DNA from: an uncultured Candidatus Saccharibacteria bacterium
GTDB taxonomy: Bacteria > Patescibacteriota > Minisyncoccia > Minisyncoccales > Staskawiczbacteraceae
Direction of reading: 5' to 3'
Length of the DNA stretch: 64,000 nucleotides
Assembly (NCBI GenBank): GCA_964475855.1
Contig: CAYZAV010000001.1
Coordinates: 211,987 to 275,986 of the forward strand
The notes beneath the pieces were generated by a model. The model saw only the letters and a program-made list of their open reading frames with translations. It was not told where the DNA came from and did not search any database. Below are positions 1-64,000 of the stretch, one piece after another. Numbering within the stretch: the first letter of the stretch is position 1; each line of letters opens with the position of its first letter. Position numbers and translations under genes: made by a program.

Positions 1-147
1 ATTTTGGGGGTCGCCTGGGCCATTGATTTTTTCTATCTCCCCGCCTTTTTTGCGGGAGTGGTCATTGGAGTTGCTGTGCAAGATATTTACGATTACAATG
101 ATTGGCACCAGGTACTGGTAAAAAACGAAGATTATAAAAAAAGATAA
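1..147 (+). CDS. 3' end of a CDS entering from upstream of the window (hydrophobic C-terminal fragment, product unknown)
   Basis: Frame 1 is open from nt 1 to TAA at 145-147 (ILGVAWAIDFFYLPAFFAGVVIGVAV...KKR*). A hairpin terminator follows. Confidence 0.4.
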   Translation: MLGVAWAIDFFYLPAFFAGVVIGVAVQDIYDYNDWHQVLVKNEDYKKR

Positions 148-150
148 CAA

Positions 151-172
151 ATGCCCCGTAAGGGGCATTTTT
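151..172 (+). terminator. Rho-independent terminator-like hairpin
   Basis: atgcccc-gtaa-ggggcat followed by TTTT, directly after the partial CDS. Confidence 0.5.
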
Positions 173-192
173 GGTGTATACTATTGGGTATT

Positions 193-277
193 GGAGAGGT
201 GCCGGAGCGGCTTAACGGAATAGTTTCGAAAACTATGGCCCGAAAGGGTCTCGTGGGTTCAAATCCCACCCTCTCCG
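193..277 (+). tRNA. tRNA-Ser(CGA)
   Basis: Acceptor GGAGAGG/CCTCTCC. Anticodon arm atagt-TTCGAAA-actat. Long variable arm. T-loop GGTTCAAATCC. Confidence 0.9.
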
Positions 278-279
278 CA
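267..279 (+). repeat. attL-like copy of 13-nt direct repeat (caccctctccgca), 3' end of tRNA-Ser(CGA)
   Basis: The identical 13-mer recurs at 4330-4342. Confidence 0.6.
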
Positions 280-323
280 GGATGTCCAAGTTCGAACCGA
301 GGTAGAATAAGGACATATTTATT

Positions 324-1094
324 ATGGAACCATTAACAACACTAGCAACAACGGGGACAGGACTAGCAATAGCAAACAAACTGCTTGGTAAAACAGCGGA
401 AACGATTTCTGATGATTTAGCAAAGCTCTATAAAACAGGGCGAGATAAAATCGTCAGCGTAGCTGTTCGTAAAACTCCAAATATGGAAGACGGGAAAATC
501 GCAAACCTGAGGGTTGCGAGAGATGTCTTTTTCAATGGATCATTTACGGATGAGGCTATATGTGCTGAATATTTTGGAGGAATTTTGGCATCATCACGAA
601 GTGTCGACGGCAAAGATGATGCTGGTGTTTTTTATACAGACATCATTAAATCTCTATCATCAAGTCAGCTCAAGTTGCATTACATTATTTATTACATACT
701 TAATAAACTTTGGCTTGAGATGCCAAAAGAAAAGACTAGGCCGAATGCTGGAATGGGTACAGAAACAGGGCAATACAATATTTGGTTTTCTACCATCGAA
801 CTTCAAAATTTAGGGGTTGATGTAGAAAAAGACCTAATTGCTCTACATAGTAAAGAGCTTATCGGCTCTAGCTATGAGGCTTTAGGACACAAACTTGAGG
901 ACGGCAAAGAGGTGCCTTATACAAAAGTTGGGCCTACCACACTTGGCATCCAACTCTACGCTGTCGCTCATAATAAATTACCTGTATGGAGAAATCTTCC
1001 CCTTGAAGATTTTGGTGTGTTTCCAGACATCAAGACACCGCACTTCTTTGGATTTTCTATTGATGATTTCCTTAAGAAAGGAAAATTAAAATAA
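324..1094 (+). CDS. Abi-alpha/DUF4393-like protein (putative abortive-infection family), first gene of the island operon
   Basis: 256-aa ORF. The N-terminal half follows the Abi-alpha pattern (LLGKTAE..., AEYFGGILASS, IIKSLSSSQLKLHYIIY). A 2-nt spacer separates it from the next gene. Family assignment is by eye only. Confidence 0.5.
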   Translation: MEPLTTLATTGTGLAIANKLLGKTAETISDDLAKLYKTGRDKIVSVAVRKTPNMEDGKIANLRVARDVFFNGSFTDEAICAEYFGGILASSRSVDGKDDAGVFYTDIIKSLSSSQLKLHYIIYYILNKLWLEMPKEKTRPNAGMGTETGQYNIWFSTIELQNLGVDVEKDLIALHSKELIGSSYEALGHKLEDGKEVPYTKVGPTTLGIQLYAVAHNKLPVWRNLPLEDFGVFPDIKTPHFFGFSIDDFLKKGKLK

Positions 1095-1096
1095 TT

Positions 1097-2290
1097 ATGG
1101 CGAACAAAAACCTTACAAATGCAAAAAAGGCAAAAAATGATGAGTTTTATACTCAATTTTCAGATATTCAAAAAGAAGTAGAATCTTATCTTGAGTATGA
1201 CCCAAATACTTTTAAAGGTAAGGTAGTTTACAGCAACTGTGATGACCCATTCGAGAGTAATTTCTTTCGCTACTTCGTCTTAAATTTTAATCGTTTAGGA
1301 CTAAAAAGACTTATTTCAACTAGTTATAAGCCCTCTCCAGTCGCAAACACTCAAATAACACTATTTGGCGATGATGTTACCCTTGAACCAGTCAAGGGGC
1401 GACCAAAAATCGTCGCTAATAAATTTATTATCAACGAAGTTGGTGATGTTGATGGCGATGGCTCTTTTACGCTAGAAGATATTGCGAAGCAACTTAGAAC
1501 TAATAAACACAACGAATGGACTCCTCTTGATAGTGATGGTGATTTTAGAAGTGCCGAATGTGTCGAGTTGCTCAAACAATCTGACATCGTAGTCACCAAT
1601 CCTCCATTTAGTTTATTTCGTGAATATATTACGCAACTTTTCGAACATAAAAAGCAATTTCTAATCATCGGTAATCTCAATGCAATAACCTATAAGGAAA
1701 TTTTTCCAATGATCAAAGAGAATAAGGTATGGCTCGGAAACAATGCAAGAGTTAATGGCGGTGCAATGTTCTACGAGATTCCAGAAGCTGTTGCAAACTT
1801 AGACCAAGTGCGTGAAATTAAGACTGACGAAAAAGGTAAAAAAGTATATATAACAAGAGTCCAAGGTGTACGTTGGTTTACAAACCTTGACCACGGACGA
1901 CTACACCAACCAATTCCCTTGATGACTCACGCCGACGTTTTAAAGTTCAATACAAATAAGCCATTCATACACTATGACAATTATGATGCTATTGAAATTG
2001 CTTTAGTAAAAAATATTCCGAAAGACTACAAAAGCGTTATGGGCGTGCCAATCAGTTTTTTAGATAAGTATTCACCCGAGCAATTTGAGATTTTAGGGAC
2101 AAGCGATAACGGCCTCGTAAATGATAAGTACAAGACATCACCTGGTTTAAAAAAACAATTTGTAGAAGATTATTACAAAGCTGGTGGCACCGGTGCCTAC
2201 AAAGAAGGCAATCCTACTGCTGGTTTTTACGAAGATGGCATTGCAAAAATGGCCTACAAGCGAATTTTTATTAAGCACAAAAAGAAATAA
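1097..2290 (+). CDS. N6-adenine DNA methyltransferase, EcoRI-methylase family
   Basis: N-terminal NDEFYTQ...[22 protein letters not shown] signature of the EcoRI_methylase family. Catalytic motif IV is [12 protein letters not shown]. Confidence 0.8.
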
Positions 2291-2291
2291 T

Positions 2292-3455
2292 ATGAAAACA
2301 ACCTTAAAAAATGATATCACTATTAAAGAAGTTTGCGACGGCTTTGTCTACAACGAACTCGAAGGAAAAGGTTTGTTTGGTCTATCTGGAAAATTAACTA
2401 TTCAGCCAGAGTATCAGCGTAATTACATTTACGCTGACGGCAAACGTGACGTTGCTGTAATTGACTCAATTTTGAAAGGTTACCCAATAGGTCTAATTTA
2501 TTTCAACCAAGTTGGTACTGACAAGTTTGAGGTGTTGGATGGTCAACAGCGCATCACGAGTATCGGTCGATTTATAACTGGTAAATTTGCCGTTAAAGAC
2601 AAGAATGGTCACGAACAGTATTACAGCGGTATGGCTATCAGCCAGCGCGAACAAATAATGAACGCTAAATTGTTAGTGTATTTGTGTAAAGGTGATGAGC
2701 CTGAGATCAAGGATTGGTTTAAGACTATCAACATCGCTGGTGTGCCATTAACTGAGCAAGAGATTCTTAACGCTGTATATTCTGGACCATTTGTCACTCG
2801 TGCCCGCGAAGAATTTAGTAATAGCCAAAATGCTAATGTCCATAAATGGAGCGCGTACATAGCTGGTGATATCAAACGCCAAGCATATTTGGAACGGGCT
2901 TTAGATTGGGTTTCTGGTGGTGCAATCGACAACTATATGAGCATGCATCGCAATGACAAAAATATTACCGAACTAAAAAAACATTTTGATACGGTGATTG
3001 ATTGGGTTTCAACTATCTTCATCGATGTTGAAAGCGAAATGAAGGGACTTGAGTGGAATAGGCTTTACGAAACTTACCATAAGAAAAAATATAACCCCTC
3101 TACTGTGTCCGCCTTGGTTCAGAGACTCTACGCCGACGGTTTCGTAAAAAGTCGCAAAGGTATTTTTGAATATGTTCTAGGTGGAGAAGTTGACACAAAG
3201 CTACTTGAAGTGCGAGTATTTGAGGATTCAACTAAGCGTTCAGTTTACGAAGCTCAAACTACTAACGCAAAGAAAAAAGGAATTTCAAACTGTCCGCACT
3301 GTGCAATAGGTCACGATGCAAACAAGGATAAAATTTGGAGTCTTGCAGATATGGACGCCGACCACGTATCAGCTTGGAGCAAAGGTGGCAAAACAATGCT
3401 TAATAATTGCGAGATGTTGTGTAAGACGCACAACCGAGCAAAAGGAAATCGGTAA
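2292..3455 (+). CDS. DUF262 (ParB-like/GmrSD N-terminal) domain protein with C-terminal HNH nuclease
   Basis: ATG at 2292 lies 1 nt after the MTase stop; the track ORF start at 2184 lies inside the MTase gene. DGQQR motif of DUF262. C-terminal CPHC...[12 protein letters not shown]...[15 protein letters not shown] is an HNH/His-Me finger. Confidence 0.8.
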
Positions 3456-3460
3456 AAATT

Positions 3461-4102
3461 ATGCCTATTAATGATTTTGGTAATTGGCTAAATAATAATC
3501 AAGGTGTTCTCTCGGTCATTCTTTTCGTGCTGACAATTATTTTGGCTTGGTTCGCGGGTTTTTTTAAATGGATAAGAAATGAAGTATCAAGAGGAAAAAG
3601 AGCAAGTAAAATCATCTGTGCTTGGAGTTTATTTCCAGATAAAGAAGATAATGAATTTTTTGAATATAAATTTGCTCCGCGATTTCAAAACAAAACAGAT
3701 GAAATTATCAAAGATTTTTGGATAAATTTTGCATCTTCTGGATTTGATCTCACATTAAACCAGACAGCGCAAATTTCTTTATTTGATGGTTGGAATGTAA
3801 GGGGTGATGCCCTACATCTAACATCAAAGGACAGCTATAAGTTTGCCCCTCAAAATTTTCTTGAACCATTTGAAATTGTTATTAAGCTAAGGAAAAAATT
3901 ACCTGAACATGGAGCATGGCTTTATATTTCTTATGGAATTCCAAATTCTAAAAAGATTGAACTAAATTATTGTCTAACATATAAAGAACTAAAGATATTC
4001 GTTGACAGTAGTGAGCATTCAGGGCAGAAGTTTCTTAAATATATGGGAGTAACAACTAATAGCTTTTGGAAAACAAAATTTTTTAGACTATTTTCAAACT
4101 AG
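3461..4102 (+). CDS. N-terminally membrane-anchored protein of unknown function (last gene of the island operon)
   Basis: 213-aa ORF starting 5 nt after the previous stop. One N-terminal TM helix (VLSVILFVLTIILAWFAGFF). No recognisable motif. Confidence 0.6.
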   Translation: MPINDFGNWLNNNQGVLSVILFVLTIILAWFAGFFKWIRNEVSRGKRASKIICAWSLFPDKEDNEFFEYKFAPRFQNKTDEIIKDFWINFASSGFDLTLNQTAQISLFDGWNVRGDALHLTSKDSYKFAPQNFLEPFEIVIKLRKKLPEHGAWLYISYGIPNSKKIELNYCLTYKELKIFVDSSEHSGQKFLKYMGVTTNSFWKTKFFRLFSN

Positions 4103-4329
4103 GAAATAGGAACCACGCCTGCGAGTCCTTTTATTCCCTCGCGTACGGGATGTGTGGCACGCTAGGGTATAGATTTAAATCGAATAATCTACCTCATTCT
4201 TACCCTTAACTAGCTTTGGTCTAGGCACCTCAAACCATTCAGGGTGAACTTTGTATATAGCTCTTAGTTTCTGTATACTTTTATCAAGATCCTCGAATTT
4301 GAGCCGTGCTTTTAGTTAAAAGTTCCGGA

Positions 4330-4342
4330 CACCCTCTCCGCA
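4330..4342 (+). repeat. attR-like copy of the tRNA-Ser 3' end (caccctctccgca)
   Basis: Exact 13/13 match to 267-279. It lies 1 nt from the recQ stop codon. Confidence 0.6.
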
Positions 4343-4343
4343 C

Positions 4344-5831
4344 CTACTTTCCATGTTCCCGGATAATCGCCATGAATTGCTGGCCGAATTGGGCCAGTTT
4401 TTGGTTGCCGACGCCGTAGATTTCTAAAAATGCCGTGTCTGTTTTTGGAAAATGCGTGGCCATCTGCACCAATGCTTTGTCGCCAAACACTACATAGGGT
4501 GGGACATGCAGTCGCTGGGCTTCTTGTGTCCTAATCACCCGCAGTTTTTCAAATAATAATTTGTCGTAACTGGTGTCATTGGCGGTGACTACAAATACTG
4601 GCGGCACCGGAATGTAGGTTCCGCTTTTTACGGTTGGCGCTGGCGAAAGTTTTACGCACCGGTCGCAGTTGGCGCAGTTTTGTAGTGCGTAATCTTCATT
4701 GAAATAGTTCAGCAAAAATTTGCGCCGGCAGCTGTATAAATCGCCATATTGCAACACTTTTTCCAAATTTTCGCGTGATTTTTCCCGCTCGTCATCATCG
4801 CGGATATGCTGGAAAAAATATTCTTGCTTAAATTTGTCACCGTAGGAAAAAAACAATACGCAACGGGCGGGAAGCCCATCACGTCCGGCACGGCCTGTTT
4901 CCTGGTAATACCCCTCAATGGATTTTGGCAGGCTGTGGTGGATGACCAGGCGCACGTCGGGCTTATCAATTCCCATGCCAAAAGCGATGGTGGCAACCAT
5001 AATGGAAGCTTGGTCTTTAATAAATTTCTCCTGGTTTTCTCTACGCGTTTTTGCGGGTAGGCCTGCGTGGTAGGCAACTGCGTCAAATCCGCGCCGCTCT
5101 AAATGTTCCACTAATTGCTCCGTATCATTGCGCGAAAAACAATAAATAATAGCGCTTTTATTTTTGTGTTCTGAAAGTAGTGCCACAATGCCCGCCAGCG
5201 AATCTTTTTTGGGTACTACTTCATAACTTAAATTAGGCCGGTTAAAACTGGAAATAAACAGTTCGTGTGCGCCAAGGCCTAGCTGTTTGACGATATCCTG
5301 GCGTACATCTTGCGTGGCTGTGGCGGTCAGCGCAATCAGTGGAATGTTGGGGAATTGCTGTTTAAGTATGGATAAATTGCGATAATCCGGCCGGAAATCG
5401 TGCCCCCACTGGGAAATGCAGTGTGCCTCGTCAATAGCAATGATGTTTATTTTCAGACTATGCAAAAAATCCCAAAATCCCGGCACCGCCAGGCGTTCGG
5501 GGGCAATATATAGTAATTTCAGCCCGCCCGAAGCGGCGCGCTCCATCACGGCCGTAATTTGCTTAGGGGTAAGGGTACTATTGACCAGATCCGCCGCAAT
5601 CCCGTTGGCCGCCAAGGCATCCACTTGGTCTTTCATTAACGAAATAAGGGGAGAAATAACAATGGCTAGACCCGGCAACATTAACGCCGGCAATTGGAAA
5701 CACAGCGATTTTCCACCACCCGTGGGCATCAATACTACGCAATCGCGGCCCAAGGCGACTTGTTGGATGATTTCTTTTTGCAGCGGCCGAAAGGTTTCAT
5801 ACCCGAAATGTTTTTTCAGTAATGTTTCCAT
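4344..5831 (-). CDS. recQ: ATP-dependent DNA helicase RecQ
   Basis: FRPLQKEII, MPTGGGKSLCFQLPA (motif I), DEAHCISQWGHDFRPDY (motif II), C-terminal HRDC-like region. Confidence 0.92.
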   Translation of the reverse strand: METLLKKHFGYETFRPLQKEIIQQVALGRDCVVLMPTGGGKSLCFQLPALMLPGLAIVISPLISLMKDQVDALAANGIAADLVNSTLTPKQITAVMERAASGGLKLLYIAPERLAVPGFWDFLHSLKINIIAIDEAHCISQWGHDFRPDYRNLSILKQQFPNIPLIALTATATQDVRQDIVKQLGLGAHELFISSFNRPNLSYEVVPKKDSLAGIVALLSEHKNKSAIIYCFSRNDTEQLVEHLERRGFDAVAYHAGLPAKTRRENQEKFIKDQASIMVATIAFGMGIDKPDVRLVIHHSLPKSIEGYYQETGRAGRDGLPARCVLFFSYGDKFKQEYFFQHIRDDDEREKSRENLEKVLQYGDLYSCRRKFLLNYFNEDYALQNCANCDRCVKLSPAPTVKSGTYIPVPPVFVVTANDTSYDKLLFEKLRVIRTQEAQRLHVPPYVVFGDKALVQMATHFPKTDTAFLEIYGVGNQKLAQFGQQFMAIIREHGK

Positions 5832-5906
5832 ATGTGCATTCTACCCCATATTAGAGTTGCCGGAAATCTTGATTATCTGCGCCGATTGTTGTATTGTTAA
5901 CGCCAT

Positions 5907-6299
5907 ATGATGGGTTTTTTGAATAAAAGCGCAAATCAAGCTAAATTTTTAGCTGGCACGCTACCAACCCCGCCGCCCGATGGTTTTTATCACGGAACAG
6001 CGGCAGGACGGGAATTTTCCTGGAAAGGCAAGGAATTTACTGCAGCAACGGCAACCGGAATCAATGTATTCAAAAACACCAAAAACTATCCGTTTAAAAC
6101 ATATCTAGGCAAAGGCGCGCTGGACAAGCAGACAGATGTGCTAAAAATCGATTACAACCTGCTCGAAAATCCCTGGTATGTCCGCCTTATTCTGGACGAA
6201 ATTGTACAAGTCAACGATAATGAATATTTGGGAAAAATGTTGATAAAAATAATTCCTGGGTATCCGTTTGCATTGGGATATTTCACGCTTAAAAAGTAG
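5907..6299 (+). CDS. Hypothetical protein (possibly GXWXG/DUF4334-like)
   Basis: 130-aa ORF divergent from recQ. The C-terminal pattern (LDEIVQVNDNEYLGKM) weakly recalls DUF4334. Confidence 0.5.
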   Translation: MMGFLNKSANQAKFLAGTLPTPPPDGFYHGTAAGREFSWKGKEFTAATATGINVFKNTKNYPFKTYLGKGALDKQTDVLKIDYNLLENPWYVRLILDEIVQVNDNEYLGKMLIKIIPGYPFALGYFTLKK

Positions 6300-6301
6300 T
6301 T

Positions 6302-7039
6302 ATGAAAAAAGCCTTAGTCATTTTTGCCACTATTACTATGATAATATTAGGTGCCGGGGCATATGTGTTTTTTACATACCGCCAAACTGCCCAGAACCAG
6401 CAACCAGCAGAGCAACAAGCGCAAGAGATAATAGTAGAAGACAAAAAAATCACTGAAGAGCAAAATCCGCTTTCCATTGAAGTTTCCCACCCGTTCATTG
6501 CCGGAGCCGACGGATTTAACGCCAAAGTTGGCGCGCTCATTAATGCTGAAATAAAAAACTTCAAAGAAATGTCGCTTGAAAACGACGCCGCGGTAAAAGA
6601 AACAGATCCGCAAAGTTACGCTCAATACCCACGTGAGTATGACTTAAAAATTTCGTACGAGACCGGAGAAGTCAGCGAAAAAATTGTTAGTATTCTGTTT
6701 AGCGTGTACAGTTTCACCGGTGGCGCTCATGGCAACGGATATTTTACAGCCGTAAATTACAATATAAAAGAAAATAAAGAAATCGTGTTGGCAGATATGT
6801 TCCCAGGGCAATCAAATTACCTGAAAAAAGTGTCAGATTATTGTCTAACCGATTTAACTCGCCAAATGACTGAACGAATGGGTAGCCCAGAAAGCGGCTG
6901 GCTCCAAGACGGCGCCGGACCAAACCCGGAAAACTACCAAGCATTTTTGATAAAACCCGAAAGCATTACGTTTTACTTCGCTCCCTACCAAGTAGCAGCT
7001 TACGCGGCCGGGGATTTTAAGGTAGCAATGCCACGGTAG
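6302..7039 (+). CDS. DUF3298/DUF4163 domain protein, membrane anchored
   Basis: N-terminal TM helix. YSFTGGAHGNGY and ...FYFAPYQVAAYAAG motifs are typical of DUF3298. Confidence 0.7.
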   Translation: MKKALVIFATITMIILGAGAYVFFTYRQTAQNQQPAEQQAQEIIVEDKKITEEQNPLSIEVSHPFIAGADGFNAKVGALINAEIKNFKEMSLENDAAVKETDPQSYAQYPREYDLKISYETGEVSEKIVSILFSVYSFTGGAHGNGYFTAVNYNIKENKEIVLADMFPGQSNYLKKVSDYCLTDLTRQMTERMGSPESGWLQDGAGPNPENYQAFLIKPESITFYFAPYQVAAYAAGDFKVAMPR

Positions 7040-7063
7040 CGCGTACCTAGTACAACTTAACAC

Positions 7064-7135
7064 GTCCCCATAGTTCAACGGATAGAATGCGAGCTTGCGG
7101 AGTTCGCGATAGAGGTTCGATTCCTCTTGGGGACA
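7064..7135 (+). tRNA. tRNA-Arg(GCG)
   Basis: Acceptor GTCCCCA/TGGGGAC. Anticodon arm cgagc-TTGCGGA-gttcg. T-arm agagg-TTCGATT-cctct. Confidence 0.8.
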
Positions 7136-7171
7136 CACATAAAATATGCGCAGCGTATTTTTGGTTTCCCC

Positions 7172-7186
7172 GAGGAATCGAACCTC
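7172..7186 (-). repeat. Inverted copy of the tRNA-Arg T-arm (gaggttcgattcctc), tRNA fragment
   Basis: The reverse complement of 7172-7186 equals 7112-7126. No complete cloverleaf could be built around it. Confidence 0.5.
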
Positions 7187-7286
7187 AAAGGGGGTCGGGG
7201 AAAAGTATTTTCCCCGTGTAGGAATATTTCAAAACCGAGGGTTTTGAAGGAGCGAGTCGTCGGACAGCGGTGAGCGACTGGTTTGC

Positions 7287-7305
7287 ATTCCTCTTGGGGG
7301 CACAC
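7287..7305 (+). repeat. Direct partial copy of the tRNA-Arg(GCG) 3' end (attcctcttgggg + cacac)
   Basis: 13 identical nt match 7120-7132, then gcacac versus acacac. The 5' half of the T-stem is missing, so this is a fragment. Confidence 0.55.
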
Positions 7306-7333
7306 TTCGACTTCGTGAAACGAAGGTGAAGTA

Positions 7334-7352
7334 CCCTGAGCTTGTCGAAGGG
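7334..7352 (+). repeat. Dispersed repeat core ccctgagcttgtcgaaggg (intergenic copy)
   Basis: The exact 19-mer is also at 51268-51286 inside infB. Diverged copies lie at 15106-15125 (recG) and, reverse-oriented, about 10992-11010 (nrdA). Confidence 0.8.
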
Positions 7353-7441
7353 CTTTCCTTAAATATTTTCGGAAATTCTTCAATGAGTTCAGGGTCTTCG
7401 TTTCACTCCGCTCAGTGTAAACACACAATCTTTTCTAAGCC

Positions 7442-7513
7442 GCTTCCATAGTTTAATGGATAAAATGCTGGCCTCCGAAGCTGGCGATGCAGGTTCGATT
7501 CCTGCTGGGAGCA
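7442..7513 (+). tRNA. tRNA-Arg(CCG)
   Basis: Acceptor GCTTCCA/TGGGAGC with one G-U pair. Anticodon arm ctggc-CTCCGAA-gctgg. T-arm gcagg-TTCGATT-cctgc. Confidence 0.8.
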
Positions 7514-7797
7514 CACACTGGGAGTTTTCGTCTGAAAACTCCTCAAAAAGGCTTGAAATAGAGCTAATTTCGTCAGTTCGACACTAAAATTTAAAAAAAG
7601 GGGTGGTTTTTATTACAAAAAGCCTTAAACAAGGGTAAGAATATCATCTAACCAATGTGGACTAGGCATGGATTTTTATTTTTTATATTATGATTTAGAT
7701 AGTCATTAATTCAAAGCTATATTAAAATTAAATTGACTTTTCGTGATTCTGTGTTAATCTCAATTTAGCCCATTACCAAGCAAAAAGGAGAAAAACT

Positions 7798-8163
7798 ATG
7801 TCAGAATCTACAAAGCATGAATTATTGGAGATATCAAATGGTTATGAGGGATTGCCCAAAGAGGGAGATTTTGTGGAAAATGGGAAAGAGTATTATTGGA
7901 ATTTTGTCGATACTGTAGTAGGAACTGTAGTCGATAGAGTTGATCGAGGATTTAACTCAGACATGGGCGGATATTATGGATCGAGAGTACATGTAAAAGC
8001 TGTAGAAGAGCAGATGATGCCCAGGGGTAGAGCTGTAAAATGGGAAATTCTTGATGGTCATCAAGAAGCGATGAAGGGCGATCCCAATCCAAACTATGGG
8101 AAGCTAGACAGCGATACGTCCATGCCAAATTATGAGACATATCGCAAGATGTATCGTGAATAA
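7798..8163 (+). CDS. Hypothetical protein (orphan)
   Basis: 121-aa ORF with RBS aaaaggag 7 nt upstream and its own terminator at 8171-8201. Confidence 0.6.
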   Translation: MSESTKHELLEISNGYEGLPKEGDFVENGKEYYWNFVDTVVGTVVDRVDRGFNSDMGGYYGSRVHVKAVEEQMMPRGRAVKWEILDGHQEAMKGDPNPNYGKLDSDTSMPNYETYRKMYRE

Positions 8164-8170
8164 ATCAATA

Positions 8171-8201
8171 AAAGCCCGACCGAAAGGTTTAGGGCTTTTT
8201 T
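8171..8201 (+). terminator. Rho-independent terminator
   Basis: agccc-N14-gggct followed by a T6 run. Confidence 0.6.
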
Positions 8202-8396
8202 CTTGTCTTCAAGTGATTGATTTTTGATGTCCAAAAATTCTATATTGAGACATTAGCCAGCGATTTCTGCAGTAACGGGCTGGATTGGTAATAGTCCCAA
8301 AATTTCGCCAGGTAATTTTTGAAGTTTAATATTTTACCTGTCGTGTGCATATCTTGTAAAAACCCTACTTTTGCGGGGTTTTTTGTTTCTAAATAG

Positions 8397-8405
8397 TTAT
8401 CCACA
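8397..8405 (+). promoter_or_regulatory. Perfect DnaA-box 9-mer TTATCCACA upstream of nrdA
   Basis: Exact consensus 103 nt upstream of the nrdA ATG and about 50 nt upstream of a TTGCAC...TAAAAT promoter-like pair. Confidence 0.45.
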
Positions 8406-8507
8406 GCTTCTCCCATTTTTAGCATTTTCCCTGGATAAAAAACCAATTTGCACGCATAAAATTAAAAGAGTAAAATGACAATTACCAATAAATAAAAAGT
8501 AAAAAAT

Positions 8508-11237
8508 ATGGATCTCACTATCACCAAGCGCGACGGGTCAAAAATACCATTTAATGCCGACAAAATTAACCGGTCCATTGAACGTGCCGCCTTTGGCATG
8601 ATCGATCCTATTGCCAAGGTGACCCAGGTGGCCACCGATACTAAAGTTACCTTATATGATGGCATCACCACCGAAGAGTTGGACATGGCTACTATTAATG
8701 CTTCCGTCCAAAATATCAAAGAAGATATCGATTACGATAAAATTGCCACCCGCCTGCTATTAAAAACGGTCTACAAACACGTGCTGGGCGACTACGAAAG
8801 CCGGCAGGAGCTAGAAATTTTGCACCGGGAACATTTCGCCACCTACATTAAAAACGCCGTGGCAAGCGGCATTATGGACGCACGGATGGAAAAGAATTTT
8901 GATTTGCAGCGTTTGGCGGGGGCACTGGCCATTGACCGCGATGAGTTGTTTATTTATTCAGGCTTAGATGGTCTGCTGCACCGCTATTCGGTAAAAGACA
9001 AAAAACAAAAGCCGTTTGAAACGCCCCAGTACTTTTTCATGCGGGTAGCTATGGGAAATTCTTTTAACGAAAAAGACCCAACCGATCAGGCCATTAAATT
9101 TTACGAAAAAATGAGCCGGCACGAATATTTGGCCGGGGGGTCTACCAACATTAACGCCGGGGCTATCACGCCCGCGCTATCAAATTGTTTTTTGCTGGAA
9201 ATTCATGACGATATGGGGCATATTTCAAAATCCGTCATGGACGTGATGATGCTTAGCAAGGCCAGTGGCGGCATCGGGGCTTCTATTACTAAGCTACGTG
9301 CCACAGGGTCGCCACTTTCTTCAAATAACACAACCAGCAGCGGCCCTACGCCATTTGCCAAAATTATTGATACGGCTATCCGCGCAATCCAAAGGGGAGG
9401 CAAGAAAAAAGGCGCCCTCTGTTTTTACATGGAAAACTGGCACATTGATTTCCCCGATTTTATAGAATGGAAACACAACGCCGGCGATGATTATCTGCGC
9501 ATGCGCACCGCCGACACCGCTGTATTTATTTCCGACGAATTCATGCGTCGAGTTGAGGCAAAACAGGAGTGGTACATGTTTGACCCCAAAGAAACGGGGG
9601 ATTTAAATGAACTCTATGGAAAGGCTTTTTCTGTCCGCTATAAAGAATATTGCGCTATGGCTGAGGAAGGAAAAATGCGGATGTGGAAAAAAGTGCCGGC
9701 CACTGAACAGTATCGTGCCATTTTGGTTGCTATGCAAACCACTTCACATCCGTGGCTGGTGTGGAAAGACCCCATTAATTTGCGGGCGCTTAACAATAAT
9801 ACCGGTACTATTCATATGTCTAACTTGTGCACGGAAATTTGTCTGCCCCAAGATAAAGACAATATTGCGGTGTGCAATTTGGCGTCACTCAATTTAGCCG
9901 CTCATTTGAAGAAAAAGCAGGTTGACTGGCAAAAAATGGAAGAATCGGTACGTTTGGCCGTGCGCCAATTAGATAATTTAATTGATATTAACGTACTGCC
10001 GGTGCCAGAGGCGGAAAAGTCCGACCGCGAAAACCGTGCCATTGGATTGGGGGTAATGGGTTTTTCTGATGCCATTGAACAGCTGGGTATGCCATACGAC
10101 AGTCCTCATGCGTATGATTTTACGGACAAAATTTTTGAATTCATCAGCTACATGGCTATTGATGAAAGTGCTAATTTGGCAGCTGAACGCGGCGCTTACA
10201 AAAATTTCCCGGGTTCAGAATGGTCAAAGGGGCATGTGCCGGTGGACACCATTGCCAAACTGGAAGAAGATCGCGGTATGCAACTTGATGTTGATAAAAA
10301 AAGTAAGCAAAATTGGCTTGACTGGGACACCCTGCGCGCCAAAGTAAAAAACGGCATGCGCAACGCAACCTTGATGGCCGTGGCGCCAAACGCTAATATT
10401 GGTTTAATGGCGGGAACTACTCCCGGCATTGACCCGCGATTTGCCCAAGTGTTCAGCCGCAATAAAATTTCGGGGAAATATTTGGACATTAACCATAATT
10501 TAGTAACCGAATTGAAAAATTTGAATCTGTGGGATATGGTAAAAACCAAAATTATTGAACTGCAAGGCGATATTTCTAGTATCGAAGAAATTCCACCCCA
10601 CATCCGCGCTATTTATAAAACTTCGTTTTCTGTTTCACCGTACGCGTTTATTGAAGTGGCTGCCCGAGCCCAAAAATGGGTTGACCAAGCCCTAAGCCGG
10701 AACATGTATTTGGAAGACCGCGACATTGAAAAAACCATGGATATTTACACCACCGCCTGGAGAAAAGGGGTAAAAAGTACCTATTACTTGCACATGAAGC
10801 CACGGCATACTGCTGAACAAAGCACGGTGGCCGTCAATAAATCGGCGAAGATGGGGAAGATGGGATTTGCTTCCGTGTTTAAGCAAGAGGAGTCAAAAGT
10901 GGCAGAGGTTACAAATGTTGCAGAGGTACTGCAGGAGGCGAGGATTTTAGAAGAAGTTGCCGTAAGCGCACCGGAAACTATGGATGCAAAGCCCTTCGAC
11001 TCCGCTCAAGACAAGCCTGGCATTGGGTTTTCTGCGGTGAGTGTAAATTTACAGTCGGTCGCCGAGATCCCAACCGCCTCCGCCCAAGGCTCCGGCGTGT
11101 CAAGGCAAATTTTTAGCCATGTTCAAACTGAATTACCGAAAAGCCATTATCAAACTAAAGTAGTTGACGGAAAAGTATACAAAGTTCACCTGCCCAGCGA
11201 CCCGATGGAAAACTTTTTGTGTGACGGGTGCCAGTGA
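8508..11237 (+). CDS. nrdA: Class Ia ribonucleoside-diphosphate reductase alpha subunit with ATP-cone and an extended low-complexity C-terminal tail
   Basis: ATP-cone (ITKRDGSKIPFNADKINRSIERA). Active-site region NLCTEI. C-terminal redox pair ...LCDGCQ*. About 100 extra residues precede the tail. Confidence 0.93.
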   Translation: MDLTITKRDGSKIPFNADKINRSIERAAFGMIDPIAKVTQVATDTKVTLYDGITTEELDMATINASVQNIKEDIDYDKIATRLLLKTVYKHVLGDYESRQELEILHREHFATYIKNAVASGIMDARMEKNFDLQRLAGALAIDRDELFIYSGLDGLLHRYSVKDKKQKPFETPQYFFMRVAMGNSFNEKDPTDQAIKFYEKMSRHEYLAGGSTNINAGAITPALSNCFLLEIHDDMGHISKSVMDVMMLSKASGGIGASITKLRATGSPLSSNNTTSSGPTPFAKIIDTAIRAIQRGGKKKGALCFYMENWHIDFPDFIEWKHNAGDDYLRMRTADTAVFISDEFMRRVEAKQEWYMFDPKETGDLNELYGKAFSVRYKEYCAMAEEGKMRMWKKVPATEQYRAILVAMQTTSHPWLVWKDPINLRALNNNTGTIHMSNLCTEICLPQDKDNIAVCNLASLNLAAHLKKKQVDWQKMEESVRLAVRQLDNLIDINVLPVPEAEKSDRENRAIGLGVMGFSDAIEQLGMPYDSPHAYDFTDKIFEFISYMAIDESANLAAERGAYKNFPGSEWSKGHVPVDTIAKLEEDRGMQLDVDKKSKQNWLDWDTLRAKVKNGMRNATLMAVAPNANIGLMAGTTPGIDPRFAQVFSRNKISGKYLDINHNLVTELKNLNLWDMVKTKIIELQGDISSIEEIPPHIRAIYKTSFSVSPYAFIEVAARAQKWVDQALSRNMYLEDRDIEKTMDIYTTAWRKGVKSTYYLHMKPRHTAEQSTVAVNKSAKMGKMGFASVFKQEESKVAEVTNVAEVLQEARILEEVAVSAPETMDAKPFDSAQDKPGIGFSAVSVNLQSVAEIPTASAQGSGVSRQIFSHVQTELPKSHYQTKVVDGKVYKVHLPSDPMENFLCDGCQ

Positions 11238-11327
11238 TTAGAATTTAGAAGTTAGGAGTTGGAAGCTGGAATAAAAACAAGAAAAAAGCCCGCGATAAAT
11301 CGCTGGGCCTGAAGTACGAAAACGTTA

Positions 11328-11717
11328 CTATTGAGAGAATAGAACATCCATTGCTTTTTCGATTTGCACGGATAGGGAGTTGAGAGTCCTTTCAACAATA
11401 TTCTTTGAATCGGCGTCGGCCAACTCGGAGTCTTCATACCAGACAATCACTCCCGCCATCAGTACGGGCACCTCTCGAATCAAATGCTGAATCGAAACTT
11501 CAAGTGATCCATCAACCTCGAACGTAGCCAATGCTTTGGAAATTTTTTCCCTGATATCAAACGACTTGGTGACTTCCGTAGCAGATTCGTGATAAGATTC
11601 CCAAGAAGCAGGGACTTGCCGCCAAATTTCTAGATACTTGTGCATCTTTCCATCGTGAATCTGGATCATCTTGCGCAACGTATGAACAACAATCTTGATG
11701 GCTTCTTCACGGTCCAT
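11328..11717 (-). CDS. Hypothetical protein encoded antisense between nrdA and nrdB
   Basis: 129-aa ORF. No motif recognised. A hairpin lies downstream at about 11285-11310. Confidence 0.5.
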   Translation of the reverse strand: MDREEAIKIVVHTLRKMIQIHDGKMHKYLEIWRQVPASWESYHESATEVTKSFDIREKISKALATFEVDGSLEVSIQHLIREVPVLMAGVIVWYEDSELADADSKNIVERTLNSLSVQIEKAMDVLFSQ

Positions 11718-11899
11718 GATTTTCCCTCAAAAAGTAGGAATATGGTACTGCACCAATAATATCACTTATAAATCGTTTGTCAATAGTTGCGCCGATTTCC
11801 TTATCTGATAGAATAAATTCACCTAAAATTTAAACATTAAAAATTTGGGAATTTAAAATTGACTTCAAATTGTAAATTTCAAATTTCAAATTAAAAACC

Positions 11900-12895
11900 A
11901 TGCCAATACTTGGAAAAGCCTCTCCAGAAGATGTAAATCTTCACCCTATGCGCTATCAGTGGGCCTATGACCTGTATAATCAGGCTGTGCGTAATACTTG
12001 GTTCCCGCATGAAATCGCTCTGAAAGAAGATTTGGAGGATTGGGCAAAAATGACCGAAGACGAACGGCATGCGGTAAAGTTTACCATGGCTTTTTTCAAT
12101 CCGGCTGAATTAATTGTAAACCGCAGCATTGCTCTTGGTATTTACCCCTACCTGAAAAGTCCGGAGGCGCATTTATATTTGGCCAAGCAAATGTGGGAAG
12201 AAGCAAACCACTGCGTTGCCTTTGAATATGTGTTGGAAACATTCCCTTTTGACCGGGATAAAATTTTCAACGTCCATTTGGAAACCCCTAGTATGCAGCA
12301 AAAAGAGCAGTTTGTGATGAAGTACATGAAGCGCATGACCGACAATCATTTAGACATTGAAACCCCGGAAGGCAAAAAAGATTTCATCCGCAATTTAGTG
12401 GCCACTAATGTGGTCATGGAAGGCATTTGGTTTTACTCGGGATTTATGGTGGCACTGTCATTCAGACAGCGCAATCAGTTGCGTAACTTTGGTAGTATGA
12501 TTGATTGGGTGCTGCGCGATGAAAGTTTGCATTTGAAATTCGGCATGCAGCTTATCCAAACGGTACTGGAAGAAAACAGTGAATTGCTAACCGAAAGTTT
12601 TGCCAACGAAATCCGCCAATTAGTCATTGATGGCGTAAATATTGAAACGGCTTATAATAAAGATTTATTTCCCAATGGTATTTTGGGCTTAAATGCCGAT
12701 TATGTAAACCAATACGTGCAATACGTTGCCGACAGGCGACTGGCGGAACTTGGTCTGCCAAAGCAATACAATGTCACTAATCCGGCAAAATGGATGAGCA
12801 CGGCCACCGATGTCCTCGAACTGGTAAACTTTTTTGAACAGCAAAATACCAAGTATGAGGTAGATTCTGGGCATACTAAAAAGCCACAGGTGTAA
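11900..12895 (+). CDS. nrdB: Class Ia ribonucleoside-diphosphate reductase beta subunit
   Basis: Di-iron ligand motifs (EEANHCVAFEY, MEGIWFYSGF, RDESLHL). Confidence 0.92.
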   Translation: MPILGKASPEDVNLHPMRYQWAYDLYNQAVRNTWFPHEIALKEDLEDWAKMTEDERHAVKFTMAFFNPAELIVNRSIALGIYPYLKSPEAHLYLAKQMWEEANHCVAFEYVLETFPFDRDKIFNVHLETPSMQQKEQFVMKYMKRMTDNHLDIETPEGKKDFIRNLVATNVVMEGIWFYSGFMVALSFRQRNQLRNFGSMIDWVLRDESLHLKFGMQLIQTVLEENSELLTESFANEIRQLVIDGVNIETAYNKDLFPNGILGLNADYVNQYVQYVADRRLAELGLPKQYNVTNPAKWMSTATDVLELVNFFEQQNTKYEVDSGHTKKPQV

Positions 12896-12898
12896 AAG

Positions 12899-12907
12899 TT
12901 ATCCACA
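12899..12907 (+). promoter_or_regulatory. Perfect DnaA-box 9-mer TTATCCACA, 3 nt after the nrdB stop and 9 nt upstream of a -35 element
   Basis: Exact consensus. Followed by TTGACA(12917-12922)-N17-TATATT(12940-12945). Confidence 0.45.
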
Positions 12908-12916
12908 GGTTAGATA

Positions 12917-12945
12917 TTGACACGGTTCTTGGGTGGGAGTATATT
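12917..12945 (+). promoter_or_regulatory. Sigma-70-like promoter (TTGACA-N17-TATATT) driving a roughly 160-nt leader before recG
   Basis: Consensus -35, a 17-nt spacer and a near-consensus -10. Confidence 0.5.
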
Positions 12946-13109
12946 GAGAGTGAAGGAACTCTTAGATCATTCTGATCAACAGGGGACTTTCATCCAATCG
13001 CTTCGCTCATCAACAATTAACTCACCAACCCACCCTTCACCCACCACACACACCAAAACAAACCTCACAAAGCGCAACCCACAAGGAAGCGCTTTTCACT
13101 TACATAAAA

Positions 13110-15752
13110 ATGACCTATGATACAGATATGCTTACCTTAGACACTGCAGTTGAAGATGTGCCCAAAATCGGGCCGGCTTACCAGAAAAAATTAAAAAAAC
13201 TGGGCATTAACCATGTTCGGGATTTGTTATATTATTTCCCCCAGCGCTACGATGATTTTTCTAATATTATCCCCATTTCACAAGCCAGGCAGGGTAATGT
13301 GGTTTGTGTGCAAGGCCGCATCATAGCCGTGGAAGCTTCAAAAAGTGTTCGCAAATGGATGAATATTATCACCATCACCATTGAAGACGAAACAGGCACT
13401 ATCAACGCCACGTGGTTTAACCAGCCATATTTGGCGCAGTCATTGAAGCAAGATGATACTGTTTGCTTGGCTGGAAAAGTAAGCCTTAACCAAGATGGAC
13501 TTTTTTTAAACAGTCCGGCGCACGAACGCCTTGGTGAATTTTCGGAAAATGAGGATTTGGTGCACACTGGCCGTATTGTGCCCGTGTATGCCGAAACCAA
13601 GGGGCTGACGAGCCGTTGGCTGCGATATATCATCAAACCTTTGCTTATCCAATTCCACGAAGTGATGCCCGAAAGCTTGCCCGAGGAACTATTGGAAAAA
13701 CATAAATTTTTGCCTATCAATGAAGCCCTTTGGCAGGTGCATTTTCCCGAATCGTTTGAAGCGGCGGATGCGGCCAAGGCCCGGTTTTCATTTGAAGAAT
13801 TACTGGTCATCCAACTTTCCGTATTAAAAGAACGGGCAAAATTATTGCAGCGGCAGGCGCCACAGTGCCCGATAGATGAAAAACTGATGCAAGATTTTGT
13901 GGCCTCACTGCCATTCACACTAACTGATTCGCAAAAGCAATGTGCCTGGCAAATTTTAAAAGACATGGAAAAAACGGCGCCCATGAGCCGATTATTAGAA
14001 GGGGATGTAGGAAGTGGAAAAACAGTAGTGGCCGCCATGGCTGCGCTTTCGGCCATAAAAAATAACCACCAGGTGGCTTTTATGGCACCCACAGAAATTT
14101 TGGCCAAACAGCACTACAAAGGACTACAGAAAATGCTGGAAAAATTCGAAGTAACAGTTGGCCTATTAACCTCAAAAGAACGGTTTTTGGGCGGCAAGGA
14201 AGTTACCAAAAAAACCTTTATTACTGAATTGAAACAGGGGACTATTAATTTGGTAATCGGCACCCACGCCATCATCAGCAAAGGCATTGAGTTTAACAAC
14301 TTGGCATTGGTCGTTTTGGACGAACAGCACCGCTTCGGAGTCAACCAACGCATGGCGTTGGTTAGCAGATCTACGCAGATAAATACGCAGATTGACGCAG
14401 ATGATAACGAAAAAGAATTCCTATATGCCGATCTGACGTATAAAGTTAGGGGGGCTATTTTCGATGTGTATAATACATTGGGTTCTGGGCAAAAAGAGGT
14501 AATTTACCAAAGGGCACTGGAAGAAAAACTCAAAACTGATGGATTAATTTTTGAAAGGGAGAAATTAGTACCTATTAGCTATAACGGTAAAAAAATAGGA
14601 ACATATCAGCCTGATTTTATCATTGAAGATAAAATTATCTTAGAGCTTAAGGCATTGTCATTTATTGGACCAACTGAAAAAAAACAAGCTTGGAGCTACC
14701 TTAAGGGATCTTCATATAAACTTGCATTCTTGGTAAACTTTGGGCCAAAATTGGCTATTGAACGCATCATCTTCGATGTAGCCCGCAATCAGCGTACATC
14801 TGCGTTTCATCAGCGTGAATCTGCGAAAGAGATGAGAGTACCTCATCTCTTGAGTATGACGGCTACGCCTATTCCGCGCACCTTGGCGCTAACTATTTAT
14901 GGCGATTTGGATTTATCGCTGATCAAAGAAATGCCCAAAGACCGTAAACCCATTAAAACCATTATCGTGGAACCAAATGACCGGCAAGTAGCGTATGATT
15001 TTATTGCAAAAGAGGTAAAAGAAGGCAAGGGAGTGTTTGTGATTTGCCCGAAAATTGAAGCTAGGAGTTTGGAGGTGGAAGCTGGAATGACGAACAGCTC
15101 GCGTGCCCTGAGCCGCGTCGAAGGGTTTGTACCCCAAAATTATAGTTTTGGTTTAGATACTACTCAAGTAAAATCGGTGACGGAGGAGTATGAAAAGCTA
15201 TCAAAAGATATTTTTCCGGACTTTAACGTTACTATGATGCACGGACGCATGAAGCCGGCGGAAAAAGAAAAGATTATGGTAGATTTTAAAAACGGTGAAA
15301 TTGATATTTTAATTTCCACATCAGTAGTGGAGGTGGGTGTTGATGTGCCGCGCGCCACGGTAATGATGATAGAAGGGGCGGAGCGCTTTGGTTTGGCGCA
15401 GCTGCACCAGTTCCGCGGCCGGGTGGGGCGCAGTAACATGCAATCGTACTGTTTTTTGTTCACCACTTCGCCGGATCAACTTAATCGCAAACGCCTGAAG
15501 GCATTAGTAGAATCAAATAACGGATTTGAGCTGGCGCAAAAAGATCTGGAAATTCGCGGACCGGGGCAGCTCTACGGCACGGACCAGTGGGGCCTGCCTG
15601 ATATGGCCATGGAGGGGATTTCCAATATTTTCCTGGTTGAAAAAACCCGTGCGGCTGCCAAAGGAATTTTGGAAAAAGATTTGGCGCTAGAAAATTTGCC
15701 TGAACTAAAAGAGCGCGTCAAAAAACTGAAAACAAAGATACACTTTGAGTAG
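13110..15752 (+). CDS. recG: ATP-dependent DNA helicase RecG carrying two in-frame insertions
   Basis: Wedge/OB region. GDVGSGKT (I), DEQHRFGV (II), MTATPIPRTLA (III), QLHQFRGRVGRS (VI). 880 aa; E. coli RecG, from memory, has only about 15 residues between motifs II and III. Confidence 0.9.
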   Translation: MTYDTDMLTLDTAVEDVPKIGPAYQKKLKKLGINHVRDLLYYFPQRYDDFSNIIPISQARQGNVVCVQGRIIAVEASKSVRKWMNIITITIEDETGTINATWFNQPYLAQSLKQDDTVCLAGKVSLNQDGLFLNSPAHERLGEFSENEDLVHTGRIVPVYAETKGLTSRWLRYIIKPLLIQFHEVMPESLPEELLEKHKFLPINEALWQVHFPESFEAADAAKARFSFEELLVIQLSVLKERAKLLQRQAPQCPIDEKLMQDFVASLPFTLTDSQKQCAWQILKDMEKTAPMSRLLEGDVGSGKTVVAAMAALSAIKNNHQVAFMAPTEILAKQHYKGLQKMLEKFEVTVGLLTSKERFLGGKEVTKKTFITELKQGTINLVIGTHAIISKGIEFNNLALVVLDEQHRFGVNQRMALVSRSTQINTQIDADDNEKEFLYADLTYKVRGAIFDVYNTLGSGQKEVIYQRALEEKLKTDGLIFEREKLVPISYNGKKIGTYQPDFIIEDKIILELKALSFIGPTEKKQAWSYLKGSSYKLAFLVNFGPKLAIERIIFDVARNQRTSAFHQRESAKEMRVPHLLSMTATPIPRTLALTIYGDLDLSLIKEMPKDRKPIKTIIVEPNDRQVAYDFIAKEVKEGKGVFVICPKIEARSLEVEAGMTNSSRALSRVEGFVPQNYSFGLDTTQVKSVTEEYEKLSKDIFPDFNVTMMHGRMKPAEKEKIMVDFKNGEIDILISTSVVEVGVDVPRATVMMIEGAERFGLAQLHQFRGRVGRSNMQSYCFLFTTSPDQLNRKRLKALVESNNGFELAQKDLEIRGPGQLYGTDQWGLPDMAMEGISNIFLVEKTRAAAKGILEKDLALENLPELKERVKKLKTKIHFE
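14365..14827 (+). mobile_element. In-frame GxxExxY-family (PD-(D/E)XK-like) module flanked by inverted CGCAGAT/ATCTGCG heptamer clusters, inside recG
   Basis: The insert encodes ...LTYKVRGAIFDVYNTLGSGQKEVIYQRALEEKL...PDFIIEDKIILELKA...FLVNFG..., the full signature of stand-alone GxxExxY proteins. Flanks are 14365-14406 (acgcagat x3) and 14787-14827 (atctgcg/atcagcg x4). Confidence 0.7.
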
Positions 15753-15805
15753 CAGAAGATCTGCGTAAATCTGCGTTTGATATGCGCGTATCTGCGACAG
15801 AAAAA

Positions 15806-17335
15806 CTACTTACGTAGTTTTTCTGTGACCCAAAAGCCCATGTATCTGCCCAGCATCAGTCTGATTTGGGCATCTAAAGCCGGGAATGAACCAAAAATAA
15901 TTAAGATGGCGGGCAAGCAGATCCACTGCAAAAACAGGAATATTTTTTTAAAGTAACTCATGCCTTTTGGCATTGGCGGCAATAGCATGGTACTCAAGGC
16001 GGCCGAAACCAACATGCCAACCAGGGAAATAGTCATAATCCTGCCCGTTAAAATAGGCAGATTAAATGACAAAATGCTGAAGTTAAACTTATCGCCCCCT
16101 AAAAAAATGGGCAGCCAGCCAAGCATAAAGAGCAACAAGGCAGCCGTGGCCCATGACCAATAGCCGTCAATAATAGTGTAAAGATGCGAAACTTTCGGCC
16201 AAAAGCCGATATTTTTGTTGTGCAAAAATCCGAACATGACATAGGGGATTTCCGCACAGCCCCAAGCCCAGCGTTTTTGCTGGCGATATTGGTTTAAGAT
16301 GGTTTTAAACACATTAGTGGAATCCACCACATCCATGGAAACCAGGTAATAAATGGGCACCACTCGGTAATCCCCGTCATAATACAAATAGGCGCGCCAG
16401 AAAATACGCGAATCATCACAGACCACATTGGCCGGGTAACCCACCTCAAAAAATACTTTGCCGGGAATGGCGTGGCTTGAATACGTGGTTAACTTTTCAG
16501 CCCGTTCCTGCTGGATCATCTGCCAAAAGGTATTTGAGGTGGAAACAATCCGGGCAAAAAACGAAGCTTTCCATACATTATTGTTATACACCGGCACCGG
16601 CTGATAACTGGCGCGCAAGGGGTTTTTCTCGGTCAAAAAATACCACGTCAGGCAGGAAAAATATTGGGGATATACCTTGGTATCAATATCAAAACTAGAA
16701 ACCAAAATATCCTCGTGGGGAATATGTAAATTATCTATCAATTTTCGCGCCTCGCTGCCCGCAAAGGCCACGTTTGACCCTTTTCCTGCAATTTCGCCCT
16801 CAGTGTCCGCCGGATGCACCGTCACTAAAAATGCACGGAAAGCACCGGCGTATTCCCTGGCCAATTTTTGCCCGATATGTTCATACTGCTTGCCGGCGCG
16901 GCCCTCCATGGCCAATACCATAATCAATTTTTCTTTGGGATAATCAGTCGCCAACAGCGACTCCAAGCTGTCACGGATGATGGCCTCGCCCTCTTTGTAC
17001 GTAGGCAAAATGACTACGTGGTAAACGTTTTTATAGTTCTTGCCCCGCAATGCTTTCAATTTTTGTAGCCAATCTTCTTTCAAATGTTTCTTAACCCGGT
17101 AGTAACCAATAATCTGATGCAGGGAAAAGTAAAAAATCCGAAACAGATAATAAAAACAAAAACAGATGATAAAAATAGCCACCCATGAAGGCAGTAGCCA
17201 TGAAAAAATAAAGACTCCTACCAGAGTCCCCAAACTTAACGCCCCCGGGAAAATTTCAAACAGTCGGTAAATGAATTTTTGTTTGCCTGACAAATCCCGT
17301 GCATCGGAAATATTAATGTAATCGGATTTGTTCAT
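15806..17335 (-). CDS. Membrane-embedded family-2 glycosyltransferase (processive, cellulose/chitin-synthase-like)
   Basis: N- and C-terminal TM helices. A GT2 core. QQKRWAWG matches the Q(Q/R)xRW motif. ATG at 17335 (TTG at 17338 in the track). Confidence 0.75.
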   Translation of the reverse strand: MNKSDYINISDARDLSGKQKFIYRLFEIFPGALSLGTLVGVFIFSWLLPSWVAIFIICFCFYYLFRIFYFSLHQIIGYYRVKKHLKEDWLQKLKALRGKNYKNVYHVVILPTYKEGEAIIRDSLESLLATDYPKEKLIMVLAMEGRAGKQYEHIGQKLAREYAGAFRAFLVTVHPADTEGEIAGKGSNVAFAGSEARKLIDNLHIPHEDILVSSFDIDTKVYPQYFSCLTWYFLTEKNPLRASYQPVPVYNNNVWKASFFARIVSTSNTFWQMIQQERAEKLTTYSSHAIPGKVFFEVGYPANVVCDDSRIFWRAYLYYDGDYRVVPIYYLVSMDVVDSTNVFKTILNQYRQQKRWAWGCAEIPYVMFGFLHNKNIGFWPKVSHLYTIIDGYWSWATAALLLFMLGWLPIFLGGDKFNFSILSFNLPILTGRIMTISLVGMLVSAALSTMLLPPMPKGMSYFKKIFLFLQWICLPAILIIFGSFPALDAQIRLMLGRYMGFWVTEKLRK

Positions 17336-17582
17336 CAAGGTAATTTTTCAACATCTTTTTAATAGTCCTGAACCCCCAACCACTTTTTAAATATTTTTCC
17401 CTTTTCAAGGCATCCTTCTGGATAATGAAAGCTTCGTAAAATATGAGAGCATATGGACGAAATGGTTTTGTAGAAATATTATCGCCATTATTATGCTCCG
17501 ATAATCTTCTTTTTAAATCCTTAGTACATCCAATATAGAAACTATTGTTCTTTTTGCTTTGGAGTATATAAACGTAATGCAT
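17313..17582 (-). CDS. Small GIY-YIG nuclease family protein
   Basis: MHYVYILQS...SFYIGCTKDLKRRLSEHN (GIY-X-YIG plus R/E motifs). 89 aa. Overlaps the GT2 gene start by 23 nt. Confidence 0.85.
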   Translation of the reverse strand: MHYVYILQSKKNNSFYIGCTKDLKRRLSEHNNGDNISTKPFRPYALIFYEAFIIQKDALKREKYLKSGWGFRTIKKMLKNYLDEQIRLH

Positions 17583-17590
17583 ACTGTTGG

Positions 17591-17666
17591 CGACACGTAA
17601 TAAATTTTCTCTGAAAATTTACACGTGCCTGCAACGTAAAATTTGCTATGCAAATTTGTACGTTGC
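17591..17666 (+). repeat. tRNA-associated double-hairpin element, copy 1
   Basis: gacacgtaataaattttc..gaaaatttacacgtg plus gcaacgtaaaatttgc-tat-gcaaatttgtacgttgc. Homologous to 42826-42895 and 45079-45152. Abuts the tRNA-Glu 3' end. Confidence 0.7.
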
Positions 17667-17740
17667 GGTCCCACGGGGATTTGAACCCCGGTTACAAGAG
17701 TGAAAATCTTGTGTCCTAGACCAGGCTAGACGATGGGACC
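17666..17740 (-). tRNA. tRNA-Glu(UUC)
   Basis: Reverse complement GGTCCCA TC GTCT AGCCTGGTCT AGGAC...caaga-TTTTCAC-tcttg...GGTTCAAATCC. Confidence 0.9.
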
Positions 17741-17784
17741 AGATAAGCTAACTTCTACCCTAAAAATGAGAAAAAATCAAGTTT

Positions 17785-18489
17785 TTACCCATATATACCA
17801 ATAATAGCATTCCAGCGGATAGTCAGTAATTCCAGTAATGCATCAATCATTCCCCTTAGCTTTAGCTTGGTATCCTTTCCATCAGACCAAGCCACAGGTA
17901 CTTCTTTTATCAAAAAACCCTGTCGTTTGGCAATTAGCAACATTTCCACATCAAATGACCATCCATTGGCACGACACTGTGATAACACATTTTCTGTGGC
18001 AGTGTCGGTAAGTAACTTAAAACCACACTGGGTATCAGAAATGCCATACAACCCGGTAATGGTTTTTACCAGTAAAGAATAGAGTTTCCCCAAAACTCTG
18101 CGATGTAATGGCTGAGGCAGTACAACACTGCCGCCACGACGGGAACCTATGACCAAATCATGAGTTCCAACTTCTACCAGTAATTTTTCTACCTCGTTAA
18201 CGGGTGTTGCATTGTCAGCATCCATAAAAAGTCGGTACTGGCCGCGGGCCGCCAATAACCCTTGCCTGACCACAAACCCCTTGCCGTTATTTTCCTTGTT
18301 ATCAATAATGTTTAGATGTGGAATATTCAAGCTACGCACAACGGCCACCGTAGCATCAGTTGACCCGTCGCTAACCAAAATAATTTCGTACTCGTATGGT
18401 TGCGCTGCCAAATAAGCGCTGGTGGCTTCCAGGGTTTTTTCGATCCGTTTTTCTTCGTTATAGGCAGGGATAACAATAGAAAGATACAT
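17785..18489 (-). CDS. Family-2 glycosyltransferase (polyprenol-phosphate sugar synthase-like)
   Basis: LSIVIPAYNEEKRI, VSDGSTDAT, FMDADNATP (DxD). Confidence 0.8.
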   Translation of the reverse strand: MYLSIVIPAYNEEKRIEKTLEATSAYLAAQPYEYEIILVSDGSTDATVAVVRSLNIPHLNIIDNKENNGKGFVVRQGLLAARGQYRLFMDADNATPVNEVEKLLVEVGTHDLVIGSRRGGSVVLPQPLHRRVLGKLYSLLVKTITGLYGISDTQCGFKLLTDTATENVLSQCRANGWSFDVEMLLIAKRQGFLIKEVPVAWSDGKDTKLKLRGMIDALLELLTIRWNAIIGIYG

Positions 18490-18513
18490 AATTATAGGGT
18501 AGAATTACCTATT

Positions 18514-19974
18514 ATGAGTAAAAAGACGGTTGTATTACTGCTCGCCGCTATTATTACCCTTGCGGCATTTTTTCGGTTTTACCAACTTGATACATTGCCA
18601 CCCGGATTATACCCTGATGTGGCTATGAACGGGAACAACGCCATTGAAGCTTGGGAAACGGGAAACTTCAAAGTCTTTTATCCCGAAAACGGGGGTAGAG
18701 AGGGACTTTTTATCAATCTGCAGGCGCTTTTTATTGCGGTTTTTGGAAAAACTGTGTTGGCGCTAAAAATCCCTGCAGCAATTATTGGCATTCTAACCGT
18801 GCTTGGCACGTATTTTCTAGCTCGGTCGCTATTTAACGCCCCCATCGGTTTGCTTTCCAGTTTTTTCCTGGCTGTTTCATTTTGGCACGTGCATTTTTCC
18901 AGAATCGGTTTTCGCGCCATCGTGGCGCCCCTGATACTGGTTTGGATGCTGTACTTTTTATGGCAAGCGCTCAACCATGGAAAATACCGTGATTTTATTA
19001 TTGCTGGTGGATTGATGGGCCTTGGAATGTACACCTACATCAGCTTTCGCATCATTCCGTTGGCGGTGGCGGCAGTTATCATATTATATCTTTATTTTTT
19101 AAAAAAGAATACCGAAATCATCCCTGGTCGAAGAAACATCTTGAAGGGCAGTTTTTTATTCGGCATTGCCGTGGCCATCGCTTGCTTACCATTGCTGTAT
19201 TATTTTTACCTCCACCCCGGGGATTTTTCTGATCGGGCCAGCCAGGTATCTATTTTCAGTTCTTCAAATATGGTAGCGCAATTTATCGTAAACTGGATTT
19301 TAACCCTGGGAATGTTTAATATTATTGGAGACTTAAACTGGCGCCATAATATTTCAGGTGCGCCATTGCTTGTGTGGCCGGTGGGAATATTCTTTATCAT
19401 CGGATTTTTCAAAAATATTGGCTCGCTGGTAACTGGCCGTTTCCTGCGCGATAAAAGTACTCTTGGCCAAGCAGTCCTCTTAGCAGTTTTTTTAATCAGT
19501 TTGCTGCCCGTCACACTTTCCAACGAAGGGCTTCCCCATGCTTTGCGTAGCCTCATGGTTGCCCCCCTGGTTATGATTATGGCCGCTGCCGGTTTCTGGT
19601 GGCTTTTCAAAAAAATACCTGAAACACCAAAAATTGCCACTCCCTTGGCATTATCGCTCCTAGTAATTATAGCTGGCATGGAATACAGTCGCTATTTCAT
19701 CCAATGGGCACGTGACCCAAGCATTGCCGAATCTTTCACGCAGCAATATGTTGATGCCGCCAACCAAATTAATCAACTGCCACTTGGCAAAGATATCTGC
19801 GTAGTTATTTACGCTAACGGCGCACTGATAAACAATATCCCTATGCCTGCCCAAACCGTCATGTATTTGACGGACACGTATTCCCAAGAAAAACAGCAGG
19901 CAAAACACATTTCGTATGTAATAGAAGAAGTAAACCAATGCGATAAAGATAGCACAATAATCCCACTATACTAA
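18514..19974 (+). CDS. GT-C fold glycosyltransferase (ArnT/PMT family 39/83-like)
   Basis: ATG at 18514 (the track start at 18400 overlaps the divergent gene). Polytopic. N-terminal FFRFYQLDTLPPGLYPDVAMNG loop is typical of ArnT/PMT_2. Confidence 0.65.
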   Translation: MSKKTVVLLLAAIITLAAFFRFYQLDTLPPGLYPDVAMNGNNAIEAWETGNFKVFYPENGGREGLFINLQALFIAVFGKTVLALKIPAAIIGILTVLGTYFLARSLFNAPIGLLSSFFLAVSFWHVHFSRIGFRAIVAPLILVWMLYFLWQALNHGKYRDFIIAGGLMGLGMYTYISFRIIPLAVAAVIILYLYFLKKNTEIIPGRRNILKGSFLFGIAVAIACLPLLYYFYLHPGDFSDRASQVSIFSSSNMVAQFIVNWILTLGMFNIIGDLNWRHNISGAPLLVWPVGIFFIIGFFKNIGSLVTGRFLRDKSTLGQAVLLAVFLISLLPVTLSNEGLPHALRSLMVAPLVMIMAAAGFWWLFKKIPETPKIATPLALSLLVIIAGMEYSRYFIQWARDPSIAESFTQQYVDAANQINQLPLGKDICVVIYANGALINNIPMPAQTVMYLTDTYSQEKQQAKHISYVIEEVNQCDKDSTIIPLY

Positions 19975-19990
19975 TATGGCAAAATTCTTA

Positions 19991-21625
19991 TCAATCAACT
20001 GCGTAAATGGCAACCGAACTGTTTTGGAATACCTTTGTTAAAAAAGCATCATCGTCCGGATTGAAATGGGCTTTCTTTTTTTCTTCCGGCCCGAAAAATA
20101 TATGGGTAATGCCATACTGCTTCAATATTGCCTCGCGTTCCGGGGCAGAACTTTTTTCGAAAAAGTAATCAACGGCCGCCCGTTTTTGGATAAAATGCGC
20201 CGTTTCATGGCCATGGCCAAGAAATACCTGCTTCACGGAAAAGGCGGGAATCAAGTTTCCATTCTCCAGCAAAGAAAGTATTGCACTGTTTTCCGGGACG
20301 TCTTTAAGCCAGCGCATTGCCTGTAGCTTATCGTCGGAAATATAAAAGTACATATTGCCTTGTTGATACATTGCCATATCGTTAACCAACACAAAAACGC
20401 TGGAAAAACAAAATAAGAAAATTAGCGCCAAACCGATAAAAAACCTGACGGGGAAGTCCTTAAAAAACTGGCCGTATCGCATAACGGCTTTTTGGAAAAA
20501 TGGCTTTTGCCACAAAAAATCTTTCAGAAAAAAGAGGCCACACACTACTAGCAGTACCATAGGAATTTGCAGACCCTCAACCAGCCGCTGTTGGGTTTTG
20601 ATGGGTAAATAAATCAGGCAGCTTTGGGTAAAAAACCAGACTAACAAAAAAATATCGGCAATGGTTTTATCCTTCTTTTTAAAAATCGTAAAAGACCCCA
20701 AAAGTGCTAACGGCAAAAGAAGGCCGTAACTCATGACAGTTATCAAGATATTAGGTGTCAGCGTAATATTTTGCAGGGAATGTTGGTACATGGCCGGAAT
20801 ATTGGCAATGGCCCATGCATAGTATAAAACCGGGGGTAAAGAAAAAAGTCCCATAATCACCATATGCAAAATACGGCGTACATTAATTCGTTTTTCTTTT
20901 ATGGCAAGTACCAGGGCCATCATACCAAGCACACCAAAAACGGTGGGCACATGGTAGGGATGAAATGAAAACAAAACAAAGGCAGATACAGCAGCCAAAA
21001 AAGTATATTTATAGCGATACGATGTAAATGCCAGCAAAGAAAAAACAAATATCAATATGATCAGCACCAGTGAAGCGACAAAATTGGGTTGGGCGTATAG
21101 GGACAAAAATGCAAAAGCCTCTGGCACATTAATGTCCAGGATGCTGGCCACATCAGTATGGAGCAGATTAAGCGCCACCAGCGCCAGCCAGCCCCAACCC
21201 GAAGCAAATACCAACAACAGAAAATAGATTTTCCTTTTGACGATATCCTGTAAAAAAAATGTCCCCAGCCAATAGGCAGTAGCCAAAAAAACAGGAATAA
21301 GCGCCAGTCGGGCCAATTGGTAGGCCGCAAAAGCCGGCAGTGAAAACAATTTGGCAAACCAGCCGACCATCAGCCAAAATGGGCTGATGACGCCCACTGC
21401 CTGCGCCTCGGATGTGAAAAGATATTTCAAAAACACCTGGCCGGCTTTTACCTGTTCTATTTTAGAATAGTACACCGCAATATCAAAAGCATTATTATTG
21501 GAACGGAACAAAAATGTGGTTTGCGGCGGGGCAGAAAAATACCCAAAAACGAGCGGTAAAGAGGTAAGTAATACCACCGCCACACCCACCCAACCCACAA
21601 ATTTCCATTCCTGCTTAGTAATCAC
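19991..21625 (-). CDS. Large polytopic membrane protein (possible GT-C-like glycosyltransferase)
   Basis: 544 aa with more than 10 predicted TM helices and a soluble C-terminal domain. GTG start overlaps the upstream stop by 4 nt. Confidence 0.6.
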   Translation of the reverse strand: MITKQEWKFVGWVGVAVVLLTSLPLVFGYFSAPPQTTFLFRSNNNAFDIAVYYSKIEQVKAGQVFLKYLFTSEAQAVGVISPFWLMVGWFAKLFSLPAFAAYQLARLALIPVFLATAYWLGTFFLQDIVKRKIYFLLLVFASGWGWLALVALNLLHTDVASILDINVPEAFAFLSLYAQPNFVASLVLIILIFVFSLLAFTSYRYKYTFLAAVSAFVLFSFHPYHVPTVFGVLGMMALVLAIKEKRINVRRILHMVIMGLFSLPPVLYYAWAIANIPAMYQHSLQNITLTPNILITVMSYGLLLPLALLGSFTIFKKKDKTIADIFLLVWFFTQSCLIYLPIKTQQRLVEGLQIPMVLLVVCGLFFLKDFLWQKPFFQKAVMRYGQFFKDFPVRFFIGLALIFLFCFSSVFVLVNDMAMYQQGNMYFYISDDKLQAMRWLKDVPENSAILSLLENGNLIPAFSVKQVFLGHGHETAHFIQKRAAVDYFFEKSSAPEREAILKQYGITHIFFGPEEKKKAHFNPDDDAFLTKVFQNSSVAIYAVD

Positions 21626-23130
21626 GGTTTTCGCAGTATTATAATCGCCTCGTCTTCATAGGCAGTAGTAAAACCAAGTTTGAGCAATCCATTGTATAAA
21701 GCGCCATTTTTGATAGATGCCTGGATAACGGCAATCCTAATATCATAGGTTTTCAGGGTTTTTTCAAAGCCTTCTTTTACTTCGGTAATTTCAATATAGT
21801 CTTTGAAGGCAAACCGGCCGTTGTGGCCTGCCTCATTGGCAGGCAGGCGCCAGCTTGGCATGCGGCCATCAATAAACACTTTGCGTTCGGGCAGTTTCCA
21901 AATCAAATATCCGCCAAAGGTGTAATCATTGAGCATATTTTCCGAAAGGGGCAACGTTTTCAAAAATGAGATGGCTTTTTCCGGATAAAAAGCTGTTTTT
22001 TGTGCGGCAACGGCTTGGCTTACTGCCTGGCTGGCATACACCGCAAGACAAATTACCACAGCCAGCGGTGGCACTAAAAAGATACCCTTATTAACCAGTG
22101 AAAAACTGCCGAACAGTTGTTTTAATTTTTTACTATCAATCTGGATGCCATCGACAAGAGAGACCAGTACCGGCAGTGAGACAATGACAAAAACTAAAAA
22201 ATACCTGATACTAGAAAGCGACAGTAAAAAGAAGGCCGTGACCAGCACTAATTTAGTAAAATCTATTTTTTTGTAAAACAGCGCTATAGACGCCACCAAG
22301 ATGGCAAGATACAAATATATCAGTGGCTTAAAACCCATCAAAAAGAGGGGGAACCATTCCGTGATATGGAATTTTAAATAGCTGTCGCCAATGGTACGGA
22401 ACAATTCTTCATAAATACGGATACCATAGGGGTTCGCCAATGTTATCAAGCAACAAAGCAAGGTGATGCCGGCCAGTTGCCATATTTTTTGGGAAGGCTG
22501 TTCCTGGATCTGGAAGTTTTTTAGAAACGCCAGCGACTTTATTTCCCTTAGACGAGGCAGTATTTTTTTAAACACTTCGCAAACTAAAATAACGCATAGT
22601 ATAAAAAGTCCGGCAAAAAAACTGGCGTGTAAATTAACCCAAGTTAAAAATAGCAGGGGCAACAACCAGACCAATTTTGAATTTTCCCCTAAAAATGCAT
22701 CCAGTAGCCACATCAGCAAGGCAACAAAAAAAACGGTAAACAGCTGTGGCCGGAGGCCCAGAAATTCGGTGGTTGCCAAAAACCCCAGTGCCACCGGCAG
22801 GGCAAATGCCAAAAAATGCTTCGGCTTTTGAATGATAAAAAAAGAAGTGGTATAAAAAACCAGAAATACCAGCAAAAGGCCGTACATACCAATGGCCGAA
22901 TAGATCCAATACATGAAAATATCCATCAGCCATTCATGGTTAACCCAGGGAAAATTGGGCATGCTGAAAGAATACCAATCCTGGTAGGGAATGCCGCGTT
23001 CTAAAATAAGTTCACCGCTTTTTATGTGCCAGCCGAAATCAGGGTCAAGTAAATTATACGTAAGCCCAAAAGCAATGGTGACCAGTAAGACAAAAAATAA
23101 GAAATAGGGAAGATAAGACTTTAGTTGCAT
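21622..23130 (-). CDS. Large polytopic membrane protein (possible GT-C-like glycosyltransferase)
   Basis: 502 aa, multi-TM, with a soluble C-terminal domain. Translationally coupled to 19991-21625. Confidence 0.6.
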   Translation of the reverse strand: MQLKSYLPYFLFFVLLVTIAFGLTYNLLDPDFGWHIKSGELILERGIPYQDWYSFSMPNFPWVNHEWLMDIFMYWIYSAIGMYGLLLVFLVFYTTSFFIIQKPKHFLAFALPVALGFLATTEFLGLRPQLFTVFFVALLMWLLDAFLGENSKLVWLLPLLFLTWVNLHASFFAGLFILCVILVCEVFKKILPRLREIKSLAFLKNFQIQEQPSQKIWQLAGITLLCCLITLANPYGIRIYEELFRTIGDSYLKFHITEWFPLFLMGFKPLIYLYLAILVASIALFYKKIDFTKLVLVTAFFLLSLSSIRYFLVFVIVSLPVLVSLVDGIQIDSKKLKQLFGSFSLVNKGIFLVPPLAVVICLAVYASQAVSQAVAAQKTAFYPEKAISFLKTLPLSENMLNDYTFGGYLIWKLPERKVFIDGRMPSWRLPANEAGHNGRFAFKDYIEITEVKEGFEKTLKTYDIRIAVIQASIKNGALYNGLLKLGFTTAYEDEAIIILRKP

Positions 23131-23157
23131 TGTTACATGGTATCATGTATTGTGGGG

Positions 23158-23421
23158 TTAAGAAATACATTAGAACTAGTTTTAGAAGCCAAACAATGAG
23201 ATGATTTCAAGGCGCGGCGAGGAGGCATAGCCGTAGGCTACGCCGACGAAGCCGTAACGCAGAAATCAGCCGTTGTTTGGCTTCCCTCTGGGCGGGTGAA
23301 TTCAGGCAAGCTTCTTCGTTACTTCGGATCGAACAATACCTCCGGCATTAAATTCGATCCTCGCTCCTTGAATCTTGCCTGAATTCGCAACCGCTAAAAC
23401 TAGCTCTAATGTATTTCTTAA
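23158..23421. mobile_element. MITE-like or structured element with 28-nt terminal inverted repeats and two long internal hairpins
   Basis: Left ttaagaaatacattagaactagttttag (23158-23185) versus the reverse complement of the right end (23394-23421) gives 27/28 identity. Internal stems are gaagccaaacaa/ttgtttggcttc and gaattcaggcaag/cttgcctgaattc. Confidence 0.65.
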
Positions 23422-23431
23422 CCCTGAGGAC

Positions 23432-24592
23432 ATGAAAATACTGGCCATAGAAACATCGTGCGATGATACGGCGGTAGCTATTCTAGGGGCTAGGGGACAG
23501 GGTTTAGCTTCTAGCTTCGAAGTTTTGGCTAATATTGTATCATCGCAAACTATCCACCAAAATTACGGGGGCGTTTTTCCGATTATGGCGAAGAGGGAAC
23601 ACCAGGCCAATTTGGTTCCTGTTTTAATGTCTGCATTAAAGCAGGCTAAATTAGCAAATCCGAAATCCGAAGCACGAAATCCGAAACAAATCGAAAATTC
23701 AAAATTAGAAACGCTAAAGAAAATATTTGAAAAAGAAGATAAACTGTTTGAATTTACTAAAGAATTTTTAGAGAAATATGAAAAACCGGATATAGACTAT
23801 ATCGCTGTCACGCATGGGCCGGGGCTTGAGCCGTGCCTTTGGGTAGGCGTAAATTTTGCCAAAGCTCTTTCCTATATATGGGATATTCCGGTAATTCCAG
23901 TAAACCATATTGAAGCCCATATACTTGTTAACTTCATGGAACATGAAACATGGAACATGAAACAAACATTCCCGGCGATTTCCCTGATAGTTTCTGGCGG
24001 GCATACGCAATTAATCTTAGTGAAAAAAATCGGGGAGTATGAAATCATCGGCGAAACGCTGGATGATGCTGCCGGGGAATGTTTTGACAAAGCAGCCCGG
24101 ATTTTGGGATTAGGCTATCCTGGTGGACCCATAATCTCAAAAATCGCCGCACAGCAAAAAACCAGCAGCTTTGAGCTGCCGCGACCGATGATGCATTCAA
24201 AAGATTATAACTTCAGTTTTTCTGGGTTAAAAACGGCGGTTCTTTACAAAGTCCGCGATGAAAAAATGACGGAAATATTTAAAAACGAACTATGTGTTGC
24301 TGTGCAAGATGCTATTGTTGATGTGCTTATAAAAAAAACACTGCAAGTGGCAAAGGATTTTAAGGCAAGAAGTATCATTTTGGGTGGGGGCGTTTCGGCG
24401 AACATTGAATTGCGTAGGAAATTCAGCGAGAAGTTGGAAGCTAGCAGCTTAGAGTTAGCATTACTGGTACCACCAAAAAAATTAAGTACCGATAATGCAT
24501 TAATGATTGCCGTGGCCGCGTATTTTAATCAAACAAAAAAAATCGTGTGGCAGAAGTTATCTGTCAGCGCGAATTTGAGAATTGGCCAATAA
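23432..24592 (+). CDS. tsaD: tRNA N6-adenosine threonylcarbamoyltransferase TsaD
   Basis: MKILAIETSCDDTAVAI, VNHIEAH, SGGHTQL, GGVSAN. ATG at 23432 with a GAGGA RBS; the track start at 23375 lies inside the TIR element. Confidence 0.9.
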   Translation: MKILAIETSCDDTAVAILGARGQGLASSFEVLANIVSSQTIHQNYGGVFPIMAKREHQANLVPVLMSALKQAKLANPKSEARNPKQIENSKLETLKKIFEKEDKLFEFTKEFLEKYEKPDIDYIAVTHGPGLEPCLWVGVNFAKALSYIWDIPVIPVNHIEAHILVNFMEHETWNMKQTFPAISLIVSGGHTQLILVKKIGEYEIIGETLDDAAGECFDKAARILGLGYPGGPIISKIAAQQKTSSFELPRPMMHSKDYNFSFSGLKTAVLYKVRDEKMTEIFKNELCVAVQDAIVDVLIKKTLQVAKDFKARSIILGGGVSANIELRRKFSEKLEASSLELALLVPPKKLSTDNALMIAVAAYFNQTKKIVWQKLSVSANLRIGQ

Positions 24593-24609
24593 TTTGTTAA
24601 AATCACTCA

Positions 24610-26676
24610 ATGAACCTCGAAGGTCAGTATGACGCCAAAAAGGTAGAAGACAAGATTTACAAGCTGTGGGAGGACAGCGGTTTTTTTAATCCTGACAATT
24701 TGCCTAAACCCTATACCCTAGACCCTAAACCCTTCACTATAATTATGCCGCCAGCTAACGCTAATGGAAACTTGCATGCGGGACATGCGCTAGTGATGAC
24801 TATTGAAGATATTATGGCCCGCTACAAGCGTATGCAGGGGTTTAAAACGCTATGGCTGCCGGGACTTGACCACGCCGGTTTTGAAACCCAGGTGGTGTAT
24901 GAAAAAAAACTGGAAAAAGAGGGGCGTAGCCGTTTTGGCATGGATCCAAAGCAACTGTATGACGAAATTATGCAGTTTACGCTGGAAAATAAAAAAAATA
25001 TTGAGGGGCAAATCCGCAAAATGGGGGCTTCGTGTGATTGGAGCCGGGAAAAGTTTACGTTAGACCCCGATATTATTGAAACCGTGTATGGAACGTTTGA
25101 AAAACTGAAAAAAGATGGGCTGGTGTACCGTGGCACAAAAATTGTTAATTGGTGTGTTAAACACCAAACTTCCCTTTCTGATTTGGAAACCAAAGACACG
25201 GAAAAAGTTGATAAATTATATTACTTAAAATACGGGCCTTTTGTGATTGCCACGGCGCGGCCGGAAACCAAGTTTGGCGATAAATACGTGGTAATGCACC
25301 CAAATGACCCACGGTACGCCGATTATTCTGCGGGGCAGAAAATAGCACTGGAATGGATTAACGGCCCCATTGAGGCTACGGTGATCAAAGACGAGGCTAT
25401 AGAAATGGAATTTGGCACGGGCGTGATGACCATTACCCCGTGGCACGATGCCGTGGATTTTGGCATTGCAGAGAAACATAATTTGGATAAGCAGCAGATT
25501 ATTGATTTTTATGGCAAATTATTGCCGGTAGCAGGAGAATTTGCAGGCATGAAAATTACCGAAGCCCGCGGAAAAATTGTGGCCAAATTGCAAGAAAAAG
25601 GGCTGGTGGAAAAAATTGAGGAAAACTACAAACACGTGGTTAAAACCTGTTACAAATGCGACAATTTGATTGAACCGCAAATCAAAGAGCAATGGTTTTT
25701 GAAAATGGAGCCATTGGCCAAGCCGATAATAAAGGCTATTAAAGCCGGCAAGGTAAAATTCATTCCCGAACACTACGAAAAAATTTCGTTACACTGGCTG
25801 GAAAACATTATGGATTGGCCACTAAGCCGGCAGATTGCGTGGGGGATTCCGATTCCTGCCTCATCGGCAGGCAGGCCTGGTGAACTCGAAACCTTTGACA
25901 CTTGGTTTTCTTCCGGGCAATGGCCCTTCGCTACGCTCAAGGCAGGCCAAAAGGATGATTTTGAAACCTTCTACCCTACTGACGTGATGGAAACCGCAGG
26001 AGAAATCATCTTTTTCTGGGTGGCGCGCATGATGATGCTGGGGTTTTATATGACCGGAAAATTGCCGTTTAAAACGGTGTATTTGCATGGGTTAGTGTTG
26101 GATGCCAAGGGTCAGAAAATGTCTAAAAGCAAAGGAAATGTGATCAATCCCTTAGATTTGATTGAAAAATATGGCACGGATGCGCTGCGCATTGCCCTGA
26201 TTATTGGAAATACTCCGGGCACTCCCCTGGCGCTAGATGAAAACAAGATCAAAGGCTACCGAAACTTCGCCAACAAAATTTGGAATGCATCAAAGTTTGT
26301 TCTGATGAATGTGGAAAAGGTTACAGAAGATGCAAAGGTGACAAAAGAGACAAAAGTAAAGCTGACTGCCGCGCACAAAGCGCATTTAAAAAATCTGAAA
26401 AAAATACAGAAAGAAGTCACCATATTGATGGATGATTTTAAATTCTACCAGGCCGCCGAAACTATCTACCATTATTTCTGGCATGAGTTTTGTGATAAGA
26501 TTATAGAAGAAAGCAAAGCAAGTATCAGTGAAGCTGGTACTCAACACATGCTACGCGAAATTTTAACACAGTCGCTGAAAATGCTGCACCCCTTCATGCC
26601 ATTTATTACTGAAGAAATCTGGCAGCAAATGTCCGGTAAAAAAACTATGCTCATGGTCCAGGAGTGGCCAAAATAA
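24610..26676 (+). CDS. valS: Valine--tRNA ligase (short form, 688 aa)
   Basis: PPANANGNLHAGHAL (HIGH), TARPET/GTGVMTITPWHD editing domain, KMSKSKGNVI. Lacks the C-terminal coiled coil. Confidence 0.85.
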   Translation: MNLEGQYDAKKVEDKIYKLWEDSGFFNPDNLPKPYTLDPKPFTIIMPPANANGNLHAGHALVMTIEDIMARYKRMQGFKTLWLPGLDHAGFETQVVYEKKLEKEGRSRFGMDPKQLYDEIMQFTLENKKNIEGQIRKMGASCDWSREKFTLDPDIIETVYGTFEKLKKDGLVYRGTKIVNWCVKHQTSLSDLETKDTEKVDKLYYLKYGPFVIATARPETKFGDKYVVMHPNDPRYADYSAGQKIALEWINGPIEATVIKDEAIEMEFGTGVMTITPWHDAVDFGIAEKHNLDKQQIIDFYGKLLPVAGEFAGMKITEARGKIVAKLQEKGLVEKIEENYKHVVKTCYKCDNLIEPQIKEQWFLKMEPLAKPIIKAIKAGKVKFIPEHYEKISLHWLENIMDWPLSRQIAWGIPIPASSAGRPGELETFDTWFSSGQWPFATLKAGQKDDFETFYPTDVMETAGEIIFFWVARMMMLGFYMTGKLPFKTVYLHGLVLDAKGQKMSKSKGNVINPLDLIEKYGTDALRIALIIGNTPGTPLALDENKIKGYRNFANKIWNASKFVLMNVEKVTEDAKVTKETKVKLTAAHKAHLKNLKKIQKEVTILMDDFKFYQAAETIYHYFWHEFCDKIIEESKASISEAGTQHMLREILTQSLKMLHPFMPFITEEIWQQMSGKKTMLMVQEWPK

Positions 26677-26677
26677 C

Positions 26678-27427
26678 ATGCAATTTTACCAGGTTTTCTT
26701 ATACCTTGCCTTTGGGATATTGCCCAGTCTGACGTGGCTTTTTTATTACCTGCGCAAAGATTTGCACCCGGAACCCAAGCGCATGATTTTGAAAATATTT
26801 TTCTACGGAGCGCTGATCACCATCCCGGTGCTATTCATCCAAATCGGACTTTCCCGGTTCTTAGTATATGGACAAGACTACGGGTTTTTTATACAACATC
26901 CCCTATTAGTGCAAATCATACGCTGGTTTTTCATTGTTGCGCTTACTGAAGAATTGTTTAAATATGCCGTGGTGCGCCTTTCCATTTTGCACAGTGGCGA
27001 ATTGGACGAACCACTGGACATTATGCTCTACATGGTGGTAGGAGCGCTGGGGTTTGCGGCTGTGGAAAATGTGCTCTATTTATTTTTACCAAACACCGGC
27101 CTATCACTAGACATCATTATAACAACCACGGTTACCATCAGCTTTATCCGATTTATCGGGGCCACGTTTTTACACACTTTGTGTGCCGCCCTGGTTGGTT
27201 ATTTCCTGGCCCGGGCAACGCTAAAAGCCCACCATGGCAAACAATTAGTGATTATAGGCTTAGTATTAGCCACCTTCTTGCATGGATTGTATGATTTCTC
27301 TATAATAAGGTTAAGCGAGCCTTTTAGTTTCTTGATACCCGTTGGCATCCTGATCGTATTAACCGGGTTTATGATGTACGACTTCGACGAAATAAAAAAA
27401 GTTAAGAGTATTTGTAAATTAAATTAA
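26678..27427 (+). CDS. PrsW-family intramembrane protease
   Basis: Polytopic. EELFKY and FLHGLYDF motifs. Confidence 0.7.
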   Translation: MQFYQVFLYLAFGILPSLTWLFYYLRKDLHPEPKRMILKIFFYGALITIPVLFIQIGLSRFLVYGQDYGFFIQHPLLVQIIRWFFIVALTEELFKYAVVRLSILHSGELDEPLDIMLYMVVGALGFAAVENVLYLFLPNTGLSLDIIITTTVTISFIRFIGATFLHTLCAALVGYFLARATLKAHHGKQLVIIGLVLATFLHGLYDFSIIRLSEPFSFLIPVGILIVLTGFMMYDFDEIKKVKSICKLN

Positions 27428-27431
27428 TCCT

Positions 27432-27863
27432 ATGAAAAAAACTAAATTACAACCAGAACCAATGCAACCCGATACTGTGCCAACCGCACCAATAGAGCCT
27501 GAACCAACAAAAAAGCACAATCTTTTCTCACCTGACGGGGAGTTGGTGGTTGATGTTTTTGAAACGCATGAACATTTCGTGGTCTTGGCCGCCATTGCCG
27601 GAGTGCAGATAAAAGACCTGGATATTTCCATTGAAAAAGAGATGATGGTGATAAAAGGACATCGCACGGACCCGCATGACCATCCGGAAAAGAAGTTTTT
27701 TTACCAGGAATGTTATTGGGGTCCGTTTTCTCGTAAAATCGTTTTGCCCGAAAATATTGATACCAACGCCGCCGATGCCCAGATGGACAAAGGCATGTTG
27801 ACTATTAAAATCCCGAAGGCAAATACGGAGAACATGAAAAAGAAGAACGTGGAAGTTTCGTAA
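27432..27863 (+). CDS. Hsp20/alpha-crystallin family small heat-shock protein
   Basis: VDVFETHEHFVVLAAIAGV...LDISIE...F.RKIVLPENID...MDKGMLTIKIPK. Confidence 0.85.
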   Translation: MKKTKLQPEPMQPDTVPTAPIEPEPTKKHNLFSPDGELVVDVFETHEHFVVLAAIAGVQIKDLDISIEKEMMVIKGHRTDPHDHPEKKFFYQECYWGPFSRKIVLPENIDTNAADAQMDKGMLTIKIPKANTENMKKKNVEVS

Positions 27864-27874
27864 ATAAATCAAAA

Positions 27875-27899
27875 CACCGGCAAAGGCCGGTGTTTTTTT
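27875..27899 (+). terminator. Rho-independent terminator
   Basis: caccggc-aaag-gccggtg followed by T7. Confidence 0.75.
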
Positions 27900-27900
27900 G

Positions 27901-27982
27901 TGCTCCCGAGAGGATTCGAACCTCTAAGCCTTGCGGCACTAGTTCCTAAGACTAGCGCGTATGCCAATTCCGCCACGGGAGC
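27901..27982 (-). tRNA. tRNA-Leu(UAG)
   Basis: Reverse complement GCTCCCG...ctagt-CTTAGGA-actag, long variable arm, agagg-TTCGAAT-cctct. Confidence 0.9.
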
Positions 27983-28010
27983 CTATGAAAAATATACCAT
28001 AAACTAACTA

Positions 28011-28037
28011 AAAAGTCCCGTTTCTGCGGGACTTTTT
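28011..28037. terminator. Bidirectional terminator hairpin
   Basis: aaa-agtcccg-tttctg-cgggact-tttt. Confidence 0.6.
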
Positions 28038-28053
28038 GCATTACATCTTGAAA

Positions 28054-28482
28054 CTAGAAACACGCACAACCCCCGGCACCATCGGAAGCACAAACTCCTG
28101 CAGCGCATGTTCCACCGCAGGCAGGGGCAGAAGACCCACAGGCAGTGGGCGCAGGCGTAACCGTAGTGCTGACAAGCTGCACGATACTATATCCCAGCAT
28201 AGCCACAATAATCCCGACAATTCCCCAAATGACAAAACGCCGGGCGGTTTTTACTTTTTCAGGATCCCCTTCAGCCAGGAAGAAGTGTGTGCCAGCGATG
28301 ATAAACATTACCACTACAAACCCCACAAACACCTGCCAGACAATAGTGACAATAGTACTAATAAGTCCGGTAATAGAGGTAATAGTATTAGACGCCGGCG
28401 GCGGTGTAAACGTAATGGCGCCTGCCAAAACAGGAACCAATAATAATCCCATTAATATGAATAATATCTTTTTCTTGGTCAT
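28054..28482 (-). CDS. TrbC/VirB2-like (T4SS-pilin-like) small membrane protein, paralog 7, with Cys/Gly/Ala-rich C-terminal tail
   Basis: Signal peptide, two TM helices, shared motif FFLAEGDPEKVKTARRFVIWGIVGIIVA. Tail is ...ACGSSAPACGGTCAAGVCASDGAGGCACF. Confidence 0.7.
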   Translation of the reverse strand: MTKKKILFILMGLLLVPVLAGAITFTPPPASNTITSITGLISTIVTIVWQVFVGFVVVMFIIAGTHFFLAEGDPEKVKTARRFVIWGIVGIIVAMLGYSIVQLVSTTVTPAPTACGSSAPACGGTCAAGVCASDGAGGCACF

Positions 28483-28811
28483 GGGGCAGGAGGTGGCACA
28501 ATAACCGTACTAATTAATCCTACAATAGAGAATGCCACAATGGCCACAATAATGCCCACAATGGCCCAAATGACAGCCTTGTTAGCTTCCCGTATTTTAG
28601 CCGCATCCCCATGACCAAGGAGGTATAAGATGCCAATATAAATAAACATCCCCACCACGATGGCCAAAAAAAGCGGCCACAATATCATATTCAGGATATT
28701 ATCCAAAATAGTAGTCAGCCACGTACTTGGCGTAACCGGTGCGGCAAAAACTAGCACCGGTAGGGCCAATAAGTATACTAAACCAGAAAAGAATGTAAAT
28801 TTCTTAGTCAT
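28479..28811 (-). CDS. TrbC/VirB2-like small membrane protein, paralog 6
   Basis: ATG at 28811 (MTKKFTFF...). LLGHGDAAKIREANKAVIWAIVGIIVA. ATGA overlap with the next gene. Confidence 0.7.
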   Translation of the reverse strand: MTKKFTFFSGLVYLLALPVLVFAAPVTPSTWLTTILDNILNMILWPLFLAIVVGMFIYIGILYLLGHGDAAKIREANKAVIWAIVGIIVAIVAFSIVGLISTVIVPPPAP

Positions 28812-28821
28812 TGCGCTTCTC

Positions 28822-29160
28822 TTAGACTCCCGGAAACAGATTTTTGACAAATAATGGGATGGAAACTGCCAATAAGATTACTACCATTCCAACAACTCCC
28901 CAGACGACAAAATTTCGGGCATCTGCCACTTTGCTGGCATCTCCCTGGGCGTTAAAGAATTCAATACCCGCCCTGATAAACATAAAGACGGTGAAGGCGA
29001 CAACTATCGGCCAAAAGAGAAAGCTAAATAACGTGTTAATCAGGCCCTGTACGGTAAATAATACCTGATTGGGTTCGGCAATGGTCGCCAAAGCAAATGC
29101 GGCCATCGGGAAAGCCAATAACATACTAGCCGAAGCTAACGTAATTATTTTTTTATTCAT
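28822..29160 (-). CDS. TrbC/VirB2-like small membrane protein, paralog 5
   Basis: 112 aa. Signal peptide ...AAFA. FFNAQGDASKVADARNFVVWGVVGMVV. Confidence 0.75.
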   Translation of the reverse strand: MNKKIITLASASMLLAFPMAAFALATIAEPNQVLFTVQGLINTLFSFLFWPIVVAFTVFMFIRAGIEFFNAQGDASKVADARNFVVWGVVGMVVILLAVSIPLFVKNLFPGV

Positions 29161-29224
29161 TGAAGATACGTGAAATATTTTGATTTAAGTGACCTTTTGC
29201 TATATCGCATTTTCCCTAAAATAA

Positions 29225-29563
29225 CTAAATACCGTTATTAAGTGTCAAGCGGACGATGAATGGGATAGAGAACGCCAAGAAAGCAACGGCCAATCCGGCA
29301 ATTCCCCACAATACCTGGTTCCTTGCGGTAGCTACCTTGTCTGGGTCTCCTTGGGCATTGAAGAAGGCAACTCCTGCCAAGATAAACATGATGATGGCAA
29401 AAGCAATGAATAGAGGCCACAAAATGTTAAAGAAGATGTCGATTAAGCCATTGATACTAAGAGTTTGCACCACGTTTGGGATGTTTCCTGGAGTAAAGGC
29501 CAAGCTTACCAGTGGCAATGCCAACATGGCAATCGCGGCGGCGGTGATTATTTTTTTGTTCAT
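29225..29563 (-). CDS. TrbC/VirB2-like small membrane protein, paralog 4
   Basis: 112 aa. FFNAQGDPDKVATARNQVLWGIAGLAVA. Confidence 0.75.
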   Translation of the reverse strand: MNKKIITAAAIAMLALPLVSLAFTPGNIPNVVQTLSINGLIDIFFNILWPLFIAFAIIMFILAGVAFFNAQGDPDKVATARNQVLWGIAGLAVAFLAFSIPFIVRLTLNNGI

Positions 29564-29585
29564 GGTATGTTATTTTTTAAGGTAG

Positions 29586-29624
29586 TTTTTATCCAGCGCC
29601 ACTGACCGTGGCGCTGGATAAAAA
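29586..29624. repeat. Perfect GC-rich palindrome between pilin-like paralogs
   Basis: tttttatccagcgccac-tgacc-gtggcgctggataaaaa. In either reading direction the T-run is 5' and the A-run is 3', so it is not oriented as an intrinsic terminator. Confidence 0.6.
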
Positions 29625-29630
29625 GTATTA

Positions 29631-29969
29631 CTAAATACCGTTATTAAGCGTATTGCGTACGATGAATGGGATAGAGAAAGCCAATAGGGCTACTACCATT
29701 CCAACGATTCCCCACAATACCTGGTTCCTTGCTGTGGCAACTTTGTCCGGATCTCCCTGGGCATTGAAGAAAGAAATGCCTGCCAAGATAAACATGATAA
29801 TGGCGAAGGCAATGATAACTGGCCACAAAATGCTAAACAAGATATCGATAAGCTGATTCACCGAAAGGGTGGAAACCGTGTTTGGAATGTTTCCTGGAGT
29901 AAAGGCCAAGCTTACCAGCGGCAGTGCCAACATGGCAACTGAAGCGGCAATGATTATTTTTTTGTTCAT
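29631..29969 (-). CDS. TrbC/VirB2-like small membrane protein, paralog 3
   Basis: 112 aa. FFNAQGDPDKVATARNQVLWGIVGMVVA. The 3' about 80 nt are nearly identical to paralog 2. Confidence 0.75.
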   Translation of the reverse strand: MNKKIIIAASVAMLALPLVSLAFTPGNIPNTVSTLSVNQLIDILFSILWPVIIAFAIIMFILAGISFFNAQGDPDKVATARNQVLWGIVGMVVALLAFSIPFIVRNTLNNGI

Positions 29970-30001
29970 GATATATTTCTGAATTAATTAGCAATCCCCC
30001 A

Positions 30002-30343
30002 TTAAATACCGTTATTAAGCGTATTGCGTACGATGAATGGGATAGAGAAAGCCAATAGGGCTACTACCATTCCAACGATTCCCCAGATGACGGCGTTGCG
30101 GGCTGAAGTAACCTTTTCTGGATCTCCCTGGGCGTTGAAGAACATAAATGCAGCCAAGATAAACATGATAATGGCGAAGGCAATAACTACCGGCCAAATA
30201 ATTGAGAAGATGATGTCGATAAGGTTGTTAATGGAAAGGCCGGGTACTTGGTTTGGAATGTTTCCTGGAGTAAAGGCCAAGCTCACCAAAGGCATAGCCA
30301 ATAATAATGCTGAAGCTGATAATGCGATAATTTTTTTGTTCAT
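30002..30343 (-). CDS. TrbC/VirB2-like small membrane protein, paralog 2
   Basis: 113 aa. FFNAQGDPEKVTSARNAVIWGIVGMVVA. Confidence 0.75.
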   Translation of the reverse strand: MNKKIIALSASALLLAMPLVSLAFTPGNIPNQVPGLSINNLIDIIFSIIWPVVIAFAIIMFILAAFMFFNAQGDPEKVTSARNAVIWGIVGMVVALLAFSIPFIVRNTLNNGI

Positions 30344-30447
30344 AGTTTTTTGTTTAGATTAACGTTAACTATCGACCTTTTATATGTTATGGGTTTACCC
30401 ATAAGTATATATTCATAAAAATACATGCTTATGGGTAAAAATAGGAA

Positions 30448-30912
30448 TTACGAATTGTCACAAGTGCCCACAATAACTGACCCACAGCTACCACTCACAC
30501 AATCAACATCATTAGTACAAGCACCTCCATCAGGCACACTTCCTGGCGCCACACCAATCACTCCCTGAATCACTGCAACCAATCCGGTCCCGGCTAAAGC
30601 AATGGCTAATCCGATAACTCCATACATCACCGCATGTTTGGCTTTTTGGACATTGGAAGGATCCGCCCCGGCAGTGACAAATAAAATGCCGGCCCAGACA
30701 AATAGTAATACCGCCAGCGAGGCAATCAGTCCAACCAGAAAATTGATAATGGTGGTAATGAGCAGGGGAAAACTGTTAATACAGGTGGATCCGGCAGGCA
30801 GAGGATTGGGGCACAGCGGGTTTGGTAAACTGATAGTGGCAGCGGCGGCAATGGTGGACATTCCAAGAAGCACAGTAAAAGATATCAAAAAAATGGCAGC
30901 TTTTTTATCCAT
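30448..30912 (-). CDS. TrbC/VirB2-like small membrane protein, paralog 1, with Cys-rich C-terminal extension
   Basis: 154 aa. FVTAGADPSNVQKAKHAVMYGVIGLAIA. Tail is GGACTNDVDCVSGSCGSVIVGTCDNS. Confidence 0.7.
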   Translation of the reverse strand: MDKKAAIFLISFTVLLGMSTIAAAATISLPNPLCPNPLPAGSTCINSFPLLITTIINFLVGLIASLAVLLFVWAGILFVTAGADPSNVQKAKHAVMYGVIGLAIALAGTGLVAVIQGVIGVAPGSVPDGGACTNDVDCVSGSCGSVIVGTCDNS

Positions 30913-30918
30913 AATCGG

Positions 30919-31461
30919 TTACTTGGTAAACAATAATGCGTAATGGTAATCTCCCACGGCAAATTCTTTCTTCATCTGTAATCCTAACTTTTGGGTGATG
31001 GCTTTTATTTCTTCCGGTTTTACCATGCCTCCTGCCTCACCGGCAGGCAAGTCTTTGGGGCTGAAAGCGTTTTCTTTTAACCAGTCAATAATCAATAATT
31101 GGCCACCAGGTTTTAATACGCGTGCCCCTTCTTCAATCATAGCATGCTTGTTTTCCGCCTGGAATAATACATTAGGGATAAGCACCACGTCCAGATAACT
31201 GTCGCGCAGGGTTGAACCTTTGGGAGCTTCTAAATCACACAGTACCATGGAAATGTTATTCACTTTTTCCAGTACCGCCCGGCCGCTTAAAGCTGATAAT
31301 TTTTCCTGTTGAATGTCCAACGCATACACTCTTCCCTTGTTTAAGCGTTTTGCTAAACTGATGGTAAATACCGCCGAGCCGCAGCCGAATTCCGCCCCCA
31401 GCATATGCTCTTTCAAATCCAAATGGGAGAGTACATCTTCAACGTTTAAAAAATCAGGCAT
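30919..31461 (-). CDS. Class I SAM-dependent methyltransferase
   Basis: GAEFGCGSAVFT (motif I) and LKPGGQLLIIDW. Confidence 0.75.
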   Translation of the reverse strand: MPDFLNVEDVLSHLDLKEHMLGAEFGCGSAVFTISLAKRLNKGRVYALDIQQEKLSALSGRAVLEKVNNISMVLCDLEAPKGSTLRDSYLDVVLIPNVLFQAENKHAMIEEGARVLKPGGQLLIIDWLKENAFSPKDLPAGEAGGMVKPEEIKAITQKLGLQMKKEFAVGDYHYALLFTK

Positions 31462-31520
31462 TACACAAAGATTAAATTATTCTATTATATCAAATATTTC
31501 TTGCTTCATATATGCAAGGC

Positions 31521-31529
31521 TGTGGATAA
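31521..31529 (-). promoter_or_regulatory. Perfect DnaA-box 9-mer (TTATCCACA on the minus strand) upstream of the methyltransferase gene
   Basis: tgtggataa on the plus strand. 3 nt upstream of TTGCAT on the minus strand. Confidence 0.4.
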
Positions 31530-31540
31530 GTGAACCACTC

Positions 31541-34087
31541 CTATTCCTTCAAGCAGGTACCCGAAGCTACTTTGTCTCCAGATTCAAGGCGCATAATCCT
31601 GACCCCTTGTGTTGCGCGCCCAAGCAGTGAAATGGATTTAGTGGCGGTGCGGATAACCTGTCCCTTCTGCGAAATGACAATCAAGTCTTCGTCGCCTTCG
31701 GCATCATCTACTACGCACGAAAGCATAATGCCTCCTGTTTTGGTTGTAATGTTGGCAGTCTTGATGCCCGAACCCCCGCGCCCCTGCACTTTGTATTCGG
31801 AAATTTTGGTGCGTTTTCCATATCCATGCTCCATGGCCACCAATAAATATTGCTGGACAGGTTTGCCATCCTTATCTTTCAAATCTTCACTGATCACATC
31901 CATGCCAATAACTTCATCGTCCTTTTTCAAGCGAATTCCTTTCACTCCCGCCGCACCACGTCCCATTGGTCTGATATCTTTTTCCGCAAACCTGATGGCA
32001 ATACCCTGGCGCGTCACTAGTATGATGTCATCTTCGCCACTCGTCTTTACCACCTTTTTCAATGCGTCTCCTTTTTCCAGCTTGATGGCAATAATGCCAC
32101 TCTTTCGGACATTTTCAAATTCATCCAAGGCTGTTTTTTTGATCCTGCCGTTTTTGGTGACCATGACCAGGTATTTCATCGGCACGCCGGAGCTTTTGGC
32201 GGAGGCGGCTTCACCCTTCTTATTTTCCATCGGCACGAGCGAAAGCACCTTTTCATCCGTGGAAACCTCTAAAAAGTTCATCACGCCCCTACCCCGGGCT
32301 ACGCGTGTGCCTTCAGGAATTTCATAGACCTGCGTTTGGAATACTTTGCCGGCGTCGGTAAAGAATAGTAAATTATCATGCGTTGACGCACTCAAAAAGT
32401 GTTCCACAATGTCTTCCTGCATAGTCTTCATACCCATAATGCCCTTGCCCCCGCGCTTTTGGATTTTATACGTATCCGGATTTATCCTCTTTATATATCC
32501 TCCTGTCGTCAGCGTCACAATCGTTTCCGCTAGCGGCACCAAATCAACTTCACTGATGTCGCCCAATTTTCCCTTGATTACTTTAGTCCTTCGGGCATCT
32601 CCGAATTTTTCTTTCATTTCCAGTAGCTCTTTTTTCAGCAAGCCTTTCAATTTTGCTGGACTGTCTAATATGGCTAATAATTCTTTAATCCGTTCCAAAA
32701 TTTCTTTGAGTTCCTGCTCAATTTTCAGGCGCTCCAAACCAGCCAGGGTAGCGAGTCGCATTTCCAAGATGGCCACGGCCTGGCGTTCGGAAAGCTTGAA
32801 TTTCTTGATTAAATTCACCTTGGCCTCTTCGCGATCCTGAGACTTTTTAATGATCGCAATCACCTCGTCAATGTTTTCGAGCGCAATCATCAACCCTTCC
32901 AGAATATGGGCACGTTCTTTAGCTTTATCCAAATCAAACTTAGTGCGGCGGGTAACCACTTCTGTGCGGTGCTTGATAAAATACTTTAACACATCTGCTA
33001 ATCCCAAAATCTCCGGCTGCAGACCATCAACTAACGCCAACAAATTCAAATGGAACGTTTTTTGTAAATTGGTAAACTGGTACAAGCGGTTTAGCACCCG
33101 TTCAGCCTGGTAACCTTTTTTAATATCAATAATAATGGCCATGCCTTCGCGGTCAGACAAATCTTTGATGTCACGGATGCCTTCCACTTTCTTTTCCGAA
33201 ACCAGTTCGGCCATTTGTTCCACTAATCCGGATTTTAAAACCTGATAAGGGATTTGCGAAATAATAATTTGTTCTGAATCGTCTTTTTTGGAAACAATAT
33301 CAGCGCGGCCCCGCATAATAATTGATCCTTTTCCCTGGGAATAAGCCGCAATCATTTCTTTCTGGTCGTAAATAATGCCACCGGTAGGAAAGTCCGGCCC
33401 CTGGATAAATTGAAACAAGTCGGGAGTCTCTGCCTTTTCATTGTCCAGCAAATACATTGTGGCATCCACCACCTCTGTCAAATTATGTGGCGGGATATTG
33501 GTGGCCATACCTACGGCAATTCCCAGCGAACCGTTTAATAGCAGTTGCGGCACCGGTGAAGGCAGTACGGTTGGCTCCTGGCGTGTTCCATCGTAGTTAT
33601 CAACAAAATTAACCGTGTCTTTTTCAATATCTTGCAGTAACGCTTCGCCAAGTTTGGACAATTTGGATTCCGTATATCGCGAAGCAGCCGCACCATCTCC
33701 GTCAATACTGCCAAAATTTCCTTGGGGGTTCACCAACGGGTAACGCAAGTTAAAATCCTGAGCCATTCTGACTAGCGTATCATAAATAGCCATGTCGCCG
33801 TGCGGATGGTATTTTGCCATCACTTCTCCCACCACCGCCGCGCTTTTGCGGAACTTGGCAGAAGCCGAAAGTCCCAGCTCATTCATGGCATACAAAATTT
33901 TGCGGTGCACCGGCTTTAACCCGTCGCGCACGTCCGGCAAGGCTCGAGCCACAATGACGCTCATGGCGTAATCGATATAGGACTCTTTCAGCTCTGTCAC
34001 GATTTCGCGCTTCTGGACATTTCCTATCGCATTTTTTCCAACGTCATCAGAAGTCGCTTTTGGTTTTTTATCTTTTTCTTCTGCCAT
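31541..34087 (-). CDS. gyrA: DNA gyrase subunit A
   Basis: [37 protein letters not shown], active-site AAASRYTE, C-terminal beta-pinwheel repeats. Confidence 0.95.
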
Positions 34088-34103
34088 ATAGTATTACTAA
34101 GGA

Positions 34104-34334
34104 TTATTTTGCAGCCCCGGTGCCAAAATCCGGACCTTGCAAATCTGATGATTGTATTGGCGATAGCGTGGCATTGAATTTTACAATTTTTGCTTTAGTT
34201 GAATACAGGGCGTAAAACCCCATCATGACTGTGCAAACTCCCATCACCAGGAAAAAAATAACCTTCTTTTTTGTTTCAGATAACCCTCGGAGCCTGGCTA
34301 TAATATCTTTAGTATCTTGGATTAACGTCTTCAT
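34104..34334 (-). CDS. Small single-TM protein, unknown function
   Basis: 76-aa ORF with one TM helix (VIFFLVMGVCTVMMGFYALY), directly upstream of gyrA. Confidence 0.5.
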   Translation of the reverse strand: MKTLIQDTKDIIARLRGLSETKKKVIFFLVMGVCTVMMGFYALYSTKAKIVKFNATLSPIQSSDLQGPDFGTGAAK

Positions 34335-34343
34335 GGCCGGTAG

Positions 34344-35000
34344 TTAAGGTTTTAATAGCACTACTTCCGTCACTTTTTCCTTGGGCAAGGTGCTGGTTTT
34401 TACCGTCAGTTTGTCTTGTGCTTCCAGTGAATTTTTCCCCATGGCTTTCAGGAATTTTTCAACACTATCCAGTTCAACGGAAAGTTTGGGTAGGGCATAG
34501 TGCATGGGAATGACGATTTTAGGTTCTATTTGTCCTATCACCTTGATTGCTTCAGCCGAAGAAATAGTATCTGTCCCACCCACCGGTACCATTAGGACAT
34601 CAACTTGTCCTATCTTTTCCAGTTGTTCATCCGTCAGTTCTTTTTGGCCAAAATCGCCCAAATGGCAGAGGCGCAAATCTTCTGTTTCTATAGTATAGAT
34701 GACATTTTTACCACGCTCTTTTCCTTGGACATCATCGTGGAAACTTTCAATGCCCTGCACAAAAATGCCTTTTATTTCGTATTCGCCCGGGGTATCAATT
34801 AATAGTGGTTCACCCTTGATAGCTTTTACATTATTATGGTCATGGTGACTGTGCGTAACCAGCGCAACATCAGCCGCCAGGTTAGGCAGTTTTAAGCCGA
34901 TTTTTTCATCAAACGGATCAATGACAATAGTAGTCGAAACATCTTTGGCGGGGGAAACCGAAATCTCAAAACAGGATTGCCCGGCCCAGTAGATTTTCAT
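34344..35000 (-). CDS. MBL-fold metal-dependent hydrolase (UPF0173-like)
   Basis: MKIYWAGQSCFEI..., THSHHDH motif. ATG at 35000 is preferred over the GTG at 35033. Confidence 0.8.
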   Translation of the reverse strand: MKIYWAGQSCFEISVSPAKDVSTTIVIDPFDEKIGLKLPNLAADVALVTHSHHDHNNVKAIKGEPLLIDTPGEYEIKGIFVQGIESFHDDVQGKERGKNVIYTIETEDLRLCHLGDFGQKELTDEQLEKIGQVDVLMVPVGGTDTISSAEAIKVIGQIEPKIVIPMHYALPKLSVELDSVEKFLKAMGKNSLEAQDKLTVKTSTLPKEKVTEVVLLKP

Positions 35001-35090
35001 ACGGTATAATATATTATTCCATGATTTTACCACGCCGTACTTTTAAGTTCAACTGCGCTCGCCTTTGCTAAAGTTACAGCGAGGCGAAGT

Positions 35091-35126
35091 AAAAAAAGAG
35101 GCGCTAACATGGTATTGTTAGCGCCT
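35091..35126 (-). terminator. Rho-independent terminator of the 521-aa gene
   Basis: Minus strand aggcgctaaca-atacc-atgttagcgcct followed by T7. Confidence 0.7.
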
Positions 35127-35149
35127 TGGTGATGATGAAACATCACGTA

Positions 35150-36715
35150 TTAGTTAGTGGCCCTATAGGCCTTGTAGTCCTTCCGAAGGACCTTGGTAAC
35201 GAAGACGAGCGGGCCGGTTTCCACGCCCTCGGGGAAGCCGTCGGGATCCAGGCAGCAGCCCATTTCTTTTTCGGGACTCAAGCAGCCCATACGTTCAAGG
35301 AGCGTAACATGCTCCGGATTTTGCACACTGGCAACCCGCAAGCGCCGCTTGGCATCCTTGCCCATGAACCGTTCCACGACCATATCCAGATCATGGAAAT
35401 CGCCCTGGTTGTTGACCAGGAACTTCATCTTGACCTGGTAGGGGCCAAGAATTCGTTCTTGGTGGAACTCTTCGGCACCCAGCATCTGCTGGTTTTCGCA
35501 GGCCAGCACCTGGGCCAAAGCATCGCGGCATTCGTGCCACAGGAATTTCCCGGCCTTCATCCACTCGATGTAAGCAGGAGTGTTCCTTGCGATTTCCTTG
35601 GGGATGGCAACGTGCACATCATAGAGCTCGTTACGCAGCTGACCCTGATTGTTCTTCAGGGTCTTGCGATTGATAGCCACCTTCAAACCGGTGGCACGCT
35701 CGACAGCAACCAGCGCCCTGAAGCCGTTTTCCTGACGGCCAAAAGCACCCATCGCTTCAATGACATCACCATTGCAGGTGATGACCACACCACCTTCGGG
35801 GGTGATCATGTTGAAGATGCCATCTTCGCGATCGTTCCAGAGAAAGATAGCCGGTTGCTTGGGATCTTCCCACAACTTGCGGGCCTGTTCCCGGTCGGCA
35901 TCTTCCAGTTCTTTCTTGAGCCGTTGGACTTGATCCTCCACCGCCCTCTTGATGTTTTGGGTCAAGATGTGGCGATCTTCGTCTTCGAGCTCAACGACAT
36001 CGAAGCGTGCGTTCAGGGAAAAACGATCCTGCTTGCGGGTGGCCGGATCCTGGAAAAAGATCTGGCCGTTTTCACGTTTTTGCAGGACGCTGGACTTCTC
36101 CAATTTCTGGAGTTCCTCCAGCAGCTCGATGCCGTTCTTGAACGGCTTGACCGAGAGCCGAAATGCGGCCTCCGAGGCAATTAGCGGCAACGAAATGGCC
36201 AGACGCTTGTCGTTATGCCAGCGATTAATGTCGCTGCGCCATTCCGCGAGCAATTGGCCGAACGTCTTGTCGATGCCCCAGAGCTCCAGGGCCGATTCTA
36301 CCAGCAAATCCTCACTGATGAGGTTGCCGTCTTCGTCGAGCTGCTCACAGACAGTTTCGATATCATAGAGGTGAGGCAGAATGCTTTTCTGCCGGTCGAT
36401 GATTTTCTGCACCTGCTCACGCTGTCGGCCTTTGGCTTCTTTGTAGGCCTGTTGCTTTTGGTTCAGAGCGGCCTTATCGGCAGCTTTTTTGGCCAGGATC
36501 CTTTCGGCCAGGGCTTTCAATCCGCCAACTTGGACCGTGACGGTCGGAACGACCGGCTCGGGCAATTCGGGGATGATAATGTCCTGGATGTCGGGGGCGG
36601 CTTTCAGATGCAAGCTGCCGTTTTCGACGGCTTGCCCCAGTTTTTTCAGCGCGTTTCCCCGCACATCACTCTGCAGGAGAATTCCGTTCTTTTTGCTGCC
36701 GTTCTTGCTGCTCAT
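35150..36715 (-). CDS. Large orphan protein, no recognisable domain (high-GC island)
   Basis: 521-aa ORF, the longest in the locus, with its own promoter and terminator. The plus-strand 352-aa and 184-aa ORFs are Leu-rich antisense shadows. Confidence 0.7.
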   Translation of the reverse strand: MSSKNGSKKNGILLQSDVRGNALKKLGQAVENGSLHLKAAPDIQDIIIPELPEPVVPTVTVQVGGLKALAERILAKKAADKAALNQKQQAYKEAKGRQREQVQKIIDRQKSILPHLYDIETVCEQLDEDGNLISEDLLVESALELWGIDKTFGQLLAEWRSDINRWHNDKRLAISLPLIASEAAFRLSVKPFKNGIELLEELQKLEKSSVLQKRENGQIFFQDPATRKQDRFSLNARFDVVELEDEDRHILTQNIKRAVEDQVQRLKKELEDADREQARKLWEDPKQPAIFLWNDREDGIFNMITPEGGVVITCNGDVIEAMGAFGRQENGFRALVAVERATGLKVAINRKTLKNNQGQLRNELYDVHVAIPKEIARNTPAYIEWMKAGKFLWHECRDALAQVLACENQQMLGAEEFHQERILGPYQVKMKFLVNNQGDFHDLDMVVERFMGKDAKRRLRVASVQNPEHVTLLERMGCLSPEKEMGCCLDPDGFPEGVETGPLVFVTKVLRKDYKAYRATN

Positions 36716-36796
36716 GGTAAAGACCTTTCAGAAAGAAAGTATGGGCTACCCAGGCACCCGCCAAGATAGCTTTTCAAAGGACAAAACACTATTCAT

Positions 36797-36825
36797 AGTA
36801 TATCAGTTATAAAGGTGCTTGTCAA
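36797..36825 (-). promoter_or_regulatory. Sigma-70-like promoter TTGACA-N17-TATACT for the 521-aa gene
   Basis: Minus strand cTTGACAagcacctttataactgaTATACT. Confidence 0.55.
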
Positions 36826-36842
36826 GACTTACGCGTTGGTGC

Positions 36843-36869
36843 AAAAAAAGGCAGCGATAGTTTCGCTGC
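36843..36869 (-). terminator. Rho-independent terminator of the 172-aa gene
   Basis: Minus strand gcagcga-aacta-tcgctgc followed by cT7. Confidence 0.7.
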
Positions 36870-36874
36870 TTGGG

Positions 36875-37393
36875 TTAGCGTGAAGGGGAAACGGGTGAAA
36901 AAAGGTGCAACATGGGCTGGCCGGCCAGTTCGTGCGAAGACGGGTAAGGGGATGCCAGGGACTTGATATCCGGGGACAGGGAAACATCGCTGCCGTAGAT
37001 GATCCCGGTTTTAATGCCCTTCTGCCGAGCTTGCTTAAGGACGATTTCAAACGACCGGTTTCCGCCGCCGACAATCAGATACTTCATGTCGTAGTTTTCC
37101 ACCAAATCCATGGTGTCTTCAATGATGCGCTCACTGGTAATTTCTGACATCAGGATGGTAGGACAAAGGATGATGGTAAAACGGTGATACATCAAAAATT
37201 CAAAATGGCCATAAATATCATGGAAAGGCGTATACACGTCCATTCTGGTGATTTTGCCAATATTGGCAAGCCATTGCTTGAGCTTCTCAAACCCGGCCTT
37301 GCGGTCGTATTCTTCGGCTTTCCAATGCATTTCCGTCTGCCCGCGCAGGATGTTGGGCCAATCCATGACCAGGACCAAATTTTCTTTTGTCAC
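36875..37393 (-). CDS. NYN/LabA-like (PIN-type) domain protein with a degenerate acidic motif
   Basis: GTG start with an AAAGGAGA RBS. LVLVMDWPN (strand 1 Asp), IIEDTMDL, then KYLIVGGGNRSFEIVLKQARQKGIKTGIIYG where NYN proteins have SGDSDF. Confidence 0.5.
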   Translation of the reverse strand: MTKENLVLVMDWPNILRGQTEMHWKAEEYDRKAGFEKLKQWLANIGKITRMDVYTPFHDIYGHFEFLMYHRFTIILCPTILMSEITSERIIEDTMDLVENYDMKYLIVGGGNRSFEIVLKQARQKGIKTGIIYGSDVSLSPDIKSLASPYPSSHELAGQPMLHLFSPVSPSR

Positions 37394-37444
37394 AGTATCT
37401 CCTTTTAGTGAGGGTTGTAAACGAACAGGGGGCGATTTTTATTT

Positions 37445-37473
37445 ACATTAAACTATAAATACATGATTGTCAA
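37445..37473 (-). promoter_or_regulatory. Sigma-70-like promoter TTGACA-N17-TAATGT for the 172-aa gene
   Basis: Minus strand aTTGACAatcatgtatttatagttTAATGT, closely similar to the promoter at 38716-38744. Confidence 0.5.
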
Positions 37474-37518
37474 TTTTCACGCCCCGAAATAAATCCTTTG
37501 GACTTAAACGGGGCAAGC

Positions 37519-37553
37519 AAAAAAAACGGGCGTCGGAATTTCTTCCAACGCCC
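37519..37553 (-). terminator. Rho-independent terminator of the 357-aa gene
   Basis: Minus strand gggcgttggaa-gaaa-ttccgacgccc followed by gT8. Confidence 0.7.
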
Positions 37554-37565
37554 TTGTAGTAAAAA

Positions 37566-38639
37566 CTACTTGCTCGTTTTTTGCTTGTACCGGATCGTTT
37601 GGCACCGGTGGAATCCGCATTCGTACAGCGGACACGGATTTCTCAGAGTGGAATTGCAAATCCCATTTTTGCAATGAGCTGCCCGATCTTCCGGGAAACC
37701 CTCCGGGTTAAGCGCCAAACACACCAACTGCTTGATCCGCTCAAATGGGATCTTAGTGGCCGTGATGTCCTGATGCGTCTTGCTCCCGTTCATGATGCCC
37801 TGGCCGGCTTCCTTGAAGTGCCATTGCATGGCGCCCGGAACGTTGCCTTCGCTTTCCAGCGTTTTCCAGTCCGTAGTGACCAATTCGCCACTAATGAACT
37901 GCTCCTCAAGCCTGATGAGCTTGACGACATCGCTCATCCTCAGCCCGATTTTGTTGTTGTTGAAGATCTGCACCTGTCCCTTGGAATTTTGCTGGATGAT
38001 GATGCCTGCTCCATTGGCACGGGCAGCAACACTGAACTGTTCGTTGTCAGTGACACAAGTGAACAATTTCACCTTGCCCCGTGGGGTATTGATTTCTTCC
38101 ACGGTTGCGGTTTCCAGGACTTCCCGCTGGGCCTGGACAAACCGGATTTGGGCGGCATGCTTTGCCCGCAAGGCCCTCATCGTCCAATTGATGACAAATT
38201 CCGGATCGTCCGGATTGTCTTCGTGCATGTCTTTGACCATACGCGAAAGGCCAAACGGGTGGGCTGAGGCATTAAGATCACAGTCTTTGACAAACTCCGT
38301 GATCCTTTCCAGTGTCGGGTCGTTTTCTAAGCCCAGCGCACGGGCAACCAATGTGCAGGCACTCTCATTTTTCTTACGGCCTTCCGTGGCATTGGCATGT
38401 TCGTCAAACCTTCCACTGCCCACACCAACACAGATGATACCTTGGGCTTCGAGCTCTTCGGCACTGCATCCGAGCAACTGCTCGCCGCCGTGTCCTTCGG
38501 GGACAATCTTAGCCTTGCTGATACCCGGGAAAATCTTTTCTCCCAGGGTCATCAACAGATAGATGGCGAAGATTTCGTCCAGGTGCGGACGGGCGTGGGT
38601 GACGATGGTGTTAAACACCACTTGCAACACTTGCGACAT
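37566..38639 (-). CDS. MYG1/UPF0160-like metal-dependent phosphoesterase (exonuclease-like) with a C-terminal Cys cluster
   Basis: IVTHARPHLDEIFAIYLL and VGVGSGRFDEHA parallel the MYG1 THxGxFHxDE and DVGGxYD..RxDHH motifs, and ...MQWHFKEAGQGIMNGSKTH parallels FVHASGFIGGHRT. Tail is C-x4-C-x7-C-x4-C-x4-C. Assignment is by eye. Confidence 0.5.
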   Translation of the reverse strand: MSQVLQVVFNTIVTHARPHLDEIFAIYLLMTLGEKIFPGISKAKIVPEGHGGEQLLGCSAEELEAQGIICVGVGSGRFDEHANATEGRKKNESACTLVARALGLENDPTLERITEFVKDCDLNASAHPFGLSRMVKDMHEDNPDDPEFVINWTMRALRAKHAAQIRFVQAQREVLETATVEEINTPRGKVKLFTCVTDNEQFSVAARANGAGIIIQQNSKGQVQIFNNNKIGLRMSDVVKLIRLEEQFISGELVTTDWKTLESEGNVPGAMQWHFKEAGQGIMNGSKTHQDITATKIPFERIKQLVCLALNPEGFPEDRAAHCKNGICNSTLRNPCPLYECGFHRCQTIRYKQKTSK

Positions 38640-38715
38640 GGCAACTCTCCTTGGGTGGAGCTATGGCTCCAGTATTAGGAACTGTACAACGCAACAAAGC
38701 GCGGTACTCGTTAGT

Positions 38716-38744
38716 ACATTAACATATTAATACCATGGTGTCAA
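38716..38744 (-). promoter_or_regulatory. Sigma-70-like promoter TTGACA-N17-TAATGT for the 357-aa gene
   Basis: Minus strand aTTGACAccatggtattaatatgtTAATGT. The -35 element lies 10 nt from the rpsA stop. Confidence 0.5.
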
Positions 38745-38753
38745 TATGGCGCG

Positions 38754-39827
38754 CTATTTTGCCAACTTCAAACTCATCCTATGTTCCTTTGGCTCAATCG
38801 CCAATATCTCAAACTTATACGTTTCTCCTATTTTAAGTGCAGCTTCCATGTCAGCGGCTGTGGCAAATTCGGAAATATGGCAAAGCCCCCTGATTTTTGG
38901 CAGCACTTCCACAAATGCCCCAAATGGCGAAAATGAAATCACTTTTCCCTTAATACTGTCTCCCTTTTTATACTGCGACTGCACAGCCTCCCATGGATTT
39001 TCTTTCAGGGCTTTAAGCGACAAAAATACCTGATTGTTATGAATATCAATGATTTTTGCTTTTACCGTTTCACCTACTTTTACCACTTCAACCGGATTTT
39101 GCACCAACTGCCAGTCAAGTTCAGAAATATGGATCAGTCCTTCAACCACGCCATCTTTGGCTTCTGCGGGAAACTTGATAAATGCGCCAAAGTCAGCAAT
39201 GCCGGTGATAATGCCCTCAATCACATCTTCTTTTTTATAGTTTTCCAACATTTTTTTCATGGCTTGCTCGGTTTTTGCCTTTTCAGATAAAATCAGCTTA
39301 TTTTCAGAAGCAAGTAAATCCAACACTTTTACTTCCAGCGTTTTGCCGATGAATTTTTGCAGTTCTTTTAAAATTTTAGCCTTATCAGCGTCAGCCACCC
39401 GTGGATAATTTTCCGATGAAAGTTGGGAAACAGGTAAAAATGCGGCCATGCCGTTTAGGGTGGTCAACAATCCCCCCTTGTTTACGCCGGTAATTTTAAC
39501 ACTCACAATTTCTTCTTTATCCTTAAGTTCTTGCAGTTTCTGCCAGCCCAAATCTTTGGTGGCATCGCGCATGGACAATTCCCGGTAACCGTCTTCATTT
39601 TCCATTTCAACAATTTTGGCAAAGACCGTGTCACCGATATTTAAACCCTTAATGGCTTCTTTTACTTCATAAAACTCCCTTCCATATATAATACCCGTTC
39701 CCTGGTTACCCAAATCAATATATAAAGCAGCCCGGTCGCGGGCTACGATTTTCCCCTCTACAATATTACCAATCCCTGGTGGCGGGGTAATTTCTTTAGT
39801 TGTTTTTTTAACGATTTCTTTTTGCAT
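38754..39827 (-). CDS. rpsA: 30S ribosomal protein S1 (four S1 domains)
   Basis: Repeated S1/OB motifs (G.IVEGKIV, GDTVFAKIVE, GIITGIADFGAFIKF, GKVISFSPFGAFVEV). Confidence 0.9.
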   Translation of the reverse strand: MQKEIVKKTTKEITPPPGIGNIVEGKIVARDRAALYIDLGNQGTGIIYGREFYEVKEAIKGLNIGDTVFAKIVEMENEDGYRELSMRDATKDLGWQKLQELKDKEEIVSVKITGVNKGGLLTTLNGMAAFLPVSQLSSENYPRVADADKAKILKELQKFIGKTLEVKVLDLLASENKLILSEKAKTEQAMKKMLENYKKEDVIEGIITGIADFGAFIKFPAEAKDGVVEGLIHISELDWQLVQNPVEVVKVGETVKAKIIDIHNNQVFLSLKALKENPWEAVQSQYKKGDSIKGKVISFSPFGAFVEVLPKIRGLCHISEFATAADMEAALKIGETYKFEILAIEPKEHRMSLKLAK

Positions 39828-39970
39828 GCTATATATAACTGCGGCTGTAAATTATTTTGGTATCCGCGGCCATAGCCGTATCGCCTGCGAATGGGGTTTA
39901 TCATACACTATTTTTGTATTTTTGCAAAGATATGCTAGGATAATGATATTCAATTAACCAAAAATACGTA

Positions 39971-41824
39971 ATGAAACTCAATCCTTTTGTTAAAAATTTA
40001 TTGGCCGCTATTTTGATTTTACTGGCCGTTGGAGGCGTTTTCAGTTTAATTTATTTGCCTAGTGAACCTGTTACCGAAATTTCGCTCTCCCAACTGGTAA
40101 GCGAGATAAATCAAGATAAAATCAAAAAAATTACCGTGGCCGGGGAAGCTTTGGAAATCATATACACCGATGATAAAATGGCCACATCCATGAAAGAATC
40201 CAATTCCGTATTGCCAATGCTTTTGGAAAATTTGGGCGTAGACAAGGCAAAACTACAAAAGGTGGAAATTACCGCTTCTTTGCAAAAAGAAAGCGTCTGG
40301 AGTTGGCTATTACCAGCGCTATTATATGGCATTTTACCCCTGGTGGTGATTGGATTTTTCTTGTGGACGATTATGAAGCAAACCAAAACGGGAGCCGGAC
40401 AGGTGTTTGATTTTACCAAAGCGCGAGCCAAGCTGTTTGGCGCCGAAGGACATAGTAAGGAAAAAATTACCTTTAAAGATGTGGCAGGGTTAAAAGAAGC
40501 TAAAGAAGAGCTGATAGAAATTGTGGATTTCTTGAAATTCCCAAAAAAATACTTGGACATGGGGGCAAAAATCCCGCGCGGAGTGCTATTGTTGGGTAGC
40601 GCCGGTGTTGGAAAAACGATGCTTGCACGGGCGGTTGCCGGTGAAGCAAATGTGCCATTTTTCAGTATTTCCGGATCCGAATTTGTGGAAATGTTCGTGG
40701 GAGTTGGAAGCGCCCGTGTGCGTGATTTATTTGCCACAGCCAAAAAAGCATCCCCTTCCATTATTTTCATTGACGAACTTGACGCCATTGGGCGCCATCG
40801 CGGAGTTGGCATGGGTGGCGGACACGATGAACGGGAACAAACACTGAACATGATTTTAGTGGAAATGGACGGCTTTGAAAAAGAAACAGGGGTAATCGTA
40901 ATGGCTGCCACCAATCGCGGCGACATTTTGGACGCAGCATTGCTAAGGCCGGGTCGCTTTGACCGTAAAATCACTTTGGACCCACCAGATGTGCACGACC
41001 GCGAAGAAATTTTGAAAATCCATTCAAAAGACAAGCCCCTGGCCTCAAATGTGAATTTTAAAGAAATTGCCGAACGTACGCCTGGGTTTTCCGGCGCCGA
41101 TTTGGCCAACATTGCCAACGAAGCCGCGCTGCTGGCCGCTCGTCAAAACAAAGATAAAATTTTCCAGATAGAATTTTTGGAAGCCATCGAAAAGGTGTTA
41201 CTCGGACCTGAACGCAAAAGCCATATTTTATCCAAGAAAGAAAAGGAAATTGTGGCCTACCACGAAGCCGGGCACGCCCTGGTTTCAAGCTCAATTCCCG
41301 GCACCGAACCCGTCCGCAAAATTTCCATCATTTCCCGCGGTATGGCCGGAGGGTACACCCTGCAAGTCAGCTCTGAAGAAAACAAACTGCGTACCAAAAC
41401 CCAATTTTTGGCCGAGATTGCCACGCTATTGGGTGGTATGGCTGCCGAACGCCTGATATTTGGAGAAATGACCACCGGCGCCAGCAATGACCTAGAAAAA
41501 GCTTCGCACCTAGCACGGCGTATTGTCAAAGACTGGGGTATGTCAACCCTGGGCCCTATTTCTTTTGATGACAAAGAGAATATGATGATGGGCGGAGTTG
41601 GTTCGCAGAACAATTACTCGGAATCCGTGGCGGAAAAGATTGACAAAGAAATAGAAACTATCTTGCGCGGTGCCGAAAAGCGAGCAACCGAAATTGTGGC
41701 CAAGCGCAAAGACATGCTAGAAAAAATCGCCAAAACCCTAGTGGAAAAAGAAACCATAGAACGAGAGGAGTTTGAGAAGATTATGGGCATTGCTGGTAGC
41801 AGTAAAAAGAATGGGAAAAGATAA
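39971..41824 (+). CDS. ftsH: ATP-dependent zinc metalloprotease FtsH
   Basis: Two TM helices, Walker [12 protein letters not shown] region, HEAGHAL zinc site. Confidence 0.95.
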
Positions 41825-41932
41825 CTAAATTATTCTAATTATTCTAATTTCTAATTAACCTAATCAAATCCCAATTATTTAGAATAATTAGGTCAATTAG
41901 TATAATTAGAAATTCCCCGCTAGGCGGGGTTG

Positions 41933-42004
41933 GCTCCCATAGCTCAGCGGCAGAGCATTCCGCTTATATCGGAACGGTCGTAGGTTCGAATCCTACTGGG
42001 AGCA
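41933..42004 (+). tRNA. tRNA-Ile(UAU)
   Basis: GCTCCCA TA GCTC AGCGGCA GAGC A ttccg-CTTATAT-cggaa cggtc gtagg-TTCGAAT-cctac TGGGAGC A. Confidence 0.8.
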
Positions 42005-42007
42005 CCT

Positions 42008-42817
42008 ATGGATAAAAAACGCATTGCGGATTTCCAAAAAACGGTTTGGGATTTTTACAAAAAGAATAAACGCACATTTCCCTGGAGAGAAACGACTGAT
42101 CCTTATAAAATTCTGGTTTCGGAAATAATGCTGCAGCAAACGCAGGCTCCGCGCGTGGTGGTGTATTATGAAAAGTGGTTGCAGAGGTTCCCGGATTTTA
42201 CCACACTAGCTGCAGCCAAATTCAGCGAAATTTACCCCTATTGGCAGGGACTCGGATATAACCGCCGGGCGCAGGCACTGCAAAAAACCGCAGAAAAAGT
42301 CGTAGCGGCGTATAACGGCAAACTACCTTCAGATACCGCTCTACTAGAAAAATTGCCGGGAATTGGGCCCTACACCGCCCGAGCAGTAAGCATATTTTCC
42401 CACAACCGCCCACTGACGTGCTTGGAAACCAACATTCGCCGAGTATTTATCCATCATTTTTTTGAAGATGCTGAAATTGTAACCGATGAAGAAATTTTGC
42501 CGTTACTTGAAGCCACACTGCCGCCAAAACAATCGCGCCAGTGGCATTGGGCGCTGATGGATTATGGAGCCCACCTAAAATCACAAATTCCAAATCCCAA
42601 TCGTCGGCACAAAAATTACAGTGTCCAATCAAAATTCGAAGGTTCTTTGCGCCAGATCCGCGGAGCAGTACTGCGAAATCTAGCTAACAAGAAAATGACT
42701 GTGGCACAATTGATAAAAATAATTGACAAAGAACCCGAAAAGGTAAAGAATGTCCTTGTAGTGCTCGAAAAAGAGGGGTTGATAAAAAAGAGTAAAAATA
42801 CATATTCTTTGAATTAG
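42008..42817 (+). CDS. HhH-GPD base-excision glycosylase, MutY/Nth-like, without an Fe-S cluster loop and with a C-terminal winged-helix-like region
   Basis: VSEIMLQQTQAPRV, WQGLGYNRRA, LPGIGPYTARAV (HhH). There is only one Cys in the whole protein, and LETNIRRV occupies the place of LDGNVxRV. Confidence 0.7.
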   Translation: MDKKRIADFQKTVWDFYKKNKRTFPWRETTDPYKILVSEIMLQQTQAPRVVVYYEKWLQRFPDFTTLAAAKFSEIYPYWQGLGYNRRAQALQKTAEKVVAAYNGKLPSDTALLEKLPGIGPYTARAVSIFSHNRPLTCLETNIRRVFIHHFFEDAEIVTDEEILPLLEATLPPKQSRQWHWALMDYGAHLKSQIPNPNRRHKNYSVQSKFEGSLRQIRGAVLRNLANKKMTVAQLIKIIDKEPEKVKNVLVVLEKEGLIKKSKNTYSLN

Positions 42818-42825
42818 ATACGGGC

Positions 42826-42895
42826 GACACGTAATAATTTCTTCGGAAATTACATGTGTCAGCAATGTAAAATTTCAGGGAAATTTGTACGTTGC
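42826..42895 (+). repeat. tRNA-associated double-hairpin element, copy 2
   Basis: gacacgtaataatttc-ttcg-gaaattacatgtgtc plus gcaatgtaaaatttc-aggg-aaatttgtacgttgc. The last 2 nt are the first 2 nt of tRNA-Val. Confidence 0.7.
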
Positions 42896-42968
42896 GCGCT
42901 TAGCTCAGTAGCAGAGCATCTCATTGACGTTGAGAGGGTCGAAAGTGCAACTCTTTCAGCGCGCACCA
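42894..42968 (+). tRNA. tRNA-Val(GAC), CCA encoded, atypical D- and T-loops
   Basis: GCGCGCT TA GCTC AGTAGCA GAGC A tctca-TTGACGT-tgaga gggtc gaaag-TGCAACT-ctttc AGCGCGC A CCA. Confidence 0.75.
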
Positions 42969-42986
42969 TAATACAAAATAAAACAT

Positions 42987-43526
42987 ATGATAGATAAAAA
43001 AACAATTATGATTTTAGCGGGAGTGGCGGTGGTATTGGCGGGAGCAATTGGCTATTGGGTTTTTGTGGTGCAAAAGCAACCTCAACTGACGCCCGCACAA
43101 CAAATAGAACTTAACTTGCAAAAATTGATAACAGAAAATATTGAAGATTGGACTTCGTATGCAAAAGTTTCTGATGCAGAATATCTAAAATTCGGTAATG
43201 ACAAAACCTGTGCGGCGAGCATTAAAGGCAGCGCAGATTTTTTGAACTATGTTGCACAGGCAAGCAAGGGCGATATTTTCAAGCTTGACCTGACCAATGG
43301 GGCGTACGTGATGTATACACCCAATTATAGCAACTGGGACAATAAAACGCTGGCTTCGCTAACCGTGCAAGACATGCGCATTTGCAGTGGTGGGTTTTTA
43401 ACGCCCCTATACGCATACCCGGACAAAGTGGTTTGGGGAAACATCACTTGCGCAGGATTGGAAGAAGAAACCGATAACTGTCAGATGATAAACCGGATCG
43501 TGATGGGATACTTTAGTAAACAATAA
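42987..43526 (+). CDS. Membrane-anchored hypothetical protein
   Basis: 179-aa ORF with an N-terminal TM helix and four Cys in the soluble part. Confidence 0.55.
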   Translation: MIDKKTIMILAGVAVVLAGAIGYWVFVVQKQPQLTPAQQIELNLQKLITENIEDWTSYAKVSDAEYLKFGNDKTCAASIKGSADFLNYVAQASKGDIFKLDLTNGAYVMYTPNYSNWDNKTLASLTVQDMRICSGGFLTPLYAYPDKVVWGNITCAGLEEETDNCQMINRIVMGYFSKQ

Positions 43527-43533
43527 CCGTACC

Positions 43534-44244
43534 ATGGAAATTCCGGTGATTTATGAAGATAGCGATGTGCTAGTAGTAGACAAGCCGGCGGGAATTATTG
43601 TGTTTCATGAAACAGTAAACATGAAACACGAAACAGAAAAAACACTTCTTGAGTATCTTTTAGAAAAATATCCGGAATTAAAAAACGTGGGCGAAGCGCC
43701 GCGATACGGGGCTGTGCATCGGCTTGACAAAGATACTTCGGGGTTGTTTTTGATGGCAAAGACGTCGGAGGCCTTGATTTTTCTGCAAAAACAGTTTAAA
43801 AATAGAGAGGTAGGGAAAAAGTACCTTGCATTGGCTACTGGGGATATAAAAGGGGATTCTGGCACGATAGATGCCCCTATTGGGCGTTCGCCAATGGATC
43901 CACGAAAACAGAGGGCCTATAGCCTGACCGAAACCACCCCGCCAAGCGTACGAGACGCGGTTACAAAATATAAGGTTTTGGAGCGACTTGGACAATATAC
44001 GCTTTTGGAGATACAAATAGAAACCGGACGAAAACATCAGATCCGTTGCCACTTGGCATTTATCCATCATCCCGTTGCCAAAGATACCATGTATGGGTTT
44101 AAAGATTCACCAACGCCAAAAGGGCTGGATCGTCAATTCTTACATGCGCATTACATAAAAATCCAATTGCCAAACGGCACAATCAAAGAACTGCACTCTG
44201 ATTTGCCACAAGATTTGGCGCAAGTATTAAAAAATTTAATATGA
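43534..44244 (+). CDS. RluA-family pseudouridine synthase
   Basis: [16 protein letters not shown] and [11 protein letters not shown] motifs. No S4 domain. Confidence 0.85.
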
Positions 44245-44714
44245 TTACCAATACCGAAAAATTCAATACATCAAACTTGGCCGCAAATATGCCTGACATA
44301 AAACCCGGTGACACGGTTAAGGTGCACCAAAAAATTAAGGAAGGAGGCAAGGAGCGTCTTCAGATTTTTGAAGGAGTGGTCATTGCCCGCAAACACGGAC
44401 AGGGCGTTTCTAGTACTATTACCGTGCGCAAAGTGGTAGAGCAAGTGGGAGTAGAACGCATTTTCCCGGTGCATGCTCCATTTATTTCCAAGATTGAAGT
44501 GATAAAATCGGGTAAAGTACGCCGATCAAAACTGTACTTCTTGCGTATCGCCAAGGGAAAGAAGGCTAAACTAAAGAAAAAGGATTTTGCCGTTGCCATT
44601 GCTCCCGCCGCCGACGAAATCTCCGACGAGGTAAAACCAGAAGTAACTGAGATTGCGCCCGAACCGGAAGTCGTACAAAAAGCTGAAACCGCGCCCACTG
44701 ACAAGCAGGCATAA
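44241..44714 (+). CDS. rplS: 50S ribosomal protein L19 with a C-terminal charged/Ala-Pro-rich extension
   Basis: [33 protein letters not shown]...[17 protein letters not shown]. Confidence 0.9.
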
Positions 44715-44764
44715 ATACGATAGAATAAAAGGGAGCTCTCTTACGGTTCCCTTTTAGTTTTCCC

Positions 44765-44847
44765 GCGCGGGTGGCGAAACGGCAGACGCACTACCTTGAG
44801 GTGGTAGCGCTCGAAAGGGCATGCAGGTTCGACTCCTGTCCCGCGCA
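44765..44847 (+). tRNA. tRNA-Leu(GAG)
   Basis: GCGCGGG...ctacc-TTGAGGT-ggtag, long variable arm, gcagg-TTCGACT-cctgt, CCCGCGC A. Confidence 0.88.
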
Positions 44848-44877
44848 CAATAGGAAGGAGACGAACCAAATCCACGT

Positions 44878-44950
44878 GGACGCTTAGCTCAGCGGTTAGA
44901 GCATTCCGTTTACACCGGAAGGGTCGGGGGTTCGAATCCCTCAGCGTCCA
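44878..44950 (+). tRNA. tRNA-Val(UAC)
   Basis: GGACGCT TA GCTC AGCGGTTA GAGC A ttccg-TTTACAC-cggaa...ggggg-TTCGAAT-ccctc AGCGTCC A. Confidence 0.9.
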
Positions 44951-44987
44951 CATCAATAAATTTCAAATTTAAAATTTATTGAGCTAC

Positions 44988-45059
44988 GCCGTGGTAGCTC
45001 ATTGGTAGAGCAGACGCCTGAAGAGCGCCTGGTAGGGAGTTCGATTCTCCCCCGCGGCA
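44988..45059 (+). tRNA. tRNA-Phe(GAA)
   Basis: GCCGTGG TA GCTC ATTGGTA GAGC, anticodon loop CTGAAGA (one A-C mismatch in the stem), gggag-TTCGATT-ctccc CCGCGGC A. Confidence 0.8.
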
Positions 45060-45078
45060 CAGGAAAGAAATACGAGGC

Positions 45079-45152
45079 AAGACGTAATAATTTTTTAAGA
45101 AAAAATTAAACGTCTTAGCAACGTAAAATTTCTTCAGAAATTTGTATGTTGC
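45079..45152 (+). repeat. tRNA-associated double-hairpin element, copy 3
   Basis: aagacgtaataatttttt-aag-aaaaaattaaacgtctt plus gcaacgtaaaatttc-ttca-gaaatttgtatgttgc. Stem changes relative to copies 1 and 2 are compensatory. Confidence 0.7.
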
Positions 45153-45221
45153 GGGTATAGCACAATGGTAGTGCATTTGGTTGCCAATCAAAGTACAGGG
45201 GTTCGATTCCCCTTACCCGCT
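45151..45221 (+). tRNA. tRNA-Gly(GCC)
   Basis: GCGGGTA TA GCAC AATGGTA GTGC A tttgg-TTGCCAA-tcaaa...agggg-TTCGATT-cccct TACCCGC T. Confidence 0.9.
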
Positions 45222-45312
45222 CACTATAGTTTTGAAGCTAAATTTTGTATACTGGCAAGTAGAATTAGAACCGACGGTCGCCTTTATGGCGATTTTTTGG
45301 TAAAATTAGTTT

Positions 45313-45897
45313 ATGGAAAAACTTAACAACAGATATTTTATTATCCGTCACGGAGAAAGTAAGGCAAACGTGGCACATATTCTTTTAAGTCATCCAAAAG
45401 AAGGCACGGTTAGTTTTGGGTTGTCGCCAAAAGGAAAAAAACAAGTTAGGATTTCTGTTTCAAAAAGTAAGAAAGAAAAACTACTGGACTCTGATACTAT
45501 TATCTACGCCTCTGATTTTTTAAGAGCCAGGGAAACCGCAGAAATCGCCAGAAAGCTACTTGGCATTAGGAAAATTAACTTTCATAAAAAACTGCGAGAA
45601 AGGTATTTTGGTAAATTTGATAAGACTTCTTTGGATAATATAAAAATAGCTTGGGCACACGATGAGAAAAACCCTAACCATAAACACCAAGGCGTTGAAA
45701 GTCCTAGCAAAGTCCTCAGAAGAACCCTTGCCGTTATTACTGAATTAGATAAAAAATACAAAGGCAAGAAGATTCTTCTTGTTTCTCATGGAGATGTTTT
45801 GCAAATTCTACATACCCACGTTTCGGGCAAGATGGTAAACCATCATCGGCTCATTCCTCACCTTGAGACTGCCGAAATTAGGGAGCTTGCTTTTTAA
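45313..45897 (+). CDS. Histidine phosphatase family protein (phosphoglycerate-mutase-like)
   Basis: YFIIRHGESKAN (RHG motif) and LLVSHGDVL. Confidence 0.8.
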   Translation: MEKLNNRYFIIRHGESKANVAHILLSHPKEGTVSFGLSPKGKKQVRISVSKSKKEKLLDSDTIIYASDFLRARETAEIARKLLGIRKINFHKKLRERYFGKFDKTSLDNIKIAWAHDEKNPNHKHQGVESPSKVLRRTLAVITELDKKYKGKKILLVSHGDVLQILHTHVSGKMVNHHRLIPHLETAEIRELAF

Positions 45898-45955
45898 TTT
45901 ATATTGTGTTACTATAATCGTATTCGCTCTTTTCCAATTTAACAAGGAGTTAATC

Positions 45956-46492
45956 ATGGCTACCGAACCGCCGAGTCAGGAAAATGCCCGGGACGAGTAC
46001 AAGTTGGTCTTTGAAGGGTATAAATTCTTCGTGAGCATCCGCTTCATCGTCGCCGCCTTCGCAATGAGCATTCAGTCAGCACTGCTTACCATCTTCAATC
46101 AAGCCGTGAAGGAAAATCACCTGAATGGCTCTGCGATCTTTGGTTTAGCGATGCTGTTTTTATCAGCTTTGCTCATCATAGAATTGCGAACAACCATCCT
46201 CTTTAGTAGTCTGTTGAATCGAGGCAGTGAATTAGAGCTCCAATTAGGGAATATCCACGGCTTCTTTCATCGGATTGCCGAACTTTCCCGTCAAAAGGGA
46301 TTGCGTCAATTTATCACGCATACTTGGGGCATCAGACTCGTGTATGCAGGAATGTTTATCCTGTGGGTTATGTTGCTCGTTGTAACAGTAACCAAGAAAC
46401 CAGAATCCGCAATCACACCCGTACCGGTACCTGAGCCAAAAAAGGAGAAAGTTGATGTCACAAGAGCCTATCAATTCCAATCCGCCGCCTGA
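45956..46492 (+). CDS. Polytopic membrane protein, unknown function
   Basis: ATG at 45956 with an AAGGAG RBS (the track start at 45863 is unlikely). 178 aa with about 4 TM helices. Confidence 0.6.
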   Translation: MATEPPSQENARDEYKLVFEGYKFFVSIRFIVAAFAMSIQSALLTIFNQAVKENHLNGSAIFGLAMLFLSALLIIELRTTILFSSLLNRGSELELQLGNIHGFFHRIAELSRQKGLRQFITHTWGIRLVYAGMFILWVMLLVVTVTKKPESAITPVPVPEPKKEKVDVTRAYQFQSAA

Positions 46493-46628
46493 ACTTGAGG
46501 CATACTCTGCCTATCTCAAGCGACAGGAGAAAATTGCCAATTGGTTTTATGGCACCCTAATCGTTGGCTGTTTCTTGGCGATCATTGTCGCAGGTGTTAT
46601 GTGGATCAGGGGACTGATCACGCAGTAG
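46455..46628 (+). CDS. Small single-TM protein (57 aa, below the ORF-track cutoff)
   Basis: AAAGGAGA RBS at 46441. MSQEPINSNPPPELEAYSAYLKRQEKIANWFYGTLIVGCFLAIIVAGVMWIRGLITQ*. Overlaps the preceding gene's end, and a terminator follows. Confidence 0.5.
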   Translation: MSQEPINSNPPPELEAYSAYLKRQEKIANWFYGTLIVGCFLAIIVAGVMWIRGLITQ

Positions 46629-46643
46629 GAAGGAAAAACATCC

Positions 46644-46676
46644 AAAAACAGAGCGAAGCTAGCCACTTCGCTTTTT
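46644..46676 (+). terminator. Rho-independent terminator (copy 1 of a duplicated 33-nt terminator)
   Basis: aaaaacag-agcgaag-ctagcca-cttcgct-tttt. Confidence 0.75.
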
Positions 46677-46726
46677 CTTTGAAAGTAAGCTACACTAACG
46701 CCATAGTCCCAAGAGGAGATTCTACT

Positions 46727-47263
46727 ATGTTTGACCCAAAAAACAGCAAAACCGTGGGCTATCATCTATTCTTCCTTCCCGAAGGAAAACTCTTTGATGG
46801 TCTGCAAAGCACCATCAACGCCCTCGCCGACAAATATGGCAGCGTGAAGTTTGAGCCGCATCTCACTTTACTAGCAAGGATTCCCAAATCCGACGAAGCC
46901 GAACTGATTGCCAAGACCGAGAAACTCGCCAGTACGATGTCGCCGTTTGAAGTTGAACCAAGGGAGGTTTGTGCCGAAGACGCTTACTTTCGTGCCCTGT
47001 ACTGCAAAGCGGAACCTAACCCCACGATGGAAGAATACCATCAGAAAGCACTAGAAGTATTTGGCGTGCAAGATGTGAATGTTTATATGCCTCATCTGAG
47101 CTTGTACTACGGCAATGTCCCGCAATCTACCAAGGACGAAATGATTGCATCGCTTTCACTGTCAGCTAGCATGAAGTTTCTGGTAGATAAGGTTTACCTT
47201 TATCGTACCGAGGGCGAAGCCCAAGACTGGGTACAGGTCGGAGCCTATCCGCTGGGGATGTAA
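46727..47263 (+). CDS. 2H phosphoesterase superfamily protein (cyclic phosphodiesterase / 2'-5' RNA ligase-like)
   Basis: ATG at 46727 with a GAGGAG RBS. Two HxT/S motifs (EPHLTLL and MPHLSLYY). Confidence 0.7.
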   Translation: MFDPKNSKTVGYHLFFLPEGKLFDGLQSTINALADKYGSVKFEPHLTLLARIPKSDEAELIAKTEKLASTMSPFEVEPREVCAEDAYFRALYCKAEPNPTMEEYHQKALEVFGVQDVNVYMPHLSLYYGNVPQSTKDEMIASLSLSASMKFLVDKVYLYRTEGEAQDWVQVGAYPLGM

Positions 47264-47274
47264 ATTCACAAAGC

Positions 47275-47310
47275 AAAAAAACAGAGCGAAGCTAATTACT
47301 TCGCTTTTTT
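47275..47310 (+). terminator. Rho-independent terminator (copy 2 of the duplicated terminator)
   Basis: aaaaaacag-agcgaag-ctaatta-cttcgct-ttttt. About 30/33 identical to 46644-46676. Confidence 0.75.
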
Positions 47311-47484
47311 GTTGGAAAACAATAGTGAGTGAAGGAGTGGGTTAATTGATTTTCGCCTTCTCCAGTGATAGACTGGGAATAAAGAAACGGTCAGTTTCAG
47401 CTTACCACTAGTTTTTAGCGTCATCCATTATCCCGCTCAAAGAAAATCGCCCTAAAAAGGCGGTTTTTTGATGTCCTTGACGCC

Positions 47485-47493
47485 TGTGGATAA
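47485..47493 (-). promoter_or_regulatory. Perfect DnaA-box 9-mer (minus orientation) upstream of the 3D-domain gene
   Basis: tgtggataa lies about 17 nt upstream of TTGACA-N17-TAATAT. Confidence 0.4.
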
Positions 47494-47596
47494 ACATGGG
47501 ATAACTATTGACAAAGGTGCTTGAATATGCTAATATTAGGGTATGCTGCTGAAGGGCGGTTTTTTAGTAAAACAACCCTAAACCAGCGTAATCTAT

Positions 47597-48085
47597 ATGA
47601 ATAAAAAACCATTATTTAAGGCTCTTGCTACAGGGTTTGTTGCGGGAATCATATTGTATGGTATTTTGGCCCCGCAGGTAATAACCGCTGACGTGAATAA
47701 TTCAAGTTCAGCGTTGAGCACGGCTACATTGGTAAAAGATGGCCGCTTAACCATTTGCAAGCTGGATAAATCTAACTACGAAGTGGTCAAAACCATCAAA
47801 ATGACCATCACGGCGTACTCAAGCACGGTTGATCAAACTGATGATACTCCCTTCCTTACCGCCTCACAAAAACAGGTGGCAGACGGGATTATCGCCATCA
47901 ACGGCTTGCCGTTTGGAACTAAGGTGAGGATTCCTTCTTTGTACGGTGAAAAAATCTTTACCGTGGAAGATAGGATGAATTCACGCTATGGCAAACTCAA
48001 ACGTGCTGACATTTGGTTTGAAAGCACGCAAGACGCGATTAAGTTCGGAGCTAAATTTGCTCATATCGAGATTTTGGAAAGCTAA
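47597..48085 (+). CDS. 3D (Asp-Asp-Asp) domain protein, RlpA/MltA-like cell-wall-binding or lytic
   Basis: Signal anchor. MTITAYSSTVDQTDDTPFLTAS...GTKVRIP...FTVEDRMNSRY...DIWF. Confidence 0.7.
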   Translation: MNKKPLFKALATGFVAGIILYGILAPQVITADVNNSSSALSTATLVKDGRLTICKLDKSNYEVVKTIKMTITAYSSTVDQTDDTPFLTASQKQVADGIIAINGLPFGTKVRIPSLYGEKIFTVEDRMNSRYGKLKRADIWFESTQDAIKFGAKFAHIEILES

Positions 48086-48091
48086 TTAATC

Positions 48092-48124
48092 AAAAAGCCC
48101 CTGATATAAAATCGGGGGCTTTTT
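48092..48124. terminator. Bidirectional terminator between convergent genes
   Basis: aaaaa-gcccc-tgatataaaatc-ggggc-tttt. Confidence 0.65.
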
Positions 48125-48136
48125 GCATCTACAAAA

Positions 48137-48598
48137 CTATATCTTCGTATTTTCTCCCTTTCTGATAGCCATATACGCCATTACCGCCACAATCAAAGAA
48201 AATAGCGAAGCAATGACATAATTTCCGATGTCAGCCATAGCATATGCCCAAGCCTCGTTATAATGCATCACTTCTTGTTTGGATGCATCTTCTTGGCATT
48301 TGGTTGCAATTTCTTGGTTATACTTTTCCTGTTCCTGGTTATATTTATCCCAAGCTGCTTTGTCTTCAGGAGTAATCATCATGCCTCCGCTGGTTTGCGG
48401 ATAGAGCGGTGCTTGCAAGCAATAGGCACTATACGTTCCATAAGAATTACTGCCGTAATATGTTTCATAGCCTCCATTCATGGCTTTTGCCGTCGAGGTA
48501 GCTAGTCCAGCCACGGACCAGAAGGTATAATACAAAGCCACGCCGAAAATAATCCATAGCGCTACCAATCTGATTACTACGCGAATTTCACTTTTCAT
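48137..48598 (-). CDS. Membrane protein, unknown function
   Basis: 153-aa ORF with N- and C-terminal TM helices. Confidence 0.55.
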   Translation of the reverse strand: MKSEIRVVIRLVALWIIFGVALYYTFWSVAGLATSTAKAMNGGYETYYGSNSYGTYSAYCLQAPLYPQTSGGMMITPEDKAAWDKYNQEQEKYNQEIATKCQEDASKQEVMHYNEAWAYAMADIGNYVIASLFSLIVAVMAYMAIRKGENTKI

Positions 48599-48660
48599 TA
48601 TGATGTTAAAATAATAATTAATTCACGACCTTTAACTGAACCGATGACAACTTCTGAAAG

Positions 48661-49038
48661 CTATATGGATGGTGTCTCTATAGTGGATGCGTCCCTAGTG
48701 GTCATGAAAGCTGAAATCATCAATCCCAACAACAAACCGCCCAAAATAGCTAATAGACCGCTAGATAATGCCAAGATAACATACCAGAAGTTTTTATACA
48801 GTTTTTTCTGTATTAAAACAATAAAAGAAATTATTAAGGAATATACTACAGCCACCATAGCTCCTATTCCCATGCCTGCATCAAAACCTTCACTAAATGT
48901 GATTGTCTCTGATGATATGCTAGATAATCCGCCAGCGATACCGCTTAGAATTAAACCAACAAGGAAATATGCTAAATAAAATCCTACTGCCTCTTTCCAA
49001 TTTCTCTTGTACGAAAAATCAGTTAATTTTTTGAACAT
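48661..49038 (-). CDS. Polytopic small membrane protein, unknown function
   Basis: 125-aa ORF with 3-4 TM helices. Confidence 0.55.
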   Translation of the reverse strand: MFKKLTDFSYKRNWKEAVGFYLAYFLVGLILSGIAGGLSSISSETITFSEGFDAGMGIGAMVAVVYSLIISFIVLIQKKLYKNFWYVILALSSGLLAILGGLLLGLMISAFMTTRDASTIETPSI

Positions 49039-49106
49039 ATGTTTACGTAAATTATAATATTAATTGTATTAAATGAAAAGAATGATTAAAAAAATTCTTT
49101 CCCAAC

Positions 49107-49192
49107 TGGTGCCCAGGGCGGGAGTCGAACCCACATGAGATTACTCTCAGAGGATTTTAAGTCCTCCGTGTATACCATTCCACCACCTGGGC
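49107..49192 (-). tRNA. tRNA-Leu(UAA), CCA encoded
   Basis: Reverse complement GCCCAGG TG GTG GAATGGTATA CAC G gagga-CTTAAAA-tcctc, long variable arm, gtggg-TTCGACT-cccgc CCTGGGC A CCA. Confidence 0.9.
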
Positions 49193-49202
49193 GTAATCTT
49201 TG

Positions 49203-49274
49203 AGGCGCCGGTGGGAATCGCACCCACGTATAAGGGATTTGCAGTCCCTTGCATTACTACTTTGCTACGGCGCC
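49203..49274 (-). tRNA. tRNA-Cys(GCA) with atypical D- and T-loops
   Basis: Reverse complement GGCGCCG TA GCAA AGTAGTA ATGC A aggga-CTGCAAA-tccct tatac gtggg-TGCGATT-cccac CGGCGCC T. Confidence 0.75.
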
Positions 49275-49508
49275 ATATTTTACCTTTAATAATTCTTTTT
49301 GCTGGCCGGTTTTAAAAAATCTTTCCATTTTCATAGCCTCACTCCTTGTATCATAAGGCTCGAATCCCATCAACTGCCATGGTCTGTAAAACTGTGTTGA
49401 TTTTACTTTTCCTGTATTATGAAGGCTTACTCTTTTTCCTACATCCTCCGTAGAGCCAACATACAGATCATTATTCTTTTGACTTTTAAGAAAGTAAACG
49501 TAGAACAT
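49257..49508 (-). CDS. Small GIY-YIG nuclease family protein whose last 18 nt overlap the 5' end of tRNA-Cys
   Basis: MFYVYFLKSQKNNDLYVGSTEDVGKRVSLHN. ATG at 49508 is preferred over the track start at 49541, which runs through two hairpins. Confidence 0.8.
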   Translation of the reverse strand: MFYVYFLKSQKNNDLYVGSTEDVGKRVSLHNTGKVKSTQFYRPWQLMGFEPYDTRSEAMKMERFFKTGQQKELLKVKYGAVAK

Positions 49509-49558
49509 TGCTACTTTGTCTCCCTTCGGGAGATGTCCCATAGGGACACTACGGCGTC
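49506..49558 (-). repeat. Partial duplicate of tRNA-Cys positions 1-23, interrupted by a 30-nt two-hairpin insert
   Basis: ctacggcgtc (49549-58) versus ctacggcgcc (49265-74) gives 9/10. cattgctactttg (49506-18) versus cattactactttg (49252-64) gives 12/13. The insert is tctccc-ttcg-ggaga plus tgtccc-ata-gggaca. Confidence 0.7.
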
Positions 49559-49562
49559 ACGC

Positions 49563-49910
49563 TTATTCTTTTATATCAGTTTCTTTTATCTTTTCCAACA
49601 GCTCTTCAACCCGAGCGGCTTCTTTTATTTTTTCATCAGTTACGAATTTAATCCGCGGTACCGGCCGCATGTTTAGCCGTTTGTTAATCTTGTTTTGCAC
49701 ATCAGCCACACCTTTATTGAGCGTATTCACCACCGCGTCTGTTTTATCTTCCGGCATGACCGAAATATACACTCTGGCTTCAATTAAATTGGCCGTAGCA
49801 TCCACGTGTGTCAGGGTCACCAAACAATCAGCAAAATGAAAATTCCTGGCAATAATAGTGCCAATTTCTCGTTCTAATAAGGAATTTACTTTATTCAGAC
49901 GTTCTGTCAT
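49563..49910 (-). CDS. rbfA: Ribosome-binding factor A
   Basis: MTERLNKVNSLLEREIGTII...VTLTHVDATANLIEARVYISV. ATG at 49910; the track start at 50006 would overlap infB. Confidence 0.85.
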   Translation of the reverse strand: MTERLNKVNSLLEREIGTIIARNFHFADCLVTLTHVDATANLIEARVYISVMPEDKTDAVVNTLNKGVADVQNKINKRLNMRPVPRIKFVTDEKIKEAARVEELLEKIKETDIKE

Positions 49911-49929
49911 TAGGTTAATTAGAATAATT

Positions 49930-51612
49930 CTAAAGTACTCCTTTCTGTCGCTCTTCCACCCAGGCCACCAGAATGTCACCCTGCTCAACTTTCGCATTGC
50001 CTTCAAACAAAATACCGCACTCGTCGCCTTTTTTTAATAAATCCATATCTTTTTTGTCGCGCTGCAGATTGATAATACGCCCGCTGCCTACTTTTTCGGC
50101 GCCACGTGTCACGTCTAGCTTTAGCCCTTTTTTGATTTCTCCTTCGGTGATTTTACCGCCCACAATTTGGCGGTTTTTTTCTCCAAAAAAGATAACCAGG
50201 GCCTTAATTTTCCCCACGTCCCGCCGTGCCACCTCCACATCCAATGATTTCTCCATGCCATTGCGGGCTTCCTGGATCAGTTCGTAAATAATAGTAAAAG
50301 TTTTAATGCGCACCTTTTTTTGTTCATCTTTTCTAAGCAGTGCCAGCACGCCGGGGTTGATTTTCACCCGAAAGCCAATAATTTGGGCGCGGGACATTTC
50401 CGCCAGTTTGACATCGCTTTCGTTAATATCGCCCACTTCGCTTTTTAAAATCCGTAAATTTACCTGGTCCTGGGGCAAACTTTTCAGCATGCCCTCAATA
50501 GCTTCCAGGGAACCAAACACATCGCCTTTGAGCACAATATTGACCACTTTTTTGGTTGGATCACTTTCCAGTACATTGTAATTGATTTTGCGTTTTGAAG
50601 CTTCGCCTTGTAGTTTGGTGGCGGCCAGCTCTGCGTTGGCAAAACTTTTGAATTTTTCTCCAACTGAAGGTACATTGGTAAATCCAAGCACAATGGCGGG
50701 CGACCCGGGAAACACCTCTTCTACGGGATGTCCTTGGAAATTTTCCAGTTGTCGCACCTTGGCCATGGCTAAATCCGTGGCAATAATATCTTTTTTACGC
50801 AATACGCCCTTTTCCACAATCACCGTGGCTACCGGGCCCTTTAAACTGTCCATGTAAGACTCAATCACCAGTCCTTCGGCGGGTACCGTAATATCTGTCG
50901 AAAAATCTTGCATTTCGGCCACCAGTAAAATCATTTCCAGTAATTCATCAATGCCTGTTTTTTCTTTGGCCGAAACTTCAACGCTGGGCACTTCGCCCCC
51001 CATGCTTTCCACATACACCTCAATTTTAGAAAGTTCGTTCTTGATTTTCTGCGGGTCAGCCGTTGGCAAGTCTATTTTGTTAAGCACCACAATCATGGGT
51101 ATCTCTGCCTTTTTAATGGCCATAATGGCTTCCTTGGTTTGTGGTTGCACACTTTGAGCCGCATCCACCACCAACAGGGCAATATCAGCCACCAGCGCCC
51201 CCCGCAGCCTCATAGCCGAAAACGCCTCGTGGCCTGGGGTATCAATAAAGGTAATTTTGCTTACCTGCCCTGAGCTTGTCGAAGGGTGCGACACTTCATA
51301 CGCGCCGATGTGCTGGGTGATACCCCCCGACTCCTTGGCCGTGATTTTAAAATCTTTAATGGCTTCCAATAAGCTAGATTTCCCATGGTCCACGTGCCCC
51401 AAAACCACCACCACTGGAGGGCGTTTGAAAACGGGCTTTGGCGTCGCACTAGCTTCTGGCTTGGCTGATTCAATGATTACTTCTGGTGCTTTTATGATTA
51501 TTTCCGTAACAGGCAAAACAGCCTCAACTTTCTTGGGCTTCTTCGGTTTAACTTCTTTTGGTTTTTTTACTGCCTTGGGCTTGGTTGCCGCTGGCGATTT
51601 TTTCGTTGCCAT
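49930..51612 (-). CDS. infB: Translation initiation factor IF-2 (short N-terminus) with a repeat-derived in-frame insertion in the G domain
   Basis: PVVVVLGHVDHGKSSLL (G1), DTPGHEAF (G3), NKID (G4). The insertion SHPSTSSGQVSK lies between GGITQHIGAYEV and ITFIDTPGH. Confidence 0.93.
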   Translation of the reverse strand: MATKKSPAATKPKAVKKPKEVKPKKPKKVEAVLPVTEIIIKAPEVIIESAKPEASATPKPVFKRPPVVVVLGHVDHGKSSLLEAIKDFKITAKESGGITQHIGAYEVSHPSTSSGQVSKITFIDTPGHEAFSAMRLRGALVADIALLVVDAAQSVQPQTKEAIMAIKKAEIPMIVVLNKIDLPTADPQKIKNELSKIEVYVESMGGEVPSVEVSAKEKTGIDELLEMILLVAEMQDFSTDITVPAEGLVIESYMDSLKGPVATVIVEKGVLRKKDIIATDLAMAKVRQLENFQGHPVEEVFPGSPAIVLGFTNVPSVGEKFKSFANAELAATKLQGEASKRKINYNVLESDPTKKVVNIVLKGDVFGSLEAIEGMLKSLPQDQVNLRILKSEVGDINESDVKLAEMSRAQIIGFRVKINPGVLALLRKDEQKKVRIKTFTIIYELIQEARNGMEKSLDVEVARRDVGKIKALVIFFGEKNRQIVGGKITEGEIKKGLKLDVTRGAEKVGSGRIINLQRDKKDMDLLKKGDECGILFEGNAKVEQGDILVAWVEERQKGVL

Positions 51613-51643
51613 GGCAGTATCTTACCCTACTTTAAGCTTAAAT

Positions 51644-51943
51644 TCAACGCTGGACGCATAACCGTTCAATTTCGCGCGCCACCAAAATATCCTTGTCTGT
51701 CACTTTTCCGCCTACATCAAAACGTTGCAACTCAAACAACACCTTGCTGTAAAAAATATGGATATCGGGATGGTGGTCATTAGCTTCGCAAAATGGAGCC
51801 AAAGCATTCACAAACCCCAGCGAACCCATGAAATCCTTAAACTTAAATTCCTTTGCAATTTTATCGTTGTCATACTTCCAGCCACTCAAAGTTTTCAATT
51901 CTTCCTCAATTTGCCCTTTGGTTAAAATATTACTGTTTTTCAT
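51644..51943 (-). CDS. 4a-hydroxytetrahydrobiopterin dehydratase (PCD/DCoH family)
   Basis: GW.....I.KEFKFKDF...A..F...A....E..DHHPDI. Confidence 0.8.
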   Translation of the reverse strand: MKNSNILTKGQIEEELKTLSGWKYDNDKIAKEFKFKDFMGSLGFVNALAPFCEANDHHPDIHIFYSKVLFELQRFDVGGKVTDKDILVAREIERLCVQR

Positions 51944-52020
51944 TGGTTCTTATTTGTTTTTTATATCGCCCAGGCCAGCAAACCGGGCACACCGGCCGTT
52001 CACTGCTTTTGTATTCATCT

Positions 52021-52539
52021 TTACACTTCTTTATATCTAAAGTAATCAACAATATGGTCATTTACCATCCCCACCGCCTGCATGTGGGCGTAAATAGTGG
52101 TGGCGCCTAAAAATTTAAATCCGCGCTTTTTTAAGTCTTTGGCAAATACTTCACCATCTTTCTGCCCCTTAAATTGCCACATGTATTTAGAAAAAGTGCC
52201 GAATTCTTTTTGTATTTTTATAAATTGCTGCGCGTTATTTATCGTCGCTTCAATTTTCAACCGATTGCGAATAATCGCCGGGTCTTTCAAAAGCCGCGCC
52301 ACATCTTTTCCGGTCATTTTGGCAACCTTTCTCACATCAAACCCCGCAAACAACTTCCGATATCCTTCCCGCTTATGCAAAATAGTTCTCCACGACAAAC
52401 CAGCCTGCGCGCTCTCCAACACCAAAAATTCAAATATCTTTTTATCGTCATACATCGGAACCCCCCACTCCGTATTATGATATTTTATCATCAGCGGGTC
52501 ATCGCCAGCCCAACCGCAGGTTTTTTTATTGTTTTCCAC
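52021..52539 (-). CDS. tag: DNA-3-methyladenine glycosylase I
   Basis: CGWAGDDPLMIKYHNTEWGVP, LVLESAQAGLSWRTIL, GATTIYAHMQAVGMVNDH. GTG start. Confidence 0.88.
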   Translation of the reverse strand: MENNKKTCGWAGDDPLMIKYHNTEWGVPMYDDKKIFEFLVLESAQAGLSWRTILHKREGYRKLFAGFDVRKVAKMTGKDVARLLKDPAIIRNRLKIEATINNAQQFIKIQKEFGTFSKYMWQFKGQKDGEVFAKDLKKRGFKFLGATTIYAHMQAVGMVNDHIVDYFRYKEV

Positions 52540-52551
52540 AAGTAATATATT

Positions 52552-52734
52552 TTACACAGCCGCGTCAAACCTTGCCTTATTCTCAATCATCCATTTTTGC
52601 TGTTCCTCTTTGCTTGAAGTTTTCATTACGTCGGCGTGAGCTTCCATATAATGAGGCATCAGTGCTTTCATCCACACTTCAAACGTTTCCCCTTGCGCTG
52701 TTACCTCACACAAATCACAGGTTAGAGTTTTCAT
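52552..52734 (-). CDS. DUF1059-like small metal-binding protein
   Basis: 60 aa. MKTLTCDLCEVTAQGETFEVWMKALMPHYMEAHADV fits the DUF1059 pattern. Confidence 0.6.
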   Translation of the reverse strand: MKTLTCDLCEVTAQGETFEVWMKALMPHYMEAHADVMKTSSKEEQQKWMIENKARFDAAV

Positions 52735-52949
52735 ATAAATTTTTTTGTTTAATATTATTTTTTCAATTTACCACACAACTCCGAAAGCCCCACATCAGTA
52801 GAGCCCAAAGAAATATCTTTCTCGTTATATGTCGTAGTCCCGTGAACAAAATAAGTAATTTTTATTAGCATAATATTTCTCGAGATAGCAGCTGTCCTAT
52901 TTCTCCGATTCTGTTATAATGTAATAAATTAAAAACGCTCAATACAGGC

Positions 52950-53954
52950 ATGTCAAAACAACTTACCACCTCTGCTATAGACAGGAAAAACATTCTTAAT
53001 AATAGCTTTGCTGTAAAACATATTCAAGAAGACGTAGGAATCCGAGGCTTTTTATTCGAGCAAGAATATATTTTTACCTCTAAACAGGTAGCCACTTTTT
53101 TTGAAGTTGACGAGAAAACAATTGATAGATATCTATCAGAATACAGTGAGGAATTAAGACAGAACGGCTATGAAGTCATATCTGGAAAGAAACTGCAAAA
53201 ACTTAAAGAATTATTTGGTAGGGACATTAATGTCCCTACCAAAACTACTTTCTTAGGAGTCTTTAACTTCAAAGCTTTTTTAAATTTGGCTATGTTGCTA
53301 GTAGAAAGTGAAAAAGCAAGGGTCTTAAGGGGGTTTATACTTGATGTTTTAATTGATGTCGTCAGTGCTAAAACAGGAGGAAATAGTAAATATATTAACC
53401 AGCGCGATGAAACTTATTTGTTAAGTTGGTATGTTGGCGAAAATTATAGAAAATCCTTTACGAATGCACTAAAGAGTTTTGTTGATATGGGTAATTTCAA
53501 ATACGCCATTTATACTGATAAAATATATCAAAGTGTTTTTAAGGAGAAAGCTCGTCAATATCGAGACATATTAAGTTTGAATCAAAAGGAGAATGTGAGA
53601 GATACTATGTATTCTGAGGTACTTACTACTATTTCGATGTATGAGAATGGTCTCGCCCACGAAATGAAAAAGAAATCCGATGAATTAAATAGAAAGTTGA
53701 AACCAGAAGAAGTAGATAAGATATTTACTGATTTTGAAAATAACCCAGCGTGGATCCCTCAAATTGATATGGTAAGAATGAAGATGGCAAGTAGAGACTA
53801 TGGCTTAAGGCTAGTTGAGCACCCTGAACTTAAAGACTATATAAGACCCCTCGATACTATTGAATTTGAGCGGTTCTTAGGACAAAAAAGCAAGGAACTA
53901 TCAAAAAGGATAAAAGAGTATCAAAATGTATTCAAGAGATTAAAAAACAAATAG
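52950..53954 (+). CDS. HTH-containing, distantly RhuM-like protein; candidate partner or antitoxin of the downstream Doc
   Basis: 334-aa ORF ending 3 nt before the doc ATG. IFTSKQVATFFEVDEKTIDRYLSEY is HTH-like, and FNFKAFLNLAMLLVESEKARVLRGFILDVL recalls RhuM-family proteins (weak). Confidence 0.55.
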   Translation: MSKQLTTSAIDRKNILNNSFAVKHIQEDVGIRGFLFEQEYIFTSKQVATFFEVDEKTIDRYLSEYSEELRQNGYEVISGKKLQKLKELFGRDINVPTKTTFLGVFNFKAFLNLAMLLVESEKARVLRGFILDVLIDVVSAKTGGNSKYINQRDETYLLSWYVGENYRKSFTNALKSFVDMGNFKYAIYTDKIYQSVFKEKARQYRDILSLNQKENVRDTMYSEVLTTISMYENGLAHEMKKKSDELNRKLKPEEVDKIFTDFENNPAWIPQIDMVRMKMASRDYGLRLVEHPELKDYIRPLDTIEFERFLGQKSKELSKRIKEYQNVFKRLKNK

Positions 53955-53957
53955 GAT

Positions 53958-54383
53958 ATGGGAATTTTTTATTTCGATATTAAGCACGCAATTATTGAAC
54001 ATGATAAGATTATTGATCTTTCCGGAGGAAGACATGGTTTTCATGATATTAACTTGCTAGAAAGCGTGCTGGCTCACGTTCAAAATGATTTATATTACCC
54101 ATCCATTGCAAATAAACTCACTCATCTTGTATTTTGTATCGCAATGAATCACGCATTTATAGATGGGAACAAAAGATCTTCAATTGCTCTGGGAGCTTAC
54201 TTCTTAGAAATAAACGGTTATAGACTTATTGTGGGAAAATTCATAGCTGAAATGGAAAATATAGTTCTGTGGGTTGCACAAAAAAGAATTCCAAAAGAAC
54301 TACTTTTAGAAATCATAGACAGCTTACTGGAGGGCGCAGAAATTACCGAGGAAATCAAACTCAAGATACTTGATTCTTTTTAA
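53958..54383 (+). CDS. doc: Type II toxin-antitoxin system death-on-curing (Doc/Fic) family toxin
   Basis: Fic motif HAFIDGNKRSSIALGAYFL (HxFxDGNKR) preceded by GGRHGFHDINLLESVLAHV. Confidence 0.88.
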   Translation: MGIFYFDIKHAIIEHDKIIDLSGGRHGFHDINLLESVLAHVQNDLYYPSIANKLTHLVFCIAMNHAFIDGNKRSSIALGAYFLEINGYRLIVGKFIAEMENIVLWVAQKRIPKELLLEIIDSLLEGAEITEEIKLKILDSF

Positions 54384-54444
54384 ATTACAATCTCCACCTC
54401 CACCGGACAATGGTTGCTGCCCATGACGGCTAAGTGGATGTTGG
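54380..54444 (-). pseudogene. Relic of an exodeoxyribonuclease III 3' end (last ~21 codons plus stop)
   Basis: About 52/61 nt identical to 56441-56501. It reads PNIHLAVMGSNHCPVEVEIVI* versus xth AKIHSNVMGSDHCPVEVEIVI*. Confidence 0.7.
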
Positions 54445-54861
54445 GTCAAATTCCACTATCCATTCAATGCCGTATTTGTCTCTGAAACAACCAAAATAGG
54501 TGCCCCAGGGGCCGCCGCCCATTGGGCCTTCTAGTTGTCCTCCCACTGAAAGCCCATTAAATAACTTGTCTGCTTCTTCTTTACTTTCTGCGCTTATTAC
54601 AATTTTACTTCGGTTCTCATGTTCGTTTGTTTTTCCCATAATTTCCGGAACATCATTTCCCATCAGCATATTGCCCTTACCGATAGGCAAAACAATATGC
54701 ATAATTTTTTCTTCTTCCTTTTCTGCAACCTTAAATTCAGCACTTGCAAGGTCTTTGAAACGAATAATCTTCGTAAACTCCCCGCCAAATATTGATTTAT
54801 AAAAATCAAATGCTTCTTGTGCATTTCCATTGAAGTTAATGTGAGGATTGATTATTGCCAT
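54430..54861 (-). CDS. VOC/glyoxalase-fold family protein (PhnB-like)
   Basis: INPHINFNGNAQEAFDFYKSIFGGEF...MH..LPIGKGNMLMGND...WGTYFGCFRDKYGIEW. Confidence 0.75.
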   Translation of the reverse strand: MAIINPHINFNGNAQEAFDFYKSIFGGEFTKIIRFKDLASAEFKVAEKEEEKIMHIVLPIGKGNMLMGNDVPEIMGKTNEHENRSKIVISAESKEEADKLFNGLSVGGQLEGPMGGGPWGTYFGCFRDKYGIEWIVEFDPTST

Positions 54862-55119
54862 GTGTTTTTAGTTATTAATTAATAGTGATATGATTTTACC
54901 TGTATTTTAACACAAAAAGCAACGCTTCAAATATTCCCTTCGAATAAAGCTTCGGCGGAACACAGTAGATTGAAGCGTCCAAAAATAGTGACTGTCCCCA
55001 TTTCTCATTTCTCCCCATTTCTTCTATGTTTAAATGATGAACACGTAAATAAAAATCCCTGCAACGATTACGTCGCAGGGTATTAGAGTTTAGAATAATA
55101 GAGTGTAGATTTTGACCAA

Positions 55120-55629
55120 TTACATACACCCATGATTATCCCCACCACCTTCGCAAAAACATTCAAGCTTTCGAGAGACAGAACCTCTCGAAACCCTGCT
55201 TTTTTTACTTTTTTTGACTGCATTTTTCTCTGGAGGCTGTTCTTCGAAATGTTTTTGGAAAAGATCCAAAGAAAGAGCTTTTTGCGTATTGAATTGCTCT
55301 TGCTTTTCCAAAGATCCATCAGAAGGCGTGTGATGGATGTAGTGTCCAAAGATCAAGTTGCAAGCAGCCTGATATTGTTTAGTGAAGAGAATGTGAGCGT
55401 GCCACACTTCGTCAATGTCAGGCGTGGGTACAATTAACGCATCTTCAAGTAGTCGAAGCTTTAGGAAGCGTCGATACCACAGGATTGCTGATTGAATTCT
55501 TTTTCCTCTCCAATTATGCTTTCCGCCATACTTTTTAGGAGTACGGAGTTGTCGCTCGATCATTGAGAGGTCAAGCCCGTCAATTGCATCAACGGCTCGC
55601 TGTTTGTCTGACGAAAGATTCTCAGCCAT
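55120..55629 (-). CDS. Glycine-rich-domain-containing-protein-like (DUF1399-like) protein
   Basis: PTPDIDEVWHAHILFTKQY motif. ATG at 55629 with a GAAAGGA RBS (the track start at 55677 is possible). Confidence 0.6.
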   Translation of the reverse strand: MAENLSSDKQRAVDAIDGLDLSMIERQLRTPKKYGGKHNWRGKRIQSAILWYRRFLKLRLLEDALIVPTPDIDEVWHAHILFTKQYQAACNLIFGHYIHHTPSDGSLEKQEQFNTQKALSLDLFQKHFEEQPPEKNAVKKSKKSRVSRGSVSRKLECFCEGGGDNHGCM

Positions 55630-55785
55630 GATTGTCCTTTCAAGGTACGAGTAATTAGATTCAACTAAAAACATCATACATTAATTGATGCATGATGTCA
55701 ATTATGCTCCCCAGCTTGAACATAAAAGCGTAACGGAATGGGGGAGGGTGGGGATAGCCACCATTTTCACCGCTGTTAAAATGAC

Positions 55786-55962
55786 CTACTGCAAGAAAAA
55801 ATTAAAAGCATAATAAACCAAAAACGCTGGCCAGACTAGGGCTTTTAAGAATCCCAAAATTCCGGCCCAAAATGTGGTAGCGTGGCTGATAAAATAGATA
55901 GTGGCGCCAATAAGCCCGAAGAAATACACTGCATTCCCGCCCTGATGAACATGTTTTTCCAT
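55786..55962 (-). CDS. Small two-TM membrane protein (58 aa, below the ORF-track cutoff)
   Basis: MEKHVHQGGNAVYFFGLIGATIYFISHATTFWAGILGFLKALVWPAFLVYYAFNFFLQ*. Much more protein-like than the overlapping 61-aa track ORF 55802-55987. Confidence 0.5.
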   Translation of the reverse strand: MEKHVHQGGNAVYFFGLIGATIYFISHATTFWAGILGFLKALVWPAFLVYYAFNFFLQ

Positions 55963-55980
55963 GATGGTTTGTGTTAATGA

Positions 55981-56403
55981 TTACCAAGTTGCAATAATGG
56001 CTCCCATGACGGCCATAGTTACCAGGGAACAGCCGGCTTCAAAGAGCCATAGTTTCCAGCTTCGGCCCATCCAGATAACTTCAATAGATGAAGAGGTCAC
56101 TAAAAACCCGAGCCAAAGCCACCCGCCCATAATAGCTCCGCGAAACCACGTTGCCGGACCCATGAGGGTTGAGGTAAATACCAGCGAAAAAATCATTGCC
56201 ATAACGAATGCGGTGACAAGGTTTACCACAAAATTCCAGAACATTTTTGGATACATGTCAGACATTTTTTCATTTCCGGCTGGGTGAATGTTGGCAAGCT
56301 TCATCCATAATTTTCCTGAAACCGGCCCATGAAACAAAAACCCCAAAACAAACGCCGCAACCGCCGCCACAACCACCGAAACGAAATTTATTGGTAACAT
56401 CAT
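55981..56403 (-). CDS. DUF1761-like membrane protein
   Basis: MMLPINFVSVVVAAVAAFVLGFLFHGPVSGKLWMKL... with four TM helices. Confidence 0.65.
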   Translation of the reverse strand: MMLPINFVSVVVAAVAAFVLGFLFHGPVSGKLWMKLANIHPAGNEKMSDMYPKMFWNFVVNLVTAFVMAMIFSLVFTSTLMGPATWFRGAIMGGWLWLGFLVTSSSIEVIWMGRSWKLWLFEAGCSLVTMAVMGAIIATW

Positions 56404-56436
56404 GTTTTTGATTAATTAATTATTATTTTTATTGCT

Positions 56437-57213
56437 TTATATTACGATCTCCACCTCCACTGGGCAATGGTCGCTGCCCATGACATTTGAGTGGATTTTG
56501 GCGGATTTTATTTTAGATTTCAATGATTTGCTGGTGAAGATGTAGTCAATGCGCCAGCCTACGTTCCGGGCCCTTGAATTGGCAAAGTGGCTCCACCAGG
56601 TGTAGTGGCCGTTTCCCTGGGTAAACATGCGAAAGGTGTCCAGAAACCCCGCTTTGATAATTTGATCAATTCCTTCGCGTTCTTTTGCAGTAAATCCCTT
56701 TTTGTCTTTGTTGCCTTTTGGGTTGGCCAAGTCGTCGGGCGTATGAGCTACGTTTAAATCTCCGCAGAAAATAACGGGTTTGGTTTTCTCTAATTCCTTC
56801 ATGTAAGCCAGGAATGCCGGGTCCCACTGCTTGTGGCGCAGCGGAATCCTGCTTAAATCATCTTTTGAGTTTGGCGTATACACCGAAACTATATAAAATT
56901 TCTTAAACTCGGCAGTAATCACCCGTCCCTCTTTAGCGGGATCTCCGTAACTGTCTTCAAACACGCCCTTCATTCCGTTAATTATAGAAAGTGGCTTTTC
57001 TTTTGAAAAAATTGCTGTGCCGCTATAACCCGGCCGTTCAGCCGAATTCCAATATTCTTTATAGTCAGGCAAATCCACTTCGTGTTGATGTTGGAAGGCC
57101 TTAGTTTCTTGCAAACACAAAACATCGGGCTTATGCTCTTGAATAAATGGCAAAAACAGCCGCTTTCTATGCACAGCCCTTATTCCATTAACATTCCAAG
57201 AGATGATTTTCAT
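56437..57213 (-). CDS. xth: Exodeoxyribonuclease III
   Basis: MKIISWNVNGIRA, CLQETK, GDLNVAHTPDD, SDHCPV. ATG at 57213 (the track start at 57240 is a TTG). Confidence 0.92.
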   Translation of the reverse strand: MKIISWNVNGIRAVHRKRLFLPFIQEHKPDVLCLQETKAFQHQHEVDLPDYKEYWNSAERPGYSGTAIFSKEKPLSIINGMKGVFEDSYGDPAKEGRVITAEFKKFYIVSVYTPNSKDDLSRIPLRHKQWDPAFLAYMKELEKTKPVIFCGDLNVAHTPDDLANPKGNKDKKGFTAKEREGIDQIIKAGFLDTFRMFTQGNGHYTWWSHFANSRARNVGWRIDYIFTSKSLKSKIKSAKIHSNVMGSDHCPVEVEIVI

Positions 57214-57274
57214 GGGATATACGTGCCACACCCATGGCAATTTCGTGTTTGATCACAAGAGTATGCTATATTGG

Positions 57275-57359
57275 CGGAGGAGGTGGGACTCGAACCCACG
57301 AATCCCGTGAGGGATTACGGTTTTCAAGACCGTTGCAATAGCCACTATGCGACTCCTCC
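57275..57359 (-). tRNA. tRNA-Ser(UGA)
   Basis: Reverse complement GGAGGAG...acggt-CTTGAAA-accgt, long variable arm aatccctcacgggatt, gtggg-TTCGAGT-cccac. Confidence 0.9.
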
Positions 57360-57432
57360 GCATATTTTTTATCACAAAATGTAAGAAAAATCAAATTGAC
57401 TTACCGGATTTTTAAGGTAATATGAAAGCACT

Positions 57433-57518
57433 GGAGAGGTCGTATAACGGTTATTACAAGAGTTTGCTAAACTCTGACGGCGCAAGCTGTCTTGTGGGTT
57501 CGAATCCCACCCTCTCCG
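57433..57518 (+). tRNA. tRNA-Ser(GCU)
   Basis: GGAGAGG...agagt-TTGCTAA-actct, long variable arm, gtggg-TTCGAAT-cccac CCTCTCC G. Confidence 0.9.
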
Positions 57519-57587
57519 CCGGTGCCATCTATTTCTGAACTAGGATGTACTATTTTGGCAACATCCCAGCTTTAAGGAGACAGTACT

Positions 57588-57842
57588 ATGTCGAAGAAGA
57601 TTTTTTTGCAATGTCCCAACAAAAGTTGTCGGGAGCGTATGGGAATTTTCGCCAGACATTGCAGCAGTTGTGGCACCAAACTTGTGGTGCCGGAGGAAAT
57701 TGCTGCGCACATTAATCCGCTCGAACAACAGCTTTTTTTCGAGCAAACATGTCAAAACGGTCGTGGCCACGTATTGCAAGCTGACCAGGGCGAAGATGTC
57801 AAATTCTGCGTCACCTGCAGCCAGCCGCTGCGCCAAGAATAG
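57588..57842 (+). CDS. Small double zinc-ribbon protein
   Basis: AAGGAG RBS. CPNKSC...CSSCG and C...C(x2)C pairs. Own terminator. Preferred over the antisense 109-aa ORF. Confidence 0.55.
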   Translation: MSKKIFLQCPNKSCRERMGIFARHCSSCGTKLVVPEEIAAHINPLEQQLFFEQTCQNGRGHVLQADQGEDVKFCVTCSQPLRQE

Positions 57843-57857
57843 CCAAGGCTTTTCAGT

Positions 57858-57886
57858 CTCCCCTTTCATAAGAAAGGGGAGTTTTT
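57858..57886 (+). terminator. Rho-independent terminator
   Basis: ctcccctttc-ataa-gaaaggggag followed by TTTTT. Confidence 0.75.
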
Positions 57887-57898
57887 ATTTGCATAACA

Positions 57899-58627
57899 TT
57901 AACTTTCGCGGGCAATGGCAATGCCCCATACTTGTTTGGCGCCGGCAGCCTTTATTGTTTTGGCACATTCGGCCATAGTGGACCCGGTAGTGTAAACATC
58001 ATCGACTAAGAATACTTTTTTCCCTGCAAATTCGCCAGGGTTTTTTATGGCAAACGCGTTTTTTATATTTTCCTGACGTTCTTTGGCCGTTAGTTTCATC
58101 TGGGGCAGCGTTTTTTTGATTTTTACCAAATTATGGGAAACGACCGGGATATTTATTGCATTGGAAAGTTCGTTTGCCAATTCTTGTGATTGGTTGTATC
58201 CCCGCGCTTTCAGGGCGGATATTTGTGATGGGACATAGGTTAGGACAGATTTTTCCCAAACCATGTCCGTATTGACGCCTGATAGGACAAAGTGTTCAAG
58301 CAAAATATTTGCCAGGCTTTTTGCCAGATTTTTTACATACGGCTCATATTTGAAGTGATAGATAAGTGTGCGGGTTAATGATTTTTCTTTGTAGGGCAGG
58401 GCAAAATATAATCCCGAAAGTGCTTTGTCTTGGCAGCGGGTACATTTGCCGTTGTTTTTCCCTGGCGGGATGCGGATAGCGCCTTTGTCGCACAAACAAT
58501 ACGCATAAGTACAAATATCCAGGGTGGCCTTGCAGTCATCACACAAAAAAGATCCTTCTTTTCGGCAGCCAAAACAAAACGAAGGAAATAGCAGTTCTGT
58601 AAGGAATTTTTTAGCGGTGTTATCCAC
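57899..58627 (-). CDS. comF: ComF family protein (zinc finger plus phosphoribosyltransferase domain)
   Basis: CFGCRKEGSFLCDDC and VFLVDDVYTTGST. GTG start. Confidence 0.8.
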   Translation of the reverse strand: MDNTAKKFLTELLFPSFCFGCRKEGSFLCDDCKATLDICTYAYCLCDKGAIRIPPGKNNGKCTRCQDKALSGLYFALPYKEKSLTRTLIYHFKYEPYVKNLAKSLANILLEHFVLSGVNTDMVWEKSVLTYVPSQISALKARGYNQSQELANELSNAINIPVVSHNLVKIKKTLPQMKLTAKERQENIKNAFAIKNPGEFAGKKVFLVDDVYTTGSTMAECAKTIKAAGAKQVWGIAIARES

Positions 58628-58700
58628 AGTGTAAATGGGTTGTATACATTGTACAATAAACCAATACTAATACCAATATAAAGTTGGCCAATTTTTGTAC

Positions 58701-59765
58701 ATGAGTTTTTTTAACTTGTTTTTCCCTAAAAGAATGGTGGGCGTAGACATCGGAACATCATCAATCAAAGTGGTGGAAATTTCGCGTCTGCGTCAGGGAA
58801 AAACGCTGGAAAATTACGCACAAATAACTTCTGAGAATTTATATAAAGACCCGGTGCAAAGCCAGGAAAAGGGCAATACGCTTTTGGCAAAAGAATTTGT
58901 GGCCAAGGCAATAAAAGAGCTGCTACAAGAGGCGAAAATCCGTACCAAAGCGGCGGTGTTTTCTATCCCGGACTTTTCCACGTTTTGCACGTCATTTGAA
59001 ATTCCGCCCATGCCTGAAAAAGAAATCCCCGGTGCGGTGCGCTATAATGCTTCCCAGTATATTACCCTCCCTATTTCCGAGGTGACGCTGGACTGGAAAA
59101 TCGTTTCCAATTCCAAAGATAAAAATGCCCTGATAAAAGTGTTCTTGGCTGCGGTTCCCAATCAGGTGGTGCAGGAATACCAATGGATTGCCAAAGAGGC
59201 GGGGCTAGATTTATACGCCCTGGAAGCCGAGGCCTTGGGTATTGCTCGAGGAGTGGTCAAGAGCGGTAAAAAGCTGGTATGTTTGCTGGATATTGGCGTA
59301 CAGAGTTCCACCGTCAACCTGGTGGAAAATGGATTTCTGCGACGCAGCTACAGTTTTAATTTCAATAGCAATCAATTAATAAAAGCTCTTATGTTAGCGT
59401 TGCGTCTTGAACCCAAACAAGCTGCCAGAATTGTAAACACCGAGGGGTTGCTTTCCGCCCGGCCGGGGGTTTCCCAAACACTGTATCCTTTGGTTGATCC
59501 ATTGCTTTTGGAAGTAAAAAATATTTGCGCTGAATTTTATCAGCAAGAACAAAAAATGGTGGAAGAAATATATATCACTGGCGGCATGGCCAACTTGCCC
59601 GGGCTGAAAGAATATTTTACTGAAAGTTTGAAAAAAACGGTGTACGTACCGAACTGTTTTTCTGAATTTTTTTACCCACCCATCTTGGAAGGTACGCTTA
59701 GGGAAATGAGTCCCAGTTTTTCGGCTGCGATGGGAGTGGCTATCGGCGGACTTGCCGTCAAATAA
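58701..59765 (+). CDS. pilM: Type IV pilus assembly protein PilM
   Basis: Actin-like ATPase fold pattern (MVGVDIGTSSIKVVE...LDIGVQSSTVNLV...ITGGMANLPGL). ATG at 58701 (TTG at 58695 in the track). Confidence 0.8.
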   Translation: MSFFNLFFPKRMVGVDIGTSSIKVVEISRLRQGKTLENYAQITSENLYKDPVQSQEKGNTLLAKEFVAKAIKELLQEAKIRTKAAVFSIPDFSTFCTSFEIPPMPEKEIPGAVRYNASQYITLPISEVTLDWKIVSNSKDKNALIKVFLAAVPNQVVQEYQWIAKEAGLDLYALEAEALGIARGVVKSGKKLVCLLDIGVQSSTVNLVENGFLRRSYSFNFNSNQLIKALMLALRLEPKQAARIVNTEGLLSARPGVSQTLYPLVDPLLLEVKNICAEFYQQEQKMVEEIYITGGMANLPGLKEYFTESLKKTVYVPNCFSEFFYPPILEGTLREMSPSFSAAMGVAIGGLAVK

Positions 59766-59777
59766 AAAATCAATCTG

Positions 59778-60323
59778 ATGGAATTTCATTTGTATCACGT
59801 AAAAAATCGGGAAACCTGGTGGATTGACGCCGCTTTTTATGTGGCAGCCGCGTTACTGGCAGTAGCCATTTTTTGCTATTGCATATTGGCCATTAAAATA
59901 TATTTCCAGGACCAAAACATTGATGTCATCCGGGAAAGTATTGTCCAGTACGGTACCGCGGAAAATAAACAACAGGAAAAAACAGTATTGGAATACAAGA
60001 AAAAAATTGATGATTTTTCCCTGATTTTTGCCAACCATAAGCTTTCTTCCAGTATCCTTGGGTTCCTTGAAGCTAATACTCTAAGCGATGTCTGGTTTTC
60101 CAATTTTGACATGGCCCAAGACATTGATACCCTACGCCTTTCCGGCGAAGCTAATGATGCCCAAGTGGTAAGCCGACAACTTGCCATCCTTGAAGAAAAG
60201 AAAGATTATGTGCACAAAGTAACGATGCTTAAGGCCCAATCCATTACCGGTAAAGCCGGTAAAGTGGTCTTCTTGGTGGACATTGCCTTAAATCCCAATA
60301 TGTTCAGCTATGGAAATCAATAA
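59778..60323 (+). CDS. PilN-like pilus assembly protein
   Basis: 181 aa with a single N-terminal TM helix. Position immediately after pilM. Confidence 0.5.
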   Translation: MEFHLYHVKNRETWWIDAAFYVAAALLAVAIFCYCILAIKIYFQDQNIDVIRESIVQYGTAENKQQEKTVLEYKKKIDDFSLIFANHKLSSSILGFLEANTLSDVWFSNFDMAQDIDTLRLSGEANDAQVVSRQLAILEEKKDYVHKVTMLKAQSITGKAGKVVFLVDIALNPNMFSYGNQ

Positions 60324-60864
60324 ATCCATCACCACTATCTTGATTCTGGTTATTACCGGTTTATTGGTATTCCTTTTTGTGATGCCAGAATATGAAAAAT
60401 CCCAAAACCGCAAGGATGAATTTATGCAAAAGCAGGCTGAGTATAATGGCAAGGCAGCTTATTACGCCGGTATTTCCAGTTTATATGCGGCTATGCAATC
60501 CCGCCAGGAAGCATTGGCAAAAATTGATAGTGCCGTGCCCGCCGAATTTTCTTTGGCTTCGATAACCTACTTTTTCCATCAAAAAGCAACTGAAACAGGT
60601 TCGGTTATTAAATCGGTCAGTTATAATGATGCGTTGGCTCGCGTTGACGGAAAAGTGCCGGAAAAAAAGTTACGGGCGATTACGTTTTCTGTCAATTTAT
60701 TGGGAAACTACCAAGGGTTGAAAAGTTTCTTGACGGCCCTGGAGAAATCTTCCCGGATATTTGAAGTGACTACTATTTCTTTCACCACACTTAAAGATTT
60801 CGCTTCAAATGCCCCCGCCCAAAGTTACGATTTCAAACTGCAAATTAAGACTTACGCTTATTAA
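60310..60864 (+). CDS. PilO-like pilus assembly protein
   Basis: 184 aa with an N-terminal TM helix and a coiled segment. Overlaps the pilN-like stop. Confidence 0.5.
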   Translation: MEINKSITTILILVITGLLVFLFVMPEYEKSQNRKDEFMQKQAEYNGKAAYYAGISSLYAAMQSRQEALAKIDSAVPAEFSLASITYFFHQKATETGSVIKSVSYNDALARVDGKVPEKKLRAITFSVNLLGNYQGLKSFLTALEKSSRIFEVTTISFTTLKDFASNAPAQSYDFKLQIKTYAY

Positions 60865-61176
60865 ATGGCCATTGTATTTACATCACCACGGAAAAAACAG
60901 CGCATCATCCTTTGGATAGTTGCTGTTTTAGTGCTGGCGGCCATGACAGGTATTTCAGTAGTTATTTTTTTGCCGGAAATCCAAAATAAATTGGGAAACG
61001 TTGTATTGGTGGAGTCAATCGGTCCGCCCATGGTTAATATTAATTTTATGGTGATTGATTCAGAGAAAGTAAAAAATTTAGAATTATTTAGTCCGTTACC
61101 AATAGAGGATGCGCAAATTGGCCGCAATAACCCGTTTTCCGCTTCATTGCCGCTGCCAGGAGCGCCTAAAAAATAA
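60865..61176 (+). CDS. Small membrane-anchored protein in the pilus operon
   Basis: 103 aa. The start abuts the previous stop. One TM helix. Confidence 0.5.
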   Translation: MAIVFTSPRKKQRIILWIVAVLVLAAMTGISVVIFLPEIQNKLGNVVLVESIGPPMVNINFMVIDSEKVKNLELFSPLPIEDAQIGRNNPFSASLPLPGAPKK

Positions 61177-61181
61177 TACCT

Positions 61182-62906
61182 ATGAAACTGATCCAGGAAT
61201 TATACGCCAATGGGGCTATCAATGACCAAAAAAAAGCTGAACTGGAAGCTGAGCTTAATAAATTTCCCGCTAAAACCGAGGAAGAAATTTTGCTGCAAAA
61301 TAGTATTATCGGTGAAGACGCTCTATTTGAACTGAAAAGCAAGGTTAGTAAAATTCCCTTAAAAAAAGTGGATGCCAAAGAGGTGCCGATGGAAGTGGTT
61401 GAGTTGATTTCCGAAGAGGCGGCGGTGAATTATCAAATGATTCCGTTTTTTAAGAGGGGGAATTTGGTTGGTATTGGTATGGTATATCCGGAAGACGTGC
61501 TTGCCCAAAATGCACTGCGATTTATGAGTCGCAAAGAAAATTTCAAGTACGAAATTTACCAGATCACTTTCACCGATTTACAAAATATTTTAAAACAGCA
61601 TAAAACTTTAAAACGCGAAACAAAAAAAGCGCTTGTGGAGCTCGGCAAGGAAAAAACGGAAATATTGGATGAGTTGGCAAGACCGGCCGCTTCGCAGATT
61701 GTGACCGACGAGGCTCCTATTATCAAAATGGTGTTGGTTATTTTGCGCCATGCCATTGAAGGTAGTGCCTCTGATATCCATATTGAACCGGGCCGTGAAC
61801 GCTTAAACATTCGTTTCCGGCAGGATGGCGTTTTGCACTTAAGTTTGTTTCTGCCACTTTCGGTGCACTTGTCCATTGTGGCGCGCATTAAAATTTTGGC
61901 CAATTTGAAAATTGATGAAAACCGTACTCCCCAGGACGGCCGGTTTTCCACCAAAATAGGTGGTAAGGATATTGATTTTCGTGTTGCCACATTCCCGACA
62001 CTATACGGGGAGAAAGTGGAACTACGCGTGCTGGACCCCAAAGAGGGCATGAAATCGTTTGACAAGATGGGTCTGTCAAAACGGAACGTGGAGCTGATTA
62101 CGGCCGCCGCTAAAAAACCGTATGGTATGGTGCTTTCTAGCGGTCCGACCGGTTCGGGAAAAACTACCACGCTATACGCCCTGCTTCGTATTTTAAACCA
62201 GGAAAATGTGAACATTGTGACGTTGGAAGATCCGATTGAATATTCTATAGAAGGAGTAAACCAATCCCAGGTAAGGCCGGAAATAGGCTATACGTTTTCT
62301 GAGGGGTTGCGCCAGATTTTGCGTCAAGACCCTAATATTATCATGGTGGGGGAAATCCGTGACGAAGAAACGGCAAATTTAGCCATTCATTCCGCGTTAA
62401 CCGGCCACGTAGTGCTTTCTACACTACACACCAATTCGGCTGTGGGTGTTATTCCCCGGTTGATTGATATGGGTATTAAGCCATTTTTAATTCCTTCTAC
62501 GTTACGTATCGCCATTAGCCAGCGGCTCATTAGAATGCTCTGTGAACGCTGCAAGAAAAAAGTGCGGGTCAGTGACAAATTGAAAAGTTATATTTTGGAA
62601 ACGTTAAAAACCTTGCCCTCACATATGCGCGAAGAAATAGTCATTCCGAACCCCTTGTATGTGTACGGCGCCAACGGTTGCGAAGCATGTAGCTTTAAGG
62701 GATACAAAGGACGGGCCGGATTATACGAAGTGCTAAGTATGACTGACGAACTGGCCGAAATTATTTTAAAAGTTCCTTCGGAGGCGGTTATTTTGAAAGC
62801 CGCCCAAAAAGAGGGTATGTTGACCATGGCACAAGAAGGCATCATTAAAGTGCTGGCCGGCGAAACCAGCGTTGATGAAATTGCCAGGGTAACGGAGGAA
62901 AAATAA
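61182..62906 (+). CDS. pilB: Type IV pilus assembly ATPase PilB (GspE family)
   Basis: SGPTGSGKTTTLY (Walker A), Asp/His boxes, tetracysteine CERCK...CEAC. Confidence 0.92.
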   Translation: MKLIQELYANGAINDQKKAELEAELNKFPAKTEEEILLQNSIIGEDALFELKSKVSKIPLKKVDAKEVPMEVVELISEEAAVNYQMIPFFKRGNLVGIGMVYPEDVLAQNALRFMSRKENFKYEIYQITFTDLQNILKQHKTLKRETKKALVELGKEKTEILDELARPAASQIVTDEAPIIKMVLVILRHAIEGSASDIHIEPGRERLNIRFRQDGVLHLSLFLPLSVHLSIVARIKILANLKIDENRTPQDGRFSTKIGGKDIDFRVATFPTLYGEKVELRVLDPKEGMKSFDKMGLSKRNVELITAAAKKPYGMVLSSGPTGSGKTTTLYALLRILNQENVNIVTLEDPIEYSIEGVNQSQVRPEIGYTFSEGLRQILRQDPNIIMVGEIRDEETANLAIHSALTGHVVLSTLHTNSAVGVIPRLIDMGIKPFLIPSTLRIAISQRLIRMLCERCKKKVRVSDKLKSYILETLKTLPSHMREEIVIPNPLYVYGANGCEACSFKGYKGRAGLYEVLSMTDELAEIILKVPSEAVILKAAQKEGMLTMAQEGIIKVLAGETSVDEIARVTEEK

Positions 62907-62920
62907 CGCGATATTAATAT

Positions 62921-63286
62921 ATGAAAAAGATTTTATTGGTGGAAGACGATTCGTTTATTGTGGACATTTATGGCAATCAACTGCGCCAAGAGGGTTTTAA
63001 AGTTGATATTGCCAAAAACGGGGAAATGGCGTTGGAAAAAATCAATACCAATCGCCCGGATTTGGTGTTGCTGGACATCGGCTTGCCAAAAATGGACGGC
63101 TGGCAGGTATTAAAACAGTTGCGCAACAACCCGCAAACCCAAGACTTAAAAGTCATTATTATTTCTAATAACGACGAAAAAGATTCCACTGATAATATCG
63201 TGCAACTTAAAGTCGTCAAGTATTTTTTGAAAATAGAAAGCACGGCCGAGGAAATTGTGGGATTTGTAAAAGAAACCTTACAGTAA
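62921..63286 (+). CDS. Stand-alone response-regulator receiver domain (CheY-like)
   Basis: ILLVEDD...DLVLLDIGLPKMDGW...KVIIISN. Confidence 0.85.
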   Translation: MKKILLVEDDSFIVDIYGNQLRQEGFKVDIAKNGEMALEKINTNRPDLVLLDIGLPKMDGWQVLKQLRNNPQTQDLKVIIISNNDEKDSTDNIVQLKVVKYFLKIESTAEEIVGFVKETLQ

Positions 63287-63291
63287 ATAAC

Positions 63292-64000
63292 ATGGATTAT
63301 TTGGAAAATATTAATACTATTTTGGACCTGGCCATGTCCGAAGGCGCTTCAGACGTGCTTATTTCAGTGGGGCATCCGCCGGTCATCCGTATCACAGGGC
63401 AGCTGGTACCACTCTTAAAGGAGAAAATAATAACTGCCGATCAATCCAAAGGCATTGCGCTTGGATTGATGGAAGAAGAAAAAAAGAAGAAATTTTTAGC
63501 TGAAAAAGAAATTGATTTTGCTTATGATTTTGAGGGTAAGGCGCGGTTTAGAGTAAATGCTTTTTTCCAGAGAGACTGCGTCAGTTTGGCGCTGCGGCTC
63601 ATTCCCAATAAAATAAAAACGGTGGAAGAACTTTCACTACCCGCTGTATTGCATGAATTTGCCAACAAATCTCAGGGGTTGATACTCGTAACCGGGGCTT
63701 CGGGCCAGGGAAAGTCTACCACCTTGGCGGCGCTGATTGATGAAATAAATCATACCCGTGCTGTGCACGTAATTACTATAGAAGATCCGATTGAATACCT
63801 GTATCAAAGTGACCGCGCCATTATTGAACAACGGGAAGTATCCGCTGATACGGTTTCATTTGGCAGCGCGTTAAAGGCCATGTTCCGGCAAAATCCTGAT
63901 GTGGTTATGGTAGGTGAAATGCGGGACTTGGAAACTATTTCCACCACCATTACCGCCGCTGAAACGGGACACCTGGTGTTTGCCACGTTGCATACTAATT
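63292..64000 (+). CDS. pilT: Type IV pilus retraction ATPase PilT (5' part; runs off the window)
   Basis: Open from ATG 63292 to the window end. GASDVLISVGHPPVIRITG, TGASGQGKSTT, ITIEDPIEY, RQNPDVVMVGEMRD, TGHLVFATLHTN. Confidence 0.88.
   Translation, partial: MDYLENINTILDLAMSEGASDVLISVGHPPVIRITGQLVPLLKEKIITADQSKGIALGLMEEEKKKKFLAEKEIDFAYDFEGKARFRVNAFFQRDCVSLALRLIPNKIKTVEELSLPAVLHEFANKSQGLILVTGASGQGKSTTLAALIDEINHTRAVHVITIEDPIEYLYQSDRAIIEQREVSADTVSFGSALKAMFRQNPDVVMVGEMRDLETISTTITAAETGHLVFATLHTN

Follow-up and report, generated by a model that had tools for sequence, protein, structure and literature searches.

Known families of short dispersed repeats

The 19-mer repeat analyzed here invites comparison with several kinds of short repeats. 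Rickettsia palindromic elements (RPEs) were reportedly described by Ogata et al. in 2000. Like the 19-mer repeat, RPEs are palindromic and lie both between genes and in frame in functional, even essential, genes, to whose products they add a surface peptide. They differ from it in being about 100–150 bp long and confined to Rickettsia, whereas the 19-mer repeat, which is present in about 20 phyla, has a core of 19–27 nt and makes inserts of 18–39 nt. In sequence, RPEs and the 19-mer repeat were not seen to be similar. RPEs are also summarized in PMC3733652.

REP and REPIN sequences are short imperfect hairpins that occur as singletons, as inverted dimers, among them heterodimers whose two stems differ, and in clusters; some REP copies lie within ORFs, notably those of replication and repair genes, and REPs with the CGTC tag have no associated transposase (PMC3733652). 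The CGTC-tagged REPs carry a terminal CGTC or TGTC, a stem of 8–9 bp starting with A/T pairs, a loop of 4–5 nt and a CCA tail (PMC3733652). Neither that paper nor its supplements contain our motif strings. The 19-mer repeat likewise forms a short imperfect palindrome or hairpin and inverted doublets that fold into a longer one, and it too is found as singletons, heterodimers and clusters and within ORFs. It differs in lacking GTAG or a terminal CGTC tag, in having a conserved loop of 11 nt rather than the 2–5 nt of REPs, and in being common to about 20 phyla, whereas REP sequences are lineage-specific. Compared with the CGTC-tagged REPs in particular, its TGTC or CGTC is found inside the 11 nt loop, its stem is 4–8 bp, and there is no CCA tail.

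The small dispersed repeats (SDRs) of cyanobacteria were reportedly presented by Elhai et al. in Genome Research in 2008, a study cited in PMC5861425. SDRs look mobile, are 21–27 nt long and in some cases form hairpins; they nest within other repeats, lie inside genes, and their insertion has been inferred from orthologs without them. We know of no SDRs described outside the cyanobacteria. The 19-mer repeat resembles them in size, nesting, tandem forms and insertion inferred from orthologs, a likeness of features only, as the sequences were not compared. A further likeness is to MITEs, which are also non-autonomous, hairpin-forming and dispersed, and the doublet form of the 19-mer repeat resembles an internally deleted element. 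MITEs, however, are 70–300 bp or longer and have terminal inverted repeats of 15–30 bp and target-site duplications, whereas copies of the 19-mer repeat are similar over only about 20–27 nt and show no identifiable terminal inverted repeat or target-site duplication.

String and keyword searches of the searchable literature found no paper that names the motif or contains its DNA or peptide strings. To summarize, the repeat shares its behavior with RPEs, REP/REPINs and SDRs, but it departs from known families in defining features that could be tested: it has neither a GTAG nor a terminal CGTC tag, its loop is long and conserved, terminal inverted repeats and a target-site duplication are lacking, it is much shorter than RPEs or MITEs, and phyla have its sequence in common.

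Copies in the window

The window, that is, the whole 64 kb stretch of DNA that was analyzed, contains the 19-mer CCCTGAGCTTGTCGAAGGG exactly at 7334–7352 and at 51268–51286, both on the plus strand, as the initial annotation had claimed. There is no third site in the window, even with up to three mismatches allowed. Shuffled sequence predicts 0.01 matches to CCCTGAGCTTGTCGAAGGG, and two or more matches were seen in none of 100 shuffles, which upholds the annotation's view that the match is not due to chance. The two variants it had listed were also found, ccctgagccgcgtcgaaggg in recG at 15106–15125 and the reverse-oriented cccttcgactccgctcaag in nrdA at 10992–11010 on the minus strand. Exactly four sites in the window fit the relaxed pattern GAGC-N2-6-GTCGAAGG, namely the two exact copies and those in recG and nrdA; the expectation is 0.00, with none in 100 shuffles. 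Paralogous genes and tRNA pieces aside, every other dispersed exact repeat in the window is shorter than the 19-mer.

The host genes, identified by Pfam, are as follows.

49930–51612, minus strand: infB, encoding IF-2 (Pfam GTP_EFTU, IF-2 and EF-G_D2)
13110–15752, plus strand: recG
8508–11237, plus strand: nrdA, class I ribonucleotide reductase large subunit

The peptides quoted for the coding copies are correct: PSTSSGQVS (IF-2 residues 110–118), SRALSRVEGF (RecG) and PFDSAQDKPG (NrdA). Three differing combinations of orientation and frame are used, again as had been stated; five of the six reading frames of the 19-mer core are open.

An alignment of the four copies with 60 nt flanks conserves only about 20 nt, with no conserved sequence beyond, and a longer element around the copies is therefore rejected. 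A covariance model built from the family, R1, found in the 64 kb only the two exact copies (7334, 32.3 bits, E 2e-6; 51268, 34.1 bits, E 7e-7) and the recG variant (14.7 bits, E 0.15). The model's candidate at 35639–35665 was rejected as a different palindrome: the perfect palindrome CCCTGA-TTGTTCT-TCAGGG at 35643–35661, in a coding region, is picked up weakly by R1 (10 bits) and is probably unrelated.

Two other repetitive features of the window were recorded. An 18 nt exact direct repeat, AAAAACAGAGCGAAGCTA, is found at 46644–46661, within the start of a 2H-phosphoesterase/LigT-like ORF (46541–47263), and at 47277–47294, just past the end of that ORF. On the minus strand, 28822–30912 holds four tandem paralogs of 112 or 113 residues and a fifth ORF of 154 residues. 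The paralogs have long identical DNA stretches in common, and all three of the ORFs run, two of the four paralogs and the 154-residue ORF, match Pfam T4SS_pilin.

A covarying stem around a conserved loop

The repeat unit is a covarying stem of 4–5 bp, up to 8 bp, that closes a conserved 11 nt loop, GAGCYTGTCGA. Among instances other than the exact 19-mer in the fetched loci (n = 193), the flanks of the loop GAGCNTGTCGA pair: the four loop-adjacent positions are Watson–Crick in 170, 160, 160 and 154 of the 193, versus 143, 101, 79 and 60 expected. The pairs are of many types, such as GGGCT/AGCCC, GTGGT/ACCAC, GTGCT/AGCAC and ATGCT/AGCAT. At the three inner variable pairs, both sides have changed in 47, 49 and 19 of 100 non-redundant sequences, with 6–8% unpaired. 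The covariation score is 0.507 versus 0.206 in shuffles, none of 500 of which reaches the observed value, and partners that are slid out of register score at most 0.227.

The instances used for covariation were selected by their loop, and hence a separate test free of this ascertainment bias was made on 54 inverted doublets located solely by their outer stem, GTTCG...CGAAC. The partner arms agree with the 19-mer at 78–96% of loop positions, one position being simply Y, and at only 9–17% at the outermost stem positions, where the stem is nonetheless self-complementary. The arms of a doublet thus share a loop but not a stem, which speaks for independent folding of each.

The unit is found in several arrangements: singletons, inverted doublets, tandem arrays with a period of 23–24 nt, nested copies (for example, the 19-mer set between ccctgag and tcgaaggg) and half-unit duplications. 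Recurrent left flanks are TTCG, GTCA, CTCA, CGGT, CCTG and CTTG; GTAG is present in 2 of 133 instances. Stems of up to 8 bp are restricted to certain subfamilies; as a general feature, local pairing that extends the stem of the exact 19-mer was rejected, being no better than with shuffled partners.

Several structured-RNA origins were considered and set aside. Rfam 15 finds only tRNAs in the window, with chance-level matches at 7100–7480, and a known structured RNA family is rejected for want of a match near a gathering score. The Rfam scans give no support to a tRNA, rRNA or ribozyme origin, and a CRISPR-repeat origin was rejected on sequence resemblance alone. Separately, doublets in one fetched locus (L024, 1175–1278 and 6241–6494) score 26–31 bits to the Rfam family AaHKsRNA41, whose gathering score is 97. 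This Aggregatibacter sRNA family may contain a copy of the repeat.

The intergenic copy

The copy at 7334 sits in the spacer between two tRNA-Arg genes, where it forms one arm of an inverted doublet.

7064–7514, plus strand: tRNA-Arg(GCG) (7064–7136), a 305 nt spacer with the doublet and tRNA-derived fragments, and tRNA-Arg(CCG) (7442–7514)
7315–7406, no strand: inverted-doublet hairpin of 92 nt, from the fold and its inverted repeats
7334–7352, plus strand: copy A, the exact 19-mer core and left arm of the doublet, from the exact match and R1
7378–7395, minus strand: copy B, degenerate and inverted, pairing with copy A; reverse complement ACCCTGAACTCATTGAAG, 18 nt, 78% complementary
7397–7420, minus strand: copy C, degenerate and tentative; reverse complement CTGAGCGGAGTGAAACGAAG, with ACTCCGCTCA in common with the nrdA copy, under the covariance-model threshold

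The outer stem of the doublet is 11 bp long, GTGAAACGAAG at 7315–7325 pairing with CTTCGTTTCAC at 7396–7406, and the inner arms are at 7333–7350 and 7378–7395. The segment 7285–7430 folds with a predicted energy of -52.3 kcal/mol (z = -5.7), a stability equaled by none of 200 shuffles. The initial annotation had matched the nrdA copy to an arm at 7410–7420. The two do have ACTCCGCTCA in common, but nothing more, and the inverted partner of the 19-mer is not this arm but the degenerate copy B.

The spacer is identical in contigs from independent assemblies, and contigs of the same strain from other samples show no differences over 761 nt (7040–7800). The spacer also holds pieces of the neighboring tRNA gene. 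The 3′ end of tRNA-Arg(GCG), ATTCCTCTTGGGGACACAC at 7120–7138, recurs 167 nt downstream at 7287–7305 with 18 of 19 positions matching, and an inverted copy of the T-arm of the same tRNA is found between the two, at 7172–7186. The spacer resembles a heap of tRNA pieces and hairpins that may be the scar of an integration or excision.

Copies within genes

The second exact copy lies in the G domain of IF-2.

51268–51286, plus strand: exact 19-mer, antisense to infB; the coding strand encodes PSTSSG, IF-2 residues 110–115
51259–51285, minus strand: infB codons for PSTSSGQVS; a net gain of 18 nt (6 residues) versus orthologs, at the tip of a G-domain β-hairpin

The nearest IF-2 proteins are those of Candidatus Staskawiczbacteria and other Parcubacteria, within the CPR (Patescibacteria). 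Between the invariant segments GGITQHIGAYE and ITFIDTPGH, the IF-2 loop is 7 residues long (VEHNGKK, for example) in 96 of the 120 closest orthologs; in the window it is 13 residues long, VSHPSTSSGQVSK. The ortholog P0001, which is 90% identical, has the short loop without the insert, and the Geobacillus and E. coli IF-2 structures have a 6-residue gap where the insert sits. An AlphaFold2 model made with 62 orthologs places the insert at the turn between strands 103–110 and 117–124 of the G domain; as a β-hairpin turn, the site is predicted by this model to be permissive. The insert-bearing allele is identical in seven contigs from independent assemblies.

On a neighbor-joining tree of the 120 orthologs, inserts of the PSxxSGQ type appear on about 10 branches spread over the tree, and each of these branches has sisters without the insert. 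In the DNA of four insert-bearing orthologs the motif recurs, antisense to the gene and in the frame used in the window. The motif is exact (19 of 19) in the infB of P0013, despite that gene being only 71% identical to the window's infB; it is a C variant in P0076 and a decayed copy in P0029 and P0057. All five sequenced inserts, the window's and these four, have one orientation, one frame and one position. Their shared orientation and frame mean that a single old insertion followed by many losses also fits.

At least three other classes of short insert are found on scattered branches at the same tip: a PPSHKASEGRR type, whose DNA, CCCTCCTTCGCATAAAGCTTCGGAAGGG, is itself a hairpin, an RGIPRQ..DDF type and a TQINAE type. 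They occur in P0031, P0041, P0049, P0058, P0060, P0064, P0083, P0093, P0100, P0120 and P0038, and in the locus L247 (1501–3048). The IF-2 β-hairpin tip is a general hot spot for mini-repeats. It was also seen that in the closest relative (L121) two ORFs with weak LAGLIDADG matches (4464–5477 and 7986–8744), missing from the window, flank infB, and that gene order around infB differs between the two.

The RecG and NrdA copies were compared with L133, a syntenic Staskawiczbacteria contig.

15099–15125, plus strand: recG codons for SRALSRVEG, with the 20 nt variant at 15106–15125; net gain of 24 nt versus L133
10992–11030, plus strand: nrdA codons for PFDSAQDKPGIGF, with the repeat variant at 10992–11010 on the minus strand; net gain of 39 nt versus L133

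RecG of L133 lacks 8 residues exactly at the repeat, and T. maritima RecG lacks the entire 31-residue loop. The peptide ALSRVEG is present in none of 120 CPR RecG orthologs (P0121–P0240), among which the loop that follows CPKIE or CPRIE ranges from 11 to 52 residues. NrdA of L133 lacks 13 residues at the repeat, in a variable C-terminal linker. The added lengths are thus 18 nt (6 residues) in IF-2, 24 nt (8 residues) in RecG and 39 nt (13 residues) in NrdA. Each of the three copies is in frame and free of stops, in a surface loop or linker of an essential protein.

The RecG loop has further features of its own. Other repeat-like peptides are found in it among CPR orthologs (RPTS..SDVP, SLRAG and ASAKATAGK), and in L133 the loop, at about 3560–3600, carries a different palindrome, TTCCCGACGCCCGACGTCGGGGAA. 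Elsewhere in the window's RecG, residues 435–556 (14412–14777) form a complete PDDEXK_3 (GxxExxY-type) nuclease-fold domain, in frame between the helicase lobes, which is absent from RecG of L133.

The initial annotation had read the coding copies as in-frame insertions, a reading that would have fallen had orthologs from unrelated phyla carried the same residues. The reading is supported, as all three coding copies are absent from the closest relatives. In the ortholog alignment that the annotation had called for, the insert residues are missing in relatives, and for IF-2 and RecG they are missing from solved homologs as well: Geobacillus and E. coli IF-2 and T. maritima RecG do not have them. 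We infer that translation of the three copies yields short, flexible additions of 6, 8 and 13 residues, and that these are tolerated rather than functional. If the inserts are translated, the tryptic peptide ESGGITQHIGAYEVSHPSTSSGQVSK and the junction peptides of RecG and NrdA are the expected products.

Distribution among bacteria

The exact 19-mer is found in at least 120 stretches of one-genome-per-species contigs (596 Gb), where about 4 are expected by chance, and in at least 120 stretches of IMG/VR viral contigs. The matches listed from the one-genome-per-species scan come from about 20 phylum-level lineages, taken from record titles, and include cultured isolates. Among these listed matches are Bacteroidota, Cyanobacteria, alpha-, beta- and gamma-Proteobacteria, Actinomycetota, Chloroflexota, Acidobacteriota, Planctomycetota, Nitrospirota, Myxococcota, NC10, Armatimonadota, Eremiobacterota, Binatia, Verrucomicrobiota/Lentisphaerae, Spirochaetota, Campylobacterota, Deferribacteres, Calditrichota, Zixibacteria and several CPR groups. 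The isolates among them include Microbacterium mangrovi, Microlunatus endophyticus, Moraxella caviae, Sphingopyxis, Sphingomonas sp. Root241 and Rathayibacter. The G+C content of the loci listed, from species genomes and IMG/VR together, ranges from 31% to 72%. About 30 of the listed IMG/VR loci belong to one syntenic prophage-like or gene-transfer-agent-like cluster and are thus not independent.

Outside the CPR, the exact 19-mer also lies inside genes, in several frames: in the MetH activation domain, HsdR, the PolX thumb-PHP linker, a Mu transposase and an RRXRR protein. The doublet form, unannotated, is present on plasmids of Moraxella osloensis, Sphingobium, Comamonas and Methylobacter; none was found in 5,426 complete E. 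coli genomes or in 50,697 phage records. The 19-mer family is pan-bacterial and is neither genome- nor lineage-specific.

Turnover and the search for a mobilizer

L133 is 70–82% identical to the window in nucleotide sequence. All of the window copies in the region that it covers are absent from it. It has an exact copy of its own, one base past a tRNA-Glu gene, where the window has a GIY-YIG ORF and no 19-mer. No copy is present in a 12 kb fragment from the closest relative. These comparisons show copies to be gained and lost rapidly, at sites that are not orthologous.

Neither terminal inverted repeats nor target-site duplications could be delimited, as no filled and empty pair of sites is close enough: the nearest relative is just 90% identical in protein, and contigs of one strain from other samples do not differ over the 761 nt compared. 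When the ORFs of 240 loci were clustered all against all, no gene family recurred near the copies in the 120 listed genome loci; nor did one recur among genes bracketed by copies. No RAYT, the Y1 transposase gene that REP/REPIN copies flank, was found near copies, and no neighbor recurs in the 240 listed loci, which are loci and not whole genomes.

The window has two YhbQ-like GIY-YIG ORFs on the minus strand, at about 17300–17582 (Pfam E 3e-18) and at 49259–49556, each adjoining a tRNA gene; the former is the one that occupies the spot of the L133 19-mer. In a locus from Candidatus Eremiobacterota (L187, 1480–2700), copies bracket a GIY-YIG ORF and also the AlkB-like gene upstream of it.

Proposed explanation and its rivals

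We propose, with a probability of roughly 0.6, that the 19-mer is the core of a selfish hairpin repeat of the REP or RPE kind, copies of which survive in permissive loops when they are in frame and free of stops. New copies would arise at new genomic places, as comparison with relatives shows them to do. The likely route, which is inferred, would be recognition of a hairpin in single-stranded DNA by a trans-acting protein, as yet unidentified. In a gene-dense CPR genome, a copy would then persist only where it is harmless, either in a spacer between tRNA genes or in the surface loops and linkers of proteins. Within a gene, survival is inferred to need an added length that is a multiple of three and a stop-free frame, selection purging the other copies. 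The hairpin-repeat proposal is favored by the statistics and covariation that mark a real hairpin family, by its dispersal and turnover, by the in-frame insertions, by copies inside genes of other phyla, by the permissive site in IF-2, by the identical alleles of independent assemblies, by the recurrent PSxxSGQ-type inserts in IF-2 and by the 19 of 19 motif in P0013. Several points weigh against it. No mobilizing enzyme was found near or between copies, and neither terminal inverted repeats nor target-site duplications could be delimited; REP families are normally species- or genus-specific, and a RAYT-type system would not predict one and the same 19-mer in about 20 phyla; the uniform orientation and frame of the five IF-2 inserts is also compatible with one old insertion and many later losses; and translation of the inserts is inferred only.

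Selection rather than mobility might instead keep the loop identical, if a conserved host factor reads it as a signal in RNA or single-stranded DNA, for example as a processing or stability hairpin or as the site of a replication or repair protein. The coding copies would then be by-products. We hold this to be unlikely, though it deserves to be kept in mind: the loop is conserved and the stem covaries, the motif spans about 20 phyla and 31–72% G+C, two CPR copies abut tRNA genes, and the intergenic doublet is far more stable than shuffles. A signal of this kind is hard to reconcile with copies at non-orthologous positions in relatives or with copies within unrelated genes and in both orientations relative to transcription, and the presence of both orientations with respect to host genes argues against a general role in mRNA. 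Nor does any Rfam family match, and absence from E. coli means that there is no universal requirement. Less probable again is that there has been no transposition at all, each coding insert being single and ancient, lost repeatedly by hairpin slippage and homogenized by gene conversion. The agreement of the sequenced IF-2 inserts in orientation, frame and position is what such a history predicts, partial duplications and tandem forms are suggestive of slippage, and two lineages have kept a 19 of 19 core despite 29% divergence of the gene. However, it requires the insert to have been lost precisely and independently about ten times in the IF-2 tree and leaves unexplained both the new copies at non-orthologous sites and the spread across phyla; gene conversion across a 19 nt tract would itself be unusual.

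A more specific proposal, that the small YhbQ-like GIY-YIG nuclease genes carry the repeat as their ends or mobilize it in the manner of a REPtron, appears very doubtful. In L187 the GIY-YIG ORF has three forward copies before it and three or four reverse copies after it, a GIY-YIG ORF stands in the window where L133 has its 19-mer, and of the 9 motif copies found across 80 loci that were selected solely by the protein, 8 are no more than 1 kb from the gene. Yet 73 of these 80 loci are without any copy, in no locus does a copy come within 100 nt of the gene, both GIY-YIG ORFs of the window are 1.7–2.2 kb from any copy, and E. coli, whose yhbQ is a homolog of these small genes, does not have the doublet form. 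Finally, chance, low complexity, ancestral protein sequence and an assembly or contamination artefact have nothing but the shortness of the match to recommend them. They can be practically dismissed in view of the shuffle statistics, the lack of the insert residues in orthologs, the identical alleles across independent assemblies, and the presence of the motif in isolate genomes and finished plasmids.

The hairpin-repeat proposal may be carried further, in a form that we offer as a conjecture and would not bet on. The repeat could be an undescribed, nearly pan-bacterial "nano-element" whose 11 nt hairpin loop serves a single, widely conserved protein or process as its recognition site. It would spread within and between phyla and routinely add short peptides to core proteins in their surface loops, alongside at least two or three other repeat classes of the same CPR loops, and would thus be a general source of indels in essential genes of streamlined bacteria.

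Significance

Short palindromic repeats within genes are known mainly from a few genera, examples being some REPs and the RPEs of Rickettsia. The 19-mer described here is found in about 20 phyla and inside IF-2, RecG, NrdA, MetH, HsdR and PolX. If the proposal is true, part of the lineage-specific loop insertions in CPR proteins, which confuse annotation, would be explained, because hypothetical proteins with LSLSKG, PELVEG, PFDKLR, LRQAQG or PSTSSG would be translations of the repeat. Cultivable carriers exist (Moraxella osloensis, Sphingopyxis and Microbacterium), so the proposal can be tested experimentally. If one conserved factor recognizes the loop, it would offer a tractable route to a widespread, unnamed DNA parasite or signal.

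Follow-up and report, generated by a model that had tools for sequence, protein, structure and literature searches.

A mini GIY-YIG gene between tRNA-Cys-derived repeats in Patescibacteria: a probable homing-type cassette with a spare tRNA part

Introduction

How does a nuclease gene come to end inside an essential tRNA gene and to start inside a broken copy of the same tRNA? This question is raised by a locus in the 64,000-nucleotide stretch of DNA analysed here (the window), in which a very small GIY-YIG gene is wedged between rbfA and tRNA-Cys. Comparison with relatives suggests that the locus is probably a minimal homing-type selfish cassette in a tRNA transcription unit, in which a spare tRNA part keeps the tRNA alive. 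The evidence for this reading is set out below, together with observations that fit other readings equally well.

The tRNA-Cys locus

The working tRNA-Cys(GCA) occupies positions 49202-49274 on the minus strand (ARAGORN; Rfam RF00005, 66.5 bits) and is uninterrupted in both predictions. It is followed, 9 nt from its 3′ end, by tRNA-Leu(TAA) (49107-49192, minus strand), its conserved partner in relatives, and rbfA (49563-49910, minus strand) lies 5′ of the cassette and provides the synteny anchor; the gene order is infB-rbfA-[cassette]-tRNA-Cys-tRNA-Leu. The mini GIY-YIG gene (49257-49508, minus strand; Pfam PF01541), about 250 bp in length, encodes 83 amino acids plus a stop (MFYVYFLKS...KVKYGAVAK-stop) on the tRNA's strand and butts onto nt 1 of the complete tRNA-Cys. 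The initial annotation had the frame ending inside the functional tRNA, and the tRNA and ORF coordinates agree with this. The end of the frame, GGC GCC GTA GCA AAG TAG, is tRNA-Cys nt 1-18, and these nucleotides double as the five final codons and the stop; six codons had been counted, the first of which, a Tyr codon, lies outside the tRNA. The gene likely starts at the ATG at 49508-49506, which gives the MFYVYF N-terminus found in homologues; the longer, 94-aa frame of the ORF lister begins within the hairpins described next.

Upstream of the gene, the 5′ end of tRNA-Cys is found a second time, in two pieces. The copy of nt 1-10 (GACGCCGTAG, 9/10 identities; 49549-49558, minus strand) is located 4 nt past the rbfA stop, at the spot where tRNA-Cys begins in relatives with an empty site, and the copy of nt 11-23 (CAAAGTAGCAATG, 12/13 identities; 49506-49518, minus strand) ends in three bases that are the GIY-YIG start codon. 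Between pseudo-tRNA nt 10 and 11 lies a 30-nt palindromic module of two hairpins, TGTCCCtatGGGACA TCTCCCgaaGGGAGA (49519-49548, no strand assigned). The split copy with its 30-nt insert, the start codon inside the duplicated D-arm, and the position of the nuclease gene between direct repeats of the tRNA 5′ end (the pseudo-copy upstream, the working tRNA downstream) had all been described in the initial annotation, and each was recovered from the sequence.

Short repeats of this kind could arise by chance, with the ORF overlapping the tRNA by accident, and the 10-mer half is indeed not significant alone (five matches found, 2.1 expected). One of its copies is, however, colinear with the 13-mer, exactly 30 nt upstream. 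The 13-mer, with one mismatch allowed, occurs in the 64 kb only in tRNA-Cys and in the pseudo-copy, where 0.06 chance matches are expected. Gapped local alignment of tRNA-Cys nt 1-42 with the upstream 153 nt gave a score of 14.9, which was reached by 1 of 4966 random pieces of the window, so that the upstream similarity withstands alignment statistics. The same arrangement also recurs in dozens of independent loci. Together, the 13-mer, the alignment null and the recurrence already refute a chance match, to which we give virtually no credence.

A permissive Rfam scan of the window region returned tRNAs only, the leader and the hairpins matching no family, and a scan of eight loci at gathering thresholds likewise returned only tRNAs and no leader, hairpin or intron family. 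A tRNA intron, of group I or any other type, was rejected, since the working tRNA is unbroken and Rfam found no intron family in the window region or the eight loci. A search for sigma-70 promoters between rbfA and the pseudo-copy yielded no convincing match, and a single match inside the GIY-YIG ORF (49498-49470) was no better than those in shuffled sequences.

The GIY-YIG protein

The 83-aa protein matches PF01541 over residues 1-70 (E=1.2e-14; 54.8 bits, cut-off 22.6), and its homologues (n=100) are 46-74% identical to it. An alignment of 44 family members contains 14 invariant columns, including Y5, G18, R26, N31 and E62, and Y16 and H30 are nearly invariant. The AlphaFold model (pLDDT 94.3) consists of strands at residues 2-9, 15-20 and 44-52 and helices at 23-32, 55-65 and 68-78, and shows the beta-beta-alpha-beta-alpha fold with the conserved Tyr, Tyr/Gly, Arg, Glu and Asn positions. 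Its best fold matches are UPF0213 and SLX1 proteins, with I-TevI and UvrC also found, and profile searches gave 1ywl (E=2e-8), 1zg2 (8e-8) and SLX1 (2e-5). On the strength of these profiles and of the model, the protein is predicted to be a stand-alone nuclease of the UPF0213/SLX1-like kind. PADLOC, PHROGs and NCBIfam returned only weak, generic matches to "homing endonuclease" or group I intron endonuclease entries (E about 1e-3 to 1e-5), and the protein was assigned to no defence system. The family is large, with 3480 clusters at 50% identity reaching E<=1e-10, nearly all of them of 80-130 aa. No DNA-recognition domain of the I-TevI or Seg type was recognisable in the 83 residues, of which the Pfam domain spans 1-70; high sequence specificity is therefore doubtful for this bare catalytic domain of about 80 aa.

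A family of tRNA-linked loci

The proximity of these genes to tRNAs, remarked upon in the initial annotation, proved to be an overwhelming association. A same-strand tRNA lies within 60 nt in 74 of 80 GIY-YIG loci of relatives (designated by L numbers), and at none of the 80 is the nearest tRNA on the opposite strand. One specific conserved site, directly 5′ of tRNA-Cys, is occupied in 51 of the 80, a sample that is not an unbiased census of tRNA-Cys loci. In most of these 51 loci the ORF runs up to 22 nt into tRNA-Cys or stops up to 16 nt short of its nt 1, and tails such as G.VAK(W)-stop are tRNA nt 1-18/21 read in frame. At least 14 different tRNAs serve as partners, in upstream and downstream arrangements. 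The layout seen in Patescibacteria occurs at tRNA-Cys, Ser, Gln, His, Arg and Met, and Bacteroidota and Ignavibacteria have its mirror image, in which the tRNA is followed by the ORF and then by a pseudo 3′ part whose T-loop holds a hairpin. One locus (L071) contains four identical 300-nt units in tandem.

Most tRNA-Cys loci of the family carry an upstream pseudo-copy of tRNA nt 1-40/46. In many of them it matches the tRNA of its own locus over 38-46 nt with 95-100% identity (42/42 in L003; 40/40 in L019, L030, L038 and L041), and the agreement is equally complete at some non-Cys tRNAs (49/49 in L060, 55/55 in L059, 54/54 in L076). The duplicated part thus spans the anticodon arm in most loci, and the duplication confined to the D-arm that had been described for the window is a short form (nt 1-23) that the window has in common with L209 and L044, of the same clade. 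Many loci have an additional pseudo 3′ part downstream of the working tRNA; in at least 17 of the 51 tRNA-Cys loci this part consists of GGTCTG, a 30-nt module and nt 35-76, and, taken with the upstream pseudo-part, it reads like a single resident tRNA broken at nt 34/35. The pseudo-copies can also be mosaic: in about 20 of 52 loci they are closer to the tRNA-Cys of other lineages than to their own (for example L048), and in L048 and L001 the pseudo-copy and the working copy are different tRNA-Cys types.

Empty and occupied alleles

Uninterrupted alleles, which the initial annotation proposed to look for among relatives, do exist. In L081, L085/86, L207/208, L210, L211 and L212, an intact tRNA-Cys begins 5-49 nt past rbfA, and both the GIY-YIG gene and the pseudo-copy are missing; the site is occupied in the window, L209 and L044. 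Genomes whose RbfA is 61-77% identical to that of the window include empty, LAGLIDADG-occupied and GIY-YIG-occupied slots. The presence of empty or LAGLIDADG-filled sites in close relatives indicates that the cassette is gained and lost. The closest syntenic relative in the genome collection, L044, has an RbfA 68% and a GIY-YIG protein 52% identical to those of the window, the latter the most divergent among syntenic loci, and its pseudo-copy has decayed; the GIY-YIG protein of L001 is 67% identical. With the exception of L044, the identities of GIY-YIG and RbfA rise and fall roughly together, and much of the spread could therefore be vertical.

The window tRNA-Cys is identical to that of the empty-site relative L081 over nt 1-46, the sole difference between the two being a compensating pair in the T-stem. 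The tRNA-Cys of L212 (empty) is identical to the working copy of L209 (occupied), with flanking genes only about 70% identical, and L207 (empty), the closest relative, has a third acceptor-stem type.

The 30-nt double-hairpin module

Each strand of the window 30-mer folds as two hairpins in single-stranded DNA (-9.2 kcal/mol, z about -4). The two-hairpin insert reported in the initial annotation is therefore present, but it is no random insert: it belongs to a dispersed family of mini-elements that recurs in nearly all pseudo-copies, in the anticodon loop, the D-loop or both. With inserts defined by the tRNA alignment, not by a hairpin search, 99.2% of cells are paired and 8 of 12 pairs have changed on both sides; none of 500 shuffles equalled the pairing score, and slid controls reached at most 53%. 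The stems are nearly pure Watson-Crick, with one G-U pair in 251 cells.

Modules are also present in at least 120 metagenome stretches, of which 87 copies were analysed. Their flanks, (A)TTG^M^(C/A)AA(A/T)TT, where M is the module, recur at solo copies (T at -2 in 78/87, G at -1 in 58/87, A at +2 in 76/87), and the TG^CAA preference matches the tRNA-Cys anticodon loop. Within stop-free frames of at least 150 aa lie 36 of the 87, 17 on the same strand as the containing ORF and 19 on the opposite strand, with no strand bias; one module of the family sits in-frame within infB of L018. The module is thus a mini-element in its own right, palindromic, dispersed and with a preference for TG^CAA sites. 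A structure formed only in RNA is disfavoured by the near-absence of G-U pairs and of strand bias, and a role as terminators was rejected, as no T-run follows the hairpins; the GC hairpin at 152-167 is an ordinary terminator, unrelated to the modules.

Origin of the cassette

If the locus is a homing-type cassette, the nuclease would break or nick a cassette-free tRNA gene, and the cassette would be copied in by recombinational repair, the tRNA fragments acting as homology arms. The cassette would bring or regenerate a full tRNA part, because of which the essential tRNA would stay intact, and the displaced part would persist as the pseudo-copy. Expression of the GIY-YIG gene may rely on read-through transcription, with tRNA processing as punctuation: RNase P, cutting at tRNA nt 1, would sever the five final codons and the stop codon from the message, which may limit nuclease production. 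The hairpin insert would be tolerated in the dead copy, and might be favoured if it breaks the direct repeat or destroys a nuclease site. A homing-type insertion into tRNA-Cys had been put forward in the initial annotation; the repeat, the empty alleles and the tRNA association support its core, whereas we infer that a nuclease drives the process. Some observations weigh against it. The nearest solved relatives of the protein, judged by profile and model, are structure-specific (SLX1) or UPF0213 proteins and not classical homing enzymes. Over nt 1-46 the occupied allele has the same working tRNA as the empty allele L081, so that this sequence offers no reason why the host copy would escape cutting. 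The complete identity of pseudo-copy and working tRNA in many loci fits import no better than it fits gene conversion or a duplication in situ, and the near-universal hairpin insert is something that plain homing does not require.

This insert is central to a different reading, in which the cassette would be a hairpin-ended mobile element, the modules its ends and the GIY-YIG protein a nuclease that recognises structure and cuts at such hairpins. Its autonomous form would read module - CAAAAC - ORF - tRNA-Cys - GGTCTG - module, and would enter TG^CAA in the anticodon loop of a resident tRNA-Cys and bring its own tRNA-Cys as compensation; the solo 30-nt modules would be non-autonomous, MITE-like derivatives. 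The reading accounts for the resident tRNA split at nt 34/35 with its downstream module in at least 17 of 51 loci, and for the same TG^CAA flanks at solo modules. The Watson-Crick stems and the lack of strand bias point to structure at the DNA level, and the nearest folds are SLX1-type structure-specific nucleases. Where a locus has both a left and a right module, the two share at least 90% identity in 6 of 11 cases, compared with 4.5% of cross-locus pairs; of the 52 modules counted in about 500 kb of GIY-YIG loci, 44 sit within 160 nt of the ORF; and a double hairpin lies 6-10 nt before the ATG of both GIY-YIG genes in the window. However, the window cassette itself has a single module, in the D-loop, and lacks the downstream pseudo-part, only 5 of the 87 metagenomic modules adjoin a GIY-YIG gene, and other tRNAs use different hairpin families and loops. 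Tolerated secondary insertions fit equally well. The mechanism also looks inconsistent, as tRNA insertions show no target duplication and 9 of the 87 solo copies are flanked by 7-8 nt repeats, and we know of no precedent for a GIY-YIG transposase of this kind. On balance, we consider a hairpin-ended element rather unlikely. The association of the modules with the GIY-YIG protein as their mobilising enzyme is suggestive only. Its boldest form, to which we lend slightly less weight still, is that the mini GIY-YIG would mobilise the double-hairpin mini-elements, with the unit of module, GIY-YIG, spare tRNA and module as the autonomous form within a novel class of mobile DNA that would seed the genome, protein-coding genes included, with 30-nt in-frame palindromes; such a class would enter the single-stranded loops of tRNA genes (TG^CAA, TTC^GAA) with its own replacement tRNA.

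The gene might instead be a domesticated host gene of tRNA operons, such as a nuclease for repair or maintenance that is expressed together with the tRNAs, with the pseudo-tRNA and hairpins as a structured leader that would control its expression or processing and the tRNA linkage reflecting regulation, not mobility. Strict same-strand abutment without a convincing promoter of its own would suit such a gene, as would the 14 invariant columns, a protein that is often more conserved than its neighbour RbfA, and kinship to UPF0213 proteins, whose cellular function is unknown. The identity maintained between pseudo-copy and working tRNA across many lineages, and the hairpin covariation, could both mean selection on a leader. 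That leader, however, matches no Rfam family, and the module within it is a dispersed repeat found in coding genes too. Patchy presence in close relatives, with clean empty sites and LAGLIDADG substitution, the variety of tRNA partners on either side of the gene, the identical tandem arrays of L071 and the mosaic pseudo-copies also speak against domestication, which appears quite improbable. A homing-type selfish cassette remains the reading that we favour.

Relation to known systems

Mobile ORFs (mORFs) of fungal mitochondria, found in atp6 of Allomyces macrogynus and in atp6, atp9, cox2 and nad3 of Glomus, are free-standing LAGLIDADG or GIY-YIG endonuclease ORFs beside a duplicated portion of the host gene (PMC3630166). 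Of the two copies, one completes the working gene, and its counterpart survives as a displaced remnant without function; the ORF may read in phase with its host, and its presence varies among close relatives (PMC3630166). Cassettes of the window type resemble them in combining an endonuclease ORF with a duplicated tRNA part, of which one copy is functional and one displaced, and the mORF layout is matched exactly by the Bacteroidota-type loci, with their order of tRNA, ORF and pseudo 3′ part. The differences are that the host gene is a bacterial tRNA gene instead of a protein-coding gene, that Patescibacteria show the opposite polarity, with an upstream ORF and a duplicated 5′ part, that the nuclease is a bare 80-aa catalytic domain, and that small palindromic hairpins are inserted in almost every pseudo-copy. 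By this analogy, the tRNA-linked mini GIY-YIG cassettes appear to be an undescribed bacterial counterpart of mORFs. A literature search found no account of bacterial tRNA-linked mini GIY-YIG cassettes or of Patescibacteria palindromic elements, the mORF paper and work on T4 SegB being the only relevant items.

Free-standing GIY-YIG homing endonucleases of T4-like phages, such as SegB in the T4 tRNA gene cluster, are likewise encoded among or beside tRNA genes and are proposed to spread by cutting the cassette-free allele with co-conversion of its flanks (PMC2330249). Seg proteins differ in being larger, phage-borne and equipped with DNA-binding domains, and their genes are not known to overlap a tRNA or to be flanked by tRNA-derived direct repeats. 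The search gave the mini GIY-YIG no close match, the PHROG hit reaching E about 1e-3 only. By profile and fold it is nearest to the UPF0213 proteins (YhbQ/EF2693/BH0048), which have the same stand-alone size, and to the SLX1 domain. SLX1 acts with SLX4 on branched DNA in eukaryotes; for UPF0213, to our knowledge, no tRNA linkage or mobility is documented.

Integrase-borne islands and prophages also target a tRNA gene, restore its function with a carried copy and leave tRNA direct repeats. They encode a tyrosine or serine recombinase, duplicate the 3′ end of the tRNA and are kilobases long, whereas the cassette is about 300 bp, lacks a recombinase and, in Patescibacteria, duplicates the 5′ part. 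An integrase-mediated island was rejected for the window locus, since the insert holds the GIY-YIG ORF alone.

The module recalls several families of small palindromic repeats, among them the double-hairpin elements of Allomyces mtDNA, the GC-rich palindromes by tRNA genes in Neurospora mtDNA, Rickettsia palindromic elements and REPs. These are short, GC-rich, palindromic or two-stem-loop sequences in many copies, often near tRNA genes and endonuclease ORFs, and we know of no mobilising enzyme for any of them but REPs. The 30-nt module is similarly dispersed and tolerated in-frame in protein genes, as in L018; it differs in its exact length of 30 nt, its TG^CAA flanks and its occurrence in Patescibacteria, and the likeness is one of description.

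If the homing-type reading holds, these would be the smallest self-sufficient selfish cassettes yet seen, residing in tRNA genes of Patescibacteria and Bacteroidota, and persisting without promoter, recombinase or intron because they bring along a spare part for the essential gene that they interrupt. A mechanism known only in fungal mitochondria would then reach free-living bacterial lineages and RNA genes, and would account for thousands of "GIY-YIG nuclease family protein" annotations beside tRNAs. tRNA-Cys and other tRNA loci of these genomes would be mosaics in which live and dead copies are mixed, a point of importance for annotating tRNAs and for phylogeny. The link between the GIY-YIG gene and covarying double hairpins at the DNA level provides a testable candidate mover of small palindromic repeats, which are seen written in-frame into essential genes such as infB. 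Should the GIY-YIG protein mobilise the modules, an enzyme would also be suggested for the GC-rich palindromes and double-hairpin elements of fungal mitochondria, which have long lacked an explanation.

The second GIY-YIG gene and other hairpins of the window

A second mini GIY-YIG gene (17313-17582, minus strand; 89 aa) is 43% identical to the first. The initial annotation placed it next to tRNA-Glu, and it does lie 82 nt downstream of tRNA-Glu(TTC) (17665-17740, minus strand; ARAGORN), on the same strand. No duplicated piece of tRNA-Glu was detected around it, alignment scores remaining below the 95th percentile of the null. The spacer between the 3′ end of tRNA-Glu and the start of the gene is filled by an AT-rich double hairpin (17583-17664, minus strand; RNA minimum free energy -29.3 kcal/mol), and L079 has the same double hairpin in the same arrangement. 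Other copies abut tRNA-Val and tRNA-Gly, at about 42823-42895 and 45076-45152.

The GIY-YIG Cassette at the tRNA-Cys Locus

On the minus strand of the window, infB (51612..49930) and rbfA (49910..49563) are followed by a tRNA-like stretch of 53 nt (49558..49506), an ORF of 83 aa (49508..49257), tRNA-Cys(GCA) (49274..49202), and tRNA-Leu(TAA) (49192..49107). The ORF encodes a GIY-YIG catalytic domain (Pfam PF01541, E=1.2e-14), and its 3′ end, GGC GCC GTA GCA AAG TAG, forms nt 1-18 of the tRNA-Cys. The initial annotation had placed this end inside the tRNA, which was borne out, with the shared segment amounting to five codons and the stop instead of six. The tRNA-like stretch reads, in order, GACGCCGTAG, equivalent to tRNA nt 1-10 (9/10 identities), a 30-nt double hairpin, TGTCCCtatGGGACA TCTCCCgaaGGGAGA, which splits the upstream tRNA copy, and CAAAGTAGCAATG, equivalent to nt 11-23 (12/13 identities), whose closing ATG is the ORF start codon. 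The start codon thus lies in the duplicated D-arm region, as had been proposed, with its position corrected to 49508..49506. Allowing one mismatch at most, the 13-mer was present in the 64-kb window only at the tRNA and at the upstream copy (0.06 matches expected), and the alignment of the tRNA 5′ part to the upstream stretch was equalled by one of 4966 random 153-nt window pieces. These statistics excluded chance as the source of the repeat, and confirmed the direct-repeat layout around the nuclease gene against the window background. No convincing promoter belonging to the cassette ORF was found at the window locus.

A Family of tRNA-Linked Mini-Nucleases

Among the homologues listed, 100 share 46-74% identity with the window protein, mostly from Patescibacteria, and their C-termini often read ...YGAVAK, FGLVAK(W), or YMAE/YMAR, which are in-frame tRNA 5′ ends. 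A profile searched against 1.8 billion cluster representatives matched 3480 clusters at E<=1e-10, nearly all of 80-130 aa, indicating that the family is a stand-alone mini-nuclease. The predicted structure of the window protein was confident (pLDDT 94.3); among solved relatives it is closest, by profile and fold, to UPF0213 proteins and to the nuclease domain of SLX1, with I-TevI and UvrC behind.

Relatives were scanned using one genome per species (at least 534 relatives), and loci, designated by L numbers with positions counted within each locus, were tallied from the best 80. The suggested proximity of GIY-YIG genes to tRNAs was upheld: 74 of these 80 loci have a tRNA on the same strand no more than 60 nt from the domain, and in no locus does the nearest tRNA lie on the opposite strand. 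The domain lies directly 5′ of tRNA-Cys(GCA) in 51, and the remaining loci adjoin tRNA-Ser, Gln, Arg, His, Met, or Leu.

Most of the 51 tRNA-Cys loci have, ahead of the ATG, a non-functional copy of tRNA-Cys from nt 1 to ~40-46, broken after nt 33/34 by a two-hairpin module of 30-31 nt; about 15 loci additionally carry a hairpin or module in the D-loop. No hairpin was ever found in a working tRNA of the loci compared. The window pseudo-copy is shorter (nt 1-23) and similar to those of two loci of the same clade, L209 (nt 1-28) and L044. Pseudo-copies can be fully identical to the tRNA of their own locus (42/42 in L003, 39/39 in L012, and 40/40 in L019, L030, L038, and L041); working tRNAs of different loci are only ~72% identical over nt 1-40. 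The best match was the tRNA of the same locus in 22 of 52 loci, and the tRNA-Cys of another lineage fitted better in ~20, as in L048, whose pseudo-copy and working tRNA represent two types of tRNA-Cys. The loci are thus mosaic in composition. The same design occurs 5′ of tRNA-Ser, Gln, His, Arg, and Met, where the D-, anticodon-, or T-loop contains the hairpins (identities of 49/49 in L060, 55/55 in L059, and 54/54 in L076). Bacteroidota, Ignavibacteria, and Chitinophagales show a mirrored design, in which the ORF begins 0-57 nt past the tRNA and precedes a duplicate of the 3′ part of the tRNA that has a hairpin in its T-loop. In a Chitinophagales MAG (L071, 3001-4200), four identical 300-nt tandem units, each combining a GIY-YIG ORF with a tRNA-Arg pseudo 3′ part that bears a T-loop hairpin, lie 3′ of tRNA-Arg(ACG), and L067 and L063 have two units each.

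Empty and Occupied Alleles

The order infB-rbfA-[cassette]-tRNA-Cys-tRNA-Leu is retained in ~30 loci, and further loci were therefore retrieved through RbfA homologues (61-77% identical to window RbfA). Both empty and occupied alleles, expected if a cassette had inserted, were found. In L081, L085/86, L207/208, L210, L211, and L212, the site is empty, with an intact tRNA-Cys 5-49 nt after the rbfA stop and neither GIY-YIG nor pseudo-copy; the L081 tRNA-Cys differs from that of the window solely by a compensating T-stem pair. The same slot holds a LAGLIDADG_3 ORF in L082 (2864-3724), where it runs directly into tRNA nt 1 (..LQMH|GAVAKT..), and in L083/L084 (~2874-3632), and in L081 such an ORF (3103-3792) lies just 3′ of tRNA-Leu. 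No tRNA duplication was seen alongside these LAGLIDADG_3 ORFs. L209 carries a GIY-YIG cassette in the slot, 63% identical to that of the window. L044 is the closest syntenic relative in the genome scan (RbfA 68%, InfB C-terminus 87%), yet its GIY-YIG diverges more than that of any other syntenic locus (52%), and its pseudo-copy has decayed. Judged from these alleles, the rbfA/tRNA-Cys slot is thus a hot spot that has been gained, lost, and re-occupied.

The Double-Hairpin Module

Inserts were delimited solely by aligning each pseudo-copy to its tRNA. The two-hairpin fold was strongly conserved, with 99.2% of cells paired, changes on both sides in 8 of 12 pairs, and a fold score reached by 0/500 shuffles. 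The module has an overall dyad, its loop 1 being T-N-Y and its loop 2 R-N-A. The scarcity of G-U pairs in the stems (1/251 cells), this dyad, the equal folding of both strands as single-stranded DNA, and the absence of strand bias within ORFs (17 same strand, 19 opposite) favour a palindrome at the DNA level over a structure formed in RNA.

The 30-nt insert is an element in its own right and occurs dispersed. Of the 52 modules in the GIY-YIG loci (~500 kb), 44 are no more than 160 nt away from the ORF. Exceptions include two in L018: one (1538-1567) is in-frame within the infB ORF (1359-2918), adding LPSGDLPKGD to the IF-2 G domain ahead of the DTPGH motif, and another (3913-3942) is inside an ORF (3366-4073) with AAAATTG on either side. 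A metagenome scan with one module subtype gave at least 120 stretches, from which 87 copies were analysed. GIY-YIG adjoins only five of these 87, and 36 are in frames that run for 150 aa or more without a stop. Their flanks read (A)TTG^M^(C/A)AA(A/T)TT, where M is the module, with exact flanking repeats of 7-8 nt at nine copies. The junction TG^CAA exactly matches the tRNA-Cys anticodon loop (cTG^CAAa) and is similar to the D-loop. One metagenome contig (L094) carries four modules in 13.5 kb (645, 1710, 4781, and 7013), flanked by C-rich runs (..cccc^M^cacc..) instead of the usual TTG/CAA, one of them within a stop-free frame of 2572 codons.

Proposed Origin and Propagation of the Cassette

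At least 17 of the 51 tRNA-Cys loci have, in addition, a pseudo 3′ part of tRNA-Cys on the 3′ side of the working tRNA, composed of (A/G)GTCTG, module, and nt 35-76. It matches the working tRNA at up to 40/40 positions and often contains a second module in its T-loop; no such part was found at the window locus. Parts of this kind with modules in the anticodon loop and the T-loop are present in L022, L017, L064, L043, and others, no more than 200 nt past the functional tRNA-Cys, and L022 has two in succession. Of the 11 loci having both a left and a right anticodon-loop module, 6 show at least 90% identity between the two, compared with 4.5% of cross-locus pairs, and in L209 an identical module is found 5′ of the ORF and in the pseudo T-arm after the working tRNA. 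The full layout reads as a resident tRNA-Cys split at nt 34/35 by "M-CAAAAC-ORF-tRNA-Cys-GGTCTG-M". Homing could account for this layout, the split tRNA parts being its homology arms; alternatively, the layout could mark a hairpin-bounded element carrying its own tRNA.

The cassette encodes a nuclease domain that is intact and conserved, on the same strand as the tRNA and flanked by direct repeats derived from it, and its family shows gain and loss among relatives, mosaicism, and tandem amplification. It is probably a homing-type selfish element of the mORF kind. The nuclease would damage a cassette-free tRNA gene, repair from the occupied allele would proceed via the tRNA fragments, and the spare tRNA part would keep the tRNA gene functional. 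Transcription might occur by read-through from upstream, punctuated by RNase P or RNase Z cuts; at the window locus, RNase P cleavage would remove the ORF stop codon. Against homing, this GIY-YIG protein is without a recognition domain, its relatives are structure-specific nucleases or have no assigned function, and the occupied allele has a working tRNA unchanged from that of an empty allele, so that homing leaves immunity unexplained. The main rival, in which the hairpin modules are the ends of an element mobilised by the GIY-YIG protein, would accommodate the hairpin-bounded layout and is rather unlikely overall. A domesticated, tRNA-linked host gene is less probable still, being disfavoured by the patchy presence of the cassette.

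The closest known system is the mORF of fungal mitochondria, comprising a replacement gene part and the displaced native part (PMC3630166). Its layout matches Bacteroidota-type loci exactly and is the mirror image of the Patescibacteria type. The cassette differs from phage Seg endonucleases and, where tested, lacks the defining features of integrase-borne tRNA islands and of tRNA introns. No earlier description in bacteria was found in the literature or Rfam, a search largely outside subscription journals and hence absence of evidence only. The core idea of the initial annotation holds, and the wider finding is a family-wide architecture coupled to covarying DNA palindromes.

Other Palindromes and the Second GIY-YIG Gene

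Other palindromes behave as the 30-nt module does. The exact 20-nt palindrome CCTGCCTGCCGGCAGGCAGG is dispersed over unrelated contigs, including a Croceitalea (Flavobacteriia) MAG (L005 952, L016 4673, L057 2960, L070 2959, L085 3799, L148 297, and L179 7873), and in L005, L057, and L070 it occupies a pseudo-tRNA D-loop beside GIY-YIG genes.

The second GIY-YIG gene of the window (17582..17313, minus strand) lies 82 nt 3′ of tRNA-Glu, which agrees with the adjacency initially proposed; it has no duplicated tRNA piece like that of the first. The spacer is an AT-rich double hairpin, and since double hairpins precede both ATGs, both window nuclease genes start 6-10 nt past one. This element of ~75-80 nt occurs in the window at 17583-17664 (-), ~42823-42895 (+), and ~45076-45152 (+), and also in L079 (3345-3426) and L003 (~1141-1210). 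It abuts tRNA gene ends: one window copy lies 3′ of tRNA-Glu, and the ends of two others fall on nt 1-2 of tRNA-Val and tRNA-Gly. The copy in L079 likewise spans the spacer from the tRNA to the GIY-YIG start codon. The element may serve as a signal for processing, or may itself be a further mobile palindrome. A GC hairpin, CCCCGCtagGCGGGG (window 41915-41929), is located in the leader of tRNA-Ile(TAT), between the TATAAT box and nt 1.
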